A stretch of DNA of 63,973 nucleotides, the filler included, from an uncultured Methanosarcinales archaeon (GTDB lineage: Archaea > Nanobdellota > Nanobdellia > Woesearchaeales > B54-G15), in assembly GCA_964519225.1 (NCBI GenBank). It is 5 parts of 5 records of this genome, joined end to end, with 100 filler letters (N's around TTAATTAATTAA, not from the genome) between each part and the next. Parts side by side here need not be neighbours in the genome. Positions count along the whole stretch, not along the records: positions 29,163 to 43,467 come from CAZFJK010000019.1; 4 more parts are not named here. One strand, 5' to 3'. How positions within the stretch are numbered: position 1 is the stretch's first letter; each line of letters starts with the position of its first letter. The notes under the pieces were generated by a model that was not told the DNA's origin, did no database searches, and was given only the letters and a program-made list of their open reading frames with translations. The translations under genes were made by a program, and so were the position numbers. Positions 1 to 63,973 of this stretch are shown piece by piece.

Positions 1-117
1 CACGCCGCTGGTAATGATATGTTTAACGCCGAGTTCTTTCCATCTTGGAATAAGTTGCTCCAGCTGGTTTGAAAATTCAGCATGGTCAAGATGAGCATGT
101 ACGTCGATAAGGTTCAT
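1..117 (-). CDS. tatD: TatD-family hydrolase, N-terminal part (runs off the window edge)
   Basis: Not in the ORF track. Minus strand from ATG 117 reads MNLIDVHAHLDHAEFSNQLEQLIPRWKELGVKHIITSGV, with the TatD DxHxH motif. The ATG overlaps the dhs stop (ATGA). Confidence 0.85.
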   Translation of the reverse strand, partial: MNLIDVHAHLDHAEFSNQLEQLIPRWKELGVKHIITSGV

Positions 118-1067
118 TTTTGTTTAAGGTAATCTAATATTGCTGCTACGAGAATTGGAAATGCGAGGGTTACGTCACAGCGCAAGTCGCATGTTAAAGC
201 TGACGGTTTTGCCTTTCCCCAACTTTTTGCTTCAACGATTTGCATTCCGCTTACGCCTCCGTGCTCTGGTCTATCCATTGTTATTTGGATGATGTAATCA
301 AGTGCATTTCCACTAGCTTGCATCATTCCCGGGACAAAGTGTTTTGGAACTCCTCCTCCAAGAATGAGCAAACCAAACCTTTTTCCTTTTTGCCAAACAA
401 TATCCATAAAATCTTTAATATCAAGTTGGGGATTGATCTTTAACTTATGGTTTTGGCTCCACATCCATAGGTGGAATCCAAGCATGCTGTCTGTAATACT
501 TGGACAATATATATCGATGTTGTTTTCATAGCAAGCCCTTATTATTGAATTTTTGTCTTTGATTAGGGCGCCAAGTTGCCTTAGAAATTCTCTTGGGCTA
601 AGCTCACGCTGCTCTATTTTAGGAAGCAGTTCTCTTATGCCAGTTTCAAGTTTTGCAAAACCTTCTTTTCGAAGAAAAACATCGTACATTCTGAATATTC
701 CTTCTGAGGCTAGTTTTCTATCATCAATAACAGCGCTTCCTTGAAAGTGCTTTTCACCAAAAGCTTCTATTAAGTCATGCGTAAGAATAGCGCCTGTTGT
801 TATAAATATATCAACCGCTTTTGCATTAAAGAACTTAACAAAAACATTTCTCATTCCTCCTGCAATCAGTGCACCAGCTGCGCTTAAGAATTTCACACAT
901 TCTTTGTCATCAAGCATTTTCATGTAAACTTGGACTGCCTCTGCCATTCTTTTTCCAGCATAGCCTGCGCCAGAAAGTTCGTTCACTAAATCAGTTACGC
1001 TCATCCCAGCCCAAACGTCCATTCGCTTTTCAAGTCTAGTTCCTTTGAGTGCTTTGATTTTATCCAT
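114..1067 (-). CDS. dys: Deoxyhypusine synthase
   Basis: LGGGVPKH, GGVSG and EAKSWGK (catalytic Lys) motifs; 317 aa. Confidence 0.9.
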   Translation of the reverse strand: MDKIKALKGTRLEKRMDVWAGMSVTDLVNELSGAGYAGKRMAEAVQVYMKMLDDKECVKFLSAAGALIAGGMRNVFVKFFNAKAVDIFITTGAILTHDLIEAFGEKHFQGSAVIDDRKLASEGIFRMYDVFLRKEGFAKLETGIRELLPKIEQRELSPREFLRQLGALIKDKNSIIRACYENNIDIYCPSITDSMLGFHLWMWSQNHKLKINPQLDIKDFMDIVWQKGKRFGLLILGGGVPKHFVPGMMQASGNALDYIIQITMDRPEHGGVSGMQIVEAKSWGKAKPSALTCDLRCDVTLAFPILVAAILDYLKQK

Positions 1068-1155
1068 TTGTTTTGGTTTTCATTCTTTTTCTTTAAAAGA
1101 TTTTTGATTAATTTTGAGAAAGATTTAAAATCTCAAGTACCTAACTTATCCGAAC

Positions 1156-1569
1156 ATGGGAAAGTATAGTGGGAAAAGTGTTGGAAACATGGCTAATTAT
1201 AAAGGAAAAGCTAGTGGAAAATATACTGACATTTATATAAATGGCAGAACTCAGAATTATTTAGAGCAGCATAGTCCTAGCTATTTAGAACATGTAAGTC
1301 ATTTAAAAAATACATCGAAATATGGCATAATGGATAGATATAACACTTATCAACAAAGGCTATGGAAAGATGTTGATAAATTGTTGGATTATAAAAGATT
1401 GATATTAAAAGAAAGTTTAGAATCTATCCCTAGAAAAGGAAGAGAAACAAGGGCTAGAATCGGGCCGAAAGGATGTTTATCATGCCCTCTTTTTCCTATT
1501 TGCAGAGGTGTAAAGAATTTATGTGGTAGTGATGCAAGTAAATATGATTTAGATCAGCTCTTAAACTGA
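1156..1569 (+). CDS. Hypothetical protein with C-terminal four-Cys cluster
   Basis: 137-aa ORF filling the gap between dhs and gpmI; contains CLSCPLFPICRGVKNLC. Confidence 0.6.
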   Translation: MGKYSGKSVGNMANYKGKASGKYTDIYINGRTQNYLEQHSPSYLEHVSHLKNTSKYGIMDRYNTYQQRLWKDVDKLLDYKRLILKESLESIPRKGRETRARIGPKGCLSCPLFPICRGVKNLCGSDASKYDLDQLLN

Positions 1570-3087
1570 TTTCTGAATTAATGAATTTCCAGTCATTTCT
1601 TTTGGCTTCTCTATTTGCATCAGCTCAAGAATTGTTGGTGCAATATCAGCAAGGATTCCGTTTTTTAGCTTTATGTTTTTGTGCTCGTCTGAAACGAGAA
1701 TAAAAGGGACTGGATTTGTCGTGTGTGTTGAAATTGGTTGTTTTGTTTTTGGATCAAGCATTAGTTCTGCATTGCCGTGATCTGCTGTTACTAAAGCTAT
1801 GCCTTTTTTCAGCTTTACTTTTTCTACAACTTCACCAACACATTTATCTACTGTTTCTGCTGCAACAATGGCTGCTTCGAGATTTGCTGTATGGCCAACC
1901 ATGTCGCAGTTTGCAAAATTCACAAGAATAAAATCATACTTATCCTTGTCCAGAGCTTTAATTACAGCATCTTTAATAGCAAAAGCAGACATTTCTGGTT
2001 TTAGATCATAAGTTCTGACTTTTGGGCTTGGGATTAAAATCCTGTCCTCACCTTTAAAAGGTCTTTCACGTTGGCCATTAAAGAAAAACGTAACATGGGC
2101 GTATTTTTCTGTTTCTGCTACTCTGAGCTGAAGCAGATTGTTTTTGCTTACGACTTCTCCAAGAATATTCCTCAATCTTAGTTTTCTAAATGCGATCAGT
2201 GCAGGCATATTTGGATAGTATTCTGTCATTGCAACGAATAAGATTTTTTTCTGCTTGATTCTATCAAAGCCGTCAAAGTATTTCTCAACAAAGGCTTGTG
2301 TAAGCTGTCTTGCCCTATCATAGCGGAAGTTGAAGAAAATAATTGCATCATTGTCTTTTACACCCTTGTAATTTGCTATAACTGTTGGTGTAATGAATTC
2401 GTCTGTTTCATTGCTTTGATATGCTTTTTTAACGGCTTCTTCTGGTGTTTTCGCTTTTCTTCCCTTTCCTTCAGCAATGGCTAGATAAGCTTTTTCTGTT
2501 CTATCCCAACGCTTGTCGCGATCCATTGCATAGAATCTTCCGCTTATGGTTGCAATCGCTGCTGGAAATTTAGCAATTTGTTCTTTAAGTTTAGCTAAAT
2601 AGTGAAGAGCGCTTTTTATTGGCGTGTCTCTTCCGTCAGTAAAGATGTGCAGAATTGGCTTTATGCCATGGTCGCTGCATAGCTTAAGCAGAGCATAAAG
2701 ATGGACATCATAGGCATGAACACCTGCATCTGAAAGTAATCCCATAATGTGCAAATTGGATTTGTTTTTATGGACGTGCGCTATTGCTTTAAGCAATGCT
2801 TTATTTTGAAAAAATTTTCCATCGGCAATCGCGTCGCTGATTCTTATAACGTCTTCTTTTACTATTCTTCCTGCGCCTATGTTAAGATGTCCTGTTTCGC
2901 TGTTGCCAAACATTCCTTCAAGCAAACCAACAGCTTTTCCGCTTGCTTCTAGCTGACAATGAGGATAATTTTTCCATAAGGAATTAAAGTTAGGAGTATC
3001 TGCTAAAGCTAGTGCATTGCCTTCTTTTTCTTTCCGCAAACCCCATCCATCCATGATGATTAACACAATTGGTGCTTTGAGTTTCAT
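1561..3087 (-). CDS. gpmI: 2,3-bisphosphoglycerate-independent phosphoglycerate mutase (bacterial GpmI type)
   Basis: IMDGWG, GNSETGH, GRFYAMDRD, AETEKYAHVTFFFNG, DMVGH and TADHGNAE motifs. Confidence 0.96.
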   Translation of the reverse strand: MKLKAPIVLIIMDGWGLRKEKEGNALALADTPNFNSLWKNYPHCQLEASGKAVGLLEGMFGNSETGHLNIGAGRIVKEDVIRISDAIADGKFFQNKALLKAIAHVHKNKSNLHIMGLLSDAGVHAYDVHLYALLKLCSDHGIKPILHIFTDGRDTPIKSALHYLAKLKEQIAKFPAAIATISGRFYAMDRDKRWDRTEKAYLAIAEGKGRKAKTPEEAVKKAYQSNETDEFITPTVIANYKGVKDNDAIIFFNFRYDRARQLTQAFVEKYFDGFDRIKQKKILFVAMTEYYPNMPALIAFRKLRLRNILGEVVSKNNLLQLRVAETEKYAHVTFFFNGQRERPFKGEDRILIPSPKVRTYDLKPEMSAFAIKDAVIKALDKDKYDFILVNFANCDMVGHTANLEAAIVAAETVDKCVGEVVEKVKLKKGIALVTADHGNAELMLDPKTKQPISTHTTNPVPFILVSDEHKNIKLKNGILADIAPTILELMQIEKPKEMTGNSLIQKSV

Positions 3088-4289
3088 TTTAGTTCTTGTT
3101 CAATTTCAATCAACCTGTTATATTTTGCTGTTCTTTCGCCTCTGCAAGGAGCACCTATCTTTATACCGAAAGCAGATAAACCCACAGCAAGATCAGCAAT
3201 AAAGCTATCGCATGTGTCGCCGCTTCTATGGCTTATGATTATCGGCCATTTGAATTTTTTTGCGAGATTTGCTGCGAGGATTGTTTCTGTTATAGTTCCA
3301 ATCTGGTTTGGTTTTATTAGTAAAGTAGTGCATAAGTTGAGTTTCTTTGCAAGCTCGATCCTTTTAGGGTTTGTTGCTGTAAGGTCATCACCGACAAGCA
3401 TGCAATTAAGTACTTTTGTGGCTTTTTGCCATGCCTCAAGGTCTTGCTCGGCAAAAGGGTCCTCTAGTGATAAAAGCTTGTATTTTTTGATATAATTTTT
3501 GTATTGTTCAAGAAGACTTGCTGAGCTGGTTTTTTTTGGTATAAAGTAATAACCTGACTTAAACAGTGAGGAAGCAGCGACGTCTAATGCAATTTGAACT
3601 CTTTTATCTATCTTTTTTGCAGAGACATGCAAGATTTCAAGCGCTTCATCGTTGTTAATGTTTGGTGTGAATCCACCTTCATCGCCGACGCTCGTTGATA
3701 AGCGTCGTTTCTTAAGTGTGGATTTTATATCATAGTAAATGGAATGGATTTGTTCTATTCCTTTCATTCCTTTTGCTTTTGGAACAGCAAGAAATTCCTG
3801 AAAGCTGAGCTTTGTTTCTGCGTGCATGCCGCCATTGATCAGATTTGCATAAATTCTTGGTAGGTTCGGTTTTTTGCATGATGAAAGTTCTGCAATGTAT
3901 TCAAATAAAGGTCTTTCTTCTACTTTTGCACCAGCTTTGCACACAGCTATGCTTACAGCAAGAATTGCATTAGCTCCGAGTCTTGATTTTCTTTGAGTTC
4001 CATCAAGCATTAACATTAGATTGTCGATTTTTTGCTGTTTGCGGCAGTCTATTCCAATAATCTTTTTTGCGATTATCTCATTAATGTTTTTTACTGCTTT
4101 TCTTACGCCAAGCCCTGAAAATCTTTTTCTGTTTCCATCCCTTAGCTCAATTGCTTCATATGCTCCTTTGCTTTTTCCGCTTGGCACAGAAGCAGTAACA
4201 ATATGTTTTTCTGTCTTCAAAACAACTTTTACTGTTGGGTTTCCTCTGCTATCTAATATCTCATATGCTTTAATTGATTTAATTTTCAT
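3084..4289 (-). CDS. eno: Enolase
   Basis: EILDSRGNPT, VGDEGGF, VGDDL, IKPNQIGT and SHRSG motifs. Confidence 0.96.
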   Translation of the reverse strand: MKIKSIKAYEILDSRGNPTVKVVLKTEKHIVTASVPSGKSKGAYEAIELRDGNRKRFSGLGVRKAVKNINEIIAKKIIGIDCRKQQKIDNLMLMLDGTQRKSRLGANAILAVSIAVCKAGAKVEERPLFEYIAELSSCKKPNLPRIYANLINGGMHAETKLSFQEFLAVPKAKGMKGIEQIHSIYYDIKSTLKKRRLSTSVGDEGGFTPNINNDEALEILHVSAKKIDKRVQIALDVAASSLFKSGYYFIPKKTSSASLLEQYKNYIKKYKLLSLEDPFAEQDLEAWQKATKVLNCMLVGDDLTATNPKRIELAKKLNLCTTLLIKPNQIGTITETILAANLAKKFKWPIIISHRSGDTCDSFIADLAVGLSAFGIKIGAPCRGERTAKYNRLIEIEQELK

Positions 4290-5221
4290 CTTCTTCGTGC
4301 TTCGATAAAGGCTTTTCTTAGTGTAGATTCGCTCCAGCCTTCACTAAGAAGAATTTGTTTTAATTGTTCATCAGAATAACCTTCTGCTCTTGCCATTTTT
4401 ATATAATCAATTAAACGCTGCATTGTCTCTGGAGGGATTTCACGAGAAAGCATTTCAGAAGCCAGACGTCTTTTACTTCTCTTAAGTTCATAGAAGACGA
4501 CGAACAATCCAACGCTGACTGCAGCGATTATTAAAATAATTAGAAAAGTAGAAAATCTTTTTTCGACCTTTTTCATTTCAATTTCTGGGGGCTTTTCTTC
4601 TGGCAGGATTTCTTCTTTTATTTCTTCGGGTGGTTTTTCTGGTGTTGGTGCTGGTGTATAAACACAGCTTTCTGTTTCTGTTCTTGGAGGCAGGTTGCAC
4701 AGCATATCATAACAGATTCTTGTTCTGATGCCTTCTTCTGTACATGGTCCCCAAGCAGTACAGTTCCATTTTGGAGAACATCCTCGTCGGCGTCTTCTTG
4801 CAGCAGGTTTCTCTTCTGGAGGTGCTGGAGCTGTGACTTGTGCTGGTTTTCCTGTGATTTTGTTTACCTGATCTTGCGTCAAAGTTATGTCAATCTTTTC
4901 TATTGTCTTTGTATAGGTTTGATGATCGACTAAAACATCGTTTATACAAACATCCACGGTTTCACCGGTGACATAACCTTCTTTGTCGGGTGTGTCTGGA
5001 TCATCAACAGGAATAAGGATTACGGGATCATAACCATAACTTTCTTTTGCTATGCCTCTTGCATATTCAACGCCGCTAATCTTGAATACGATTGGATAAT
5101 CCTGCGGCAAGTCTGGAGTAATGTCGCCGTAAACTTGAATTGGTAACTGGGGAACCGCTTCAACTATGTTTATTGCTATGATGATTATTGAAAATAAAAT
5201 CAAAACACTAAAAGACTTCAC
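4286..5221 (-). CDS. Single-pass cell-surface protein with Cys/Trp TSP1-like module and small cytoplasmic helical domain
   Basis: N-terminal signal peptide; CSPKWNCTAWGPC...RTRIC...C...C module; Pro/Glu linker; TM helix FLIILIIAAVSVGLFVVFY; C-terminal YI..AR..GY....LKQILL..GW domain. Confidence 0.75.
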   Translation of the reverse strand: MKSFSVLILFSIIIIAINIVEAVPQLPIQVYGDITPDLPQDYPIVFKISGVEYARGIAKESYGYDPVILIPVDDPDTPDKEGYVTGETVDVCINDVLVDHQTYTKTIEKIDITLTQDQVNKITGKPAQVTAPAPPEEKPAARRRRRGCSPKWNCTAWGPCTEEGIRTRICYDMLCNLPPRTETESCVYTPAPTPEKPPEEIKEEILPEEKPPEIEMKKVEKRFSTFLIILIIAAVSVGLFVVFYELKRSKRRLASEMLSREIPPETMQRLIDYIKMARAEGYSDEQLKQILLSEGWSESTLRKAFIEARRR

Positions 5222-7806
5222 GGAACTATCACCCCACTTTCATTAAAGTAAAACCAATAACCTTGTCCAGGCATTAACGCTGATGTTTTAGCTATTGGTG
5301 CTATGATTTGCGTTATCGGATCAAGCCGGTATATGGCTTCGCATTTATCAAACATTGTTTTGAGGTATGCTACAGTATTGATTGGGTAAGGTAAAGCTAA
5401 ACCGAGAAGATTCCATCCTTGATTAACATAAATGCTAGGTATGGTTGGTGTTGGTTTTGTTGATGTTACAACCACATTAATGTCTGTTGTTGCGTTGATC
5501 CAATAAGCATAACCTGGTTCAAAATGATCGAATCCTGCTGTGCTTGGAATTGCCGGATTCGAATGCCATATCTGCCAGCCGGTTGCAGGTGAGTAGCCCC
5601 AGATCGAAGATATAGCGCCAGAGGCAAGTGAGTTAAAATCAGTAAAGGACATGTCCATATAAAACGGGAATGAAATTAAGTTAAATCCTTCTTTTAATGC
5701 AAGGGTTATTTGATTAGGAGAATAGACATAAATAGTGAATATTAATGTAAAATTATTTGAAGGTTTCCCCTGCTGCCATATCATATAAGTGAGCTGACAT
5801 AAACCTGGTTGGTTTATTGTTGCTTGGGTTGTGATCTCAACAGATTTTCCTGTATCAATAGTTGCATAGTTTACGCCTGCTGGTTTTAGAAAATAATGGG
5901 TTATTAAAGAGCATGTTGTTCTAGCAAAATCGATATCCCAAGCAAAAGATGCATTTGAGCCAAAGTTCACTGCAATCATTGACATGTTGAATGCTTTTCC
6001 TAATTCTACGCTAAAGTAAGTCGGCACTGTCGGGGCTAACACAACAGTTCCAGACGGTGATATCAAGGAGACCAATGGTACAACACCAAAGGTAACATTC
6101 ACTACAGCAACAGGACCTGTTACTGGCGTTGTGGTTATTGGCGCAACAGTGATATTTGTAACAGTGACTGGAACTGTAATTGGTACAGCGCCTGTAAGCG
6201 ATGTTGGGTATGCTTGAAGATAGGCCTTAAGCAAGCCCGTTGCATCGGTTCCTGCTGTAATTGTTGATTCGATATAAATTATGTGATCTGTGCTTTGCCA
6301 TATATAACCGTGATAGGCTGGGTTTGCAGGATTTGTTATTTCATAAACATAGTAAGTTGTGTTAAAAATTAGATTGAATCCTGCTGTGGTTAAATCATTC
6401 AAGTAGTTTGAGAAATCATTTGCGCCATTCCATACAATAGAGACATTATGATTATTTCCATTGTCATCTTCGTAAGTTGCTGTATATACATCATTTCCAT
6501 ACGCATCCATAGAAGAATAAGAAGATAGGTAGTAGTAAGTGCTTCCTGTAATTATTCTTGTAAGTAGTTTTTGAAAATAATGTTTTCCTAAAGAGTAAAT
6601 TGAAGTTACGTCTTTGCCATCGCATTCGGCTTCGATTTTCATAGCAAGATGTTTTCCTTCCAATGATTTGAACGTATCGGCATTAGCTTTAAGGATAAGA
6701 ACTTTACTTATTGAATTGTAATCGTATCTCATAGGTATATTGTTGATGTGAATGGATTTTATGTCAAATGACGAACAGTCTATTTGCATACTCAATTCAA
6801 GAGAATATTCATTCGCTTTTGGATCAAGTTCTATTGAAACTGGCGTTTTTCCATAAAGTTTTTCAGGTTTGAATGCGCATGCTAGGTCTTGTTGTTTTGT
6901 TTCGCCTGGTTCGCATACTTCGACTATGCCGGATGAGATTATGTATGTCTTTCCACCGGCGTATGATGCGATTTGAGCTTCCATAGTAGTGCTTTCTGGC
7001 AAGGTTTTACCATCGAAATAGGATTGAAGAATCTCTGATACTTTGTCAGAAAGAAAAACAGCAAAGTTGTTGCCATTCGGCATTATTATTCCTATTCCTT
7101 TTTGTTGGGTTTCAGCTGGGATATATTCTAGATTAAATTTTGATGCAAGCGCTTTGTCAAAACTTACAACAATGAAATTTTCGTAATTGTTAGCTATTTC
7201 TGTTTCAAGAAACATCGGAATGCATAGTTGGACATTAACCTGTGCTGTTTGTCCTGGAACTGGTTGGTTGATTGACGTTGGGAGGGGTGCTGTTATTGGT
7301 GTTGTTATGGATGTTGTTGGCTGTTGAACTTGAGTGAGTATTGTAGAAATTGGTGTTGGCAGTGCTAAGGTGTTTTGTAAAGTAGGAAGGTTTCCGATAA
7401 GCATAACATCTTTTCCTGATTTAAGAAGATACGCAAAAACAAACTGGTTGTTTGCATTGAGCCAAACTTTGTTTAAGCCATCTGCAATAGGCTGCGTTGT
7501 GCTTATAGTGATTGTTTGTTGCGTACATTGGGGTTGTATTTCTTTAGCTAATTTGATTATCAAGTTCGTCTTTTTTAAATCATAAGATGAAGCATCTAGG
7601 TTTGGGAAAACAAAGACCACTTTATTAGCATTCTGCTTTAAAACAGAGAATACGTTTTTGAAAGTAATTTCTTGTCCTTGAAACAGAACTTTTTCTTTTG
7701 TTAAATGATAGCTAAACAAGCCTGTTATGTTCGCTGCAGAGAAAAATATGCCGATCATTATTAAAGCTATAATAGTAGAAAGAATGATTGAAGTTTTATC
7801 TGGCAT
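5218..7806 (-). CDS. Large secreted or surface (S-layer-like) protein
   Basis: Start moved to ATG 7806, which follows a GAGGTG SD. N-terminal hydrophobic helix, Thr/Pro/Val-rich linkers, and C-terminal GFNLIS..PGYAYW / GWNLLG..PGQGYW repeats. Confidence 0.7.
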   Translation of the reverse strand: MPDKTSIILSTIIALIMIGIFFSAANITGLFSYHLTKEKVLFQGQEITFKNVFSVLKQNANKVVFVFPNLDASSYDLKKTNLIIKLAKEIQPQCTQQTITISTTQPIADGLNKVWLNANNQFVFAYLLKSGKDVMLIGNLPTLQNTLALPTPISTILTQVQQPTTSITTPITAPLPTSINQPVPGQTAQVNVQLCIPMFLETEIANNYENFIVVSFDKALASKFNLEYIPAETQQKGIGIIMPNGNNFAVFLSDKVSEILQSYFDGKTLPESTTMEAQIASYAGGKTYIISSGIVEVCEPGETKQQDLACAFKPEKLYGKTPVSIELDPKANEYSLELSMQIDCSSFDIKSIHINNIPMRYDYNSISKVLILKANADTFKSLEGKHLAMKIEAECDGKDVTSIYSLGKHYFQKLLTRIITGSTYYYLSSYSSMDAYGNDVYTATYEDDNGNNHNVSIVWNGANDFSNYLNDLTTAGFNLIFNTTYYVYEITNPANPAYHGYIWQSTDHIIYIESTITAGTDATGLLKAYLQAYPTSLTGAVPITVPVTVTNITVAPITTTPVTGPVAVVNVTFGVVPLVSLISPSGTVVLAPTVPTYFSVELGKAFNMSMIAVNFGSNASFAWDIDFARTTCSLITHYFLKPAGVNYATIDTGKSVEITTQATINQPGLCQLTYMIWQQGKPSNNFTLIFTIYVYSPNQITLALKEGFNLISFPFYMDMSFTDFNSLASGAISSIWGYSPATGWQIWHSNPAIPSTAGFDHFEPGYAYWINATTDINVVVTSTKPTPTIPSIYVNQGWNLLGLALPYPINTVAYLKTMFDKCEAIYRLDPITQIIAPIAKTSALMPGQGYWFYFNESGVIVP

Positions 7807-7873
7807 TTTCTGCACCTCTTTTTCGGGAACGATGGAAGAAACATATTTAAACTTTTTGTGTATATTTTCATGC

Positions 7874-8212
7874 ATGATAGAACACTATTCCTTTGGTGAG
7901 TTTGTAGTTGATGGAAAAAGGTTTGAAAGCAATATCATTCTTCTCGGCAGAACAGTTAAACCAGCAAGATATTTACCTGGACATGACCTCACACTAGAGG
8001 ATATTAAGCCGCTTGTTGATTTTAAACCAGAAGTTATTATAATCGGAACCGGAGCATATGGTGTAATAAAAGTTAAAGATGAAATTAAACGATGTGTTGA
8101 AGAAAGAGGGATTAAGTTAATAATAGCGGAAACAAAGAAAGCATGTGATAAATATAATGAACTTCTAGCAAAAGGAGTTAAGGTTGCTGCTTTTTTGCAT
8201 AATACTTGTTAA
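7874..8212 (+). CDS. Mth938-like (DUF498) domain protein
   Basis: True start is probably ATG 7874 (MIEHYSFGEFVVDGK). Contains PEVIIIGTGAYG and the C-terminal AAFLHNTC typical of the family. Confidence 0.88.
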   Translation: MIEHYSFGEFVVDGKRFESNIILLGRTVKPARYLPGHDLTLEDIKPLVDFKPEVIIIGTGAYGVIKVKDEIKRCVEERGIKLIIAETKKACDKYNELLAKGVKVAAFLHNTC

Positions 8213-8271
8213 AAATGTTGTTATATAAAGGACAACAAGCGTTTTTATACCTCGCTGAAATTCTTTAGCAC

Positions 8272-9327
8272 ATGTTTGCTATTGTTGGGCGCGGAAAGCC
8301 TAAGGAAACTGTTCCTCTTATTTTTAAGCTTTCAGGTTCACCCGACTCTGAATTCACCTTGTGTGATTTGATAAATTCTATATTCAATGATAAAGTAAGA
8401 AATTATATAGGAATGGTGTGCAAGCACGGCTGGAATTATATACGAGCTTATGATCATATTAAAGAAGAGGTTAAACAGGGCAAAAAAGATTTCGGGCATT
8501 TTTTTGCAACGCTTATTAATTGTATCGGCGGGATCTATGCATTTTATTATAATTCCCTACTAAATCGAATGGATGCCGAACTTGACGCTTATTTTAAACA
8601 ATTTATGGGAACTCTTTCGGTATGGGTATGTGATAAAAAGAATGGAAGAATGTTAAAAACAGGCGATGCAGATGAAATTGTCGACTTGAATATGCCGCTA
8701 AAAAGCTATGTTTGCGAAATTCCGGTTGAAAAGGGCAATAATAGGTCTGTGGTTGGAATAGAGTTATGGATGGACTATAGAACAAATCAAACTTCTCCTG
8801 GATTAAAGGAATTAAAAGATGCTGAGAAGGTATTAGAAAAAGCACTTAACGAAGTATACTCGGATTCTAAGGAAATTTGGAAGCGCTGGATTGAATCTTT
8901 GCATGATAGAATAAATGAACATCGTACTCAAGCTTATCGGCTTAATGTTGATAGAAAAATAACTGTGGAAAAATTAAAAGAAAGTCGGGGAGGGCGACGA
9001 GTTATAGAAAATAAAAGAGTATCGATAAAAGAATTTCTATGCAGAGAATATTCAAATTTATTGTTTGTAATAGACAAAATGAAAGATAGTTGGGTCGGCG
9101 ATGAAATCAACAAATACTTAAGCTATATGCAACGGCAGGTTCGTAATTTTAAGGAATGGCCATTTGAATACGAAAAAAAGTTGAAAGAACATATTCAAAT
9201 GTATATGACGGACGCTGGAGAACTTTTAAGGGCGCTTGAATGGAAAGATTTTATTCATCGTGCTTGTTACGATAATGCAACGTTTATCTATGTCTTCGAC
9301 CTTGAAAAAGTTGGTTCTTTTTGTTGA
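8272..9327 (+). CDS. Hypothetical protein
   Basis: 351-aa ORF with no motif I recognise. Confidence 0.6.
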   Translation: MFAIVGRGKPKETVPLIFKLSGSPDSEFTLCDLINSIFNDKVRNYIGMVCKHGWNYIRAYDHIKEEVKQGKKDFGHFFATLINCIGGIYAFYYNSLLNRMDAELDAYFKQFMGTLSVWVCDKKNGRMLKTGDADEIVDLNMPLKSYVCEIPVEKGNNRSVVGIELWMDYRTNQTSPGLKELKDAEKVLEKALNEVYSDSKEIWKRWIESLHDRINEHRTQAYRLNVDRKITVEKLKESRGGRRVIENKRVSIKEFLCREYSNLLFVIDKMKDSWVGDEINKYLSYMQRQVRNFKEWPFEYEKKLKEHIQMYMTDAGELLRALEWKDFIHRACYDNATFIYVFDLEKVGSFC

Positions 9328-9412
9328 ATTTTGTTGTAAAATCTGTTGTCATTAATGCTACATCAAGAATTTTTATACCAAATTACACATAAATAATAAT
9401 AGGTGAGCAAAA

Positions 9413-9598
9413 ATGGGGGTGCTGAGAAAGATTCTTTTGGTTGCCGCTTTAGTTGGAGTTACTGCTTATGCAACTTATCGTTATAGGGATTGGATTAGCA
9501 GAGAGGTCGAGCCAAGAATTGAATACGTTGTGAACAGCGTTAAGAAGACATTTGAGAAAAATTTCTCTGAGTATTACAAGCGGATTAAAAATGAGTAA
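9413..9598 (+). CDS. Small single-TM hypothetical protein (orphan operon gene 1)
   Basis: AGGTGA SD upstream; N-terminal hydrophobic helix. Confidence 0.7.
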   Translation: MGVLRKILLVAALVGVTAYATYRYRDWISREVEPRIEYVVNSVKKTFEKNFSEYYKRIKNE

Positions 9599-10082
9599 AA
9601 GCCTAGAAAATTTGGTTAAAGAACAGAAAGTTGGTGGATGGACAAGGTTAAAGGATTTTTTCAAATCTCGCTTTTTGCCAATGATGCTAATGGCTGCTAT
9701 AAGCTATTTTGCTTTTGGTGGTGGAAGAAAAAGGATTGTCGGAGCGCTTGGATTTTCTGATGACAAGAATTATTTCATCATCAGAGTGAAAGATGGAAAA
9801 GTGTACATGAAAACAGAGTACGGTGAAAGAAGTTTAGCATTTTCATGCGATGAAGATATTCCTTATTTGGTTAAAGTAAGACAAGAAATCAGCAAAGCAT
9901 TACCCGGAAAAGTCCTCGTGCAGGAAATTAACAGAGAACTTAGTAGGATGCCTCCAGAGTATTTTGATCCAAAAATTGTTGCGAAGCTAACCAAATATGC
10001 GGCTGATAATAATCTTTTCAACGACATTGGTAATGCGTACTTAGCAAAGAAGTTTTCTGAAAATCTGAAATCTGATAGGTGA
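9591..10082 (+). CDS. Membrane-anchored hypothetical protein (operon gene 2)
   Basis: ATG 9591 overlaps the previous stop; hydrophobic segment FLPMMLMAAISYFAFGG. Confidence 0.7.
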   Translation: MSKSLENLVKEQKVGGWTRLKDFFKSRFLPMMLMAAISYFAFGGGRKRIVGALGFSDDKNYFIIRVKDGKVYMKTEYGERSLAFSCDEDIPYLVKVRQEISKALPGKVLVQEINRELSRMPPEYFDPKIVAKLTKYAADNNLFNDIGNAYLAKKFSENLKSDR

Positions 10083-10088
10083 TCTAAA

Positions 10089-10520
10089 ATGGGATGGGGA
10101 AAAAAGATCTTGCTAGTTGGAGGACTCTTGACTGGCTTGTGGATTTACTCAGGCTTAAGGCCTGAAAAAGAAGTAAGGATACTGTATGAAAGAATACAGT
10201 TCGAGAAACCTGTTCAAAAAGCAAGAGAAGGTTATGTCTCTGCTAAGGATGTTCAGTTTGAAAGATATCTTACACCAAAAGGAGAAGTTATTGAAATCAG
10301 GGACTTAAGAACTGGAAAGAATTATGCATTAACTGATGATGATGGAGAACTAACAATAACTGGACTTGGTGAGGAGATAGTAAGGAAAGTTGATGATATT
10401 ACTGATAAACTGTTTGGAAAAACCGATGTTGATTCTAAATTATTAGAAAAGAAGGTTAGCGTTTCTCAACAAGCCGAGGAAAAAGTTGTTTCAGATTATA
10501 AAAATTGGTTGAGGAGGTGA
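10089..10520 (+). CDS. Membrane-anchored hypothetical protein (operon gene 3)
   Basis: AGGTGA SD; N-terminal anchor MGWGKKILLVGGLLTGLWIY. Confidence 0.75.
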   Translation: MGWGKKILLVGGLLTGLWIYSGLRPEKEVRILYERIQFEKPVQKAREGYVSAKDVQFERYLTPKGEVIEIRDLRTGKNYALTDDDGELTITGLGEEIVRKVDDITDKLFGKTDVDSKLLEKKVSVSQQAEEKVVSDYKNWLRR

Positions 10521-10525
10521 AAAAA

Positions 10526-10816
10526 ATGTCACCACAAGAATTTTTAGAGGACATTGTTAAAAGAGCAAATGCCCCTAAGGAAAAATTTCGTCAGAGGTTA
10601 AAGGTTTTGAAAAACGTCTGTGAAAAAAAAGGAATAGACTGGAGAGAGATCGTTGGAGAGGATTATACAAGCAAAAAACCTGGAGTTCTGAAGAGAGCGG
10701 TAACGGCTGTTAGCCTTGTTGCTGTGGGTGCTGTTGCTGGAGCGGTTTACCATAAGGAGATCTATTACTGTGTAACAAAAGCTTGCGAATACATTTCAAA
10801 TCTATTTAGGGGGTGA
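10526..10816 (+). CDS. Small hypothetical protein with C-terminal TM helix (operon gene 4)
   Basis: GGAGGTGA SD before ATG 10526; hydrophobic AVTAVSLVAVGAVAGAVY. Confidence 0.75.
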   Translation: MSPQEFLEDIVKRANAPKEKFRQRLKVLKNVCEKKGIDWREIVGEDYTSKKPGVLKRAVTAVSLVAVGAVAGAVYHKEIYYCVTKACEYISNLFRG

Positions 10817-10820
10817 TAAA

Positions 10821-11858
10821 ATGCAAACGCAATATACCCAAAGCCGAGGCGAAGATTATGCCTCTTCTGAGCTTGGAAAAGCGATCGTAAGCAGAGGGAG
10901 GATACCCGAGCTTGAGGCAAAGCTATTCAATGACGAGGATGCAAAGATCGAAGAATATGAGAAGCTTGAGGCCGAACTGGAGCATGCAGATAAGCAGTTA
11001 AAGAAACTCGCATTGGAAAACCTGACTGGATTGAAAGGATTCTTTTATGAAGTGCTCGACAAACTTGGCATTTATTCTGTCGATAAGTTGCTTGAGAGAA
11101 GAGGTAGAGAACTACTCGCAATGAAAAGCAGGTTAGAAGTTCTCGTAAAAAGCTATGAGCGCGAAAGAAGGCGTTTGGACGAAGAATTCAAGGATGTAAG
11201 GGATAAGTTTGTAGCAGCGAGAAACTTACTGCACGACTATGATGTGCTGCTGGAAGAATTAGAGGAAGAAGTGGAGAAGATGAGGAGGGACTACATCAGT
11301 CTCGTAAGCAAAAAACGAGGTCAGGAAAATGGACAAGAGCGAGAGAAAGAGAGGATGGATGATGCGGATATAGCACAGATTAAATATGATTTAGAAGACC
11401 AGATTGCAAAGATTGGGAGTGATATAGAAAATTACAAAGAAAAGAAAGAAAGCGTTTGTGCAAGGATTGTTGAATATAGTGAAGCATTAAGGGTTTATAG
11501 AAGGAGAAGAGAGGTTCTTAACATCATAAAGAGTAAACTATACGAAAGGATAAACGGATTGAGGATATTGTACGAGAGGCTAAGGCTGATCGTGAGGAAT
11601 GGCAATACGAATCTTAGAAACGCTATTGCTGAGTTGAAGATGTCCGAGGGATTGGTAAGAACTTACGTAGATATTGCTGACAAAGCAGAAGAGGTTGAAA
11701 CGAGATTTGTTGAAGCTCTTAGCAAATTGGATGTAAGCACTTCGCCTGGCTCGTCCACTAAAGTGGAGAAAGCTTCATACAAAAGACAGAGTGCAATGGA
11801 AGAGAGAGCAAGGAAGATAATCGAAGCCGAAGAGGATGGTTTCTTAAGGTTGACCTAA
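10821..11858 (+). CDS. Long all-helical coiled-coil protein (operon gene 5)
   Basis: GGGGTGA SD; 345 aa of heptad-rich E/K/R/L sequence with no TM segment. Confidence 0.8.
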   Translation: MQTQYTQSRGEDYASSELGKAIVSRGRIPELEAKLFNDEDAKIEEYEKLEAELEHADKQLKKLALENLTGLKGFFYEVLDKLGIYSVDKLLERRGRELLAMKSRLEVLVKSYERERRRLDEEFKDVRDKFVAARNLLHDYDVLLEELEEEVEKMRRDYISLVSKKRGQENGQEREKERMDDADIAQIKYDLEDQIAKIGSDIENYKEKKESVCARIVEYSEALRVYRRRREVLNIIKSKLYERINGLRILYERLRLIVRNGNTNLRNAIAELKMSEGLVRTYVDIADKAEEVETRFVEALSKLDVSTSPGSSTKVEKASYKRQSAMEERARKIIEAEEDGFLRLT

Positions 11859-11880
11859 TCTTTTTTTCTTCTTTTTCAAA

Positions 11881-13419
11881 ATGGAAATAAACCTCGACGA
11901 TAAAATAGAAATTCAAACCATTCTAGTTGAGAGGAGAGTTTTGAAGGATCCTTTGGTCGGATTTTATGACAGGTTAGACAAAGCAAAAGAACAGACAAAG
12001 GGGATAAACAGCTTTAAGCAGTTTCTTGGTGTTTATGAATGCATAAGAAGAGAATTTCCAGAAGATGCTGCAACACGGGCTTTTGGTGTTTATTGCGGTG
12101 CCTTATCCGGGCTTTATTTGTTAAACGGCGCTGCTGGAAAATTTGACAAGCGCAGTCTTGTGAATTTTGATCTTAATTTCGATAGAGAGGACTATTTTTT
12201 CGTTAGAGATTTGGTAAATTCTTATCTTAACATTGCAGAAAGAACAACACGGAGGGATATTAACAGAGTGACTGGTATTTACCTTGTTTCTGTAGGAAAG
12301 AAGAGCAAGGATTTTCTTGAAAACAGGGTTGATGGCCTTTCTCGGTTCGGAGATTTGAAAGTAGTTATTGGAAATTATGCTATAAAAGGTATTGAAAACG
12401 ATTTTGAAAAGTGGATCTATAAACATGATTCGCGGCATAGCCAAGAGCAAATAATTCGTGAAAGCAAGCCAGTCGCTGTTGAGAAGATAAGTTTTGATGA
12501 AATTGGAGGAAATAAAAAAGCAAAGAAGGAAGCGAAGAGGTTAGTTGATATGATTAAAGATCCTGCTGTTTTAGAGCTGTTCGGCATTACATTACCAAGA
12601 GGAATTTTATTCTATGGTCCGCCTGGAACAGGAAAAACATTACTGGCAAAAGCTATTGCAAGCGAAGCTGGCCTGCCATTTTATGAGATTTCCTGCAATT
12701 CTGTTTTAAGCAAATATGTTGGGGAAAGCGAGCAAAGGTTGACTGCTATGTTATCGAATAAAAATTGTATTTATTTTCTTGATGAGTTTGATTCGCTCGG
12801 CAGAAACAGAGAGGATGAGAATGTTCATCAAGTTTATAGAAACCTTGTTAATATTCTGGCAACTATAATGGACGGAATAAGCACAGATAATACCGACAAA
12901 AGGATTTTCATTGCAAGTGTTAATGACTTGGATGCTGTAGACAGGAAATTGCGCAGGAGCGGAAGGTTTGATAAGGTGATAAGATTCTATGTTCCTGACA
13001 GAGAGGACTTAAAGGAGATTTTTCAAATCCATATGCAAAAAGTACAGGGTAGGGCAAGAATAGATAATTTGTTTGGGCAGGTTGATTTAGATGCTGTTGT
13101 TGATTTTGCTTTCAGAAAAACAAAGCAACTGCAGGAAAGATTTGGTGAGGATGCTGGAATTGTTGGTGCCGATGTTGCTGAAATAATAAAGAGGGTTCTC
13201 GAGGATAAGGTTGAGATTTACAGGGCTACTGGAAAGATTGAACTCCCGAAGAATGAAGATTTCTTCAGAAAAATAGAGAATTACGAATTTGATGCTAAAC
13301 TCGGAAGCGGAAAATCTAACGGAGGTGAAAGAAAATGTACGATCTCATCCCTAACCCTGAAGAATTTGATTCAAAAAAGGGAAGGGAACTCGCAAAAAGA
13401 TTCCTTGAGCAATACGTAG
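11881..13419 (+). CDS. AAA ATPase of the classic clade (Cdc48/FtsH/Vps4-like) with an unrecognised N-terminal domain
   Basis: FDEIGG, Walker A GPPGTGKT, pore loop KYVGE, Walker B YFLDEFD, SRH NDLDAVDRKLRRSGRFD. Confidence 0.9.
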   Translation: MEINLDDKIEIQTILVERRVLKDPLVGFYDRLDKAKEQTKGINSFKQFLGVYECIRREFPEDAATRAFGVYCGALSGLYLLNGAAGKFDKRSLVNFDLNFDREDYFFVRDLVNSYLNIAERTTRRDINRVTGIYLVSVGKKSKDFLENRVDGLSRFGDLKVVIGNYAIKGIENDFEKWIYKHDSRHSQEQIIRESKPVAVEKISFDEIGGNKKAKKEAKRLVDMIKDPAVLELFGITLPRGILFYGPPGTGKTLLAKAIASEAGLPFYEISCNSVLSKYVGESEQRLTAMLSNKNCIYFLDEFDSLGRNREDENVHQVYRNLVNILATIMDGISTDNTDKRIFIASVNDLDAVDRKLRRSGRFDKVIRFYVPDREDLKEIFQIHMQKVQGRARIDNLFGQVDLDAVVDFAFRKTKQLQERFGEDAGIVGADVAEIIKRVLEDKVEIYRATGKIELPKNEDFFRKIENYEFDAKLGSGKSNGGERKCTISSLTLKNLIQKREGNSQKDSLSNT

Positions 13420-14551
13420 ATAGAAGAAAAGTTCCATTGGTAGCGAGGCAGAAATCAAATGGATATCCTTCGCTGCTCGAGTATTTAGCTTATCATGCGC
13501 AGGATTGCAAGTATGTTAATCTGAACGGATACAGAAAAAAAGTTGATGCTGTTGTTGGGCAGGAAAAGACATTGTTTAAGTTGTTGCTTGCTGCAATACA
13601 GCCGAAGAGCTTTTGCTTGGAAGGACCTGCTGGAAGCGGAAAAACATTGATGATGTATTCTTTGCTTAGCTTATTGCCGAGCGAGGATGTCTATCTTTTT
13701 GAGATGAGTACTGATACCGTGCTGTTTTTGCATGCTGAGGAGATTAATAAAAGAAAGATACTGTTTATTCCTGAGTATCAAAAAGTTATTGGAAATGGTG
13801 GAAGAAAAACCCAAGAAGCATTAAAGGCTTTGCTCGAAGGAAGACCAGCTATTCACAGAGAGCGCAGGGGAAAGAATGTAATCGAATACAGGATTGAACC
13901 GATTTACGTTTTTACTGCTATTGCCAGCGAGAACAGACTTAAAAACGAAGTTGATAGGGATAAGGAAGATAGAAGAAGATATGCCCTGATTAAGGTAGAT
14001 GCCAGTCCTGAACAGATGAAAAAGGTTTCTATGTTCAAGGCTAAAAAAAGATTTGATAGGCGAAGAAACTATTTAAGCGAAGAGATAATTGAAGCTCTTG
14101 AACGGCATATAGCAAGATTGATGAATATGCAGTTCGAAGTGTTTGATCCTTTTGCAGAATACATTGCAAGACAAATTCCTGACGTAAGTTCTGCTGCCTG
14201 TTACATAGATGAGTACTTTGATTTTGTGGCTGCATGTGCTAAGTATCACTTTCTTGATAGAAGAATCGAATGCGATGGTAGGAAGTATTTATTTACAAAT
14301 CTGCAGGACCATTTCCTTGTTTGGTGGGCTTACAGGGATGATTTCTTTGATGCATTGAGTTTGCTTGAAGGCAAGGAAATAAGAGCGCCAAAGATAAACT
14401 GGGAAGAATGCTGGAGATTTGGAATTGAGAATATGAAAAGAGCTTTTCCTTATGGTGTTGTTGATGAATGGATAAAAAAGCAATTGAGGTGCGGAAAGGT
14501 TGTTGCGCCAGACTTAGAAAATAAAAGTGATTTTGTGATTGTGGATTATGC
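13335..14551 (+). CDS. AAA+ P-loop ATPase, MCM/primase-associated-helicase-like; truncated at the contig end
   Basis: GGAGGTGA SD; Walker A GPAGSGKT, degenerate Walker B LFIPE, Arg-finger region EDRRRY. Confidence 0.65.
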
Positions 14552-14651
14552 NNNNNNNNNNNNNNNNNNNNNNNNNNNNNNNNNNNNNNNNNNNNTTAAT
14601 TAATTAANNNNNNNNNNNNNNNNNNNNNNNNNNNNNNNNNNNNNNNNNNNN
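14552..14651. other. Artificial contig linker
   Basis: N-run + TTAATTAATTAA (stops in all six frames) + N-run, 100 nt. Confidence 0.98.
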
Positions 14652-15339
14652 GACCGAGCTTGCAGACATAGCTTATTACACGCGAGATGATCGTGAAGCT
14701 GTTGTGGAAGCCGCAAAAACACTTAGGAAGTATGCTGGATTAGAAAGTGCTACGGAGATAGCAAGAGCTCTTTCAGTTGTAGCCTACAAAACAGGAGCGT
14801 CAATTGTTGTAAAAATTGCAAGAATATTGAGGAATAAGGAGGTGTTGGAAGCGATAAAAGCATATCAAGGATCTAAAAAGATTAATACAGTAGTTGAAAC
14901 TATTGAAAATATGGTTTTTTCGGTGGGAACTTCTGAAGCTATTTTAGAGGTTGCAAAGACGTTTAGGGAATATGCTAATGCTGGGTTAGAAGATGTTATT
15001 GAAGAGATAGCAAAAGCTATAGGCCCTTTTGGAATAAGAACCAGGGCTATCGCGGAAGTCGCGGAAATATTGAGAAATAAAAAGGTGCTGGAAACGATAA
15101 AAGCATATCAAGGATCAGAGATGATTAGTACAATATCCGAGGTTATTGGAAATACAGCTAGGCGAACAAGATCCCTTAAAATTGTTAGGAGGGTAGCAAA
15201 AATAATCAAGTGTTATAGGAAAGCAGAGAAAGCTAAAGTGGCGAAAATCACGGATCGGATAGAAGAGCTTATCAAAGACGCTGAAAATCTGCTCGAAGGA
15301 TACAGGGGATTAGAAGAAAACTTCTACTTAAAACCTTAG
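14652..15339 (+). CDS. Alpha-helical repeat protein, 5'-truncated
   Basis: The frame is open from the contig edge. ILRNKxVLExIKAYQGS occurs twice, 243 nt (81 aa) apart. Confidence 0.7.
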
Positions 15340-15588
15340 CAAAATTAATATAACATAAATTTCTTTTATGTTCTGACAAAATGAAAATAAAAGCTGGTGA
15401 TGAAATGAGGGGTTTTGCTATTCAAAGAGTATTCTTGGTTTTCAGCTGACTCCTTGCCAAGCTATCTACCTAAAGAATTGAAAACTTTGTTAGGAGAAAA
15501 AAGCAGAGTTAGTCGGTCTGGAGAGAAAATTAAGTAAATAGTAATTTATACAAAATTTAATAAACATCATCTATTTTCTAAATTTTAA

Positions 15589-16884
15589 ATGCCGCGCAGG
15601 AAAGTTGAGCCCGGTGATGAAGTAGAAATTGTATTAAAAGACGGAACTCGATACAAGGGTATTTTAATGCCTAGACCTGCTTTATATAAAGATGATCATG
15701 TTGTTCTAAAACTTCCAAACGGATATAACATTGGAATAGAGAAGAAGAAGGTTGAAGAAATAAAACTCGTTAAAAGATATGAGGAAAAAAAAGCAAAAAA
15801 GGAAAAACCAAAGAAAAATCCTTCTTTGCCGAACGTTCTGTTGATAAGCTGCGGCGGAACAATAAGCTCGAGAGTTGATTACAGAACAGGAGCTGTGCAT
15901 GCCGATTATACAGCTGAAGATTTTATCGCAATGTGTCCTGAACTAGCTAAAATAGCTAACATAGACGCAAAGCAATTAATGCAAGTGATGAGCGAAGATA
16001 TGAATCATGAAGATTGGATAAAAATTGCCGGGGCTGTTTTTGATGCATTGCAGCACTATGATGGCGTTGTTATAACTCAAGGAACTGATACTTTGCATTA
16101 CACAACTGCTGCGCTTTCTTTTTTCCTTAGGGACATTGGAAAGCCCGTCATTGTTACTGGTGCGCAAAGAAGTATCGACAGGCCAAGCAGTGATGCTTTC
16201 ATGAACTTGGTTTGTTCAGTCATTGCTGCAAAAAGCGACATTGCAGGAGTTTATTGCTGTATGCATGGAACAATAAACGACGATTTTTGTTATTTGCTTA
16301 GGGGAACAAAGGTTAGAAAGATGCATACGAGCAGAAGAGACGCTTTCAGGCCTGTCAATGATTTGCCGATAGCAAAAGTTTTTCCTAGCGGCAAATTAGA
16401 ATTCATTCAAAGTTGTCCAAAAAGAACAAATAGCATTGGAAAACTCGAAGCTTTCTTCGAGCCGAAAGTTGCACTTGTTTATGTTTATCCTGGAATAGAT
16501 CCTGAGGTAATCTCTTTTTACAGGAAGAAACGCTACAAAGGATTGATTCTTGCTGCGACTGCTTTAGGACATGTTCCGACGAACAAGAAAGGGTTTAGTT
16601 TAATTCCTGAATTAAGGAAAGCAATAGCTGATGGAATGATTGTTGTGATTGCGAGTCAAACACTTTACGGAAGGGTTCATCCCTATGTTTATGCTAATTT
16701 AAGAAAGCTTTCAATGGATTTGGGTTGCGTGTTTGCAAGTGATATGTTGCCAGAAGTTGCCTACATTAAACTTGGATGGTTGCTCGGAAAGTATAGAGAT
16801 AAAGAAAAAATAAAGGAATTGATGCAGCATAATTTTGCTGGAGAAATAAACGATAGGCATCTTCCAGATATGTTTTTATTTTAA
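15589..16884 (+). CDS. gatD: Glu-tRNA(Gln) amidotransferase subunit D
   Basis: LKLPNGYNIG, GGTISSRVDYRTGAV, GTDT, GAQRSIDRPSSDA and KMHTSRRDAF motifs. Confidence 0.96.
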   Translation: MPRRKVEPGDEVEIVLKDGTRYKGILMPRPALYKDDHVVLKLPNGYNIGIEKKKVEEIKLVKRYEEKKAKKEKPKKNPSLPNVLLISCGGTISSRVDYRTGAVHADYTAEDFIAMCPELAKIANIDAKQLMQVMSEDMNHEDWIKIAGAVFDALQHYDGVVITQGTDTLHYTTAALSFFLRDIGKPVIVTGAQRSIDRPSSDAFMNLVCSVIAAKSDIAGVYCCMHGTINDDFCYLLRGTKVRKMHTSRRDAFRPVNDLPIAKVFPSGKLEFIQSCPKRTNSIGKLEAFFEPKVALVYVYPGIDPEVISFYRKKRYKGLILAATALGHVPTNKKGFSLIPELRKAIADGMIVVIASQTLYGRVHPYVYANLRKLSMDLGCVFASDMLPEVAYIKLGWLLGKYRDKEKIKELMQHNFAGEINDRHLPDMFLF

Positions 16885-16891
16885 TTTTTAA

Positions 16892-17125
16892 ATGAAGTTA
16901 GTAGATTTACTTAATAAGATACGTTGGGATGAACGCGAAAATGAAGAGAACTATGAAGTTTGGATTTATGACAGGATTGCTAAAAAGGAAAAGAAGATTG
17001 CTTTTAAAATGATAGCAAACATTGGAAAGCGCTTTATGGAGCTAATTGATGGAACTGAAATTCCGTTGCATAGGATAAGAAAAGTTGTTAAGCGAGGTGA
17101 GGTTATTTGGGAAAAGAAAAGATAG
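16892..17125 (+). CDS. DUF504 / MJ1316-like RNA-repair-associated protein
   Basis: LLNKIRWD...IPLHRIRKV...GEVIWEK signature. Confidence 0.85.
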   Translation: MKLVDLLNKIRWDERENEENYEVWIYDRIAKKEKKIAFKMIANIGKRFMELIDGTEIPLHRIRKVVKRGEVIWEKKR

Positions 17126-18525
17126 ATTACGCTAAGCTAGGTTTCAAATGCGGTCTGGAAATACACCAACAGCTGGAAGGAAAAAAGCTTTTTTGCCAGT
17201 GCAGTACTGCCAATGTTCAGCTTAAGCCAGACATCTTCGCCGAAAGAAAGCTGAGAGCTGTTGTTGGTGAAACAGGAATTGTTGATAAGGCAGCTGCTTT
17301 TGAGGCTGCGAAAGGAAAATTGTTTTTATACAGAGCGCATAGTTCTGATTGCTGCTTAGTTGAGCTTGATGAAGAGCCACCACATCCAATAAACCAGGAT
17401 GCTGTGAAAACAGCTGTGGTCATAGCAAGATTGTTGAATGCAAATGTAATTGATGAAATTCAAGTTATGAGGAAGATAGTTATAGATGGAAGCAATGTTA
17501 CAGGATTTCAGAGAACAGCACTCGTTGCGCTTAACGGCTGGATTGAAACAAGTAAAGGTAAGGTTAGCATTCCTACAATTTGCCTTGAAGAAGAAGCCGC
17601 TCAGAAAATTGAAGAAAGCGAAAAAACAACCACATACAAGCTTGATAGGCTTGGAATTCCTTTGATAGAGATAGCAACAGGTCCTGAAATCAAAGATCCT
17701 GAGCATGCTCGGGAAGTTGCTGAAAAGATAGGTTTGATTCTGAGAAGTGTAAAAGGCGTTAAAAGAGGCATAGGAACTATAAGACAGGATGTAAATCTTT
17801 CTATAAAAGGCAGAGCAAGGGTCGAGATAAAGGGATTTCAAGATTTGGAAAGCATACCTAAGATTATAGAATATGAAGTCAAAAGACTGCTTTCTTTGAA
17901 AGAAAAAAATGAACCAGAAGTAAGAAAGGCAAATCCCGATGGAACAACCTCTTTTCTAAGGCCGATGCCAGGCGCAGCAAGGCTTTATCCTGAAACTGAC
18001 ATTCCTCCATTCAAGGTTGATTTTAAGGTTGAGCTGCCTGAGTTGATAGAGGAGAAAATAAAGAAGTATGAAAAACTTGGATTAGATAAAGACTTGGCAA
18101 AAGCTATTGCTAAGTCTGAAAAAAGTGAATTGTTTGATGCTGCTTTAGAAAAAACAAAGTTAAAACCTAGTTTTGTTGCTGAAGTTATATTTTCCAAGCC
18201 GAAAGAATTGCAGAGGGAAGGTGTTGCAGTTGATCGTATTGCAGATAATGTTTTTCTTGAATTGCTTTCATATCTTGAAAAAGAGAGAATAGCCAAAGAA
18301 AGCGTTGAAGAAATTTTACGAGAGGCTGCTTCAAAAGGCAAAGTTAATTTTGAGAGGTATTTTGTTTTATCTGATGTTGAGTTGAAAAAACGGCTTAAAG
18401 ATCTTATTAAAGCATATCCTGGATTACCCTTTAAAGCGTTGATAGGAAAAGCAATGCAAAAGCTTAGAGGAAAAGCAAGCGGAAGAAAAATAGCTGAGTT
18501 CCTTAAAGAACTTCTAAAAAGATAA
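17107..18525 (+). CDS. gatE: Glu-tRNA(Gln) amidotransferase subunit E, short form
   Basis: GLEIHQQL, CLVELDEEPPH, MRKIVIDGSN, GIGTIRQDVN and RPMPGAARLYPETD motifs. Confidence 0.95.
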   Translation: MGKEKIDYAKLGFKCGLEIHQQLEGKKLFCQCSTANVQLKPDIFAERKLRAVVGETGIVDKAAAFEAAKGKLFLYRAHSSDCCLVELDEEPPHPINQDAVKTAVVIARLLNANVIDEIQVMRKIVIDGSNVTGFQRTALVALNGWIETSKGKVSIPTICLEEEAAQKIEESEKTTTYKLDRLGIPLIEIATGPEIKDPEHAREVAEKIGLILRSVKGVKRGIGTIRQDVNLSIKGRARVEIKGFQDLESIPKIIEYEVKRLLSLKEKNEPEVRKANPDGTTSFLRPMPGAARLYPETDIPPFKVDFKVELPELIEEKIKKYEKLGLDKDLAKAIAKSEKSELFDAALEKTKLKPSFVAEVIFSKPKELQREGVAVDRIADNVFLELLSYLEKERIAKESVEEILREAASKGKVNFERYFVLSDVELKKRLKDLIKAYPGLPFKALIGKAMQKLRGKASGRKIAEFLKELLKR

Positions 18526-18600
18526 CGAGCCCGCGGGGATTTGAACCCCGGATCCCCGGCTTAGGAGGCCGGTGCCTTATCCAGACTAGGCTACGGGCTC
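18526..18600 (-). tRNA. tRNA-Arg(CCT)
   Basis: Cloverleaf GAGCCCG...CGGGCTC-G; anticodon arm CCGGC-CT-CCT-AA-GCCGG; T-loop TTCAAAT. Confidence 0.95.
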
Positions 18601-18654
18601 AAAGCTTTTGCTCAAAGAAAAAGTTTTTAATCGATTTAAATTATTTTCTTTTAT

Positions 18655-18738
18655 GCCGCGGTCGCATAACCTGGTATTGCGCTGGCCTTGAGAGCCAGTG
18701 CCCTTCGGGGCGTGTGGGTTCGAATCCCACCCGCGGCG
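18655..18738 (+). tRNA. tRNA-Ser(TGA)
   Basis: Acceptor GCCGCGG/CCGCGGC-G; anticodon arm CTGGC-CT-TGA-GA-GCCAG; long variable arm. Confidence 0.95.
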
Positions 18739-21537
18739 TTATCTTACCTCTATGCCGCCTAAACGTTTGAACATGCTCAAGCCAAATCTGAGTTTTTCTT
18801 TGCTGTGCGCATAAAGTGTAAAGATTGGTTCGCCTTTTAAAACAGATTCGCCTTCATGCTTATAGAGAAACATGCCTGCATCTTTGTCTTTGGGTGCGCC
18901 TGCTGCTCTTGTTGTTTTTCTAACGGAGATGCAATCGATATTTGCTACATAGCCTGTCTTTGGCGCTCTGTAAGTATATTTAAATGGTCCTGGAACAAGA
19001 TCTTCTGGTTTTATGTTTGGGTCGCCTCCTTGAGCTTCTATGATTTCTTTCATTTTTTTATATGCCTCTCCTGACTTAAGAATATTGATTACTTTCCTAC
19101 GAGCTTTTTTTACACCGACCATTTCAAGAAGTAAAGTAGCCATTCTAACTACTTTTCGTTCCAAATCAAGAGGTCTTCGTGGATCACGCATTAAAGTCCA
19201 GAGTATTGTTTTTGCTTCTAAGACTGGACCGATTCCATTGCCGATTGGTTCCTTTCCATCGCTGAGCATTACTCTTATTTTCATACCTAGATTTTTTCCG
19301 ACAAGTTTAAACTTTTTTTCCAGACGAAGAGCTCTTGTTCTGGTCTTGATCTTTGTTTCTTTCCCTAGAGGAATATCTATTAAGATATGTGTTGCACCAA
19401 CGGCTGCCTTTTTGGCAAGTATTGAAGCGAGAAGCATTCCTTCAGGGTCAAGAGCTAAAGGATCGCGCAATCTGATCAATTTATCGTCAGCTGAAGCTAG
19501 TTCCATTGCTCCGCCCCAGACTATACATCCGTTTGTTTTTAGAACGACCTTTTTCATTTGTTCAAGTGTTAGAGCCACTGGCGCAAGGACTTCCATTGTG
19601 TCGGCTGTTCCTGCCGGGCTGGTTATACTTCTGCTGCTCGTTTTTGGTATGGTATAACCAGCAGCAGCAATGATTGGCACAACGAGCATTGATGTCCTGT
19701 TTCCAGGAACACCGCCAGTGCAATTATGAACACATATTGGTGCAGATCCTGCCATAAACTTGTTGAATCCATCAATTTTGAAATCATAAACATATTTTGA
19801 GTCTGATTTTATTTTTTTGATATTTTTTACTTCGAGTACAGACAAATGACCTGTAAGTAATTTCTTAACATCCTCGCTTTTGATATAATTCATTACGCTA
19901 AGCAATTTCTCTTTTGTCATAAATTTCTGTCTTTTCAGACATCTCCTGAATTCCCATCCAACATTTTTTGTTTCTATCTCTCCGCATTCCTTTATTGGTA
20001 TAAGATTAATAAAAGCGACATTTGATTTCTTTCTTCCGCCGAACAAATTCCTCGCTTGGGTATAAATCGTATAAGCAGTAGCTGTCATATATTTTCCACC
20101 CGGAAATCTACGTTGGGACCCATTTTCAATAGAAAGTGTTGACGACATACCCAACATGGATAATAAGTATTGTAGCTCAATAGCAAGTTTTTTTGATATA
20201 GTAACATAAGCCGTTTCATATCCACGCCTTATATGTCCGTCGCACTTGAAAAGCGTTCTAAGAAATTCTAATTTCATTTCATCACTAACATCAAAAAGAA
20301 AAGAAGGTATGCTCTTTTCTAAAGCTTTTTTTCCAACTTTAAGAGCGTGAAGAATAGAAGACAGATTTTGACTATATATAGTAACTCTAACAGCAGTTTT
20401 ATGTGGATAGTTAACTGTAGGTTTGATTTTGAATACTTTTTTAATACAGTATATCGCATCTTTAATCAAATCTTTCTCATGCGAACCGAAATTAAGAAAG
20501 ACTCCTTGATAATTCGTAAATCCTTCTGCAATATAGTATCCGAGAAAACGCATAAATTCTGGAGTTATTTTAATTACGTTTTTGAATTGTTTGCCTCTTT
20601 TTTTGGTCTTTACATTTAGTTCGATCTCTTTTATAGGTTTATTGTTTTTTAAACCCGAAGGGACAATAACAAAATCACCTTTTTTTAAAGAATACGCGGG
20701 TATATTTTTTATCTTACCTTTTTTTAGAACAAAAATGGTATGATCGGGAGTAACTTTAATAGTTCTGTTTCCCCTTAAAGTAATGAGGTATAAATATCTA
20801 GGAGCGCGTGCCCTAAATACGCCAGAAACAGGTTTGAATTCGACTTCTCCAGCTTCATTGTAAGTTAGCGCACAAAGGCCATTCAAGTTTTTTGATGTAA
20901 ATTCAGCTCCGTCTTTATAAACAATATCAGCAGGATCGCATTGTGCAAAAATACTATCTATTACTTCTCCTATTGATTTGACTTTAACACTACCGCTGTT
21001 TCTAATCATGACTGGAACATCCCCTGATAAACAATGCTTATCAAGAATAGGATATCTATCAAGTTTTAATTTTCCACCGTAATGGACTATTGCTTTTGTT
21101 AGGTTAACTGTTTCATCTAAAGTCATGCCTTTTGTATAACATGCACCAATAAAGTATGTGAGTTCAACTTGACTAAGTTTATCTTCAACTAATTCTTTTA
21201 TTATTTCAAATATTTCTTTTCGCTTGAGTGGGATTCCGTCTAATTTTTTCCTGATGGTAAAGACTCCAGAAGGCTTTGGCCTTAAATCGATATCAACAAT
21301 ATCGCCGTCTTTAACATTTAGCTTTTTTAGAACTTCTTCAAATAAGCCTACATGCCCTTTTGGAACTGCCTTTTCAGTTTGAGCAATATCAACTATTGCT
21401 GTTGTTTCACGCTTTTTGAATTTTATTTTTATACGGTCCTCTGAAAATAAATCAAGCCTTCGAGCATCTTCCTCATTAAGCACAGCTATTAGTGTGCCGC
21501 CGGTTGCTATATCCATATCTTTTACAACGAGCTTCAC
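18739..21537 (-). CDS. AMP phosphorylase (thymidine phosphorylase family) interrupted by an intein
   Basis: DKH|...|CTGGVPGN, PKTSSRSITSPAGTADTMEV and ASILAKK motifs; about 495 aa after removing the intein. Confidence 0.93.
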   Translation of the reverse strand: MKLVVKDMDIATGGTLIAVLNEEDARRLDLFSEDRIKIKFKKRETTAIVDIAQTEKAVPKGHVGLFEEVLKKLNVKDGDIVDIDLRPKPSGVFTIRKKLDGIPLKRKEIFEIIKELVEDKLSQVELTYFIGACYTKGMTLDETVNLTKAIVHYGGKLKLDRYPILDKHCLSGDVPVMIRNSGSVKVKSIGEVIDSIFAQCDPADIVYKDGAEFTSKNLNGLCALTYNEAGEVEFKPVSGVFRARAPRYLYLITLRGNRTIKVTPDHTIFVLKKGKIKNIPAYSLKKGDFVIVPSGLKNNKPIKEIELNVKTKKRGKQFKNVIKITPEFMRFLGYYIAEGFTNYQGVFLNFGSHEKDLIKDAIYCIKKVFKIKPTVNYPHKTAVRVTIYSQNLSSILHALKVGKKALEKSIPSFLFDVSDEMKLEFLRTLFKCDGHIRRGYETAYVTISKKLAIELQYLLSMLGMSSTLSIENGSQRRFPGGKYMTATAYTIYTQARNLFGGRKKSNVAFINLIPIKECGEIETKNVGWEFRRCLKRQKFMTKEKLLSVMNYIKSEDVKKLLTGHLSVLEVKNIKKIKSDSKYVYDFKIDGFNKFMAGSAPICVHNCTGGVPGNRTSMLVVPIIAAAGYTIPKTSSRSITSPAGTADTMEVLAPVALTLEQMKKVVLKTNGCIVWGGAMELASADDKLIRLRDPLALDPEGMLLASILAKKAAVGATHILIDIPLGKETKIKTRTRALRLEKKFKLVGKNLGMKIRVMLSDGKEPIGNGIGPVLEAKTILWTLMRDPRRPLDLERKVVRMATLLLEMVGVKKARRKVINILKSGEAYKKMKEIIEAQGGDPNIKPEDLVPGPFKYTYRAPKTGYVANIDCISVRKTTRAAGAPKDKDAGMFLYKHEGESVLKGEPIFTLYAHSKEKLRFGLSMFKRLGGIEVR
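19723..21033 (-). mobile_element. Intein with LAGLIDADG homing endonuclease (437 aa) in AMP phosphorylase
   Basis: Starts CLSGD; block B TPDH; LGYYIAEG and FLRTLFKCDG; ends YVYDF...VHN followed by +1 Cys. Confidence 0.93.
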
Positions 21538-21538
21538 T

Positions 21539-22561
21539 TTATTTACCTCTTTTTTCTTTTCGCGTTTCTCTGTACATTTTTATAAAGGTTATAATCAATG
21601 CAAGAATTAGTGGTCCTGCGATGATTCCTATCAAACCCATTAATCTTAATCCTCCGAATAAACCGATAACGACAAGCAAAGGATGTATCTTTGCCTTTTT
21701 TCCGACTAGCTTTGGTTTAAAGAACGTATCTATCGATGAAACTATTATGCCGCCAATCAAGATTATGATGGCAGAAAACATATTTCCGAATACTAGTTGG
21801 AGCAAGACAGCAGGTACCCAAATTATTGTAGGCCCAATTAGAGGGATAAATGCAAGTATTCCGATTACTGTTGCCCATAGAATTGGAGTTGAGATGTCTG
21901 CAATTTTAAAAGCAAGTGCAGAAATAATACCTTCTATTATCGCAACAAAAAGAAATCCCTTTATTATTGCTCTCGTGACTTCTTTTAGTTGATTAAATAT
22001 CTTTTCTTCCTGTCTACTTTCCAACGGCGTTAATCGTCGAATTTTTGCGATGATTTCTTTCCCATCCCTTAGGAAAAAGAAAGATGTAAAGAAAATTAAA
22101 ACGAGTTCGAGCAATTTTTGTGGTATGCTAAAAACAAGTTCGTATCCTGTTTTGGTTAAATAGTCTGTGATTTTTTTGAAAGTTTCAAAGATCACTGTTT
22201 TTGTTCCCGGTCTTTTTAACAATTCACAAAAAAATCCGTTTTTGCATTCTTCAAATTCACTATAAATAATCTGTTTAAATCTTAAGTACCCAACAGATGC
22301 CTCTTTAGCAAGCTGGTAGACCAGCATGGTTGCTGGCACAAGAATTATTATAATAATAAGCGCTGTAACTATTGCTGCTGCCAAATTTTTATGTTTGAGT
22401 TTTTTATAAAACCATTGGTATAATGGGTAGAATAAGTAAGATAAAACAGCACCTGCAATTAACGATGTGAGAAATGATTTAATGATCAAGAAGCCGATAA
22501 CTGCAAAGAGAATTAAAAGTACTGCAATAAAAAGTCTTACGCCTCTTTTATTATCTGACAT
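21539..22561 (-). CDS. AI-2E (UPF0118) family transporter
   Basis: Multi-TM protein with FFFLRDG, IPLIG and HPLLV..G..GG...G..GIIAGP motifs. Confidence 0.9.
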   Translation of the reverse strand: MSDNKRGVRLFIAVLLILFAVIGFLIIKSFLTSLIAGAVLSYLFYPLYQWFYKKLKHKNLAAAIVTALIIIIILVPATMLVYQLAKEASVGYLRFKQIIYSEFEECKNGFFCELLKRPGTKTVIFETFKKITDYLTKTGYELVFSIPQKLLELVLIFFTSFFFLRDGKEIIAKIRRLTPLESRQEEKIFNQLKEVTRAIIKGFLFVAIIEGIISALAFKIADISTPILWATVIGILAFIPLIGPTIIWVPAVLLQLVFGNMFSAIIILIGGIIVSSIDTFFKPKLVGKKAKIHPLLVVIGLFGGLRLMGLIGIIAGPLILALIITFIKMYRETRKEKRGK

Positions 22562-22601
22562 TAAGAATTGGAATTACAAGAAAGTATATAAAATTTTTTG
22601 A

Positions 22602-22674
22602 TGGGCCCGCCCGGAATCGAACCGGGGACCTTCTCCGCGTCAGGGAGACGTCATAGCCACTAGACTACGGGCCC
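22602..22674 (-). tRNA. tRNA-Val(GAC)
   Basis: Acceptor GGGCCCG/CGGGCCC-A; anticodon arm TCTCC-CT-GAC-GC-GGAGA. Confidence 0.95.
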
Positions 22675-22830
22675 ATTTGACATGCCTATCGCCCCACAGT
22701 CTATAGCGTTTTAATGTCTTTAAAAGGAGGAATTTATATATTTTTGGTTTATGAAGTTTGCTCCAAAAAGAAATAACCTTCTTTTAAGTATGGAAATATT
22801 TAAAATTTACATCTTTTTGGGTTGGGACGT

Positions 22831-24105
22831 ATGTTTAATTTTTTAAAGAAACTTTTTAGGGGAAAGCATTCAGATATAATCAAGGTTGTTATTGAATTAG
22901 ATCAAATCGATGATGAGTTGAATAAACATTACGAGAATATTGTAAGTAGGCTAGAGAAGAGGATTTCTAATCTAGAAAATCTTTTCTTAAACTACGTTAA
23001 TTCTTTGGCAAAGATGGCGGAGCAGCTCAGAAATGCTGAGATAAAATTAAAAATCGATGAAAAAACCAAAGCTGTTGTTATTTCTCAGAGAGATAACTAT
23101 TTGAAACATTTAAACTTGTTAATTGAGCTGTTGAAATCGATTAAGTTATCAAGTATCGATGAGTTCGCAAAAGGTATCTTTTTGGTTGAAGCTAAGCTTA
23201 ATGCTTTTTTTAAAAGCGCGGTAAAAAGTAGGGAATTAGCTAAACATTTGTTTTTTGATGAAATTGAAAGCGTTGACAAAGCATTAAATTTTATACGGAG
23301 ATTAATAGAAGACAGTAAAGCAGTCCTAGAAGAGAATAATATCTTGCTTTTTTATAAATTAAGAGAGAAACATGAAACATTCAAATCTGTTTCGACTAAG
23401 AGAAGAGAAGCTGCAGATTTGATTTTAGATGCAAAGAAAAAACTTGTTGAACTTGGACATGAAAAGGAATCACTTGAACATGAATTGGAAGCACTTAAAC
23501 ACGACCCAAAATTTAGTGAATTTGCTATCCTGCAAAAAGAAAATGACGAACTTGAATCTGCTATAGAAAGATTGAAATCGAGAACACTTGAATTGTTTTC
23601 TCCTATTCAAAGGCCGTTGAGGAAATTTTCAAGGATTGTTTCAGAAAAAGAGGATGTTAAGTTGATTGAGGCTTATCTAAGGGATCCTTTTGGTACTTTG
23701 ATTGTTGATGAGAAGTTGAGAATTTTGAAATTGTTAGCTGATTTAAAGCGTTGTGTTTCTATGGATCAAATCGATTTAAAAGATAAAAAGAAGGAAACTG
23801 TTTTCAGCCATGTAGAGAAGATTAATTTTTCTGTGCTGAATTCAATTCTTGAAGATTATAAATCAATTTGTGAAAAAAAGATGCTGGTTAAAAAGAAACT
23901 TTACAATAATCAGATAACATTGAGAAAGAAAGAAATTCAATATCGGCTTGAATACCTAGATGCAAAAATAAGGGAAGAAAAGGAAAGATTGCTGCGTACT
24001 GAAGAAAGGAAAAAGCGGCTTGACGATGAGTTCTTTTCTTTGAAAAAAGAATTTGAAAATGGCTTAGGAAAATTTCTTGGCAAAGAAGTAACGATAAGTT
24101 TTTAA
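22831..24105 (+). CDS. Coiled-coil hypothetical protein
   Basis: About 424 aa, heptad-rich, with an amphipathic MFNFLKKLF N-terminus. Confidence 0.75.
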   Translation: MFNFLKKLFRGKHSDIIKVVIELDQIDDELNKHYENIVSRLEKRISNLENLFLNYVNSLAKMAEQLRNAEIKLKIDEKTKAVVISQRDNYLKHLNLLIELLKSIKLSSIDEFAKGIFLVEAKLNAFFKSAVKSRELAKHLFFDEIESVDKALNFIRRLIEDSKAVLEENNILLFYKLREKHETFKSVSTKRREAADLILDAKKKLVELGHEKESLEHELEALKHDPKFSEFAILQKENDELESAIERLKSRTLELFSPIQRPLRKFSRIVSEKEDVKLIEAYLRDPFGTLIVDEKLRILKLLADLKRCVSMDQIDLKDKKKETVFSHVEKINFSVLNSILEDYKSICEKKMLVKKKLYNNQITLRKKEIQYRLEYLDAKIREEKERLLRTEERKKRLDDEFFSLKKEFENGLGKFLGKEVTISF

Positions 24106-24131
24106 AAAAGAAAATCAAAGATTTTTCCAAT

Positions 24132-24316
24132 AGCCCCGTGGTGTAGCGGTCAAGCATCCAGGCCTTTGGAGCCTGGGACGGCGGTTCGAATTAACCCTTT
24201 CCGCCTTCGGCGAAAGCGTTAATGGAAAGAGTGCACCTTCGGTGCAATAACCCTTTCCGCTACGTGCAATCGAGTTAACGGAAAAAGGAAAGGGAACGAA
24301 AATCCGCCCGGGGCTA
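24132..24316 (+). tRNA. tRNA-Gln(TTG) with a 112-nt intron (24191-24302) at position 59/60 in the T-loop
   Basis: 5' exon AGCCCCG...CAGGC-CT-TTG-GA-GCCTG...GGCGGTTCGAA; 3' exon TCCGCCCGGGGCTA. Bulge-helix-bulge formed by TTCG/CGAA with two AAT bulges. Confidence 0.9.
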
Positions 24317-24453
24317 TTCCTGTCTTTTAAATGATCAATTCTGTTTTCAGAATAGCCTTGGTATAATCGCAAGTGTATGAAATGAAAAGTGTGTTCGAAT
24401 ATAAAAAGATTTAAGTAAAATGTTTTAATTGTTCTATGCGAGAGGTGAAAAAT

Positions 24454-24744
24454 ATGTTATCAAAAATGCCCACAAATCTCGAGAAAATAAAAAAAGAGGA
24501 TTTGGACAAAGAGATACTGAGAATTGGAATAATAGCTGAATTGGATGCCATAAACCTTTATGAGCAAATGGCAGCCATGACTGAAAACGAAAACATTAGG
24601 AAAGTTCTTTTGGATATAGCAAAAGAGGAGAAAACACATGTAGGCGAGTTTCAAGCTTTACTATTAAAAGAGGATAAGGAACAAGAAAAAGAATTAGAAG
24701 AAGGTAAAAAAGAAATTGCTGAATTAACAGAGAATAGCGGATAA
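24454..24744 (+). CDS. Short ferritin-like / rubrerythrin-family protein
   Basis: AELDAINLYEQ and EEKTHVGEF di-iron motifs; GAGGTGA SD before ATG 24454. Confidence 0.88.
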   Translation: MLSKMPTNLEKIKKEDLDKEILRIGIIAELDAINLYEQMAAMTENENIRKVLLDIAKEEKTHVGEFQALLLKEDKEQEKELEEGKKEIAELTENSG

Positions 24745-24890
24745 ATGGCTAAAACTTCATACGAAAACTGGTTCAGTTTGATTTCAAATTCAAATTCGAT
24801 ATATTTATAAATAATAAATTTCCAAAACAAAAATACAAAAAGGCTTAAAGATTCTCACGCCGAGAGGCGTGATGATTGGTTGATTGTAAA

Positions 24891-25325
24891 ATGGTAGGCG
24901 TGTTCGATGTTTACCCGAATGATTTGATTGAAAAGGTTGCTGAAGAACTGAAGAAAGTTCCAGAGATAAAGCCGCCAGAATGGACAAAGTTTGTTAAAAC
25001 TGGCGTTCATAAAGAAAGGCCTCCGGCAGATCCTGATTGGTGGTATAAAAGGGTTGCTGCAATTCTAAGAACGATTTATGTCAGGGGCCCGATTGGAGTA
25101 AATAAGCTGAGGACAAAATACGGGGGCAGGAAGAGAAGGGGTCATAAAATGCCTCATCATAGGAAAGGTAGCGGTAGCGTGATAAGAAAGGCACTTCAAC
25201 AACTTGAAAAAGCTGGATTGGTAGAGCAACCAAAAGACAAGTTGAAGAAAGGACGAATAATTACAGCAAAGGGAAAAAGTTTTCTTGACAAGATTGCTAT
25301 AGGTCTTTTGAAGAAGCAAAAATAA
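24891..25325 (+). CDS. rps19e: 30S ribosomal protein S19e
   Basis: [22 protein letters not shown] and ALQQLEKAG motifs. Confidence 0.96.
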
Positions 25326-25326
25326 A

Positions 25327-25500
25327 ATGGCAAGGCATAAACCGACTGCGAAAAAAAGAAGGCTTGTAAAGAAAATGAAGCAAACGAGATGGGCACCATT
25401 TTGGACAGTGCTAAAAGTATATGGTCCTGGAAGAAGAGTTCATCCAGGAAGACACACTAGAATAAAAAGAAGTTGGCGTAGAACGAGAACTAAAGCTTAA
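25327..25500 (+). CDS. rpl39e: 50S ribosomal protein L39e
   Basis: Not in the ORF track. Reads MARHKPTAKKRRLVKKMKQTRWAPFW...RSWRRTRTKA (57 aa), in the expected rps19e-rpl31e context. Confidence 0.9.
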   Translation: MARHKPTAKKRRLVKKMKQTRWAPFWTVLKVYGPGRRVHPGRHTRIKRSWRRTRTKA

Positions 25501-25501
25501 A

Positions 25502-25900
25502 ATGAGTTTTCCAATACCCTGGGATGAAAGATTCGTGGAGGAAAAAAGAAAAAAACTAGAGGAATTGCTATACTGCTTTAATCATACTGCTCAAAAAACT
25601 AGGATTTCAAGAAAAGCGTTCAGGGAATTATTAAGGAAAAACAATGTTCCGGAAGAGTTACAGCGATCGTTAGAGCGAGCTATATATGGACATTCTAAAT
25701 ATATCGGTCTTGATAGAGAAATCCCTATGGGAAGGGGCATTGAAGCGATTGATAAGTATTTTGAAACCAAATGTTGTTTAAGCTCTGCTGAAACAATAAC
25801 ATACTTCTGTTTAGGTTTGTTAGCTAGATTGGGAGCTGGTATTTGTAATATATTTAATGCTCTTTTACCGTCTAAATTGTACAAGGAGGAAAATGCCTGA
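25502..25900 (+). CDS. Hypothetical protein inserted between rpl39e and rpl31e
   Basis: 132-aa ORF abutting both neighbours. Confidence 0.6.
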   Translation: MSFPIPWDERFVEEKRKKLEELLYCFNHTAQKTRISRKAFRELLRKNNVPEELQRSLERAIYGHSKYIGLDREIPMGRGIEAIDKYFETKCCLSSAETITYFCLGLLARLGAGICNIFNALLPSKLYKEENA

Positions 25901-26390
25901 AGAAAAAACGCTTGAAAGGATATATGTAGTTCCGCTTAGAAAAGAGTGGTTAAAAGTAGCTCATTATAGAAGGGCGGAAAAAGCAGTAAGAGCTGTGAGA
26001 GATTTTGTAGCTAGGCATATGAAGGTTGCACTAAAAGACGTTAAGCTTGGGAAATATTTGAACGAAGCCATTTGGCAACATGGCGCAAAGAGACCTCCTC
26101 ACAAAATAAAAATCATTGTTAAAAAAGAAAAAGAAAAGGTTTTTGCGGAGCTTGAAGGTTATGAAAAATTGAAGGAAAAAGAAGAAAAGAAGTTGAAGAA
26201 AAAGAAAAAGGAAGGAAAGAAAGGGGTTGAAAAGGAGAAAGAAAAAGAAGAAATGAAAGTCAAACAAGAGGAAGGAAAGAAAGAACAAAAAGGAGAAAAA
26301 GCTGAAGAAGAGCAAAAAGAAGAAAAGACTGAGAAAGAAAAAGAGGAGGTAATTAAATCTAATTCTGATGAAAATAAAAGAACTGTTTGA
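25893..26390 (+). CDS. rpl31e: 50S ribosomal protein L31e with Lys/Glu-rich tail
   Basis: ERIYVVPLR, RRAEKAV, LNEAIW..G...PP; AGGAGG SD before ATG 25893. Confidence 0.93.
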   Translation: MPEEKTLERIYVVPLRKEWLKVAHYRRAEKAVRAVRDFVARHMKVALKDVKLGKYLNEAIWQHGAKRPPHKIKIIVKKEKEKVFAELEGYEKLKEKEEKKLKKKKKEGKKGVEKEKEKEEMKVKQEEGKKEQKGEKAEEEQKEEKTEKEKEEVIKSNSDENKRTV

Positions 26391-27324
26391 AGATTTTATA
26401 GTGTATGAAGTTCCGTCGATTACAAAGCTTAAAGTGAGAGGAAGGTTTACTTATTTTGTTTTGATGAAAAAGGACTATACAACGATTTCTGCTTTAAAGC
26501 TTGTGTCAAAGAAGGTTAAAATTCCTCTGAAATATTTTGGATTTGCTGGAAATAAAGATAGACATGCGATAACATTTCAGCTTTGTTCTGTAAGGTTTGC
26601 AGGAGTACAAAGACTTAAGAATATATCCTTAAATGATATAAAAATTATTCCTGTAGGAAAAGATGATAAACCAATTAAACTTGGCGATTTAAAAGGAAAC
26701 TATTTCAAGATTACTGTAAGAGACCTCGATAGAGAGATCAGAGTAGAAGAGAAGGATGTACCAAATTTTTTTGACGAGCAAAGATTTGGAAAAGAGGGGA
26801 TTAACATCTGCATAGGAAAATTGCTTGTCAAAAAACAATTTTGTGATGCTGCGTCGCTGATAAAAAATAAAGAGCTTGCAAAACACCTAGAGAAGTATCC
26901 CAAAGATTGCATTGGTGCATTGAGAAAAATTCCATATCAGCTCTTAAAGTTATATGTTCATGCTTATCAAAGCTGGTTATGGAATGAATGTGCAAGAAGG
27001 GTAATAGAAAAAGGCACAGAAATGGATATCATGGTGCCTATTATTGGTTTTGGCATTGAGCTAGAAAGATATCCTGATTTAATAAAGAAGGTTGTGAAAA
27101 AACGGATGAAAGAAGATAGCATAACTATGAGGGATTTTGTTTTTCACCAAATTCCTGAATTGAGCGCAAGCGGCAATGACAGAAAGTTGTTTGTTAGACC
27201 AAAGATAATTAGCTATAAATATGCGGCTGATGAGTTGCATAAAGGAAAGAAAAAACTGACGATTAAATTTTTTCTTCCAAAAGGAAGCTACGCAACAAAT
27301 GTTATTAAATTTCTCCTCGAATAA
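26368..27324 (+). CDS. truD: tRNA pseudouridine(13) synthase TruD, compact form
   Basis: EDFIVYE, FAGNKDRHAIT, GNYFKI, PNFFDEQRFG and FFLPKGSYAT motifs. Confidence 0.93.
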   Translation: MKIKELFEDFIVYEVPSITKLKVRGRFTYFVLMKKDYTTISALKLVSKKVKIPLKYFGFAGNKDRHAITFQLCSVRFAGVQRLKNISLNDIKIIPVGKDDKPIKLGDLKGNYFKITVRDLDREIRVEEKDVPNFFDEQRFGKEGINICIGKLLVKKQFCDAASLIKNKELAKHLEKYPKDCIGALRKIPYQLLKLYVHAYQSWLWNECARRVIEKGTEMDIMVPIIGFGIELERYPDLIKKVVKKRMKEDSITMRDFVFHQIPELSASGNDRKLFVRPKIISYKYAADELHKGKKKLTIKFFLPKGSYATNVIKFLLE

Positions 27325-27943
27325 TTTTTAGTATTTGTTTACTCGCCCTTTTAGATGCAGTAAATCCATTTTCTGTGCTTATGTTAATTACTCTATCGTC
27401 ATAGTATTCAAGTACTGGCTCTGTCTGTTTTTTATAAACTTCCAATCTTTCGCGAATTGCCTCTGGTTTATCGTCTTCACGCTGGATTAGAGCAGTACCA
27501 CACTGGTCGCATATCCCTGGCGTCTTAGGCGGCATAGAAATCAGATTGTAGATTGCACCACATTTTGGACAAATTCTTCTATTGCTTAATCTTCTTATGA
27601 TTTCATCTTCGGATAAAACAAAATTAAAAATATAATCTATTTTGAACGTCCTGTCAAGGGTTTTTGCTTGTTCGACATTTCGTGGATAACCATCGAGAAT
27701 AAATCCGTTTTTGCAGTCGGGCTTTTCTATTCTTCGTTTCAGCACTTCAAGCACAAGGTCGTCTGGAACAAGTTCGCCTCGATCCATGTATGCCTTTGCT
27801 TTAATGCCAAGGTCTGTTTTATTCTTGACTTCTTCTCTTAGCAAATCGCCGGTTGAGATGTGTGGAATTCCTAATTCTTTTTTAACTATAGAGGCTATAG
27901 TTCCTTTTCCGCTTCCTGGAGGACCAAAAAAGACTATTATCAT
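27305..27943 (-). CDS. adk: Adenylate kinase, bacterial long type with Zn-binding lid
   Basis: GPPGSGKGT, HISTGDLLR, GFILDGYPR, CPKCG...CDQCG and QREDD motifs. Confidence 0.95.
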   Translation of the reverse strand: MIIVFFGPPGSGKGTIASIVKKELGIPHISTGDLLREEVKNKTDLGIKAKAYMDRGELVPDDLVLEVLKRRIEKPDCKNGFILDGYPRNVEQAKTLDRTFKIDYIFNFVLSEDEIIRRLSNRRICPKCGAIYNLISMPPKTPGICDQCGTALIQREDDKPEAIRERLEVYKKQTEPVLEYYDDRVINISTENGFTASKRASKQILKIIRGEI

Positions 27944-27946
27944 TTT

Positions 27947-28405
27947 TTAGCCGAGATATGCCAATTCTTCTTTAAGTTCTGTTTCTTTTGTCCAGCTTTT
28001 TGCTGATTTTTCAATGATCCATGTGCTTTCTTTTTTAATAGTTTTCCATTTTTGCCAAACGAGTTTTATATAGTCAGCTGTTTTTCGGTCAGTTTCATCT
28101 ATTGCGGTTAGCATGTTCTGGCGTAATAAGTAAAGAATAGTTCTGAACAAAGAGTAGATTTTTTCTCTTTCTTTGTCTGTGAATGTGCGTGATTCGTGCA
28201 TATCGATGAAATCTGCTTCTGGGAACAAGATTTGTTTTAGAAATTTTGACAGTGCTGAAAGTTTGTCATAGATTTTTCTTCTAACTTCACGAAGAAAAAA
28301 ATGTTCGTTCTCTATTGTGCTAAGTTCAAATTCGTTATTTATCGCATTAAACTCTGGAAGATTGTACTTCTGTTTAAGGTGTTGATAAATTTTTTTAGCA
28401 TCCAT
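27947..28405 (-). CDS. Hypothetical helical protein
   Basis: 152 aa, tightly packed between the NUDIX gene and adk. Confidence 0.75.
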   Translation of the reverse strand: MDAKKIYQHLKQKYNLPEFNAINNEFELSTIENEHFFLREVRRKIYDKLSALSKFLKQILFPEADFIDMHESRTFTDKEREKIYSLFRTILYLLRQNMLTAIDETDRKTADYIKLVWQKWKTIKKESTWIIEKSAKSWTKETELKEELAYLG

Positions 28406-28406
28406 T

Positions 28407-29030
28407 TTATAATTTTTCTAAATATACTTCAACTGGCTTTAGGGCTATAGTTGACCAATCCTCCATATCTGCGTTTTCATGAATGTATTTTAGTTCGTCT
28501 ATAGTAGCCATTTCGCTGAAATGTATTTCCTTTCCTTTTGGGGTTATATCTTTTTCGGTTTCAGCTATGTAAAGCAAACCGAAATGAACACTGCTAACAG
28601 GTGTTTTATCATAATTTATATAACCGATTAGTTTCAGGTTAAAGTTGCTCGTGCCGAGTTCTTCTTCTAGTTCCCTACGTACGCTTGCTTCGATCGGATT
28701 TGCCTCATTTGATTCTTTATCCTGTAAATCAACATGGCCACCAAAGCCAAAAGAGAATTTGCCCCTTAAACGAGCTTCTGCAACGTTTTCTTTCTTTTTG
28801 CTTCTCTGATATAGCAAAACTTTTTTTGTATGAGGGTTAAGAACAACAACATAGCCAATTGGTTGCTTGTATTCTGGTTTTGTTTCCATCAAATCGCGTT
28901 CATGCCACTCCTGATTTTGAAGAATTCTTTTAATGAAATCTGTTTCTTCGCTGTGCTCTTTAAATCCCTCAAAATAAGAGTTGTTGGAAAACAAGATTTC
29001 TCTTCTTACAACCATTATTTTTCTTTTCAT
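28407..29030 (-). CDS. NUDIX-family hydrolase
   Basis: YKQPIGY; GFGGHV...RRELEEELG Nudix box; VHFGL. Confidence 0.88.
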   Translation of the reverse strand: MKRKIMVVRREILFSNNSYFEGFKEHSEETDFIKRILQNQEWHERDLMETKPEYKQPIGYVVVLNPHTKKVLLYQRSKKKENVAEARLRGKFSFGFGGHVDLQDKESNEANPIEASVRRELEEELGTSNFNLKLIGYINYDKTPVSSVHFGLLYIAETEKDITPKGKEIHFSEMATIDELKYIHENADMEDWSTIALKPVEVYLEKL

Positions 29031-29050
29031 TTTTATGACCTCTTTAAAAA

Positions 29051-29062
29051 AGCCTCCGGTGG
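29051..29062 (-). tRNA. Possible 3' end of a tRNA (Thr/Cys-like, U73) cut by the contig end
   Basis: Minus strand CCACCGGAGGCT followed by a T-run resembles a T-stem/acceptor 3' strand. Only 12 nt are visible. Confidence 0.35.
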
Positions 29063-29162
29063 NNNNNNNNNNNNNNNNNNNNNNNNNNNNNNNNNNNNNN
29101 NNNNNNTTAATTAATTAANNNNNNNNNNNNNNNNNNNNNNNNNNNNNNNNNNNNNNNNNNNN
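29063..29162. other. Artificial contig linker
   Basis: N-run + TTAATTAATTAA + N-run. Confidence 0.98.
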
Positions 29163-29393
29163 AGAGGATTGCACAGGCAGAATACAAGGCAAGTGATGGT
29201 AGAAGTTGAAGGTATTGATAGCAAGGATAAAGCTGCGAAGCTTGTCGGAAAGAAAGTTATTTGGAAAACACCGACTGGAAAAGAGATCGTTGGTGAAATT
29301 AGAGCTCCTCATGGAAATAAAGGCAGGGTTAGAGTTCTTTTTGAAAAAGGACTGCCTGGTCAGGCTATAGGGAATAAGGTGGAGATAAAATAA
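29163..29393 (+). CDS. rpl35ae: 50S ribosomal protein L35Ae, 5'-truncated
   Basis: LVGKKVIWK..TGK...G.I.APHGNKGRVRV.FEKGLPGQAIG. Confidence 0.92.
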   Translation, partial: RGLHRQNTRQVMVEVEGIDSKDKAAKLVGKKVIWKTPTGKEIVGEIRAPHGNKGRVRVLFEKGLPGQAIGNKVEIK

Positions 29394-29421
29394 ATTTTAG
29401 AAAGAAAGAACAAGAAAATTT

Positions 29422-29559
29422 CTAAGGACACTTAAACGGTCCTGGGATAACGCCTTTGTACATTAAAATGATTAATATTGCTCCTAATGCAAAGCCGATT
29501 AAAAAGCCCATGAAAGCCGGACCTGCGCACATAAAAAATTGTCCTAGTTTTCCTTTCAT
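29422..29559 (-). CDS. 45-aa single-TM microprotein with a class III-like leader
   Basis: Not in the ORF track. GAGGTGA SD followed by MKGKLGQFFMCAGPAFMGFLIGFALGAILIILMYKGVIPGPFKCP*. Confidence 0.7.
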   Translation of the reverse strand: MKGKLGQFFMCAGPAFMGFLIGFALGAILIILMYKGVIPGPFKCP

Positions 29560-29700
29560 TGAACATCACCTCTTTTTCGATAAGAAAAAAGGTAGAGTAT
29601 AAAAAATTTCCTTTTAAACAGATAGGCAAAGATAGGCACCATGTTAGGGATTAGCTTAATCAGGCTTTTCTTTGCTTTATTTTTCTTTGCTTTATCCTTT

Positions 29701-30393
29701 TTATCTTATAAGAACTTCTTTGAAATATGGCTTTGCAATAGCTGTAAATTCTGTAAGTTTTTCTTTAGATAAAGGCTTTTCGTTTAAAAACTTGGTGCCA
29801 ACTAGCTTTTCTCTTGGAATAAATGGTTGCAGACAATATCTTTTTGCATTGCCGATGAATTCGCATATTGCTTTTATGTCTGATTTTGTGAAGCACGGTA
29901 GAACAGTAGTCCTGAATTCATAATCAATACGCGACTGCTTAATCAATTCGATAGATTGTTTGATGATTTTTGGATCTGCTGATGATGTTTTGCACAAATC
30001 AAGATATTTTTCAGGAGGGGCTTTTACGTCCATAGCTATATAGTCTATCATACCAGAATTAATTGCGTTCTTTAGTTCTTTTGGCAAAGAACCATTTGTA
30101 TCGAGCTTTACCCGAAAGCCAAGGGATTTTATTTTTCTTGCAAATTCTATCAAGTCTCGCTGAAGCAATGGCTCGCCGCCAGTGATGCAAACACCATCGA
30201 TCCATTCGCGCTTTGATTTTAGGAAATTAAAGATTTCATCTTCGGAAATTGTTGGCAATGATTCTGGTTCAAGCACAAGTTGCCAGTTATGGCAGAACTC
30301 GCATCGAAAATTACATCCTGGAGTAAAGACAACACTAACACAATATGGTGGCCAATCTACAAGTGATGTTTGTTCAAAGCCCTTTATGAGAAT
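29701..30393 (-). CDS. nrdG: Anaerobic RNR activating radical-SAM enzyme
   Basis: The frame extends upstream of the track's start through (M)LIKGFEQTSLVDWP...GCNFRCEFCHN (CxxxCxxC). Also ITGGEP, KLDTNG and YEFRTT. Apparent ATT start at 30393. Confidence 0.9.
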   Translation of the reverse strand: MLIKGFEQTSLVDWPPYCVSVVFTPGCNFRCEFCHNWQLVLEPESLPTISEDEIFNFLKSKREWIDGVCITGGEPLLQRDLIEFARKIKSLGFRVKLDTNGSLPKELKNAINSGMIDYIAMDVKAPPEKYLDLCKTSSADPKIIKQSIELIKQSRIDYEFRTTVLPCFTKSDIKAICEFIGNAKRYCLQPFIPREKLVGTKFLNEKPLSKEKLTEFTAIAKPYFKEVLIR

Positions 30394-30399
30394 TTTATC

Positions 30400-30705
30400 T
30401 CACCTTTGATTTAGTTCGCGCAGTGAAGCATGTTCTGTTATTCTCTTAACTTCACCGAGTGAATTTGCTGCATTGATTAGGTTTTCTTTATCGTCGAAAA
30501 AGAGAACAACAGGGATGCATACGCTTCCATCAGGATTGTGCTTTATCTGCTCTTTTATTTTATTGTATATTCTCTTGAACTCGTCCATGCCTTCAATAGT
30601 TGCGATGTTGTAAAGCTTGTATGGAATGTTTTTCTCATCGAAGTAGCGCTTGATATCTATGCATTTATCGCAGCTTGGCATAACGAAAAGGATTGTTTTT
30701 TTCAT
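30400..30705 (-). CDS. Glutaredoxin/NrdH-like redoxin
   Basis: N-terminal CDKC motif and later IPV (cis-Pro); lies between nrdD and nrdG. Confidence 0.8.
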   Translation of the reverse strand: MKKTILFVMPSCDKCIDIKRYFDEKNIPYKLYNIATIEGMDEFKRIYNKIKEQIKHNPDGSVCIPVVLFFDDKENLINAANSLGEVKRITEHASLRELNQR

Positions 30706-30706
30706 T

Positions 30707-33700
30707 TTAGGCTGGTGTTTTTGCTATTGCTTTTTCGATCTTGCTTGGAAAACCTTCTTTCAGAAGCGGTTTGTAATCAAATGTTTTTCTAAACTTGAAT
30801 TCTTCTTGCTTTCCTGCATTCCAGTTCTGCACAGGTCTGAAATAACCAACAATTCTGCTGTAAACTTCTGTTGGTTTTCCGCAGCGAGGACACTGCCAAT
30901 GTTCGCCGCGTAAATATCCGTGAACTTTGCAGATTGAAAATGTCGGCGTAATGCTGAAATAAGGCAGTCTAGTGTTATATGCAATTTTTTTAACTAAGCG
31001 TTTGCATGATTCACCACTTTCAACCCTTTCGCCAAGGAATGTATGGAAGATTGTTCCTCCTGTGTAAAGTGGCTGAATATCGTTTTGATGGTCTAATGCA
31101 AAGAGAAGATCTTTTGTTTTATCAACTGGAAGCTGCGTACTGTTTGTCAGGAATGGAGTTTTATCGCCTGAAACAATTATATCTTTGTACATCTTTTTAT
31201 CGAGCATTGCAAGCCTGAAGGCTGCGCTTTCTGCAGGGGTTGCTTCAAGGTTATAGAGGTTTCCTGTTTCTTGTTGGAATTCGAGTATTTTCTCACGCAT
31301 GAATTTTAACACAGTTATTGTGAAGCGCTTACTTCCTTGAGTTGATATATCTTCACCGCGGAAATTGAGGCATGCTTCGTTCATTCCGACTAAGCCAATA
31401 GTGCTAAAATGATTTCTAAATGTTCCAAGATAAACTTTTGTATAAGGCATTAAACCGCGCTGAAGATTCTGCTCAATTATTTTTCTTTTTATTTCGAGGC
31501 TATCTTTTGCAAGAATCATATACTGTTCAAGTTTTTCAAAAAATTCAGATTCTGATTTTGCTTCATAGCCGATTCTGTTCATATTGATTGTAACAACACC
31601 GATGCTGCCAGTGCTGTCGCCCATGCTCCACATACCGCCTGGCCTGTTCATTAATTGCGTTAGGTCCATGTTTAAGCGACAGCAATTATGCGTGATCGTA
31701 CCTAAAGAATGGACAAAGAGATGGTTTTTTTCAAGTTCTATGTCATAAAAAGTTATTGGTTCTTCTAAAAATTCAATTTCTATATTTTCTACCTGGACTG
31801 TAGCAGCATCTCCATTAAGAATTTTCAATGCTGTTTCTGTAAAGCCACCAAAGCGCTTTAGCATATTAAAACCGATTGTTTTATGAGCGTGTTTGAATAG
31901 ATATCTTCTATCCCCAGAAACTGTGGAATAATTTATACAGAAATTCGGTATTCTGTCGTATAGAATATCTCTATGTACCTTATTCTCGGATCCTCTTCCA
32001 TTACTGTGCTGCAGCCTTATTACCTGAGATTTTTCTTTTGATCTAATTGTTGTTGGAATTCCTGTTAAAGAATAAAGCATTGTCAGGTCTCTGGCAAGAA
32101 GCTCATCTTTAATATGAAGTTCATTGCCTTTTTTATAACCGTCTCCTGTGAAAAATCCATTCAAGAATGCACGAATAACTTTAGTAGGTGAATTGAATAT
32201 TGCATCTGGCAATCTCCCATATTTGTTAAATCCTGCTTTAATGCACGCATTCGAGAACTTCGTATGGTAAAGGTAAACATAAACTGAGTTATACCTGCTA
32301 TCTTGTTTGATGATAACATCTTTATTTAGAACTTCTCTTGCTATTTTTTTGATGAGTTGAATCAGTTCTTTTTCTTCTTTGTTAAAAGTAAATTGCATAC
32401 CTTTTGCTTTTGTTTTTGTTTTATCATAGTAAAGGTAATTTCCATCTGCAGTGAACAATCCGAGTAGAAAAGCTAGTTTTTCATCGAGTTTCCATTCTTC
32501 GATGTACTGGTAACTGTTGTTTAAAACCTTGCTCGCGTTTCTAAGAACGAACAGAAAATTTCCTTTTTTTATTTCGTGAGCAAATTTAAGTTCAATACCC
32601 TCTTTTGTTAAAACAGGTATTAAATGATCTGAGGATAGTTTTATTGTTTTTCCGTCGGATGTTGTTATTTTAGCTAGTTCTTTTCCTTTTTTCTTTAGGA
32701 ATTTGGTTATCCTAACCCACTCTACTTTTAGAGATTCTGGATCCAAACTTAGAATTTCAATTTTATTTCTAGGCGCTGACCAGAAGAAATCAATAGGTTG
32801 GCTTGGATAATGGCACAATTCCTTTATTGTCACGCGTCTAATATTGTTATCTATGCGGATGATAACCTCTTCATCTGGATGGAGACACATCGCGTAAATG
32901 CTTCTAGGATTTAAGCCGCTACCGATGTAGTTCTGAAAATATGGGCTGCCGTATTTTGCAGTTGCTTCAAATAGCATATCAGCTATTTCGCTGTTCCAAT
33001 CGAAGTCTTTTGTTAGATTATATGTTGGTATTGGAAATGTGAATATCTTTCCATGAGCATCGCCTTCAGAAAGAACTTCTAGAAATGCCTTATTCAGGAT
33101 GCTCATTTCGTCTTGACATTCAGCATAGGTAAACGGCATTCTTTTGCCTCCAACAATGGCTTTTTCATCTTGCATAAAATCAGGAACAACCAAGTCGAAT
33201 GTTAAATTTGAGAACGGATACTGTGCGCCCCACCTTGAAGGAATGTTTAAACCATAAACAAGTTCCTGGATGCATTGTTTAACTTCTTTGTAGCTCAAAT
33301 TATCTACTTTTATGAAAGGAGCAAGTAAAGTATCGACGCCGCTGAATGCCTGTGCACCAGCAAATTCCATTTGCAAGCACCCTATGTAATTAACCATGTG
33401 TCTGATGACTGTGCTGAGATGTTTTGCTGGTCTTGCTTCTGTTTTATTTCTGACTCCGCCAAAACCCATAAGAAGCAGGTTCTTGAGAGAATGACCACAG
33501 CAATAACCAATGATTGGATGACCTAGGTCATGAATGTGCATATAGCCTAGCTTATGAGCCATGCTTATCTGCGGAGGATATATCTCGTTTAATGCATAGG
33601 TTGCCATAACTTTTCCTGAGACATACAAAACAAGACCTGAAAATGAGAATTCTTCATTGCTGTTTTCTTTTACGCGCCAGTCACGCTGATGGATGTAAGC

Positions 33701-34180
33701 TGTAATTGCATCGCTTACGTCAAGCATTGCAAGTTTTGCTTCGCGTTGTCGCGCTCTTGTTTCTCTATAAAGAATAAATGCCTTTGCTGTTTTTGCATGA
33801 CCTTCTTTAATTAAGACCTGCTCTATTGTGTCTGAAACATCTTCTACAGAAGGGATATTTGCTTCATCAAAGCGCTGATTTAGGTTTTCAATGACTTTTT
33901 CTGCAAGTCTCGTAGCGAGTTCTCTGTCTTTTCCGCCAACTGATTGTGCTGCTTTGAAAATAGCTTCGATTATTTTTTCTTTTTTGAATGGAACAAGCCT
34001 GCCATCACGCTTTTTGACAAAAGGAATCTTTATGCCTTTTTCTGCCTCAAGTCTTTCATAGGTTGTGAATCTTTTGCCGCAGTCAAGGCATTCACGTCTG
34101 CGTCGATTAGCAAAATCGTCTTCTGCAAAGCGCTTGTCAATGACTTTTGTTTTTTCAGAACCGCAAAAAGGGCATTTCAT
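30707..34180 (-). CDS. nrdD: Class III ribonucleoside-triphosphate reductase with N-terminal NrdR-type Zn ribbon, ATP cone and an intein
   Basis: MKCPFCG...RRRRECLDCGKRFTTYER; ATP cone VKKRDG...AKAFILYR; HIHDL, YCCG, AM|...|CCRL, EATPAES; glycyl-radical loop YSRIVGY. Confidence 0.95.
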   Translation of the reverse strand: MKCPFCGSEKTKVIDKRFAEDDFANRRRRECLDCGKRFTTYERLEAEKGIKIPFVKKRDGRLVPFKKEKIIEAIFKAAQSVGGKDRELATRLAEKVIENLNQRFDEANIPSVEDVSDTIEQVLIKEGHAKTAKAFILYRETRARQREAKLAMLDVSDAITAYIHQRDWRVKENSNEEFSFSGLVLYVSGKVMATYALNEIYPPQISMAHKLGYMHIHDLGHPIIGYCCGHSLKNLLLMGFGGVRNKTEARPAKHLSTVIRHMVNYIGCLQMEFAGAQAFSGVDTLLAPFIKVDNLSYKEVKQCIQELVYGLNIPSRWGAQYPFSNLTFDLVVPDFMQDEKAIVGGKRMPFTYAECQDEMSILNKAFLEVLSEGDAHGKIFTFPIPTYNLTKDFDWNSEIADMLFEATAKYGSPYFQNYIGSGLNPRSIYAMCLHPDEEVIIRIDNNIRRVTIKELCHYPSQPIDFFWSAPRNKIEILSLDPESLKVEWVRITKFLKKKGKELAKITTSDGKTIKLSSDHLIPVLTKEGIELKFAHEIKKGNFLFVLRNASKVLNNSYQYIEEWKLDEKLAFLLGLFTADGNYLYYDKTKTKAKGMQFTFNKEEKELIQLIKKIAREVLNKDVIIKQDSRYNSVYVYLYHTKFSNACIKAGFNKYGRLPDAIFNSPTKVIRAFLNGFFTGDGYKKGNELHIKDELLARDLTMLYSLTGIPTTIRSKEKSQVIRLQHSNGRGSENKVHRDILYDRIPNFCINYSTVSGDRRYLFKHAHKTIGFNMLKRFGGFTETALKILNGDAATVQVENIEIEFLEEPITFYDIELEKNHLFVHSLGTITHNCCRLNMDLTQLMNRPGGMWSMGDSTGSIGVVTINMNRIGYEAKSESEFFEKLEQYMILAKDSLEIKRKIIEQNLQRGLMPYTKVYLGTFRNHFSTIGLVGMNEACLNFRGEDISTQGSKRFTITVLKFMREKILEFQQETGNLYNLEATPAESAAFRLAMLDKKMYKDIIVSGDKTPFLTNSTQLPVDKTKDLLFALDHQNDIQPLYTGGTIFHTFLGERVESGESCKRLVKKIAYNTRLPYFSITPTFSICKVHGYLRGEHWQCPRCGKPTEVYSRIVGYFRPVQNWNAGKQEEFKFRKTFDYKPLLKEGFPSKIEKAIAKTPA
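31685..32887 (-). mobile_element. Intein with LAGLIDADG endonuclease (401 aa) in NrdD
   Basis: Starts CLHPDE; LLGLFTADG and FLNGFFTGDG; ends FYDIEL...THN followed by +1 Cys. Confidence 0.93.
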
Positions 34181-34211
34181 TTGCTACACCTCTTTTTTCA
34201 CTTTTAAATGA

Positions 34212-34227
34212 ACACAACATATAGTAT
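34212..34227. promoter_or_regulatory. NrdR box 1 (imperfect)
   Basis: ACACAACATATAGTAT matches the NrdR consensus acaCwAtATaTwGtgt. Confidence 0.8.
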
Positions 34228-34243
34228 TGGGATGGTTAGCTAA

Positions 34244-34259
34244 ACACAATATATTGTGT
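34244..34259. promoter_or_regulatory. NrdR box 2 (perfect palindrome)
   Basis: ACACAATATATTGTGT, extending to a 20-bp palindrome at 34242-34261; starts 32 bp from box 1. Confidence 0.88.
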
Positions 34260-34300
34260 TTGGATATTGTTGGAAAGGTATGTTAAGAAAACACAGGTTG

Positions 34301-34316
34301 TTTATATCTATTTCTG
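34301..34316 (-). promoter_or_regulatory. Candidate BRE/TATA promoter of the nrd operon
   Basis: Minus strand CAGAAATAGATATAAA, about 40 nt upstream of box 2. Confidence 0.45.
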
Positions 34317-34358
34317 TATAAAGAAATATATTTTATGAAGATTAGGAAGAAGTCGCTG

Positions 34359-35555
34359 TTAGAAAAAGGAAAAATACCATGCTATTGTGGGCAATAAAAG
34401 GCATCCCATTGCTGTTGTTCTTTGAATCTGCCAGATATTTGCTAATAAGCCTATTGCGGTTGAAATAATTAGTAAAAGAACTCCAATCGGTCCTGAAATA
34501 TAAAAAGAAGCGATGAAAAGGAAAATAATCAAAGAGAGATTTAAAATTGAATAGTTTAGCTTGTTTATGGTTTTTATTGCGATGTTTGTTGAGAAAATGG
34601 CTATTAAAACTGCAAATCCTGATGCGATAAGTGCAGTTATTGTTAAAATCGTCAGAAATCTTGCATCTACAAATACGATCTTTGATAATGCAAGAATAGC
34701 ACCATTTCTTGCTTTTCCTAAGCAGTAAAGGAAAAGAGCACTTGAAAACATTGCTATTGTATTAATTGCTCCAAGCATCAATAAATATGCTCTCTGACTG
34801 ATTTTTTTGATAAGCTGTGTAGAAATAACAGCAGCTATAGCAGGACTGATTGCAGGAAATACTGTTATCATTGTACTGCTGCAAAATGCTCCGAACAATG
34901 CCTTTACTAATTCAATACGCTTGATAGGGATGTGTTTCTTTTTCTGCTGTGGAATTCTTGTTTTTTTAAAAAGACTGAATGTCAAAAGGCTACATCCAAA
35001 AAGGCCTGATAGCATTGGAAAAAGCGGCTGGTCTATTCTTGGTGTGCTTAATGCAATAAAACCAAGTAAACCAGAGGCTATGAATATGAAAAGCGCTTTT
35101 AATCGTCTTTGGCTTTTTACAATAATAAAGATTGAAATGAAAGCAAGGATAAAACCGATTAATGGTAAAGCAAAGTTATAGATGTGTTTGATAGCTATTA
35201 AAAGAAAGGGCATTACTCCGATAGTTAAAAGCAGTCCAAGAAAAGAACCAATAACAGTATACCTGATAGCATCGTAGCCATAGCCTTTTAGCAAAAGCCT
35301 GTGTCCTGGCAGAGCTGCTAAAGCCATATCAGATTCTGGTGCTCCCAGAAGTATAGAAGGTATTGCATTAAGAAAGGTATGTGTTATTGACATTGCAAAG
35401 ATAAATATTGCAAGATAGATAGGATTAATATGGATAAGGTAGGTTATAGCAAAGATTGAAATGAGATTGATATGTAATCCAGGAATGAGTCCTGTAAATG
35501 TTCCAACCAGTATTCCAAGTAAAATGGATAAAATGGCTGGAATGAAATCTATCAT
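34359..35555 (-). CDS. TctA / DUF112 family membrane protein
   Basis: GTFTGLIPGLHIN, THTFLNAIPSILLGAP, LPGHRLLLKG and ARNG motifs. Confidence 0.88.
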   Translation of the reverse strand: MIDFIPAILSILLGILVGTFTGLIPGLHINLISIFAITYLIHINPIYLAIFIFAMSITHTFLNAIPSILLGAPESDMALAALPGHRLLLKGYGYDAIRYTVIGSFLGLLLTIGVMPFLLIAIKHIYNFALPLIGFILAFISIFIIVKSQRRLKALFIFIASGLLGFIALSTPRIDQPLFPMLSGLFGCSLLTFSLFKKTRIPQQKKKHIPIKRIELVKALFGAFCSSTMITVFPAISPAIAAVISTQLIKKISQRAYLLMLGAINTIAMFSSALFLYCLGKARNGAILALSKIVFVDARFLTILTITALIASGFAVLIAIFSTNIAIKTINKLNYSILNLSLIIFLFIASFYISGPIGVLLLIISTAIGLLANIWQIQRTTAMGCLLLPTIAWYFSFF

Positions 35556-35570
35556 TATTTTATTTTTAGA

Positions 35571-35927
35571 TTATTTTTGAATTATGCTATAAGCTACGAT
35601 TTGGGTTCTGTTTTGGAATGATTCCACCTTTCCATTGATTGAAATATAGTCGCCTTCTTTTATGTCGAGATTCGGCTTGTTTTTGAAGACAACAATTTCT
35701 GTTTCCTTTGGTTCAAGCAAGGTGATTATTGCTATTCTTTCTTTTTGTTCTATCTTGCTGACAACGCCTTCTACTGATACTGATTTTCCAAGCAGCTGCG
35801 TTGGTTTTTCTTCAAGTTGATAAATGCTAATTTTACTTAGTTCTAAAGATTGTGTAAGAAAGTAAAGGAGTAATAAGCCAAGAATAACCACAATGATGGA
35901 AAATAAAATTAAAGTTTTTTCTTGCAT
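35571..35927 (-). CDS. Membrane-anchored OB-fold protein
   Basis: N-terminal TM; VSVEGVV...GDYISINGKV pattern. Confidence 0.75.
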   Translation of the reverse strand: MQEKTLILFSIIVVILGLLLLYFLTQSLELSKISIYQLEEKPTQLLGKSVSVEGVVSKIEQKERIAIITLLEPKETEIVVFKNKPNLDIKEGDYISINGKVESFQNRTQIVAYSIIQK

Positions 35928-36003
35928 GCCTGTGTTTTTTCTTAATCCTATTTTTAAATTTATTTAGAAAGGATTTTATATTTTTGTTGTTTTCTGCTAG
36001 GAC

Positions 36004-36396
36004 ATGCACGTTGAAGAAGTAATGCATAAGGTTGAAACAATAGATGAAAATGCTGATGTCAAGACAGCAGCTGATTTGATGGCTAAAAAACAGATCGGGA
36101 GTCTTGTTGTTTTAAAAAGAGGAAAGGTTGTTGGAATAATAACAGAAAGAGATTTTCTCGAACGGGTTGTTAGATCAGGAAAAGCAGGAAAGAAAAAGTT
36201 GAAAGTGAAAGACATAATGTCAAAGAACATTGTAAGCATAACGCCCGAGGCATTGCTTGAAGATGCGGCTGCATTAATGACTAGACACAAAATTAAAAGA
36301 CTTCCTGTTGTTAAAAATGGGCGCTTGGTTGGAATAATTACTGCTAGTGATATCATTGCAAATGCTGAAAGCATAGGAGAGCTATCTTTGTTTTAG
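36004..36396 (+). CDS. CBS-domain pair protein
   Basis: IGSLVV...VGIITERD and IKRLPVV...LVGIITASD. Confidence 0.93.
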   Translation: MHVEEVMHKVETIDENADVKTAADLMAKKQIGSLVVLKRGKVVGIITERDFLERVVRSGKAGKKKLKVKDIMSKNIVSITPEALLEDAAALMTRHKIKRLPVVKNGRLVGIITASDIIANAESIGELSLF

Positions 36397-36397
36397 G

Positions 36398-37552
36398 ATG
36401 TCTGAGAAAAAGAAAAATGAGGGCAGGATTAAAGAATTGCTAACATTTTCTAGTGCTTCTTTCCTGAATGATGTTGGTTCTGATATGCTCAGGCCTTTTT
36501 GGCCTATTTTTGTCACGAGCATACTTAATGCGCCTATGAGTTTTCTTGGATTGCTTGATGGTTTAGGCGAAGCAATAGCTTATGCTGTTCGCTTTCCAGG
36601 AGGATACCTATCTGATAAGCTCAGGCAGAGAAAACCATTTATCTGGTTTGGGTATTTGTTTGCTGCCTTTGCAAGGATCGGTTATGCAATGTCGAGATTT
36701 GCAGGTATGCTCCTTCCTTTTAAGATATTAGACAGGTTGGGAAAAATAAGAGATCCGCCTAGAGATGCTTTGCTAAGCGAGGTTGTCGATAAGCGTAAAA
36801 GAGGTAGGGGCTTTGGATTTTTAACGGCTGCTGATAATCTCGGTGCAACGCTAGGGCCGTTGATTGCTTTTTTGATTTTTCCATTCCTTGGTTTTAGGAA
36901 ACTTTTTCTTGTTGCAGCTATCCCAAGCTTTGTTAGTGCTTTTTTGATTTTTTCTTTGATACGTGAAAAAAGACCGACTAAGAAGACTGGATTTAAACTT
37001 AGGTTTAATGAATTGGATAGGCGTTTGAAATTGTTAATATTTAGTTCTGCTATCTTTGCATTAGGATGGTTTTCGCTTTCGTTCTTTGTTGTTTTTGTAA
37101 CGCAAAGTGTTAAGATTGGATTCGTGCCCCTGCTTTTTATAACAATGAGTGGGTTTGCTTCATTAGCTGCTTATCCTGCTGGAAGAATTTCTGACAGGAT
37201 CGGAAGAAAAGTCGTTCTTTTAACAGGATATCTATTGTTTAGTTTGGTTTGTTTCTTGTTTGTTCATGCTAAGTTAAATCTATTCAGCGCATTTGTTCTT
37301 TTTGCTTTATATGGCGTACATTATGGTATTATAACAACGTTACAATCACCTTTTGTTGCTGACCTTTCGAAGAAAACATTAAGAGCCAGTGCGATTGGTA
37401 TTTTTCAAACTGTTTTTGGGTTGTGCAGTTTGCCTGCTTCGCTTATAGCTGGATTTCTGTGGGATGCGTTTTCTGCGAGTGTTGCTTTTTATTATGGGAT
37501 GTTTGTCTCATTGGTCGGTGCAGTCTTGTTTTTTGTTCTGGTGCGGTCTTAA
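36398..37552 (+). CDS. MFS transporter
   Basis: About 12 TMs; GYLSDK, PPRDALL and GRISDRIGRK motifs. Confidence 0.92.
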   Translation: MSEKKKNEGRIKELLTFSSASFLNDVGSDMLRPFWPIFVTSILNAPMSFLGLLDGLGEAIAYAVRFPGGYLSDKLRQRKPFIWFGYLFAAFARIGYAMSRFAGMLLPFKILDRLGKIRDPPRDALLSEVVDKRKRGRGFGFLTAADNLGATLGPLIAFLIFPFLGFRKLFLVAAIPSFVSAFLIFSLIREKRPTKKTGFKLRFNELDRRLKLLIFSSAIFALGWFSLSFFVVFVTQSVKIGFVPLLFITMSGFASLAAYPAGRISDRIGRKVVLLTGYLLFSLVCFLFVHAKLNLFSAFVLFALYGVHYGIITTLQSPFVADLSKKTLRASAIGIFQTVFGLCSLPASLIAGFLWDAFSASVAFYYGMFVSLVGAVLFFVLVRS

Positions 37553-37679
37553 AAATTTTAATACTTAAAAGGTACTATACTTGATAGGTATAATTTGCTG
37601 ATTTTTTTAGAAGGTGTCTTTTTAATTAAGAAAAAAACAAATAACTTTTTAAATAGATATTTCGAAGAATATATTTAGA

Positions 37680-39551
37680 ATGTCTAAAGGTTTTAAAGAC
37701 TTGAATTTTAAAACAACGGCAGAGATACCTGTTCCAAAGAAGTTGATAGATCAAGTTATTGGACAAGATGAAGCAATTGAGGTGATAAGAAAAGCAGCGC
37801 AGCAAAGACGGCATGTTCTGCTTATAGGCGAACCTGGAACAGGAAAGAGTATGCTTGGTTTAGCTTTAGCTGAATTGCTACCGAAAGAAAAGCTGGTGGA
37901 CGTTCTTTCGCTGCCCAATCCTAATGACGAGAATCAGCCGATCATCAAAACTGTTCCAGCTGGAGAAGGAAGAAAGATTGTAATGAATGCTAGGCTTCAT
38001 GCGATAGGTCTGAATAGAACAAAAACTTTTGTTTTCTTTGCTGTTGCTTTCTTTACACTGCTTGTACCATGGTGGATCAGAAGCTATTATAAGTCAAATA
38101 TAATGTTTGCTGCTTTTTTTCTCGGCGGAATGATATTTCTTGCTGCGTTAGTTTTGTTTATGAATATGAATATCAGAAGAACAAGCTATGAGAATGTTCC
38201 CAAACTGGTTGTTGATAATTATAAGCAGGAGAAAGCACCTTTTTATGATGCTACTGGAGCACATGCCGGTGCTTTACTTGGAGATGTTTTGCATGATCCT
38301 TATCAAAGCGGCGGGCTCGGAACGCCTGCTCATCAAAGGGTTGTTGCAGGAATGATTCACAAAGCGCATCTCGGTGTTTTATTCATAGACGAAATAGCAA
38401 CATTGCAGCCGCATACCCAGCAGGAATTGCTTACTGCATTGCAAGAAGGAAAGTATGCGATAACTGGGCAAAGCGAAAGAAGTGCTGGCGCAATGGTAAG
38501 GACAGAACCAGTGCCGTGCAAATTCATTTTGGTTGCTGCAGGAAATTTTGAAACAATAAAGCAGATGCATCCTGCTTTAAGGAGCAGAATAAGGGGTTAT
38601 GGCTATGAGGTTTATATGAATGATACAATGCCCGATAATGCTGAAAACAGAGCAAAGCTTGCAAGGTTTGTTGCGCAAGAAGTTATGAAAGATGGAAGAA
38701 TTCCTCATTTCGGCAAGGATGCTGTTCTTGCAATAATTGAGGAAGCAAGAAAAAGGGCTAATAGGAAGGGTCATTTAACTTTAAGATTAAGGGAACTTGG
38801 TGGTTTAGTTAGGGCAGCAGGAGACCTTGCGCTTGAAGAAGGTAAAAAGATTGTCGAAGCAAGGCATGTGGTTGAAGCAAAAAAGATCGCAAGAACACTT
38901 GAGCAGCAAATAGCTGATAAGTTTATCGAAAAGAAAAAGGAATACGAGGTAATATTAACTAAAGGAACGAAAATAGGAAGGGTGAATGGTTTAGCTGTTA
39001 TTGGAACAGAAGGAGCTTATAGCGGAATAATACTGCCGATTGAAGCGAGCGTTGTTCCTGGCGGAAAAGAAAAAGAAATTGTTGCAACAGGAAAGCTTGG
39101 AGAGATCGCAAAAGAAGCAATAAAGAATGTAAGTGCTATTGTTAAGCGGTATTTTGGTGAAGATTTAAAGAAAAATTATGATATTCATGTTCAATTTTTG
39201 CAGACCTATGAGGGTGTTGAAGGTGATAGCGCAAGTATTGCTGTTGCGACTGCCATAGTTTCTGCATTGAAGCAGATTCCTGTTAAGCAAACTGTTGCTC
39301 TAACTGGAAGCTTGAGTGTAAATGGGAATGTGCTGCCAATCGGCGGAGTTACTGCTAAAGTCGAGGCTGCTATTGATGCTGGTCTGAAAGAGATTATTAT
39401 TCCAAAAGCTAATAGCAAAGATATTGTTTTGAAGAAAGAGCGATTGAAAAAAATTAAAATAATCCCTGTAACGAGAATAGAAGAAGTGCTGGAGCATGCG
39501 CTTGACTGGAAAGGGAAGGAAAAGTTACTGAATCTTTTCAAGAAAAGTTAG
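37680..39551 (+). CDS. lonB: Archaeal membrane-bound Lon protease (LonB)
   Basis: DQVIGQ, GEPGTGKS, two TMs inside the AAA domain, LFIDE, catalytic GDSAS and KVEAA. Confidence 0.96.
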   Translation: MSKGFKDLNFKTTAEIPVPKKLIDQVIGQDEAIEVIRKAAQQRRHVLLIGEPGTGKSMLGLALAELLPKEKLVDVLSLPNPNDENQPIIKTVPAGEGRKIVMNARLHAIGLNRTKTFVFFAVAFFTLLVPWWIRSYYKSNIMFAAFFLGGMIFLAALVLFMNMNIRRTSYENVPKLVVDNYKQEKAPFYDATGAHAGALLGDVLHDPYQSGGLGTPAHQRVVAGMIHKAHLGVLFIDEIATLQPHTQQELLTALQEGKYAITGQSERSAGAMVRTEPVPCKFILVAAGNFETIKQMHPALRSRIRGYGYEVYMNDTMPDNAENRAKLARFVAQEVMKDGRIPHFGKDAVLAIIEEARKRANRKGHLTLRLRELGGLVRAAGDLALEEGKKIVEARHVVEAKKIARTLEQQIADKFIEKKKEYEVILTKGTKIGRVNGLAVIGTEGAYSGIILPIEASVVPGGKEKEIVATGKLGEIAKEAIKNVSAIVKRYFGEDLKKNYDIHVQFLQTYEGVEGDSASIAVATAIVSALKQIPVKQTVALTGSLSVNGNVLPIGGVTAKVEAAIDAGLKEIIIPKANSKDIVLKKERLKKIKIIPVTRIEEVLEHALDWKGKEKLLNLFKKS

Positions 39552-39600
39552 GGAAATGTTTTTATAAAAATAGTGATTAACTTGTTTTGGTGATCTTAAG

Positions 39601-40023
39601 TTGAAGCTTGTTGAGAGGATTGGTGAGCTTATAAGTAGGCTTTCAGCAAGCAATGTTGAAAGTATTAAACCTGGGCTTGTTTCTGCTGTTAATGAATTAA
39701 AGAAGTTGTTTTCTGAGGCAAAGGCGGAGCTTGAAAAAGGTGCTGGCATTGCTGTTAGTGTTAGTGCACAGGATTTTGAGGAATTGAAAAGAAAGCTCGA
39801 TCAGATTATTGACCAAAACAAGAAGATAGCACGGGGAATTCTCGTTCTTGCTGATATGCTTGAAGAGAAAAGAACTGGAAAGTTAACAATGGAAGAAGTT
39901 AAAGTTCCTTCTGGTCCTTCTGCTGAAAGAAAACTTCCAGTTAGGATTCCGCCGCCGTTCGAGCCAGAGCAAGGAAAAAAGAAAGGTTATCTTGAGCGAA
40001 TAGAAGAAGCTTTTAAAAAATGA
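39601..40023 (+). CDS. Coiled-coil hypothetical protein with Pro-rich, amphipathic C-terminus
   Basis: TTG start after a GGTGA SD; QNKKIARGILVLAD; ends KKKGYLERIEEAFKK. Confidence 0.7.
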   Translation: MKLVERIGELISRLSASNVESIKPGLVSAVNELKKLFSEAKAELEKGAGIAVSVSAQDFEELKRKLDQIIDQNKKIARGILVLADMLEEKRTGKLTMEEVKVPSGPSAERKLPVRIPPPFEPEQGKKKGYLERIEEAFKK

Positions 40024-40673
40024 TTGATGATAAAGCACTTGCTAAATGGATTCTGTTGAAAGAAACTAAGGTTGGGAGGGAAGCAGAGGAAGTGAAGGTG
40101 GAGAAAAAAGAAGAAAAAGATTTTTCTGAACTTGGAAAGGTGCTTTCTGAGTTAAAAGAAAAGATAGAAGCGCTTTCGTCTTTTGAAGAAAAAAAGACAG
40201 GAGAGATATTAGCTAAAGAAGATAGGCTTTTGGCTGGTGAAGAAAGGATTGAAAAAGAAGTTGGCGAAAGTCATGATGAATTGATTGAGATTGAAGAGCG
40301 GTTAAAACATATAGAAGAGTATTATGAAGAACTGAAAAAGAAAGGTGAACATAAAGGCTTGATTAAGGCAATAGGTGAAAAGATTGCAAGGCTGAAAGAG
40401 CTTTTATTTAAGAAGAAGATTGAGAGGGCTGAAAAAGAACTTATAGCAAGAGAGGAACTTGGAAAACCTGAATTCGTGAAAAAGGCTGAAAAGACAAGAC
40501 CTGTTGAAGAAAAGATAAAGCCTATGGTAAGACACAGGTTATTGCTTCCACCGCCGGCACCGCCGATTGAGATGAAGCGCGAAAAGGAATTTGGAGCATT
40601 GCCATTGTTGCCGCCACCACCGCCAAAGCCAAAAAAGAAAAAGGGATTTTTTGCAAAGCTTTTTGGAAAATGA
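40020..40673 (+). CDS. Coiled-coil protein with poly-Pro and amphipathic tail
   Basis: Ends LLPPPPPKPKKKKGFFAKLFGK; ATGA overlaps on both sides. Confidence 0.75.
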   Translation: MIDDKALAKWILLKETKVGREAEEVKVEKKEEKDFSELGKVLSELKEKIEALSSFEEKKTGEILAKEDRLLAGEERIEKEVGESHDELIEIEERLKHIEEYYEELKKKGEHKGLIKAIGEKIARLKELLFKKKIERAEKELIAREELGKPEFVKKAEKTRPVEEKIKPMVRHRLLLPPPAPPIEMKREKEFGALPLLPPPPPKPKKKKGFFAKLFGK

Positions 40674-40879
40674 AAATCGAAGAATGGACAAAGGAATTCA
40701 AGCAGAAGCTTGAAGAATATGAAAAGAAACATGGGAAGGAAAAAGAGGTTGAGAAAATACCTGTTGTTTTGAAGCGATGTCCGAAATGTTTTAATCTTAG
40801 CTTGGAGTATGATCCAAAAACAGGAAGGATTTATTGCACAAAATGCGGGTTCGAAGCGTACATTCCAAAAACAAAGTAA
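40670..40879 (+). CDS. Small Zn-ribbon protein
   Basis: CPKC..LSLEYDPKTGRIYCTKCG. Confidence 0.8.
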   Translation: MKIEEWTKEFKQKLEEYEKKHGKEKEVEKIPVVLKRCPKCFNLSLEYDPKTGRIYCTKCGFEAYIPKTK

Positions 40880-41409
40880 GAAAAAGCAAGGAAACATCAC
40901 TTTACAAAGAACAAAGGATTGGTGTTTTTGTTGATGTTCAGAATCTTTACTATAGTGCAAAGTATATCTATGGTGCTAAAGTAAATTTTGATGCTGTTTT
41001 AAAAGAGGCTGTGAAGGGAAGAAAGCTGATAAGGGCAATAGCTTATGTGATAAGAACAGAAGAGTTGAAAGAAGCTGCTTTTTTCGAAGCACTAAAGAAG
41101 ATCGGGTATGAGATAAGGGCAAAGGACTTGCAGGTTTTCTATGGCGGTGCAAAAAAGGGAGACTGGGATATCGGTATTGCGATGGATAGCATAGAGCTAG
41201 CACCGAAGTTGGATACAATAGTTTTAGTTAGCGGAGATGGTGATTTTGTGCCGTTGGTTAAACATCTGAAATACGCTCTGGGTTGCAGGGTTGAGGTTAT
41301 TGCTTTTGGAAAAAGTGCGTCAAGCAAGCTAATAGCTGAGGCTGATGACTTTGTTGATTTAGATGAAAATCCGAAGCGATTTTTGATCAAATGGAGAAAG
41401 CAAAAGTAG
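40843..41409 (+). CDS. NYN-domain (LabA/DUF88) protein
   Basis: VFVDVQN, KGDWDIGIAMD and LVSGDGDF motifs; the start codon is uncertain. Confidence 0.9.
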   Translation: MRVRSVHSKNKVRKSKETSLYKEQRIGVFVDVQNLYYSAKYIYGAKVNFDAVLKEAVKGRKLIRAIAYVIRTEELKEAAFFEALKKIGYEIRAKDLQVFYGGAKKGDWDIGIAMDSIELAPKLDTIVLVSGDGDFVPLVKHLKYALGCRVEVIAFGKSASSKLIAEADDFVDLDENPKRFLIKWRKQK

Positions 41410-41978
41410 CGTTGCTTGGCTTTGTTTTTTCTTTGATTGTTTTCTTGCTTTGCATTAGAAGTGTGTTTTTTGAAACTGAAAATGAAAAGCAAAAACAGGT
41501 TGTTGGTTTTTTATTTGGTAAAAGCAGTTATTCAGCTTTAGCCGGATTAAATTTTTCTAAAGCTGAGGTTGAGCATCTTCTTGAGGTGAAGGGTTTTGTC
41601 TTTATTGGAAGGATTTTGCTTTTTTGCTTGCTTGCTTTTTTCTTCGGTTTTTTGATTGTTGATATTGCAAATAGAAAAGAACGGCTTTTTCTCTATGGCG
41701 GGATTTCTGGAGCTTTTATTTTGCTTTTTGGGTTTATTGCAATGTTAAGTTTTGATCAGAGTTTTGAATTAATGCATGGGTTGTTTTTTAAAACGCAATG
41801 GCAGTTTGGCGAGAATAGTTTGTTGATTAAAATGTTTCCTTATGAATTTTTTGTAGAAAGAGCTAAGATGATTCTATTTAGATTTTCTGTATTTGTTGTT
41901 TCGTGCTTTGCAATCAGCTTTCTACTTCGACGCGTATTTGCTGTACGCCGTAAGGCTCGCTATTCTTTGAAACGTTAA
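41391..41978 (+). CDS. DUF1461-like integral membrane protein
   Basis: Four TMs; EVEHLLEVK, F...H..FF...W.F and LIKMFP..FF motifs. Confidence 0.75.
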   Translation: MEKAKVALLGFVFSLIVFLLCIRSVFFETENEKQKQVVGFLFGKSSYSALAGLNFSKAEVEHLLEVKGFVFIGRILLFCLLAFFFGFLIVDIANRKERLFLYGGISGAFILLFGFIAMLSFDQSFELMHGLFFKTQWQFGENSLLIKMFPYEFFVERAKMILFRFSVFVVSCFAISFLLRRVFAVRRKARYSLKR

Positions 41979-42429
41979 TCGTGATTATATACATTCCTGG
42001 CAGGGCATTTTTCTTTGCCTCAACGCCAATAGCGATTCTTTTTTCTGACTTTGCCGGAATTTGGACTCGTTCGTGCGTTAAGATGTTTATGTTATTTTCG
42101 CATCCTATCTGTCTATTTTCGGCTGATATTCCAGAACAAGATCGATTAATTTCAAAGGTTTTTTTCTGATTATCATCGTTGAATATTTTCATGCCGAAGA
42201 TTGTGAATTCTCCTGGATGGATTTTTTTATAGTTTATTGGAATGCAAACAAGTCCTTCGCATTGGATTGATTCGATTTTTTTATCGAGCTCTTCTTGGGT
42301 ATAGCTTGCAAGACTCTTTGCTTTTGTTAGTATTGTTGTGAAGAAATAGATGGATAGGCTTATTATAACGAGCGATAGAATAATGATAACGAGAAAATTT
42401 ATAGATAATGTTATTGCTTTTCTGTTCAT
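41914..42429 (-). CDS. Pilin-like protein (class III signal peptide)
   Basis: MNRKA|ITLSINFLVIIILSLV followed by a beta-rich domain. Confidence 0.75.
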   Translation of the reverse strand: MNRKAITLSINFLVIIILSLVIISLSIYFFTTILTKAKSLASYTQEELDKKIESIQCEGLVCIPINYKKIHPGEFTIFGMKIFNDDNQKKTFEINRSCSGISAENRQIGCENNINILTHERVQIPAKSEKRIAIGVEAKKNALPGMYIITINVSKNSEPYGVQQIRVEVES

Positions 42430-42433
42430 TTGA

Positions 42434-42649
42434 TTATCTCGCTATGATCTCGTATTCTTTTATGATTATGTAAAGGAAGAGAAACAATACTATTATTCCT
42501 GCAAGCATGTAATATGCGCCGTCAGTAATGCCCTTTTCAAGCATCTTGTATAGGCCAAAAACAATTAGGAAGAACCCTATCCACAGAAATTTATCAAGCA
42601 CCAACTTCATTATTTCGAATTCTTGCTGTGGAGTGAGTCTCTTTTTCAT
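42434..42649 (-). CDS. Small two-TM protein
   Basis: QEFEIMKLVLDKFLW plus two hydrophobic helices. Confidence 0.7.
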   Translation of the reverse strand: MKKRLTPQQEFEIMKLVLDKFLWIGFFLIVFGLYKMLEKGITDGAYYMLAGIIVLFLFLYIIIKEYEIIAR

Positions 42650-42650
42650 T

Positions 42651-43175
42651 TTAGCTTGTTACTTGCAGGAAGAATTGTTTTGATTCGAATTTTTTTATCG
42701 TTTCTGTTGTATCTTCAGTTACAGTTGAATAAACTGCAATTTCACAGATGTATCTTCCGAGACGTAAGCCATTTTCTTTTAAAATCGCTTTGTATGCTCT
42801 TGCTTCTCCTGGTGGAATATCTTGGCTGATAGCTGTAATTGTTGGTAAATTTTCAGTTACTTTGTTGCCTTCTTCAGTTATGCAATTTGTGATATTAAGA
42901 AAGGCCTCATATTTTGTATCTGCATATCGATTATATACGCCAACTTTCAGCGTTTCTATTTTTTTTTGTTTTATATCAATACTATCAGGAAATACTATTG
43001 GTCTTTCTGCAGTTGGCTCTGCTTCAAGTTCTGTTAGTGCTATTGCTTCTGGAATTTTTTTCATAGCTCCTTTGAAGATTGTTTTTGTCAGGGTCAAGCC
43101 CAAGCCAAGAACGACAAAAGCAATGACGATTATAACTATGGCGGTAACAGAAAGCGATAATGCACCTTTTCGCAT
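42651..43175 (-). CDS. Pilin-like protein (class III signal peptide)
   Basis: MRKGA|LSLSVTAIVIIVIAFVVL; GAGGTG SD. Confidence 0.78.
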   Translation of the reverse strand: MRKGALSLSVTAIVIIVIAFVVLGLGLTLTKTIFKGAMKKIPEAIALTELEAEPTAERPIVFPDSIDIKQKKIETLKVGVYNRYADTKYEAFLNITNCITEEGNKVTENLPTITAISQDIPPGEARAYKAILKENGLRLGRYICEIAVYSTVTEDTTETIKKFESKQFFLQVTS

Positions 43176-43216
43176 TTTAACAGCACCTCTTTTGAAAAGG
43201 AGAAAAGAAAGGAATT

Positions 43217-43467
43217 TTATAAAAGTTTCGAAGATTCTAAAATTTTCTCGTCCACTGTGCCTTTTGTTGTGATTTTTATATGCTCTCCTTCTTTAAAAAC
43301 CCTAACAACACCATCAACGATATGTTCCATTGTTATAATAGTTTTTTCGTCATGCATTCCTTCTTCGAGAAATAGGAATATATCGCCGCCCGCCTTTTTA
43401 ATCTTGCCGATTAATATCTGAAGAAACCTTGCAACCGTAGAAGAATTTGCATAAAGTAGGATTGTTG
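43217..43467 (-). CDS. C-terminal part of a RAD55/KaiC-like RecA-fold protein, 5'-truncated
   Basis: Not in the ORF track. Reads TILLYANSSTVARFLQILIGKIKKAGG...LEEGMHDEKTIITMEHIVDGVV. Confidence 0.7.
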
Positions 43468-43567
43468 NNNNNNNNNNNNNNNNNNNNNNNNNNNNNNNNN
43501 NNNNNNNNNNNTTAATTAATTAANNNNNNNNNNNNNNNNNNNNNNNNNNNNNNNNNNNNNNNNNNNN
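43468..43567. other. Artificial contig linker
   Basis: N-run + TTAATTAATTAA + N-run. Confidence 0.98.
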
Positions 43568-44009
43568 GTCTTTGCAGAATTTCATACACTTCTCTCAAAT
43601 TTACAAATTCTGCATCACCATGCTTTTTCGTAAGATATAACAAAACTTTCGCATTTACAACCCCGATTTTATTTGAAACATAAACAAAATCTTCAAAGTC
43701 ACAATGCTCACGCACAGAAGCAAATTCCTTTATTATCCCTAAAACATTTTTCGGATCTTTCAGATTAAGTCCTCTGTATGTCAAAACAGTAAAAGGGCTT
43801 AAATTAGAAGCATCGCATACTTCAAGTAAACCTTGCACATCATAAACAGACCATCCATTACGCTCTACTAAGTTTCTTATCATCGATTGCATGCTGCGCG
43901 GAAATCCCTCAACAAAATTCTCCAGACTATCATATCTAACATTGCCCCTGCCACCAAAACCGCTACACAGTTTTTCAGAAGGAAAATCGTACCAACCATT
44001 ATCTCGCAT
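43568..44009 (-). CDS. Hypothetical protein, 3'-truncated
   Basis: GAGGTGA SD; the frame is open to the contig edge. Confidence 0.65.
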
Positions 44010-44099
44010 TTTCTCACCTCAGACATATAAAACATATAAACAATATAGAACCGAAAACGAGCTTCTTTTTAAAGTTTGCGAAATCTAAGCGTCCAGGCT

Positions 44100-44648
44100 T
44101 CAAGTAGATTCCAAAATTTTCTTCACTTTATTGATAAAAGAAACAGTATTGTTTTTTGCTTTTTCCACTAAACGAAGTTCAAAACTAGCAGAAACATCAT
44201 AACTTGCTCTCTCCCTTAAATCTTTTGTTTTTGTAATAATTTCTATATCCTCCTTATCGATACTTTCTTTTATCAACTCAATATCTTTTTCATTAAGCTT
44301 TTTGTGTTGATGATAATAAAACCAGATTACTGCACATAAAGTTGCGTTATGCGACTTGGAAGCAAAACCTTTCGCAGAAATTAATGCTAAAGCAGCATGA
44401 TAAATTGCATAATAATAAGCGTTAATGACCCAATCATAAAACCTTTCCTCCCCAAATAATTCTGAAAGTTCATTATTGTGCTTTTCTTTAACCCAATTAG
44501 CAAAATCAAGATTGTGTTTTGCTTTTTTGAGATACAATTCTTTACTTAGCCTTGTTTTTCTAAGTACACCTTTTTTAATATAATCATTAAGCCATCTCTT
44601 GCACAATCTTTTGCTCTTAACCCAATCCCTCCAATTAGGCAACTTCAT
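44100..44648 (-). CDS. HEPN-domain protein (toxin of an MNT-HEPN pair)
   Basis: AYYAIYHAALAL, SKSH and LRERASY motifs. Confidence 0.88.
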   Translation of the reverse strand: MKLPNWRDWVKSKRLCKRWLNDYIKKGVLRKTRLSKELYLKKAKHNLDFANWVKEKHNNELSELFGEERFYDWVINAYYYAIYHAALALISAKGFASKSHNATLCAVIWFYYHQHKKLNEKDIELIKESIDKEDIEIITKTKDLRERASYDVSASFELRLVEKAKNNTVSFINKVKKILEST

Positions 44649-45219
44649 TCTCTAGCAACACCCACCATTCTATGCCATTTATCAGGATTTTATTGTTTTT
44701 AATCTGTTTCATAAATTTATCCTTTCTATCAAAAAATTTTTTGCTGAATTCCCGCCATGATAAATACACAGGTTCTAGCTTAACATTGTATCTCCCTGAA
44801 ATAATTTTTGCTTTTTCTTCTATTTCTTCTTCTACCTCATTGAATACAAGTAAAATGTCTAAATCACTTTGCTTTGTATAATCGCCAACAGCATAAGAAC
44901 CAAAAATTAAAGTCAGTACTGGCTTATTTTTAAGAATTTTTAAAAAATCAAAAACAGCATCTTGAACGTGTTTTGGAAGTTTCAAAATTCTAGAATATTC
45001 AATGTTATACAAAGAGGGAATAGCCAACTTATTCTTGTAATTAATATAAAATTTCAAGTTTCTTCCTTCTCTTCTAGATTTTATTAATCTTTTTTTAATT
45101 AATTTATTCAGACCATGTTTAACAGACGGTATGCCAAGCTTTAATTTCCTGGCTAAAGATCTAACATAAATTCCAGGATTCAAATAAATTAACTTTAAAA
45201 GTTTGAGTTCTGTATTCAT
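44635..45219 (-). CDS. wHTH-fused minimal nucleotidyltransferase (antitoxin)
   Basis: N-terminal HTH (VRSLARKLKL); FGSYAVG....SDLDIL. Confidence 0.9.
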   Translation of the reverse strand: MNTELKLLKLIYLNPGIYVRSLARKLKLGIPSVKHGLNKLIKKRLIKSRREGRNLKFYINYKNKLAIPSLYNIEYSRILKLPKHVQDAVFDFLKILKNKPVLTLIFGSYAVGDYTKQSDLDILLVFNEVEEEIEEKAKIISGRYNVKLEPVYLSWREFSKKFFDRKDKFMKQIKNNKILINGIEWWVLLENEVA

Positions 45220-45250
45220 GATATATAAAGTATATCATATGATATATAAA
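45218..45250. promoter_or_regulatory. Repeat/palindrome operator overlapping the MNT promoter
   Basis: Perfect palindrome TATATCATATGATATA at 45231-45246; direct repeat ATGATATATAAA at 45218 and 45239. Confidence 0.6.
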
Positions 45251-45355
45251 TTTTTCCAAAAAATATTTTATTGTTCGTTGGTTTAATAATAAAATAGTGA
45301 GCAAATTTTTTATATATTATTCGTTCTCTTTTCAATAAAAAGAGGTTGAAAAAAA

Positions 45356-45553
45356 ATGGTTATTTGGCCTTTTAAAAACAAGAATCAAGAAAAAAACGGA
45401 GGGATAGTAATCGCTTTGTTTGGGTTGATACTTTTAGCGCTTGGAGTAGCCAATCCAAATCTTTTAACGATACTAGGACTAAATATCGGACTTATATTAG
45501 GAATTATCTGTTTTTTTATAGGTTTGTTCTATTTTTTGGATTCAACATCATAG
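45356..45553 (+). CDS. Small two-TM hypothetical protein
   Basis: GAGG SD; two hydrophobic helices. Confidence 0.6.
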   Translation: MVIWPFKNKNQEKNGGIVIALFGLILLALGVANPNLLTILGLNIGLILGIICFFIGLFYFLDSTS

Positions 45554-45561
45554 TTCAAAAG

Positions 45562-45801
45562 ATGGACGAGAAACAAAAGAACCTGCTCGACTTGAAATAT
45601 CAGAAATACTTGAATTATATGAGCATGGTAGTGATATTACTTATCTCTTCCTTTGTAACAATAATAATAGGGATAAAGAGTTTACACAGAACAAATATCT
45701 TAATTCCATTGGTGATTATTTTTTTAGTAACTTTAGCATGTATTATTTTATATTTTGAATCCAAATTAACAGAGATCCTTCACAAGATCAAAGAATTATA
45801 A
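45562..45801 (+). CDS. Small two-TM hypothetical protein
   Basis: KNLLDLKYQKYL plus two hydrophobic helices. Confidence 0.6.
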   Translation: MDEKQKNLLDLKYQKYLNYMSMVVILLISSFVTIIIGIKSLHRTNILIPLVIIFLVTLACIILYFESKLTEILHKIKEL

Positions 45802-45802
45802 C

Positions 45803-48172
45803 TCAAACCCAAACAACCTCTCTTAAGTTATGGCAGGAAGTTAGATCTTTTTCTATTTCTCTGAACTCTTTAGGAATCTCAAATTTATCTAATGGGTCTT
45901 TCAAACTCATTCCGGCATCTTTTTTCTTTTTCCAAATCTTTTTATTCAACTCAATCAATTGATCTGTGCTAAATGGAATCTCTTCCTCTGGCAACTCACT
46001 TGGAAAACTTTCCTTATGCACATCTTTGCCAAAAAGAACAGAATAAATGCGATAACTAATCATAGGCAATATCGGCGCAAAAAGCAACAGCATCAATCTC
46101 AAGCATTCATACAAAGTCCAAATTGCACTTCTCTGCTCATCCTGACTGAATTCACCTTCGCTGTTATAAGCCCGCCTTTTAACCAACTCTATGTAATGCG
46201 ATGCGAAAGTTTCCCAAAGAAAATGTCTAAGCTTTATAGCAGGAACATGGAAATCGTATTTTCCATAGCTTTTTCTTGCAAGTTTTATCAACTTGTTTAA
46301 TTCCTGCAAAATCCACTTGTCAAGCATGCAAAGTTTCTCTGGTTTATCATATTTATCAAAAATTGATATAAATCTTGCAACATTCCAAAGCTTGGTTATC
46401 GTTTTAGCAGCACCGCCTATTCGCTCAAAGCTGCACTTAAAGTCTGTCTTTGTAATGTCACCTTCAACAGCCGCCCACAGTCTTACAGGCTCTGCACCAA
46501 ACCGATCAAGTAACTCCTCAGGCTTGATTACATTTCCCTTACTCTTACTCATCTTATAGCCTTTCTCATCTACAATATGAAAATTCACCCAAACATCATC
46601 AAAGATTCGTTCACCCGTTAGCAAATAACATTTAAGCAAAGTATAATACAACCAAGTCCTTATAATCTCTTTTCCCTGCGGTCTCAAGCTGCATCTCTTA
46701 ACCCTATCGAAAATTCCTCCCGACCTATGCCATCCAAGAACATACAAAGGAGTTATACTGCTATCAAACCACGTATCAAAAACCCTTTCTTCGCCAACAA
46801 ACTCTTTACCGCCGCATTTAGGACACTTCTTAACAGGAGCTGGCTCATTCCAAGGTTGATAATATTTTCCAGGCTCTGGTAAAATCGCTTCGCCGCAGCT
46901 TTTACAATACCATAGAGGAATTTCAGTTGCATAAACCCTTCTTCTGCTAATCGGCCAATCTATGCTCACGCTGTTTATCCAATCGACAAGTATCTGTCTG
47001 CTTTGTGGAGCAAAAAAATTCAGCTGATTAGCAAGCTCAAGCATATCTTCTTTAAACTCAACCTGTTTCAAATAGAATTCTTTCAAAGCAATAAACTCGA
47101 TTGGATGTCCGCTTCTCTCGCAAATAGGTGTTCTATGCATAACCTTTTCTTGCTTAACAAGCAAACCTTTATTTTTCAATTCTTCAATAATTTTCTTCCT
47201 TGCTTCTTCAACACTTAAACCAAAAAGAAACCCGCTGTTCTCATTCATCCTTCCATCGCTATCTATTGCAATAATCGGCTTTAATCCCATTTCTCTAAAA
47301 AACCTAACATCAGTCAGATCGCCGAAGCTGCACATCATAACCAAACCAGTTCCTTTTTCAGGATCTGCAATAGGATGCGCTCTTATCGGAACTTCTTTTT
47401 CATACAATGGAACAATTGCTGTCTTGCCCTCTAAATGCTTATATCTATCATCAGAAGGATTAAACAGAATAATAGCACAACTGCAAAGCAATTCGGGTCT
47501 CGTTGTTCCAATAACTATATCCTCGCCAGTTTCCTTCACTTTAAACTTGATATAGTTAAACAAAGTCGGCTTTTCCTCATAGACAACTTCAGCATCAGCT
47601 ATTGTAGTTCCGCAGCCAGGACAGAAATTATTAACCCTCTCAGCCTCATAAATTAGTCCTTTTTTCCAAAGCTCGATAAATGTCGCTTGCGTTAAAGCCC
47701 TATATTCATCAGAATCGGTAAAATAAATTTCGCCTATACCAGGACCAATTTTCCAGCTATTAAAACTAATTCCGCATCTAAGAAAGCTTTCAACGCTTGC
47801 TAAACTTGCTTCTTCCAAAATCTTCCTGCAAAGCTTTAATGCCTCTTTTCTCGAAACCTTTGTTAAACTAACTTTAAACCTCTTTTCAGCTTCCATTTCA
47901 ATCGGCAAGCCATTCCTATCAAGTCCGAGAGGAAAAAGAACATTATAACCAAGCATTCTTCTGCTCCTCGCCATCATATCCATCAGAATATAGGTCGTAA
48001 CATGGCCGATATGAACAGGCATATTGACATATGGCGGCGGTGTATCAATAGAAAAAACAGGCCTTTCGCTTTGAAGATCAAACTTATATGGCTCTTCCTC
48101 CTTCCACTTTAAATAGATCTCCTTTTCAATATCTTTGCTCCATCTCTTTTCCTTCAACTTCGGCTCTTTCAT
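45803..48172 (-). CDS. valS: Valine--tRNA ligase
   Basis: IDTPPP..HIGH, TTRPE, DWPISR and KMSKSKGN motifs. Confidence 0.95.
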   Translation of the reverse strand: MKEPKLKEKRWSKDIEKEIYLKWKEEEPYKFDLQSERPVFSIDTPPPYVNMPVHIGHVTTYILMDMMARSRRMLGYNVLFPLGLDRNGLPIEMEAEKRFKVSLTKVSRKEALKLCRKILEEASLASVESFLRCGISFNSWKIGPGIGEIYFTDSDEYRALTQATFIELWKKGLIYEAERVNNFCPGCGTTIADAEVVYEEKPTLFNYIKFKVKETGEDIVIGTTRPELLCSCAIILFNPSDDRYKHLEGKTAIVPLYEKEVPIRAHPIADPEKGTGLVMMCSFGDLTDVRFFREMGLKPIIAIDSDGRMNENSGFLFGLSVEEARKKIIEELKNKGLLVKQEKVMHRTPICERSGHPIEFIALKEFYLKQVEFKEDMLELANQLNFFAPQSRQILVDWINSVSIDWPISRRRVYATEIPLWYCKSCGEAILPEPGKYYQPWNEPAPVKKCPKCGGKEFVGEERVFDTWFDSSITPLYVLGWHRSGGIFDRVKRCSLRPQGKEIIRTWLYYTLLKCYLLTGERIFDDVWVNFHIVDEKGYKMSKSKGNVIKPEELLDRFGAEPVRLWAAVEGDITKTDFKCSFERIGGAAKTITKLWNVARFISIFDKYDKPEKLCMLDKWILQELNKLIKLARKSYGKYDFHVPAIKLRHFLWETFASHYIELVKRRAYNSEGEFSQDEQRSAIWTLYECLRLMLLLFAPILPMISYRIYSVLFGKDVHKESFPSELPEEEIPFSTDQLIELNKKIWKKKKDAGMSLKDPLDKFEIPKEFREIEKDLTSCHNLREVVWV

Positions 48173-48531
48173 TTCTTGCTCTCGCTCTTTTTCTTCTTTT
48201 CTTTCACCTTCTTCTTTTTAGATTCCTTCTTCTCTTCTCTTTTCTTCTCTTTTTCTGCTACAGCTTCAACCTTCTCTTTTTTCTTTTCTTTCACTTTCTC
48301 CTTAATTTCAATACCTAGCTTCTTGAAAGCACTAACAACTTCTTCATGGCTAGCATTCTTTGGGATATCGATTTTCTGCTGCAAAGGAATCAAATGCTTA
48401 ATATTACACCGTTTTCTTCTCGTTTGCCCATCAATCATCACAAAATTCTTGTCAATAACATCAATAACCACACATTTTTTTCTAGCATCCCGTCCAGCAA
48501 TCTTAACACAAAGTCTTCCTACCTCAATCAT
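48169..48531 (-). CDS. rpl14e: 50S ribosomal protein L14e with Lys/Glu tail
   Basis: EVGRLCVKIAGRDA.KKCV...D.NFV...RKRCNIKHL. Confidence 0.95.
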   Translation of the reverse strand: MIEVGRLCVKIAGRDARKKCVVIDVIDKNFVMIDGQTRRKRCNIKHLIPLQQKIDIPKNASHEEVVSAFKKLGIEIKEKVKEKKKEKVEAVAEKEKKREEKKESKKKKVKEKKKKSESKK

Positions 48532-48584
48532 TTAGCATCACCAGAAAAACAAAATTTTGAAGATTTTAAAAAGTTTTAGTTTTC

Positions 48585-48866
48585 CTATTTGAGGACTTCT
48601 TCCTTAATAACCTTTCTCATACATTTAGAACAAAGATAGCCACCATAAGGTCGTTCTGGTCTTTTCTTTGTCTTCGGCAAACCCTTTACATCTCTCGGAA
48701 TACCTTTAAGCTCAGCCTTACAAATTGCACACCTAGCAGGTTTTGGTTTTTTCTTTTCAAAGTGTATTACAGTTCTGCCTCCGGGTGTTTTAACATACTT
48801 CAGCCTAAATCTTTTCCTGCTTTTATACTGTCCGTATCTTCCTTCAAGCTGAACCTTTCTTGCCAT
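48585..48866 (-). CDS. rpl34e: 50S ribosomal protein L34e
   Basis: KTPGGR, CAIC and [14 protein letters not shown] motifs. Confidence 0.95.
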
Positions 48867-49604
48867 TTAACTCACCTTAAGCAATTTCCTCAGCACAAAG
48901 CTAAACACCAATGAAAATATAATATAGCTTCCTAGCCAGCCGAGCTTTAAACCAAAAATATTCAACAATTTAAGCTTTTTGTTACTTAACTCAATCAAAG
49001 TTAACTTCCCATTTTTAATTTTTTCCTGTGGCTGAACATATCTAAACTCATTTGCAATAATGATCTTTTTTAAATAGCTCTTTCCATCATATTTAAGTTC
49101 AACGACATATTCACCAGGTTCATTTGCAACAAGCCGCCATGCAGCTTTTCCATTGCTAACATTCTGCACAGCGTCACTCAACAGCTTTAAAGCAGATCCT
49201 TCAGGAACTCTAAGCTCAGCAACATCAATTCCATTAAAATATGCACTTAATGTAAATTCCTTGCCAACCCAAAGAGGCTCATAACCAAAATGATTGCCCA
49301 TCCAACCAAGGATCAGGATAATAGGTAAAAAGCTGATCAACGTCGGCTTCATCGATTTAACAAAATACTTCATGTTCAATTCCATCATCTTTTTCTGCAA
49401 TTCCATCATCTTCTTTGGATCCTTTCTATGCTCCTTTATTTCCTTCTGATAGTCCTTCAACCTCTGCTTTAACTCCCTCATCTCCTTTTGATTTGTCAGC
49501 AACCTGTAAAGCAATGTCACAATCAGCGAAACCAAAAACGAAATACAAACTATTGCAACCAGGGGATGCATTCTCAAAAATACATTTAAAACCACTTTAC
49601 TCAC
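48867..49604 (-). CDS. DUF106 / EMC3-TMCO1 (Oxa1 superfamily) membrane protein
   Basis: TM1 + coiled coil + SMKP..ISFLP + LGWLG.YI; lies directly downstream of secY. Confidence 0.9.
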   Translation of the reverse strand: MSKVVLNVFLRMHPLVAIVCISFLVSLIVTLLYRLLTNQKEMRELKQRLKDYQKEIKEHRKDPKKMMELQKKMMELNMKYFVKSMKPTLISFLPIILILGWMGNHFGYEPLWVGKEFTLSAYFNGIDVAELRVPEGSALKLLSDAVQNVSNGKAAWRLVANEPGEYVVELKYDGKSYLKKIIIANEFRYVQPQEKIKNGKLTLIELSNKKLKLLNIFGLKLGWLGSYIIFSLVFSFVLRKLLKVS

Positions 49605-50988
49605 CCATAAAACGCCTTAACATAGGATGCATATCCATCATGTGCTGCTTTGCTATTTCTTCATACAACCTATAAACAATCATAACAGTAAGTAATATTC
49701 CAGTTCCATAACTTAAAGCTCCTGTAAGATCAGCTATTCCAGCAAGGAAGCCGACAAGAATTGCACCCATCACAGTAAGGGGCCAAATATATCTATTCAA
49801 AATTTTTTCTAAAATCCTCTCATCCCTTCTAAAACCAGGAATCTGCAAACCACTGCTCAGCATCTGCTTTGCAACGCTTCTTGCATCCATACCGCTTGTC
49901 TGAACCCAAAATATTGAAAATATCACAGCTCCACCTATCATAATCAGCAGATAAACAAGTGCATGCCCAACATCTGCAAAAGTTAAACTGCCTTTAATCA
50001 ATTTACCAACAATGTTCGGGCTGTCTATCCAGGCAACCAATCCAGAAACAGGTGTATTTCCAATGAATCTGCCTAAAATAGGAAAACCCCAATTTTGCAG
50101 TAATCTCGCCCACAGCTTTATATTAGCAAGCAAAGCAGCAATCAGTATAACTGGAATATTACTTGTATAAATAAAATGCAAAGGCCATCTCAAGCCATAG
50201 CCTCTTATCCTTCCAAAAGTGAGAGGTATCTCAACCTTCATAGCCTGTCCATAAACAGCAATAACAAAAACAACAATAGTTGACAGCACTGAAACAAACA
50301 TCAAAGCAGCAGTAACAGGATCACCCCCAGCTAAGCTTTGAAACAATGCAGGAATAGCTCCGGTTGCAATACCAGGATTATAAGGACTTGGTAAGGGAGA
50401 AAATGCCCTTACAAATAACTGCTGACTTACTCCTGCTGCAATAAAAAGCGAAATACCGCTTCCAAAACCCCACTTGCTCACAACCTCATCCATAAACATA
50501 ATCAATAATCCGCCCAAAAACAGCTGAAAAACCAACAACAACTGTAATTGCAGATAAACAGAAGTTCCTGCAAACTGCTGTGGTGGTGCTAAGCCGCCCA
50601 TAAAAACATAAACCGCAGCTTCAAAGATAATAAAAACCAAAGAAAGAAGTTTCTGTACTCCTTGGAAGCGACGCCTGCCTTCATGCGTTGTAAGGTCAAA
50701 CTTCACAATACCGCTTCCGTTCAACAACTGCAATACTATCGATGCAGTTACAATAGGCCCAATACCAAGGCTAATTATAGAACCAAATTTTGCACCAAGA
50801 ATCAAGCTTAAGTATTCAAACTGCTCTAATGCATTCGGTCCAAGCCCAAAAAGAGGAATCATTCCAAGAACATAAAACAAGACAAGAACTATCAAAGTCC
50901 ATTTCAGCTTTTCTTTAAATGAAAGCCTCCTTTGTTTAGGTCCTTCAACCTCAGGCAGATTCCCAAGCAACTTATTCAAAAAACTCAT
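49597..50988 (-). CDS. secY: Preprotein translocase SecY
   Basis: LGIGPIVTASI, SGISLFIAAG, YTSNIPVIL, QIPGFR and GTGILL motifs. Confidence 0.97.
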   Translation of the reverse strand: MSFLNKLLGNLPEVEGPKQRRLSFKEKLKWTLIVLVLFYVLGMIPLFGLGPNALEQFEYLSLILGAKFGSIISLGIGPIVTASIVLQLLNGSGIVKFDLTTHEGRRRFQGVQKLLSLVFIIFEAAVYVFMGGLAPPQQFAGTSVYLQLQLLLVFQLFLGGLLIMFMDEVVSKWGFGSGISLFIAAGVSQQLFVRAFSPLPSPYNPGIATGAIPALFQSLAGGDPVTAALMFVSVLSTIVVFVIAVYGQAMKVEIPLTFGRIRGYGLRWPLHFIYTSNIPVILIAALLANIKLWARLLQNWGFPILGRFIGNTPVSGLVAWIDSPNIVGKLIKGSLTFADVGHALVYLLIMIGGAVIFSIFWVQTSGMDARSVAKQMLSSGLQIPGFRRDERILEKILNRYIWPLTVMGAILVGFLAGIADLTGALSYGTGILLTVMIVYRLYEEIAKQHMMDMHPMLRRFMGE

Positions 50989-51434
50989 TTTTCAACCACG
51001 GCTTCGCCACCAGCAGATTTCAATTTCTTTCCAGCCTTCTCAGAAAAAGCAGGCGCTATAATCTTATATTTTCTTGTTAATTTGCCATATCCAAGAACCT
51101 TATCATAACCCAATTTTCTTACATCTACTTCATAAACATCATCAACTTTCTTGGCAACACCTTTTTGTAACCATTCATCAATCTTGGCTTCAATAACTAA
51201 AAGATTTACAGGATTTACTGCTTTTCTTATTATCCCTTTTGGCTTAAATCCTCTCTTTCCGAAATATCTCTTTGCCCATATGCTCGGCTTTTTCTGATCG
51301 CCTCGTTTTCCTGTTCCTGCCATTCCTCTGCCGCCTCTGTTTCCAGCTCCCCTGTGTTTTTTCTTACTGCCCCAACCATGCGTTTTATGTCCCCTCTGCT
51401 TTACTTTTTTCTTTCTTCTATGCACAACCATCAT
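50985..51434 (-). CDS. rpl15: 50S ribosomal protein L15
   Basis: RG.KTHGWG..KKHRGAGNRGGRG motif. Confidence 0.95.
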   Translation of the reverse strand: MMVVHRRKKKVKQRGHKTHGWGSKKKHRGAGNRGGRGMAGTGKRGDQKKPSIWAKRYFGKRGFKPKGIIRKAVNPVNLLVIEAKIDEWLQKGVAKKVDDVYEVDVRKLGYDKVLGYGKLTRKYKIIAPAFSEKAGKKLKSAGGEAVVEK

Positions 51435-51862
51435 AACATCCTCCTTATTAAATCATTTATTTTTTCTCCTCTATAACCAGCACCACCGCCAACAGAAAAA
51501 GGCACTTTAATACCTTTCCTTCCAAAACCGCCTTTCGGATTGTTTAACCTAAAATATGGCTTGTACTTCTTTCCATCAAAAACAAAATATTTCCTACTGT
51601 ATTTTATCTTACCCTTCCTATCCTGTTCCCTTCCCTTATATAATTCGCCTCTTTTCTCAACAAGCAACTTAAAGGTTTCATCATCTATTTCTCCCCACGT
51701 TACATAACTTCCAATCTTCTTAACCATTCCAATTATATTATCTGTCGCTGGAAACACAACGCAATAATTCTTTCTATACAAACGCAAAAGCTCAAGTGTC
51801 TGCCTTATATCACGTCTAATTCCAACCCTTCCCCTAATCCTTACCACAGCAATCCTTTTCAT
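51431..51862 (-). CDS. rpl30: 50S ribosomal protein L30
   Basis: Start moved to ATG 51862 (MKRIAVVRIRG); YVTWGE and GYRGEKINDLIRRM. Confidence 0.94.
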   Translation of the reverse strand: MKRIAVVRIRGRVGIRRDIRQTLELLRLYRKNYCVVFPATDNIIGMVKKIGSYVTWGEIDDETFKLLVEKRGELYKGREQDRKGKIKYSRKYFVFDGKKYKPYFRLNNPKGGFGRKGIKVPFSVGGGAGYRGEKINDLIRRML

Positions 51863-51863
51863 T

Positions 51864-52664
51864 TTATTTGCTTCCCTCAACAATTCCGAGGCTCTCAACC
51901 GCTTTCGGCTTAACCTTAACCATAATCAACTTCTTAAGCGCATCAAAACACGCAAGTGCAAGATTTATTTTTGTTCTCGTCTGACCAAATGTTTTGCTAA
52001 AAACATCCTTTATACCTGCCGCTTTTAGAATCTTTTGACATTCTTTCTCAACGCACAAACCCGTCCCCTTTGGAGCTGGAATTAACCTTATAATAACAGA
52101 ACCACTCTTTCCTTCAACAACAAAAGGAATGCTATGCGACTCTTTACATGCACATTCCCAGCTACCACATCCACGTCTAATCTTTATCAAATTCTGCTTT
52201 GCCCTCCTAATTGCTTTTTCCCTTGCCGGCAACGTTTCCTTACTCTTTCCGAGCCCAATACCAACATGTCCATTTCCATCGCCAACAACAGCCATCGCTG
52301 AAAACTTAGGCTTGTTGCCTTCCTTTGTTTTTTTCTGCGTCTGCTTAAACAACCTTCTCTGCCCGCCCCCAAATTTGCCCTTTGCTTGTCCAATCAAAAT
52401 AAAATCAGTAGTTAAATCAGGAAGCAATGCATCAGCAATTTCAGGCTCATAAATCCTTAACCCTTTATCTATAATCTCATCAATATTCTTTATTTCACCA
52501 TTTTTAACTTTCATACCTAGTGCGGTCTTTGGTTTCCATTGCTCAACTAAACTTTGTTCTTTAGATACCTCTTTCAAAGCCTCTTCTTCTTTTTCTTCAA
52601 CTTCTTGGGTAACTTCCCTTTCAACTTCTTCTTCTTTTGTTAATTTCTTTTTTTCTCTAACCAT
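51864..52664 (-). CDS. rps5: 30S ribosomal protein S5
   Basis: WKPKT.LG, VVGDGNG, RGCGSWEC and PAPKGTG motifs; acidic N-terminal extension. Confidence 0.96.
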   Translation of the reverse strand: MVREKKKLTKEEEVEREVTQEVEEKEEEALKEVSKEQSLVEQWKPKTALGMKVKNGEIKNIDEIIDKGLRIYEPEIADALLPDLTTDFILIGQAKGKFGGGQRRLFKQTQKKTKEGNKPKFSAMAVVGDGNGHVGIGLGKSKETLPAREKAIRRAKQNLIKIRRGCGSWECACKESHSIPFVVEGKSGSVIIRLIPAPKGTGLCVEKECQKILKAAGIKDVFSKTFGQTRTKINLALACFDALKKLIMVKVKPKAVESLGIVEGSK

Positions 52665-52665
52665 T

Positions 52666-53241
52666 TTACATCTCCATAATCTTCTTTCTTACTTCCTCAA
52701 AAACATTTGTTATTTTACTAACATCGGCTCCCTTCTTTTTCATCTCAGCGAACTGGCTTTCACTATTCCATTTGCCAAGCTCAAAGTATTTCTTTATATG
52801 CTCCCCCTTCAAGCGCTCTTCACTAGGAAAAACATCTTCTGAATGGGGCACAGCTAAACCAGCATCAATAGCACCTTTCAAGCAAGCAAACACCCTTGTT
52901 CCTTTTAAAGGTGTTTTCCCATCTATATCAAGCACAGCTTCTTTTATCCCTTTTTTCAATCCCTTTCTTCCAACCAACAATCCAACAAGATAAGCAGCAG
53001 GAATGTTTCCTTTTGAAAAATGCCATCCAAATTTTTCAAGCTCGTATCCTGTTGCTGAAACAAGAGTTCTATCTCCAACTTTATCAAATTCAATAATCTG
53101 CGCAATAATATTTTTCAAAAATGGTCTTACAACTAGCCTAGGCTTCCCGCTCTTTAACAATTCTATTCTCTTCCTATAATTTGTTTTATCTTCCCTTTTC
53201 CTCCTAAATTGGACAGTGAAGATCTTATCTTTTCTTTTCAT
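52666..53241 (-). CDS. rpl18: 50S ribosomal protein L18
   Basis: FRRKRE.KTNY..R, PRLVVR and NIPAAYL.G motifs. Confidence 0.96.
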   Translation of the reverse strand: MKRKDKIFTVQFRRKREDKTNYRKRIELLKSGKPRLVVRPFLKNIIAQIIEFDKVGDRTLVSATGYELEKFGWHFSKGNIPAAYLVGLLVGRKGLKKGIKEAVLDIDGKTPLKGTRVFACLKGAIDAGLAVPHSEDVFPSEERLKGEHIKKYFELGKWNSESQFAEMKKKGADVSKITNVFEEVRKKIMEM

Positions 53242-53690
53242 TTTTTCAACAAGCCATGTTCTTCAATATACAAAAGCATATGCCTAACACTTCTAAAAGC
53301 TCCTCCACCAATTTTTCTGTAAACATCCCTAAATGCGCTTTCTTTAATTTTTCCTTTCTCCCTCAATTGCTTTAAGGCTTTTCTTTGCGCCCTAACATGC
53401 ATAACCCAAACCTCTTTTTTTCCAATTCTTGCACCGGCCTTTCCTTTTCTGCTTCCATGTCCTCGACGTCTTCCTTTCTTCTTTTGCTTACGTCTTTTTC
53501 TTGCCCTTGCTTTCGAAACACCCTTATCACAAACAATCTTAATATAACCTTTTTTAACCAAGCCCCTCAAATCAGCCTTTGTCACAGCATCCTTTATCTC
53601 GCTTAGATGTTCCTTATCAAATCTAACCTTCTTTTTGCTACATCCAAGCATCCTTGCAACAATTTCCTTTTTCTTCTCAAGCCCTTTCAT
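53238..53690 (-). CDS. rpl19e: 50S ribosomal protein L19e
   Basis: KGRRRG.GSRKGKAGAR and W...VRAQR motifs. Confidence 0.95.
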   Translation of the reverse strand: MKGLEKKKEIVARMLGCSKKKVRFDKEHLSEIKDAVTKADLRGLVKKGYIKIVCDKGVSKARARKRRKQKKKGRRRGHGSRKGKAGARIGKKEVWVMHVRAQRKALKQLREKGKIKESAFRDVYRKIGGGAFRSVRHMLLYIEEHGLLKK

Positions 53691-53691
53691 T

Positions 53692-54324
53692 TTATCGTTT
53701 CTTTATCAACACCTTCTCTTTCTCTTTTTCAAGTTCTTCTTTTTCTTCTACTTTCCTTTTCTCTTCGTCTTCCTTCTTCTTCTCAGCCTTTTCTTCTTTC
53801 TTTTCTTCTTCTTTTCCTACCTTCTTTTCCACAACTTCTTCTGTCTTCTCCTTTACCTCCACTTTTTTCTTAATCTCTTTCTTCTCTTTTTCTTTAGCTT
53901 TTTCTTCCTTTTTTACCTTTTTCTCCTGCTCAATCTTCTCAAGGAACTTTTTAGGATTAAAATTCAAAAAGGCAATTCCAAGTTCTATTCCTTTTTTTGC
54001 AATCTCTATCCTCTTTTTCTTTCCAACATTACCGCTGATAACAGCACCATCCTTCTTTTTATCAAGTCTAACCAAGTCATTAACATTTTTTACAATTATT
54101 GGTTTAAGCCCTGATCTATCAAGCCCCCTAACTGCTTTCGGCGACCTATAACCTTGACTTGGTTTTTTCCTGTGTCCTTTTTTGCATAACCTTATCTTAT
54201 TGTGTCTTCCTCTCGGCCTTCTCCAGTTTTCTTCTAGCCTCTTTTTCTTATGAGCATCAGTCCTAATAAAATCGGGCTTTTTTCTTTTCAGCTTGTTCCT
54301 AAGTTCTAACAACTGCTCAGACAT
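53692..54324 (-). CDS. rpl32e: 50S ribosomal protein L32e with Lys/Glu tail
   Basis: KKPDFIR, WRRPRG and GYRSPKAVRGL motifs. Confidence 0.95.
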   Translation of the reverse strand: MSEQLLELRNKLKRKKPDFIRTDAHKKKRLEENWRRPRGRHNKIRLCKKGHRKKPSQGYRSPKAVRGLDRSGLKPIIVKNVNDLVRLDKKKDGAVISGNVGKKKRIEIAKKGIELGIAFLNFNPKKFLEKIEQEKKVKKEEKAKEKEKKEIKKKVEVKEKTEEVVEKKVGKEEEKKEEKAEKKKEDEEKRKVEEKEELEKEKEKVLIKKR

Positions 54325-54330
54325 TTTCTT

Positions 54331-54870
54331 TTAAACATATTTTCCGTCTTTATAATAAACATAAATTCCGTCTTGGAATATCCTCTTATCAAAACCCACC
54401 CTTCTTGTCAACTGCTCAATATCGCTGGCTGTTCTACCAGCAAGCTCTTTATCTATACTTTCAACAACAATATCGTTCCCTTCAACCTTAACTTTAACTC
54501 CGTTAGGAATCTTCAACTTTCTGGGAACCTTTTCGCCAAAAAAATTCTTGACAACAAGCTCGTTGCCTTCAACACTAACAGTCATTGGAAAGTGTCCGCT
54601 ACACACCTTCAACTTATAAACATGTCCCTCAGTAACGCCTTTAAACATATTCCTTATGTGCGCCCTAAATGTTCCAATCATTTTCTTTTCACGCTTTGTT
54701 GCTTTCTTACTCATTATTACAACTTTATCATCCACTTTTACATCAACCCCGGGATAAAACAAACTTCTCTTTAACTCACCAAGAGGACCCTTAACACAAA
54801 CAAGGCCATCCTCATAACTAACTGAAACCCCTTCAGGAATATCAAGTTTTACCTCGATCGTCTCTTTCAT
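54331..54870 (-). CDS. rpl6: 50S ribosomal protein L6
   Basis: VKGPLG, HFPM, NFFGEK and D.RIFQDGIY motifs. Confidence 0.96.
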   Translation of the reverse strand: MKETIEVKLDIPEGVSVSYEDGLVCVKGPLGELKRSLFYPGVDVKVDDKVVIMSKKATKREKKMIGTFRAHIRNMFKGVTEGHVYKLKVCSGHFPMTVSVEGNELVVKNFFGEKVPRKLKIPNGVKVKVEGNDIVVESIDKELAGRTASDIEQLTRRVGFDKRIFQDGIYVYYKDGKYV

Positions 54871-54872
54871 TT

Positions 54873-55271
54873 TTAATAAACAAAAGCAATTAGCTTTCCT
54901 CCAATCCCTGCTTTCTTAGCTTCGATATGCGTCATTAAACCCCTTGACGTCGAAACTATCAAGAATCCAAAATCCTTTGCAGGAAGATATCTCTTTTCAA
55001 ACTTTTCAAACTCGTCAATTCCAACATCATACCTTGGTTTTATGGCTCCGCATTTATTTATGGCTCCAATCAAATTCACAACCAAATAACCGCCCCTGCC
55101 ATCATCGACTTCTTTCTGATCACCAACATAGCCTTCTCTCTGCATAATCTTGAAAACAGCTTTAATCAACTTCGAATACGGCTTAATTATGCATTCTTTT
55201 TTTCCAGCGAGTTCTGCATTAAGCACCTTTGATAACGCATCTGCTAATGGATCATTCAGCATTTTCACCAC
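54873..55271 (-). CDS. rps8: 30S ribosomal protein S8
   Basis: [17 protein letters not shown] and STSRGLMTH motifs. Confidence 0.96.
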
Positions 55272-55502
55272 TTAATCATATTTTTTAAAACCTAATTTGA
55301 ATGCAATCTCCCTAAAACAATGTCTGCAGAGATGCAATCCGTACTTGTTGATATGTGCTCTTGCCCTGCCACATCTTTTACACCTAAGCCTGTTATAACC
55401 ACAGCTCCGCTCCTTCGGTTTGTTAAATTTCAAATATTTTTTCCAAATAGCGGGTTTGTTTTTTAGCTGTGCAAATGCCTTTCTAAAATCTGAATATGTC
55501 AT
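55272..55502 (-). CDS. rps14: 30S ribosomal protein S14, N-terminally extended
   Basis: CKRCG...[15 protein letters not shown]. Confidence 0.94.
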
Positions 55503-56005
55503 TTTATTCTCACTCCAAGTTCTTTTTCAGCAAAAGTAATAGTTTCTTCTTTTGTTATCTTGTGTCTTTTCCCTATCCCTTTCTTCTTCAACTTCCTTCT
55601 CTTCACCCTAAAGCCTCTCCTCTCGAGTGTCACCGCAACTTCAAGCCCTATAATCCCAAGTTCAGGGTCATATTTCATTCCTGGAATCTCAATATATTCA
55701 GGAATTCCAAAGCTAAAAGTTCCATTGTCAAAATTTTTTGCATCAAGCACCCTATCTTTTGCATCAAGCAATAAGCTAAGTACCTGCTTAGCCTTCTTGC
55801 CCCTCAAAGTAACTATGCAAGCTATTGGAACTCCAGGTCTAATATCCCACGCAGGTATCCTCTTTTTAGCAACTCTTTTCGCTGGTTTTGCGCCTGTTAT
55901 TTTCTGCAACAGTTTCATTGCCTTTTCAAGCGCATCGACATTCTTGCCAGTACCGATATTCAAAGTTACCTTCTCTATCCTTATTTCCCTCATCGGATTT
56001 TCCAT
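55499..56005 (-). CDS. rpl5: 50S ribosomal protein L5
   Basis: [16 protein letters not shown] and FSFGI.EYI..PG..YDP motifs. Confidence 0.96.
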
Positions 56006-56007
56006 TT

Positions 56008-56700
56008 TCAGCTTAGAGTAATAGCAGGCTTTTCCTTGCCAACAACAAAAACAAATTGCTTATCTGTTTCTATAACCTCTTCACCCACCAAAAGCCTTAC
56101 TTCTTTGTCTACGCCTTCGACTTTGCCAAGCATTCCAATATGCTTTCCTCCAGTAAGATAAACAACTGCTCCTTTTTCAAGCTTGAAGTGCTCAAGCACT
56201 TTTTGGCTCGGTAATTCAATAAGCAAACTGTCTCCAACTTTGACATCGCCATCATACAAAAAGTTCCTTCCATCAAATCCATTGAGCTGCATTTTCCCGC
56301 TTTTTACTTTCCTCTTTCCAACAACCTTACATAACTTTTTGTTCTTCTCACCAGCATTAATTCTAATAAGCTGAAGCTTTCCTTTAGTATTTATCACAAC
56401 CCTATAAGCTTCATTCAACTTTGGAAATTCAAGCACGTCCATCAAACCAACAATCATTTTCAACTCGCTTGCTTTAACACCATCAACAAGCACTTCACCA
56501 GCATTAACTATCTTTTTCGCTTCGTGTCTTGTTTTTGCATAACCGATCAAGTCCCTAAGGATAACCAAAAGAGGCAACCCTCTATCAATAGGGTGCTTCC
56601 CAGCCAGAGGTTTAATTATCCAAATATGTTTGCGCCTTGCAATAGGCCAAGTTCTTGGAGCTGCAAGCCTTTTAACGTGTTTTTCACCTACGCTTCCCAT
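56008..56700 (-). CDS. rps4e: 30S ribosomal protein S4e
   Basis: HVKRLAAPRTWPI.RK and GGKHIG motifs; start ATG 56700 after GGAGGT. Confidence 0.95.
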   Translation of the reverse strand: MGSVGEKHVKRLAAPRTWPIARRKHIWIIKPLAGKHPIDRGLPLLVILRDLIGYAKTRHEAKKIVNAGEVLVDGVKASELKMIVGLMDVLEFPKLNEAYRVVINTKGKLQLIRINAGEKNKKLCKVVGKRKVKSGKMQLNGFDGRNFLYDGDVKVGDSLLIELPSQKVLEHFKLEKGAVVYLTGGKHIGMLGKVEGVDKEVRLLVGEEVIETDKQFVFVVGKEKPAITLS

Positions 56701-56701
56701 T

Positions 56702-57091
56702 TTACCTCCTCTCAATCTGTTTCATTCTCATCTTATCTTCGAGATTTAACTCAGTAATCATCAGATTTGATACGTCAAACGGAACAGCAACCTTTCTTCC
56801 ATCGCGTTTTTCCCTCATAACATTTTCAAGATAAACCTTCATTCGTTTCAAATCAACCCTCGATACTTTTGCGACGGTTCCTTTAAATTCTCCTCTAACA
56901 ATCTTTACCTTGTCCCCTTTCCTCAATCTCAATGCCCGCTTACCATACTTCTTTTTCAATTCTTTTGAAAGATGACAATGCACAAGTTTTCCCTTAATAT
57001 GAAGAGGAGCATTATACCTATACTTTCTTTGTTTTCTTGGTTGTTTGCTTTTTATCCATTCCTTTGAAAATCTCTTTTTCATTTTAAACAA
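56702..57091 (-). CDS. rpl24: 50S ribosomal protein L24
   Basis: SKQPRKQRKYRYNAPLH and RKGDKVKIVRG motifs. Confidence 0.95.
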   Translation of the reverse strand: MFKMKKRFSKEWIKSKQPRKQRKYRYNAPLHIKGKLVHCHLSKELKKKYGKRALRLRKGDKVKIVRGEFKGTVAKVSRVDLKRMKVYLENVMREKRDGRKVAVPFDVSNLMITELNLEDKMRMKQIERR

Positions 57092-57485
57092 TTATACTAG
57101 CAAGTTTAGATATGCCGGGCCATCTGCTAGCCGCTTCTTTTGCAACAGGTCCCTTTATCAAAGTTCCTTTAGGATTTCCAGCCTTGTCCTTTACAACAAC
57201 AGCTGCATTATCTTCAAAAGCAATCCTCATACCATCAGGACGCCTGTATTCTTTCTTCTGCCTAACAATCACAGCCAACACAACCTGCTTTTTCATCTCA
57301 GGTTTTCCCTCTTTAACAGTAGCCATAATCATATCACCAACACCAGCACTTGGGTATCTGCCTTTTGTGGTTTTCCTTCTGAAAACAGCAAACATTCTTA
57401 TCATTTTTGCACCGCTGTTATCACAAACAGGGATATAACTACCAAAATTAATTCCCTTAGTTACTCTCGCTTTTACAGGTTTCAT
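57084..57485 (-). CDS. rpl14: 50S ribosomal protein L14
   Basis: DNSGAK, RRPDG..IAFEDNAAV and KGPVAKEAA motifs. Confidence 0.96.
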   Translation of the reverse strand: MKPVKARVTKGINFGSYIPVCDNSGAKMIRMFAVFRRKTTKGRYPSAGVGDMIMATVKEGKPEMKKQVVLAVIVRQKKEYRRPDGMRIAFEDNAAVVVKDKAGNPKGTLIKGPVAKEAASRWPGISKLASIIV

Positions 57486-57766
57486 TTTTTAGCTATGATT
57501 ACAAAATGCTTTGTTTTGCTCAATGGCCTTGTTTCTGCAATCATAACCTCATCACCAACATCTGCATCAATACAACTTGGATTATGAACCCTTATCTTCC
57601 TTAATCTCTTTTCATATCTTTCGTATTTCGGCAAATACCTCATTCGCTCAATAAGCACAGTCGCGCTTCTATGCAAATCCTTTGCAATAACAACGCCTTT
57701 CAATTTTCTTCCCCTTACCTTAACATTTCCATGGAAGGGGCATTTCTTATCTTTGCATTCAACCAT
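57482..57766 (-). CDS. rps17: 30S ribosomal protein S17
   Basis: C.DKKCPFHG, KYERYEKR and ETRPLSKTK motifs. Confidence 0.96.
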   Translation of the reverse strand: MVECKDKKCPFHGNVKVRGRKLKGVVIAKDLHRSATVLIERMRYLPKYERYEKRLRKIRVHNPSCIDADVGDEVMIAETRPLSKTKHFVIIAKK

Positions 57767-57792
57767 TTTTTATTTCCCTCTTCAATCTTTCT

Positions 57793-57892
57793 NNNNNNNN
57801 NNNNNNNNNNNNNNNNNNNNNNNNNNNNNNNNNNNNTTAATTAATTAANNNNNNNNNNNNNNNNNNNNNNNNNNNNNNNNNNNNNNNNNNNN
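57793..57892. other. Artificial contig linker
   Basis: N-run + TTAATTAATTAA + N-run. Confidence 0.98.
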
Positions 57893-58186
57893 ATTAAATT
57901 TGCTCCAATCGACAGATTTGATGGTTGGTAAAAACCTATGAAAATCAACATAAACCAAAATTTTAACCACGGCTGGGATAGATTTCATATAAATCTTTTG
58001 CACATCATTAGGATTTTTATGTATAAAAATTATAGCTGCATTAATATCGCCAAAATTTTCATACGTATCTGTAAAGATTTTTTTAGTAGTCAAATATCTT
58101 TCTGCATAGAAAGAGGAGCCATAAGATGGGGGTATTAGATACAAACTTGTTAATAAAATAAGAAAGATAAAAAGTTTTCTAATCAT
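57893..58186 (-). CDS. Secreted or membrane hypothetical protein, 3'-truncated
   Basis: Signal peptide; start overlaps the lemA stop. Confidence 0.6.
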
Positions 58187-58719
58187 CTTTCTTCTGCCAA
58201 TTTAAAAAATTCAAGTGGTTTAAATCCAAAAAGTTTTGCAACCAAGTTACTCGGAAACAATCTAACTAATTTATTATAATTTGAAATTTGTCCATTATAT
58301 TTATATCGTATTTTTTCTATTCTGTTTTCAATAGCTTGAATTTGCCTTGAAATGTTAATAAACTGTTTATTGGATCCCAAAAAGGGATATTTTTCATTAA
58401 CTTTGTACACAAGTACATTTATTGCAGAATTAAGTTTAAGTAAACCCTTTACCGACCCACTTTTTATAAAAGAGCCCCTCAAAGCTGCAATTTCTGTTAA
58501 TAAAGATTTTTCAAACTTTGTTTGTCTTTTTAGTAGTGCAACTAGTTCAGGAAGCAAGTCTATTTTTTTCTGAATAGGAATCTTCATTTTTCCTACTAAG
58601 TATTCTATTTCATTTTGAAAATATTTAAGTTTATTATATGTTTTTATAATGTAACGAATTATAAAAAATAAGACGACGGCAATGCTAAACGTTAAAATTA
58701 GAACTTTATATGTGAACAT
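58183..58719 (-). CDS. lemA: LemA family protein
   Basis: N-terminal TM; DLLPELV, EKYP.L, IENRI...R..YN and FPSNLVAKLFGF motifs. Confidence 0.88.
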   Translation of the reverse strand: MFTYKVLILTFSIAVVLFFIIRYIIKTYNKLKYFQNEIEYLVGKMKIPIQKKIDLLPELVALLKRQTKFEKSLLTEIAALRGSFIKSGSVKGLLKLNSAINVLVYKVNEKYPFLGSNKQFINISRQIQAIENRIEKIRYKYNGQISNYNKLVRLFPSNLVAKLFGFKPLEFFKLAEER

Positions 58720-58833
58720 TTCTAGGAATATAAAAAACTGCTATATAAATTTTCCTGAAGTTTCATTTTTACACAAAAACATTTTTAAAAACCACAACAA
58801 ATCTGAAAGATAAAAGAAGCAGAGAGGATAAAA

Positions 58834-59223
58834 ATGGTCAAATATCGAAATCCGGCTTTGGTGATTGTATTTACATTTATAACTTTTGGTATCTACGGAT
58901 TGTACTGGCTTGTTTCAACAACAAAAGAGTTGCACGAGCTAAAAGCAAAAGATGCACCAAATCCAATATTAGTGCTTTGGGCAGTTTTGATATCAATACT
59001 TGGTTCGGTTGCCAATGCTTTTGGAGCGTTCGTTGGAGTCATTCTTGTCTTTATAGCAGTCGGAATAATGATATGTTTTTATTGGAAATACTCCAAAGCA
59101 ATAGAGCAACTTTCAAAAGGGAAATATAGTTTTGTCTTGCTATTTGTTTTCTTCATAGCATTTGCTCTTGTTTCAATAGCGTTGTCACAGGCGACACTGA
59201 ACAGCTATGCGAAGAAAAAATAA
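58834..59223 (+). CDS. DUF4234-like membrane protein
   Basis: RNP.LVI..T.ITFGIY.LYW motif. Confidence 0.75.
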   Translation: MVKYRNPALVIVFTFITFGIYGLYWLVSTTKELHELKAKDAPNPILVLWAVLISILGSVANAFGAFVGVILVFIAVGIMICFYWKYSKAIEQLSKGKYSFVLLFVFFIAFALVSIALSQATLNSYAKKK

Positions 59224-59277
59224 AAATCCAAAAACCTTTTAAATAAAATCCTATTTTACCATCAAAACCATACCAAA

Positions 59278-59341
59278 GCCCATGATTGATGAGAGCAAAA
59301 CGAATTGCTCGAAAGAGGCAAAATTTATTCTTGCCTCTTTC
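59278..59341 (+). promoter_or_regulatory. rpl7Ae leader: tandem double kink-turn plus a competing 11-bp hairpin
   Basis: GCC-CAT-GA-TT-GAT-GA-GAGCAA-loop-TTGCTC-GA-AA-GA-GGC; competing stem GAAAGAGGCAA/TTGCCTCTTTC. Confidence 0.75.
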
Positions 59342-59381
59342 CGTTAAAAATCAATAATCAATAAAAATCAGGGTGAACAAA

Positions 59382-59813
59382 ATGCCAACAATAGAACTTT
59401 CAAAGGAAAAAGCTGAACAATTATACGAAGCAATTGAAATTGCAAGAAAAACAGGCAAGATCAAAAAAGGCACAAATGAAACAACAAAAGCTATTGAAAA
59501 GGGACAGGCAAAGATAGCGGTGATTGCAAAAGACGTAAACCCTCCAGAAGTTACAATGCACATTCCGCCTTTATGCGAAGAAAAAGGCATAACCTGTTTT
59601 GTTGTTCCAAGCAAAGAAGAACTCGGTGCTGTTGCTGGTTTAGCAGTTCCAACAGCTTCGGTTGCTATAATTGCCGAAGGCGACGCATCAAAACTTATTA
59701 AGGAATTGTTAGAAAGCAAGAAAGAAAAAGAAGAGGAAAAATCTAAAAAAGAAATAAAAAAAGTTGAGAAGAAGGTTGAGGAAAAACAACCCGAAGAAAA
59801 AACCAAAGAATAA
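59382..59813 (+). CDS. rpl7ae: 50S ribosomal protein L7Ae with Lys/Glu tail
   Basis: [18 protein letters not shown] and SKEELG motifs; ATG 59382 after GGGTGA. Confidence 0.96.
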
Positions 59814-59815
59814 AA

Positions 59816-60103
59816 ATGGCAGTCAAAAAGATGCGGAAAAGAGAAAAGAAGAAAGAAACAGCAGCAAGAGGTATAAAATTTACTTCAGCTTATGCAGCAA
59901 GGATCGAGGAAATTATTGGAAGAACAGGCATGAGAGGTGAAGCAACACAAGTTAGAGTAAGAATCCTTGAAGGAAGGGACAAGGATAAAATAATGAGACG
60001 AAATGTAAAAGGGCCTGTTCAAATTGGCGATATACTAATGCTGAGAGAAACTGAAATCGAAGCAAGGCCATTAGAAAAGAAGGGGCGAATGGCTGGTGTC
60101 TAA
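59816..60103 (+). CDS. rps28e: 30S ribosomal protein S28e
   Basis: IIGRTG.RGEATQV and [16 protein letters not shown] motifs. Confidence 0.95.
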
Positions 60104-60104
60104 A

Positions 60105-60287
60105 ATGCCGAAGTGTAGTTTTTGCGGCTCTAAGCTCAAAACCGGTACTGGGAAAATGTTTGTTAAGCGAGATGGAAAAATACTTTATTTTTGCAGTAAA
60201 AAATGCGAAAAAAACATGCTCAAGCTAAGAAGAAACCCTTCAAAAGTTAAATGGGTTACCAAAAAGAAAAAAGAAAGGAAAGGATAA
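60105..60287 (+). CDS. rpl24e: 50S ribosomal protein L24e
   Basis: CSFCG...[11 protein letters not shown]...FCSKKC...KW. Confidence 0.95.
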
Positions 60288-60290
60288 AAA

Positions 60291-62462
60291 ATGCCGACCG
60301 ACGAAGAATTAATTCAAAAAGTAAAGGAGTTGATGAATAAACCAGCTCAGATTAGAAATATTGGCATAGCTGCACATATCGACCACGGAAAAACAACACT
60401 AAGCGATAGCCTAATTGCAGGAGCAGGAATGATAAGCGAAGCTGTCGCTGGTGAAAGATTAATACTTGATTTCGCAGAAGACGAGCAACTTAGAGGTATT
60501 ACCATTGATGCAGCCAACTGCAGTATGGTTCATACTTATGAAGATAAGGAATATCTTATCAACCTAATCGATACTCCAGGTCATGTTGACTTTGGCGGCG
60601 ACGTTACCAGAGCAATGAGGGCAGTTGATGGTGCAGTTGTTCTTGTTTGTGCTGTTGAAGGAATGATGCCACAGACAGAAACTGTTTTGCGTCAAGCATT
60701 AAAAGAGCGTGTAAAACCTGTTCTTTTCATCAATAAAGTTGACAGGCTAATAAAAGAATTAAAGCTAACGCCAGAACAAATGCAAGAACGCTTTATCAAA
60801 ATAATAGCGGGCGTCAATAAATTCATAGCAAGAATAGCCCCTCCTGAATTTAAAGAAAAATGGCAGGTTTCTGTTCAAGATGGAAGTGTTGCATTTGGCA
60901 GCGCATACCATAAATGGGCTTTAAGCCTACCCTATATGCAAAAACATAATATCACCTTCAAAGATATAATTGAAGCTTACCAAACAGAAATAGAATGGAA
61001 AAAGCTTTTCAGGAAAGCACCATTGCACCAGATAATACTTGATATGGTAATCAAACATCTGCCGGATCCAGTTGAAGCACAACATTATCGAATACCAAAA
61101 ATTTGGCATGGTGATCTAGACAGCGAAGTAGGAAAAGCTTTGCTCAACTGTTCTCCTGATGGTCCTGCTGCCTTTGTTGTTACAAAAATAGTTGTTGATC
61201 CGCACGCAGGAGAAATCGCTTCAGGAAGGCTTTTTTCAGGCATACTTCAAAAAGGCCAGGAAGTCTTTATGAATATGGCTAAGAAAAAAACACGCGTTCA
61301 AAATCTCTATGTTTACAAAGGACCTACAAGAATACCAATCGATAAGGCAGTTGCAGGAAACATCATTGGCATTGCAGGACTAAAAGGTGTTTATGCTGGT
61401 GAAACAGTAAGCAGCATTGAGATGGAACCTTTTGAAGCTTTAAAGCATCTGTTTGAACCTGTTGTAACAAAAGCTGTCGAGGCAGCAAAACCAAGCGACC
61501 TTCCAAAGCTAATCGAGGTACTTAAAACTGTAGCAAAAGAAGATCCATCTATCCAAGTTGAAATTAATGAAGAAACAGGAGAGCACCTCTTACATGGGAT
61601 GGGAGAACTTCATCTTGAAGTTATAGAAAATAGAATCAGGACAAAGAAAGGTGTTGACATTAAGACATCACCACCAATTGTCGTCTATAGAGAAACGGTC
61701 TTGAAAAGGTCTCCAGAAGTAGAAGGAAAAAGCCCGAACAAGCACAACAAGTTCTACATAGTTGTAGAACCGCTTGAAGATTCTATATATCAAGGAATTA
61801 AGGAAGGCGAAATACCAGAAATGAGAGCAAAGAAAAAGGACATGGCTTTATTAAAAGCACTCGAAGCAAGAGGAATGAGCAGCGACGATGCAAGAAAAGT
61901 TAGGGATATTTACAAGGGCAATATATTTATGGACATGACTCGCGGTATAGTACATATAGGTGAAGTTATTGAAATGGTTATGGATGCCTTTGAACAAGTT
62001 ATGTCAGCAGGCCCACTTGCAAGAGAACCATGCACCAAGATAAAAGTAATGCTCGTAGATTGTAAGCTGCACGAAGATGCAATTCACAGAGGTCCTGCGC
62101 AAGTAATCCCTGCAGTGAGAGATGCAATCAAAGGAGCAATAATGCAGGCAAGACCTGTACTTTTTGAACCAGTTCAAATAATGCAGTTTGAAGCACCAGC
62201 AGAATTTATAGGAGAGATTTCAAAGATTGTGCAGAACAGACGAGGTCAAATGCTTGAGATCAATCAAGAAGAACATCAGGTAACGATCAAAGCAAAGATT
62301 CCAGTTGGTGAAAGCTTTGGCTTATCGAATGATCTCCGCTCAGCGACACAAGGCAGGGGCGCTCAGTTTTTAGTAGACCAGTTTTTTGAAAAACTTCCAG
62401 ATGAGCTTCAAATGAAAATAATAAATCAAATAAGACAACGTAAAGGAATAAAAACAGAATAG
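60291..62462 (+). CDS. fusA: Elongation factor 2 (aEF-2)
   Basis: AHIDHGKTT, RGITI, DTPGHVDF and NKVD motifs; diphthamide loop HEDAIHRG intact. Confidence 0.97.
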   Translation: MPTDEELIQKVKELMNKPAQIRNIGIAAHIDHGKTTLSDSLIAGAGMISEAVAGERLILDFAEDEQLRGITIDAANCSMVHTYEDKEYLINLIDTPGHVDFGGDVTRAMRAVDGAVVLVCAVEGMMPQTETVLRQALKERVKPVLFINKVDRLIKELKLTPEQMQERFIKIIAGVNKFIARIAPPEFKEKWQVSVQDGSVAFGSAYHKWALSLPYMQKHNITFKDIIEAYQTEIEWKKLFRKAPLHQIILDMVIKHLPDPVEAQHYRIPKIWHGDLDSEVGKALLNCSPDGPAAFVVTKIVVDPHAGEIASGRLFSGILQKGQEVFMNMAKKKTRVQNLYVYKGPTRIPIDKAVAGNIIGIAGLKGVYAGETVSSIEMEPFEALKHLFEPVVTKAVEAAKPSDLPKLIEVLKTVAKEDPSIQVEINEETGEHLLHGMGELHLEVIENRIRTKKGVDIKTSPPIVVYRETVLKRSPEVEGKSPNKHNKFYIVVEPLEDSIYQGIKEGEIPEMRAKKKDMALLKALEARGMSSDDARKVRDIYKGNIFMDMTRGIVHIGEVIEMVMDAFEQVMSAGPLAREPCTKIKVMLVDCKLHEDAIHRGPAQVIPAVRDAIKGAIMQARPVLFEPVQIMQFEAPAEFIGEISKIVQNRRGQMLEINQEEHQVTIKAKIPVGESFGLSNDLRSATQGRGAQFLVDQFFEKLPDELQMKIINQIRQRKGIKTE

Positions 62463-62521
62463 AAAATTTTTTAAACAAATCAAGTGAAATAAAAAATAAT
62501 GCAAGGGGGTGAAAATTCAAA

Positions 62522-63808
62522 ATGGCTAAGGAAAAAACGCATATAAATCTTGTATTTATTGGCCACGTAGATCATGGTAAATCAACGACAGTAGGTAGGC
62601 TTTTGTTCGACACCGGCAGCATCGAAGAAGCAACACTAAGAAAACTAAAAGAAAAGGCACAAGAACTAGGAAAAGCAGGATTTGAGTTTGCATTCGTGAT
62701 GGACAATTTAAAAGAAGAGCGAGAAAGAGGTTTGACTATTGATCTTGCGCATAAACGATTCGAAACACAAAAATATTACTTTACAATCATCGATGCTCCT
62801 GGACACAGGGATTTCGTTAAAAACATGATTACTGGAGCATCACAGGCAGATGCTGGTGTCCTTGTTGTAGCTGCTAATGATGGTGTTATGGCACAGACAA
62901 AAGAGCACGTTTTCTTGGCTAGAACAATGGGTGTTAATCAGCTGATTGTAGCAATAAACAAGATGGATATTGTGAAATACGATGAAAAAAGATTCAACGA
63001 AGTTAAAGCAGATGTGGAAAAATTATTACAAACAGTGAAGTATGACATTAGCAAAATCCAGTTTATACCAATAGCAGCCTATCCTGGTGACAATGTCGTA
63101 AAGAAATCAGAAAATCTGTCTTGGTACAATGGACCTACTCTCTTAGAAGCACTCGATAACTTACAACCGCCAGAAAAACCAATTGATTTACCGCTTAGGC
63201 TACCAATCCAAGACGTTTATAATATTACTGGAATCGGCACGGTCCCTGTTGGCAGGGTAGAAACTGGTGTGATGAAAGTTGGCGATAAAGTCATTGTTGT
63301 TCCTGCAAGAGAAGGCAAAGGCGTTACCGGAGAAGTAAAAAGCATAGAAATGCATCATGAGCCGCTTGAAAAAGCTGAACCTGGCGATAATGTTGGCTTT
63401 AACATAAGAGGAGTTGGCAAAAAAGATATCGCACGTGGTGATGTTATCGGACATCCAGATACTCCTCCGACAATAGCAGAAGAATTCACAGCGCAGTTCG
63501 TTGTGCTAAATCATCCAACAGTTATTACTGTCGGCTATACACCAGTTTTCCACATTCACACAGCACAAGTGGCATGTCAGATTGCAGCAATCGAAAAGAA
63601 GCTTAATCCAGCAACTGGTGAAGTGCTTGAAGAAAATCCAGACTTTATTAAGAATGGTGATATCGCTATAGTTAAAATAAAGCCAGTGCAACCAGTAGTT
63701 ATAGAAAAGCAGAACGAAATTCCACAAATGTCAAGGTTTGCAGTCAGGGATATGGGACAAACAGTAGCTGCAGGAACCTGCGTTGAGCTTGTGAAGAAAC
63801 AGATCTAA
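62522..63808 (+). CDS. tuf: Elongation factor 1-alpha
   Basis: [24 protein letters not shown] and NKMD motifs. Confidence 0.97.
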
Positions 63809-63826
63809 AGCTTTAAAGAGGTCTAA

Positions 63827-63852
63827 TTTGTTTTTGTTTTTTCTTCTTTTTC
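63827..63852 (+). terminator. Oligo-T tract terminator after tuf
   Basis: TTTGTTTTTGTTTTTTCTTCTTTTTT immediately downstream of the stop. Confidence 0.55.
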
Positions 63853-63973
63853 TAAGAACTCTTTTAAATCATAAAGCTTTTTCTTACAGAGAGGCGGCTC
63901 TATCTTCTAACGCTAACTAAAAATCAAAAAACCAAAAGAAATATAAACAACTTCTTTTTCTTCTTTCAAAAAA

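What the first reader, a model, noticed from the sequence alone, without database searches (positions are those of the whole stretch)
33760..34316. Self-repressing ribonucleotide reductase: NrdR DNA-binding Zn ribbon fused to NrdD, with tandem NrdR boxes upstream
Seen: the first ~46 aa of NrdD (MKCPFCG...VIDKR...RRRRECLDCGKRFTTYER) are the NrdR Zn ribbon with its RRRR motif. They are joined in frame to a single ATP cone, which ends in the RNR-style AKAFILYR rather than the NrdR-style AYVRFASVY, and then to the catalytic core. Two 16-bp NrdR boxes lie 32-79 nt upstream of the ATG (34212 ACACAACATATAGTAT and 34244 ACACAATATATTGTGT). They are 32 bp apart and sit downstream of a candidate TATA box at about 34301-34308. 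Known: in bacteria NrdR is a stand-alone repressor whose ATP cone senses ATP/dATP and which binds tandem boxes about 31-32 bp apart. RNR ATP cones act as the dATP off-switch. Inference: one polypeptide uses one nucleotide sensor for both allosteric inhibition and transcriptional auto-repression, with a bacterial operator grafted onto an archaeal TATA promoter. This is the best candidate for an undescribed system in the window. I cannot check how often the fusion already appears in databases.
Basis: partly seen in the sequence, partly recalled or inferred. Interest (0 to 1): 0.88.

Follow-up and report, generated by a model that had tools for sequence, protein, structure and literature searches.

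The report
Ribonucleotide reductase carrying its repressor's DNA-binding domain
A tiny archaeon has fused the DNA-binding zinc ribbon of the repressor NrdR onto the anaerobic ribonucleotide reductase that NrdR normally controls, and kept the repressor's two binding sites in front of the gene, so the enzyme probably shuts off its own gene.

Summary
The gene at 30707-34180 (-) encodes an NrdR zinc ribbon (residues 1-42), one ATP cone, and a catalytically intact, intein-bearing class III RNR. Two NrdR boxes lie 32 bp apart at -79 and -47 from the ATG. They are the only matches with at most 2 mismatches in the 869-kb genome. That genome (97% complete) has no stand-alone nrdR.

Relatives in the same archaeal (Woesearchaeota-like) order mostly carry stand-alone nrdR, often directly upstream of nrdD. 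The fusion therefore came from that gene pair. There are two forms:
- Type B: whole NrdR joined to NrdD.
- Type A (this gene): the NrdR cone is deleted, so the ribbon sits on NrdD's own cone.

The fusion is not rare. I found 156 protein clusters, and 17 of 308 genomes examined in the order carry it, after repeated gains or losses. All 15 fused genes examined keep boxes upstream, and each of those genomes has no other NrdR ribbon. The DNA-reading residues are nearly invariant.

Autorepression is therefore well supported by comparison but not shown. Control of it by nucleotides through the RNR cone is inference. I found no paper on the fusion. Earlier scan notes describe a different family (wHTH plus dead NrdD) on other DNA. 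Verdict: new variant of a known kind.

The parts
30707..34180 (-). Fused gene: NrdR Zn ribbon + ATP cone + class III RNR (NrdD) interrupted by an intein; 1157 aa
   Evidence: ORF and translation; Pfam and NCBIfam
34055..34180 (-). NrdR-type Zn ribbon, residues 1-42 (C3, C6, C31, C34; K12, D15, R17, R26-R29, R37)
   Evidence: PF22811 E 6.6e-18. The residues match, number for number, those that contact DNA in S. coelicolor NrdR (PMC9110341, passages read). PDB sequence search puts NrdR first.
34022..34054 (-). Linker, residues 43-53, probably including the remnant of the old NrdD N-terminus
   Evidence: Least conserved part among type A proteins (identity 0.31). Its length varies.
33752..34021 (-). 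Single ATP cone of RNR (NrdD) type, residues 54-143
   Evidence: PF03477 E 5.7e-21. NrdD-cone HMM 140.9 bits against NrdR-cone HMM 15.1 bits. The modelled cone superposes on 5im3, 5olk, 9dca and 8p23 at 1.5-2.5 A.
32888..33751 (-). NrdD core, N-extein (residues 144-431)
   Evidence: PF13597 and NF006126; alignment to T. maritima NrdD 4coi
31685..32887 (-). Intein with LAGLIDADG endonuclease (residues 432-832), inserted in the radical-cysteine loop AM|CCRL
   Evidence: PF14890, PF14528, TIGR01445 and TIGR01443. The allele of the same genus lacks it (P0002, 756 aa).
30710..31684 (-). NrdD core C-extein with CCRL loop (C833, C834), C-terminal Cys site and glycyl-radical loop RIVGY (G1112)
34244..34259 (.). 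Distal NrdR box ACACAATATATTGTGT (perfect palindrome), -79..-64 from the ATG
   Evidence: Identical in the genome of the same genus.
34212..34227 (.). Proximal NrdR box (ATACTATATGTTGTGT on the gene strand), -47..-32 from the ATG, 16-bp spacer to the distal box
34187..34192 (-). Shine-Dalgarno-like GAGGTG, 6 nt before the ATG
   Evidence: Read from the sequence
34301..34308 (-).
   Evidence: Sequence only. No RNA data. One search suggests the usual TATA position is nearer the ATG.
30400..30705 (-). Glutaredoxin-like gene (101 aa) directly downstream, same strand
   Evidence: PF00462 E 3.6e-6
29701..30393 (-). Radical-SAM activase (NrdG-like); probable ATT start just after the Grx stop codon
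   Evidence: PF04055 E 1.7e-18. The frame with CNFRCEFC runs up to the TGA of the Grx gene.

Best explanation
The gene encodes a working anaerobic ribonucleotide reductase that also carries, at its N-terminus, the DNA-binding zinc ribbon of the RNR repressor NrdR.

Origin. It arose from an adjacent nrdR-nrdD pair. First the two genes were read through into one protein (type B). Then the NrdR cone was deleted in frame, so that the ribbon now sits directly on NrdD's own ATP cone (type A, this gene).

Proposed mechanism. Ribbons from different NrdD subunits pair on each palindromic box, as in NrdR. Two NrdD dimers (a tetramer) span the two boxes, which lie three helical turns apart. This blocks TBP/TFB or RNA polymerase at the nrdD-grx-nrdG promoter. 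The enzyme thus represses its own operon as its amount rises. Repression is probably stronger when dATP fills the cone, pairs the cones and favours tetramers, the same state that switches catalysis off.

Shown:
- The architecture and the intact catalytic motifs.
- The boxes, unique in the genome, with no other NrdR ribbon present.
- Conservation of ribbon and boxes across fused lineages.

Inferred:
- DNA binding.
- Repression.
- Dependence on nucleotides.
- The oligomer geometry.
For: 1. Architecture and intact enzyme: Pfam and NCBIfam. The CCRL loop, the RIVGY glycyl loop and the C-terminal Cys site align to T. maritima NrdD 4coi. Grx-like and radical-SAM genes follow.

2. Boxes: they are the only sites with at most 2 mismatches in 869 kb, and they form a pair 32 bp apart. 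Their 16-bp spacer lies inside the 14-18 bp optimum measured for NrdR (PMC12051234, passages).

3. No other NrdR ribbon in the genome. The second RNR, of class I/II type, has no box within 1.5 kb.

4. Comparison of 15 fused genes from 15 genomes of 6 families:
- 15 of 15 have a box with at most 3 mismatches within 300 bp upstream.
- 13 of 15 have a box with at most 2 mismatches.
- 13 of 15 have a tandem pair spaced 30-32 or 41 bp.
- There are 0 sites with at most 3 mismatches in 35.3 kb of their coding sequence.
- Each of these genomes has a single PF22811 match.

5. In five type A genomes, 6 of the 7 sites with at most 1 mismatch genome-wide lie upstream of the fused gene. The seventh lies inside an ORF.

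6. Negative control: five nrdD genes in genomes without the ribbon show 0 sites with at most 2 mismatches in 23.7 kb.

7. Ribbon under constraint:
- D15, R17, R26-29 and R37 are kept in 81-82 of 82 type A and 63-71 of 71 type B proteins.
- Mean pairwise identity among type A proteins is 0.71 for the ribbon, 0.69-0.77 for the core and 0.59-0.61 for the cone.
- In the diverged strain X5, 7 of the 8 listed substitutions in the ribbon codons are at third positions.

8. Ancestry: 9 of 28 stand-alone nrdR loci have nrdD directly downstream. Sister type A and type B proteins differ by exactly one cone.

9. Repeated origin or loss: an AU test rejects a single fused clade (p 0.0013). The ribbon is also fused to a second, very divergent NrdD clade and to class I/II RNRs.

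10. Model of residues 1-150: pLDDT 90.9. Its whole-length fold matches are NrdR structures. The cone alone matches RNR cones that bind two dATP (the number of bound nucleotides is from Table 4 of PMC11226230).

11. dATP shifts P. copri NrdD towards tetramers (PMC11226230, passages).
Against: - There is no binding, expression or transcription-start data.
- The NrdR-type cone is gone in type A. In S. coelicolor NrdR that cone binds ATP and dATP together and sets the 12-mer/8-mer/4-mer equilibrium (PMC9110341). An RNR cone may not reproduce that switch.
- The bulky NrdD dimer may not allow ribbons to pair as they do in NrdR.
- In the model, the orientation of ribbon to cone differs from all NrdR chains (rmsd 11-12 A over 138-143 columns).
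- The ribbon-to-cone distance varies among type A proteins (13-19 residues, against 12-13 in NrdR).
- 2 of 15 fused genes lack a tandem pair, and one has only a single 3-mismatch box.
- Box positions range from -33 to -261 from the ATG, on either side of candidate TATA boxes.
- Two stand-alone nrdR genes in the genus g81, which also holds type B fusions, have no box within 300 bp.
- The 15 genomes are kin: five come from one genus and three from one family.
- Part of the protein set was collected by similarity to the ribbon, which inflates its apparent conservation.
- The Cys counts are circular, because the motif was used to pick the rows.
- The AU group was named after a first tree had been seen.
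Confidence: 0.6

Rival explanations
1. The fused protein does bind the boxes and represses its operon, but binding depends only on how much protein there is (plain autogenous control). The NrdD cone regulates catalysis alone and has no say over DNA binding.
For: - The specialised NrdR cone is deleted in 83 of 83 type A proteins.
- The linker is poorly conserved and varies in length.
- In S. coelicolor NrdR the ribbon pairs alone build the tetramer (PMC9110341).
Against: - Type B fusions keep the NrdR cone as well as the NrdD cone, so nucleotide control of DNA binding is kept at least there.
- The ribbon is always placed directly before a cone, never elsewhere in NrdD.
- dATP changes the cone pairing and oligomeric state of a related NrdD (PMC11226230).
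Confidence: 0.2
2. The ribbon and the boxes are leftovers of a recent gene fusion and no longer function. The operon is expressed constitutively or controlled by something else.
For: - Type B fusions can be made or undone by a single change between adjacent genes. One genus (g81) holds both fused and stand-alone forms.
- One fused gene has only a weak single box.
Against: - The ribbon is as conserved as the catalytic core across type A proteins with about 70% core identity.
- The DNA-reading residues are nearly invariant.
- The boxes are kept while the spacers between them differ.
- The own protein sits in an all-type-A clade of 34 clusters.
Confidence: 0.08
3. DNA regulates the enzyme rather than the reverse. 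The ribbon tethers or assembles NrdD on the boxes or on DNA in general, or simply adds an oligomerisation interface that tunes catalysis, without a transcriptional role.
For: - Ribbon pairs are protein-protein interfaces in NrdR (about 1200 A2 buried; PMC9110341).
- RNR activity is commonly controlled through oligomerisation (PMC11226230).
Against: - The base-reading residues D15 and R17 are conserved.
- Specific boxes placed just upstream of the gene's own start are hard to explain by an oligomerisation role alone.
Confidence: 0.07
4. The fusion is an assembly or gene-calling artefact, such as a lost stop codon, a frameshift or a chimeric contig.
For: The genome is a 53-contig metagenome-type assembly.
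Against: - Contigs from another sample and from another study carry the same open frame, with no indel in the coding part.
- The genome of the same genus carries it too.
- 156 protein clusters from several sources show the same architecture.
Confidence: 0.01

Closest known systems
NrdR, the RNR-specific repressor (S. coelicolor 7P37/7P3F, E. coli 9FVR/9FXK; TIGR00244)
   Same: - N-terminal Zn ribbon with two CxxC motifs, the RRRR motif, D15, R17 and R37 at the same positions.
- Palindromic 16-bp boxes of the same consensus, in tandem about three helical turns apart, upstream of an RNR operon that includes the regulator's own coding sequence.
- A ribbon followed at once by an ATP cone.
   Different: - The cone is of NrdD type, not NrdR type. 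TIGR00244 scores below its cut-off.
- The protein does not stand alone at about 150 aa. It continues into a 700-aa enzyme.
- The host is an archaeon with TBP.
- Boxes are found only at its own operon, not at the second RNR gene.
Class III RNR with an N-terminal ATP cone (P. copri NrdD 8P23/8P28; S. thermophilus NrdD 9D3X)
   Same: Cone, alpha/beta-barrel core, radical cysteine loop, C-terminal Zn site and glycyl-radical loop, with an activase gene nearby. The cone is most similar to cones that bind two nucleotides.
   Different: It has an extra 46-residue DNA-binding ribbon before the cone, and an intein in the cysteine loop.
Type B fusions: whole NrdR (ribbon + NrdR cone) joined to cone-bearing NrdD, found here in database proteins and in genomes of the same order
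   Same: Same ribbon, same boxes upstream, and no stand-alone nrdR in the genome.
   Different: Type B keeps both cones (about 810-890 aa). The window's gene (type A) has lost the NrdR cone.
Trigger enzymes that repress their own genes, such as PutA, BirA and NadR (recalled, not from a call)
   Same: One polypeptide is both an enzyme and a DNA-binding repressor of its own pathway genes, with a ligand of the enzyme setting the balance.
   Different: The folds and DNA-binding domains are unrelated. None is a ribonucleotide reductase.
wHTH + ATP-cone + catalytically dead NrdD regulators of other archaea
   Same: A DNA-binding domain and an ATP cone on an NrdD scaffold in archaea, placed at RNR genes.
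   Different: Those proteins use a winged helix and have lost their catalytic residues. This protein uses the NrdR ribbon and keeps all the catalytic motifs I checked.

Membership tests
NrdR (TIGR00244 / PF22811 + NrdR-type ATP cone) | N-terminal Zn ribbon with two CxxC motifs | tested here: met
   PF22811 covers residues 1-42 at 64.8 bits against a cut-off of 27.2. C3, C6, C31 and C34 are present.
NrdR (TIGR00244 / PF22811 + NrdR-type ATP cone) | DNA-contact residues (R12, D15, R17, R26-29, R37 in S. coelicolor numbering, PMC9110341) | tested here: met
   K12, D15, R17, R26-R29 and R37 sit at identical positions. Position 12 is K instead of R.
NrdR (TIGR00244 / PF22811 + NrdR-type ATP cone) | NrdR-type ATP cone and whole-protein equivalog score | tested here: not met
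   TIGR00244 scores 68.8 bits against a cut-off of 124.65. The NrdR-cone HMM gives 15.1 bits and the NrdD-cone HMM 140.9 bits.
NrdR (TIGR00244 / PF22811 + NrdR-type ATP cone) | [quoted passage not shown] | tested here: met
   Two boxes with 0 and 2 mismatches and a 16-bp spacer, unique in the genome. Spacer rule from PMC12051234.
NrdR (TIGR00244 / PF22811 + NrdR-type ATP cone) | Nucleotide-dependent, sequence-specific DNA binding and repression | not testable with these tools
   Needs EMSA or MST and transcription assays.
Class III ribonucleotide reductase NrdD | Curated family score | tested here: met
   NF006126 scores 992.9 against 548. TIGR02487 scores 494.4 against 326.35. PF13597 E 6.4e-176.
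Class III ribonucleotide reductase NrdD | Glycyl-radical loop, radical cysteine loop, C-terminal Cys (Zn) site | tested here: met
   RIVGY (G1112), AM|CCRL restored after intein removal (C833, C834), and C...CPRC, all aligned to T. maritima NrdD 4coi.
Class III ribonucleotide reductase NrdD | Radical-SAM activase (NrdG) encoded nearby | tested here: met
   PF04055 ORF two genes downstream with a CNFRCEFC motif. Its start codon is non-canonical.
Class III ribonucleotide reductase NrdD | Enzymatic activity and dATP inhibition | not testable with these tools
   Needs an anaerobic activity assay.
Intein (Hint + LAGLIDADG) | N-terminal Cys, C-terminal HN followed by Cys+1, splicing domains, homing endonuclease | tested here: met
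   C432...HN832|C833. PF14890, TIGR01445, TIGR01443 and PF14528. An intein-free allele exists in the same genus.
wHTH + ATP-cone + dead NrdD regulators (earlier scan notes) | Winged-helix DNA-binding domain and loss of catalytic residues | tested here: not met
   No wHTH in Pfam. Catalytic motifs are present.

The most novel reading that the evidence does not exclude
A single RNR-type ATP cone serves as the shared nucleotide sensor for two outputs in one polypeptide. dATP both switches the reductase off and assembles NrdD dimers into a tetramer whose paired NrdR ribbons clamp the tandem operator. This would make a self-repressing trigger enzyme of dNTP synthesis. It arose repeatedly in DPANN archaea through a two-step path (read-through fusion, then deletion of the NrdR cone). 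It would show that the DNA-binding switch of NrdR can be driven by a foreign cone.
Probability: 0.35. Interest if true: 0.78.

Novelty: new variant of a known kind. Interest (0 to 1): 0.62.

Why it matters
NrdR is described as a small stand-alone bacterial repressor that is rare or absent in archaea. Three points follow from what I found.

1. **Distribution.** In this archaeal order NrdR is common: 320 of 401 genomes carry the ribbon.

2. **A natural domain swap.** Evolution has repeatedly welded the DNA-binding ribbon onto the enzyme it controls, and in type A has discarded NrdR's own sensor domain. This tests how far the ATP cones of NrdR and of RNR are interchangeable. That question follows directly from the recent NrdR and NrdD structures.

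3. **A minimal feedback circuit.** If the protein works as proposed, it is the first ribonucleotide reductase that is its own transcription factor, in genomes under 1 Mb.

There is also a practical point. Public annotation labels these proteins simply as ribonucleoside-triphosphate reductase, so the regulatory domain goes unnoticed.

Tried and rejected
- **Complex prediction.** I submitted four copies of residues 1-150. The job was lost on the remote machine. No result exists, so the oligomer geometry is untested.
- **RNA evidence.** No RNA holder was listed, so the transcription start and expression are untested.
- **Rfam.** Nothing in 34100-34450 at E up to 1, so no known riboswitch or leader.
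- **Sigma-70 and terminator scan.** Not meaningful in an archaeon. Its only 'terminator' is the palindromic distal box itself.
- **First pattern.** I wrote it 18 nt long by mistake. It only found shifted copies of the distal box, and I replaced it.
- **The search for related loci in genome contigs.** Returned 33 loci, but only 4 covered residues 1-250. It was of little use for the survey, though it did give the title 'Candidatus Woesearchaeota archaeon' for the record of the same genus.
- **Extra box in G188 (C76:2671, 1 mismatch).** It lies inside a 426-aa ORF, so I treat it as chance.
- **TATA mapping.** Only a weak peak, about 19 of roughly 50 motifs at -48 to -37. This is suggestive, not decisive.
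- **Literature.** Searches for NrdR with NrdD+fusion+archaea, zinc ribbon+ATP-cone+fused, DPANN, Woesearchaeota or Nanoarchaeota, and for 'NrdR-like', found no paper describing the fusion. The passages with 'fused' or 'fusion' that I read in the four papers I opened concern tags, reporter genes or a cited Grx-NrdB title; I did not read those passages in the other listed papers. The library misses most subscription journals. I did not see the 2005 paper that defined NrdR boxes, nor any supplements.
- **The search of earlier findings by place.** Nothing.
Full report
**What is there**

The window is several contigs joined by runs of N. The finding lies on contig C19 (window 29163-43467) of an 868,879-bp, 53-contig genome that is 97% complete, with 36.6% G+C.

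The ORF at 30707..34180 (-) encodes 1157 residues. Pfam finds four things:
- Zn_ribbon_NrdR at residues 1-42 (E 6.6e-18).
- One ATP cone at residues 54-143 (E 5.7e-21).
- NRDD in two pieces (E 6.4e-176).
- An intein with a LAGLIDADG domain between them.

NCBIfam files the protein as ribonucleoside triphosphate reductase (NF006126, 992.9 bits against a cut-off of 548). The NrdR equivalog TIGR00244 stays below its cut-off (68.8 against 124.65).

The enzyme part looks intact. Three catalytic features align to T. maritima NrdD 4coi:
- The radical-cysteine loop AM|CCRL, which intein removal would restore.
- The glycyl loop RIVGY.
- The C-terminal Cys site.

A glutaredoxin-like gene and a radical-SAM activase follow on the same strand.

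The organism is an archaeon. The genome encodes TBP, which matched only the archaeal control genomes. The window encodes ribosomal protein L35Ae. The record of the same genus is titled Candidatus Woesearchaeota archaeon.

**The boxes**

On the gene strand, ACACAATATATTGTGT lies at -79..-64 and ATACTATATGTTGTGT at -47..-32 from the ATG. A GAGGTG Shine-Dalgarno sequence lies 6 nt before the ATG.

I compared the genome with the consensus ACACWATATATWGTGT, which I recalled rather than took from a call. These two sites are the only ones with at most 2 mismatches in the whole genome, and the only tandem pair. A looser pattern with up to 3 mismatches is no more frequent in the window than in shuffles (14 against 11.8). 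So the argument rests on the two strong sites and their spacing.

The 16-bp spacer lies within the 14-18 bp range that four bacterial NrdRs bind best (PMC12051234, passages read).

The genome has a single match to the NrdR ribbon, which is this gene. Its second RNR has an ATP cone and a class I/II-type large subunit, and has no box within 1.5 kb.

**Is the frame real?**

- Contigs of a second sample are identical over 33820-34402.
- A 6.6-kb contig from another study covers the whole stretch with 52 substitutions. Its only indel is 1 nt at 34277, in the intergenic region.
- Of the 8 listed substitutions inside the ribbon codons, 7 fall on third positions.
- The genome of the same genus carries the same fusion without the intein (757-aa frame) and with both boxes unchanged.

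**Where it came from**

I searched one genome from each of 40 families of the order. Of these, 28 have a stand-alone nrdR of 148-177 aa, and only the genome of the same genus has a long frame.

- In 9 of the 28 stand-alone loci, nrdD starts directly after nrdR.
- In 2 more, a cone-bearing gene follows.
- 11 of the 28 have a box with at most 3 mismatches, always on the upstream side of nrdR.

The ancestral unit is therefore boxes-nrdR-nrdD.

A protein search with the ribbon alone, restricted to proteins of 636-2025 aa, returned 123 hits, of which 120 were listed:
- 117 combine PF22811, PF03477 and PF13597.
- 2 combine the ribbon with class I/II RNR domains.
- 1 combines it with tRNA-synthetase domains.

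Among the 120 clusters nearest to the NrdD core, 50 carry the ribbon.

I sorted 227 sequences by N-terminal length and motif:
- 83 are type A: ribbon, one cone, NrdD.
- 73 are type B: ribbon, NrdR cone, NrdD cone, NrdD.
- 71 are unfused.

In 83 of 83 type A proteins the single cone is the NrdD one (median 142 bits against 12 bits). Sister type A and type B proteins differ by exactly the first cone. The junction lies at the homologous first strand of the two cones. This fits an in-frame deletion between tandem cones.

**How often**

In the order, 320 of 401 genomes have the ribbon. I saw frame lengths for 308 of those 320. The 12 I left out are flagged unpublished.

- 17 of the 308 have frames of 757-1158 aa: 9 type A and 8 type B.
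- Each of the 17 genomes has only that one match.
- These tallies include unpublished genomes. G205 is one of the 17, and G315 and G273 are among the stand-alone rows. Without G205 the count is 16 of 307.

One genus (g81) holds five type B genomes and two with a 150-aa nrdR. A phylum sample gave 117 of 151 genomes with the ribbon, and 2 more fused genes in other orders of the class.

On a FastTree of 597 core columns, the fused state changes at least 13 times, and at least 7 times if only well-supported branches are counted. A very divergent NrdD clade of 35 rows has 34 type B rows and one row that my motif rule scored as unfused despite a type-B-length N-terminus. The window's protein lies in an all-type-A clade of 34 rows.

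On a 52-row subsample of the main clade, an AU test rejects holding all fused rows together (delta lnL 125.8, p 0.0013). That group was named after I had seen the first tree.

**Do boxes travel with the fusion?**

I examined 15 fused genes with upstream DNA: 8 type A and 7 type B, from 6 families. A sixteenth, G365, sits at a contig end. Results:
- 15 of 15 have a box with at most 3 mismatches within 300 bp upstream.
- 13 of 15 have a box with at most 2 mismatches.
- 13 of 15 have a tandem pair spaced 30-32 or 41 bp. The latter corresponds to the second permitted spacer class.
- Their 35.3 kb of coding sequence holds no site with at most 3 mismatches.

Two further controls:
- Five nrdD genes from three genomes without any NrdR ribbon show no site with at most 2 mismatches, and one with 3, in 23.7 kb.
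- In five type A genomes searched whole, 6 of the 7 sites with at most 1 mismatch lie upstream of the fused gene. The seventh lies inside an ORF.

The spacers between boxes are not conserved, while the boxes are.

Results against a simple picture:
- G067 has one weak box and G237 has no pair.
- Box positions range from -33 to -261.
- The two stand-alone nrdR genes of g81 have no box within 300 bp.
- The genomes are kin, not independent samples.

**Is the ribbon still a DNA reader?**

In the S. coelicolor NrdR-DNA structure, R12, R26-29 and R37 hold the DNA backbone, and D15 and R17 read the bases. Ribbon pairs build the tetramer that spans the two boxes (PMC9110341, passages read).

The window's protein has K12, D15, R17, R26-29 and R37 at the same numbers. 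Across 82 type A proteins these residues are kept in 81-82. Across 71 type B proteins they are kept in 63-71. The Cys counts there are circular.

Mean pairwise identity among type A proteins:

| Region | Mean pairwise identity |
|---|---|
| Ribbon | 0.71 |
| Catalytic core | 0.69-0.77 |
| Cone | 0.59-0.61 |
| Linker | 0.31 |

The second of those two calls uses only the 34 type A proteins that were collected by core similarity.

An AlphaFold2 model of residues 1-150 is confident (pLDDT 90.9). Over its whole length its best matches are NrdR structures (9fxk, 9gex, 9fvr, 7p37; E 4e-10 to 4e-9), but with a different domain orientation (rmsd 11-12 A). The cone alone fits PaNrdA 5im3, LbNrdB 5olk, S. 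thermophilus NrdD 9dca and P. copri NrdD 8p23/8p28 at 1.5-2.5 A. Three of these (5im3, 5olk and the P. copri NrdD cone) are listed in Table 4 of PMC11226230 as binding two nucleotides. In P. copri NrdD, dATP shifts the dimer-tetramer balance towards tetramers with paired cones.

**Mechanism proposed**

The enzyme binds its own operator through ribbons contributed by two NrdD dimers, and so represses nrdD-grx-nrdG. dATP, which pairs the cones and favours tetramers, would strengthen binding while it inhibits catalysis. The steps from 'binds' onward are inference.

The relation to the promoter is open. However, TATA-like motifs upstream of 146 Shine-Dalgarno-led ORFs of this genome cluster at -48 to -37. 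That is where the AT-rich core of the proximal box lies (small numbers). Direct competition with TBP is therefore an alternative. In relatives, the boxes lie upstream of, across, or downstream of strong TTTATATA elements.

**Comparison and novelty**

The protein works like NrdR at the DNA end and like a cone-bearing NrdD at the other end. It fails NrdR membership on the cone and on the curated score, and it passes NrdD membership. In concept it is a trigger enzyme, like PutA or BirA (recalled).

Earlier notes of this scan describe wHTH + cone + dead NrdD proteins in other archaea. I did not check those notes. They prompted me to test the catalytic motifs here, which are present, so this is a different thing.

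I found no paper on the fusion, nor on NrdR in DPANN archaea. The papers I read call NrdR rare or absent in archaea. The library lacks most subscription journals, and domain-architecture databases may already display the combination. I therefore rate it a new variant of a known kind: common in sequence data, apparently undescribed, and experimentally untested.

Noticed in passing
window 30391-30402 and 29701-30393 (-): The NrdG-like activase has no ATG, GTG or TTG before its CNFRCEFC radical-SAM motif. Its frame runs on directly from the TGA of the Grx-like gene. The sequence AGGTGAgataaaATT suggests an ATT start 7 nt after a Shine-Dalgarno sequence that overlaps the stop codon. Read-through of the TGA is the alternative.
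   Followed up: partly
window 31685-32887 (-): A 401-residue intein with a LAGLIDADG endonuclease sits in the radical-cysteine loop (AM|CCRL) of NrdD. The allele of the same genus (756 aa) lacks it, so the intein is polymorphic within the genus.
   Followed up: partly
order and phylum surveys (G handles): The NrdR Zn ribbon is present in 320 of 401 genomes of the order and 117 of 151 of a phylum sample. The papers I read call NrdR rare or absent in archaea. These tallies include 15 genomes flagged unpublished.
   Followed up: partly
database proteins such as P0025, P0038, P0127, P0130; G053:C22:4830-4955, G074:C63:9717-10155: Many NrdDs of this clade, fused and unfused, end right after the Zn site (...GEHFxCP) without a glycyl-radical loop. 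Separate 83-103-aa ORFs that match only the last 50 positions of the NRDD profile exist in two genomes. This may be a split-off glycyl-radical domain.
   Followed up: no
database proteins P0122-P0180 (about 818 aa), P0138, P0168, P0175: Unfused NrdDs of about 818 aa carry a C-terminal glutaredoxin-like domain that resembles the separate 101-aa Grx-like gene downstream of nrdD in the window.
   Followed up: no
database proteins P0028, P0040, P0118: The NrdR ribbon plus one cone is also fused to class I/II-type RNR large subunits (two clusters). In one cluster a ribbon-cone unit precedes tRNA-synthetase domains (precomputed Pfam; N-termini seen).
   Followed up: no
L033, L036, L037, L084 upstream regions: A conserved AGTTGTRACAWAT...TTTWWATAWA element, which looks like BRE/TATA, lies just downstream of the distal box pair in several type A genes. 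G129 and G344 have a second box pair downstream of it.
   Followed up: partly
G000:C6:10767-14048 (L003): The genome holds a second RNR with an ATP cone (Ribonuc_red_lgN/lgC, 714-aa frame) next to a prolipoprotein diacylglyceryl transferase gene. There is no NrdR box nearby.
   Followed up: partly
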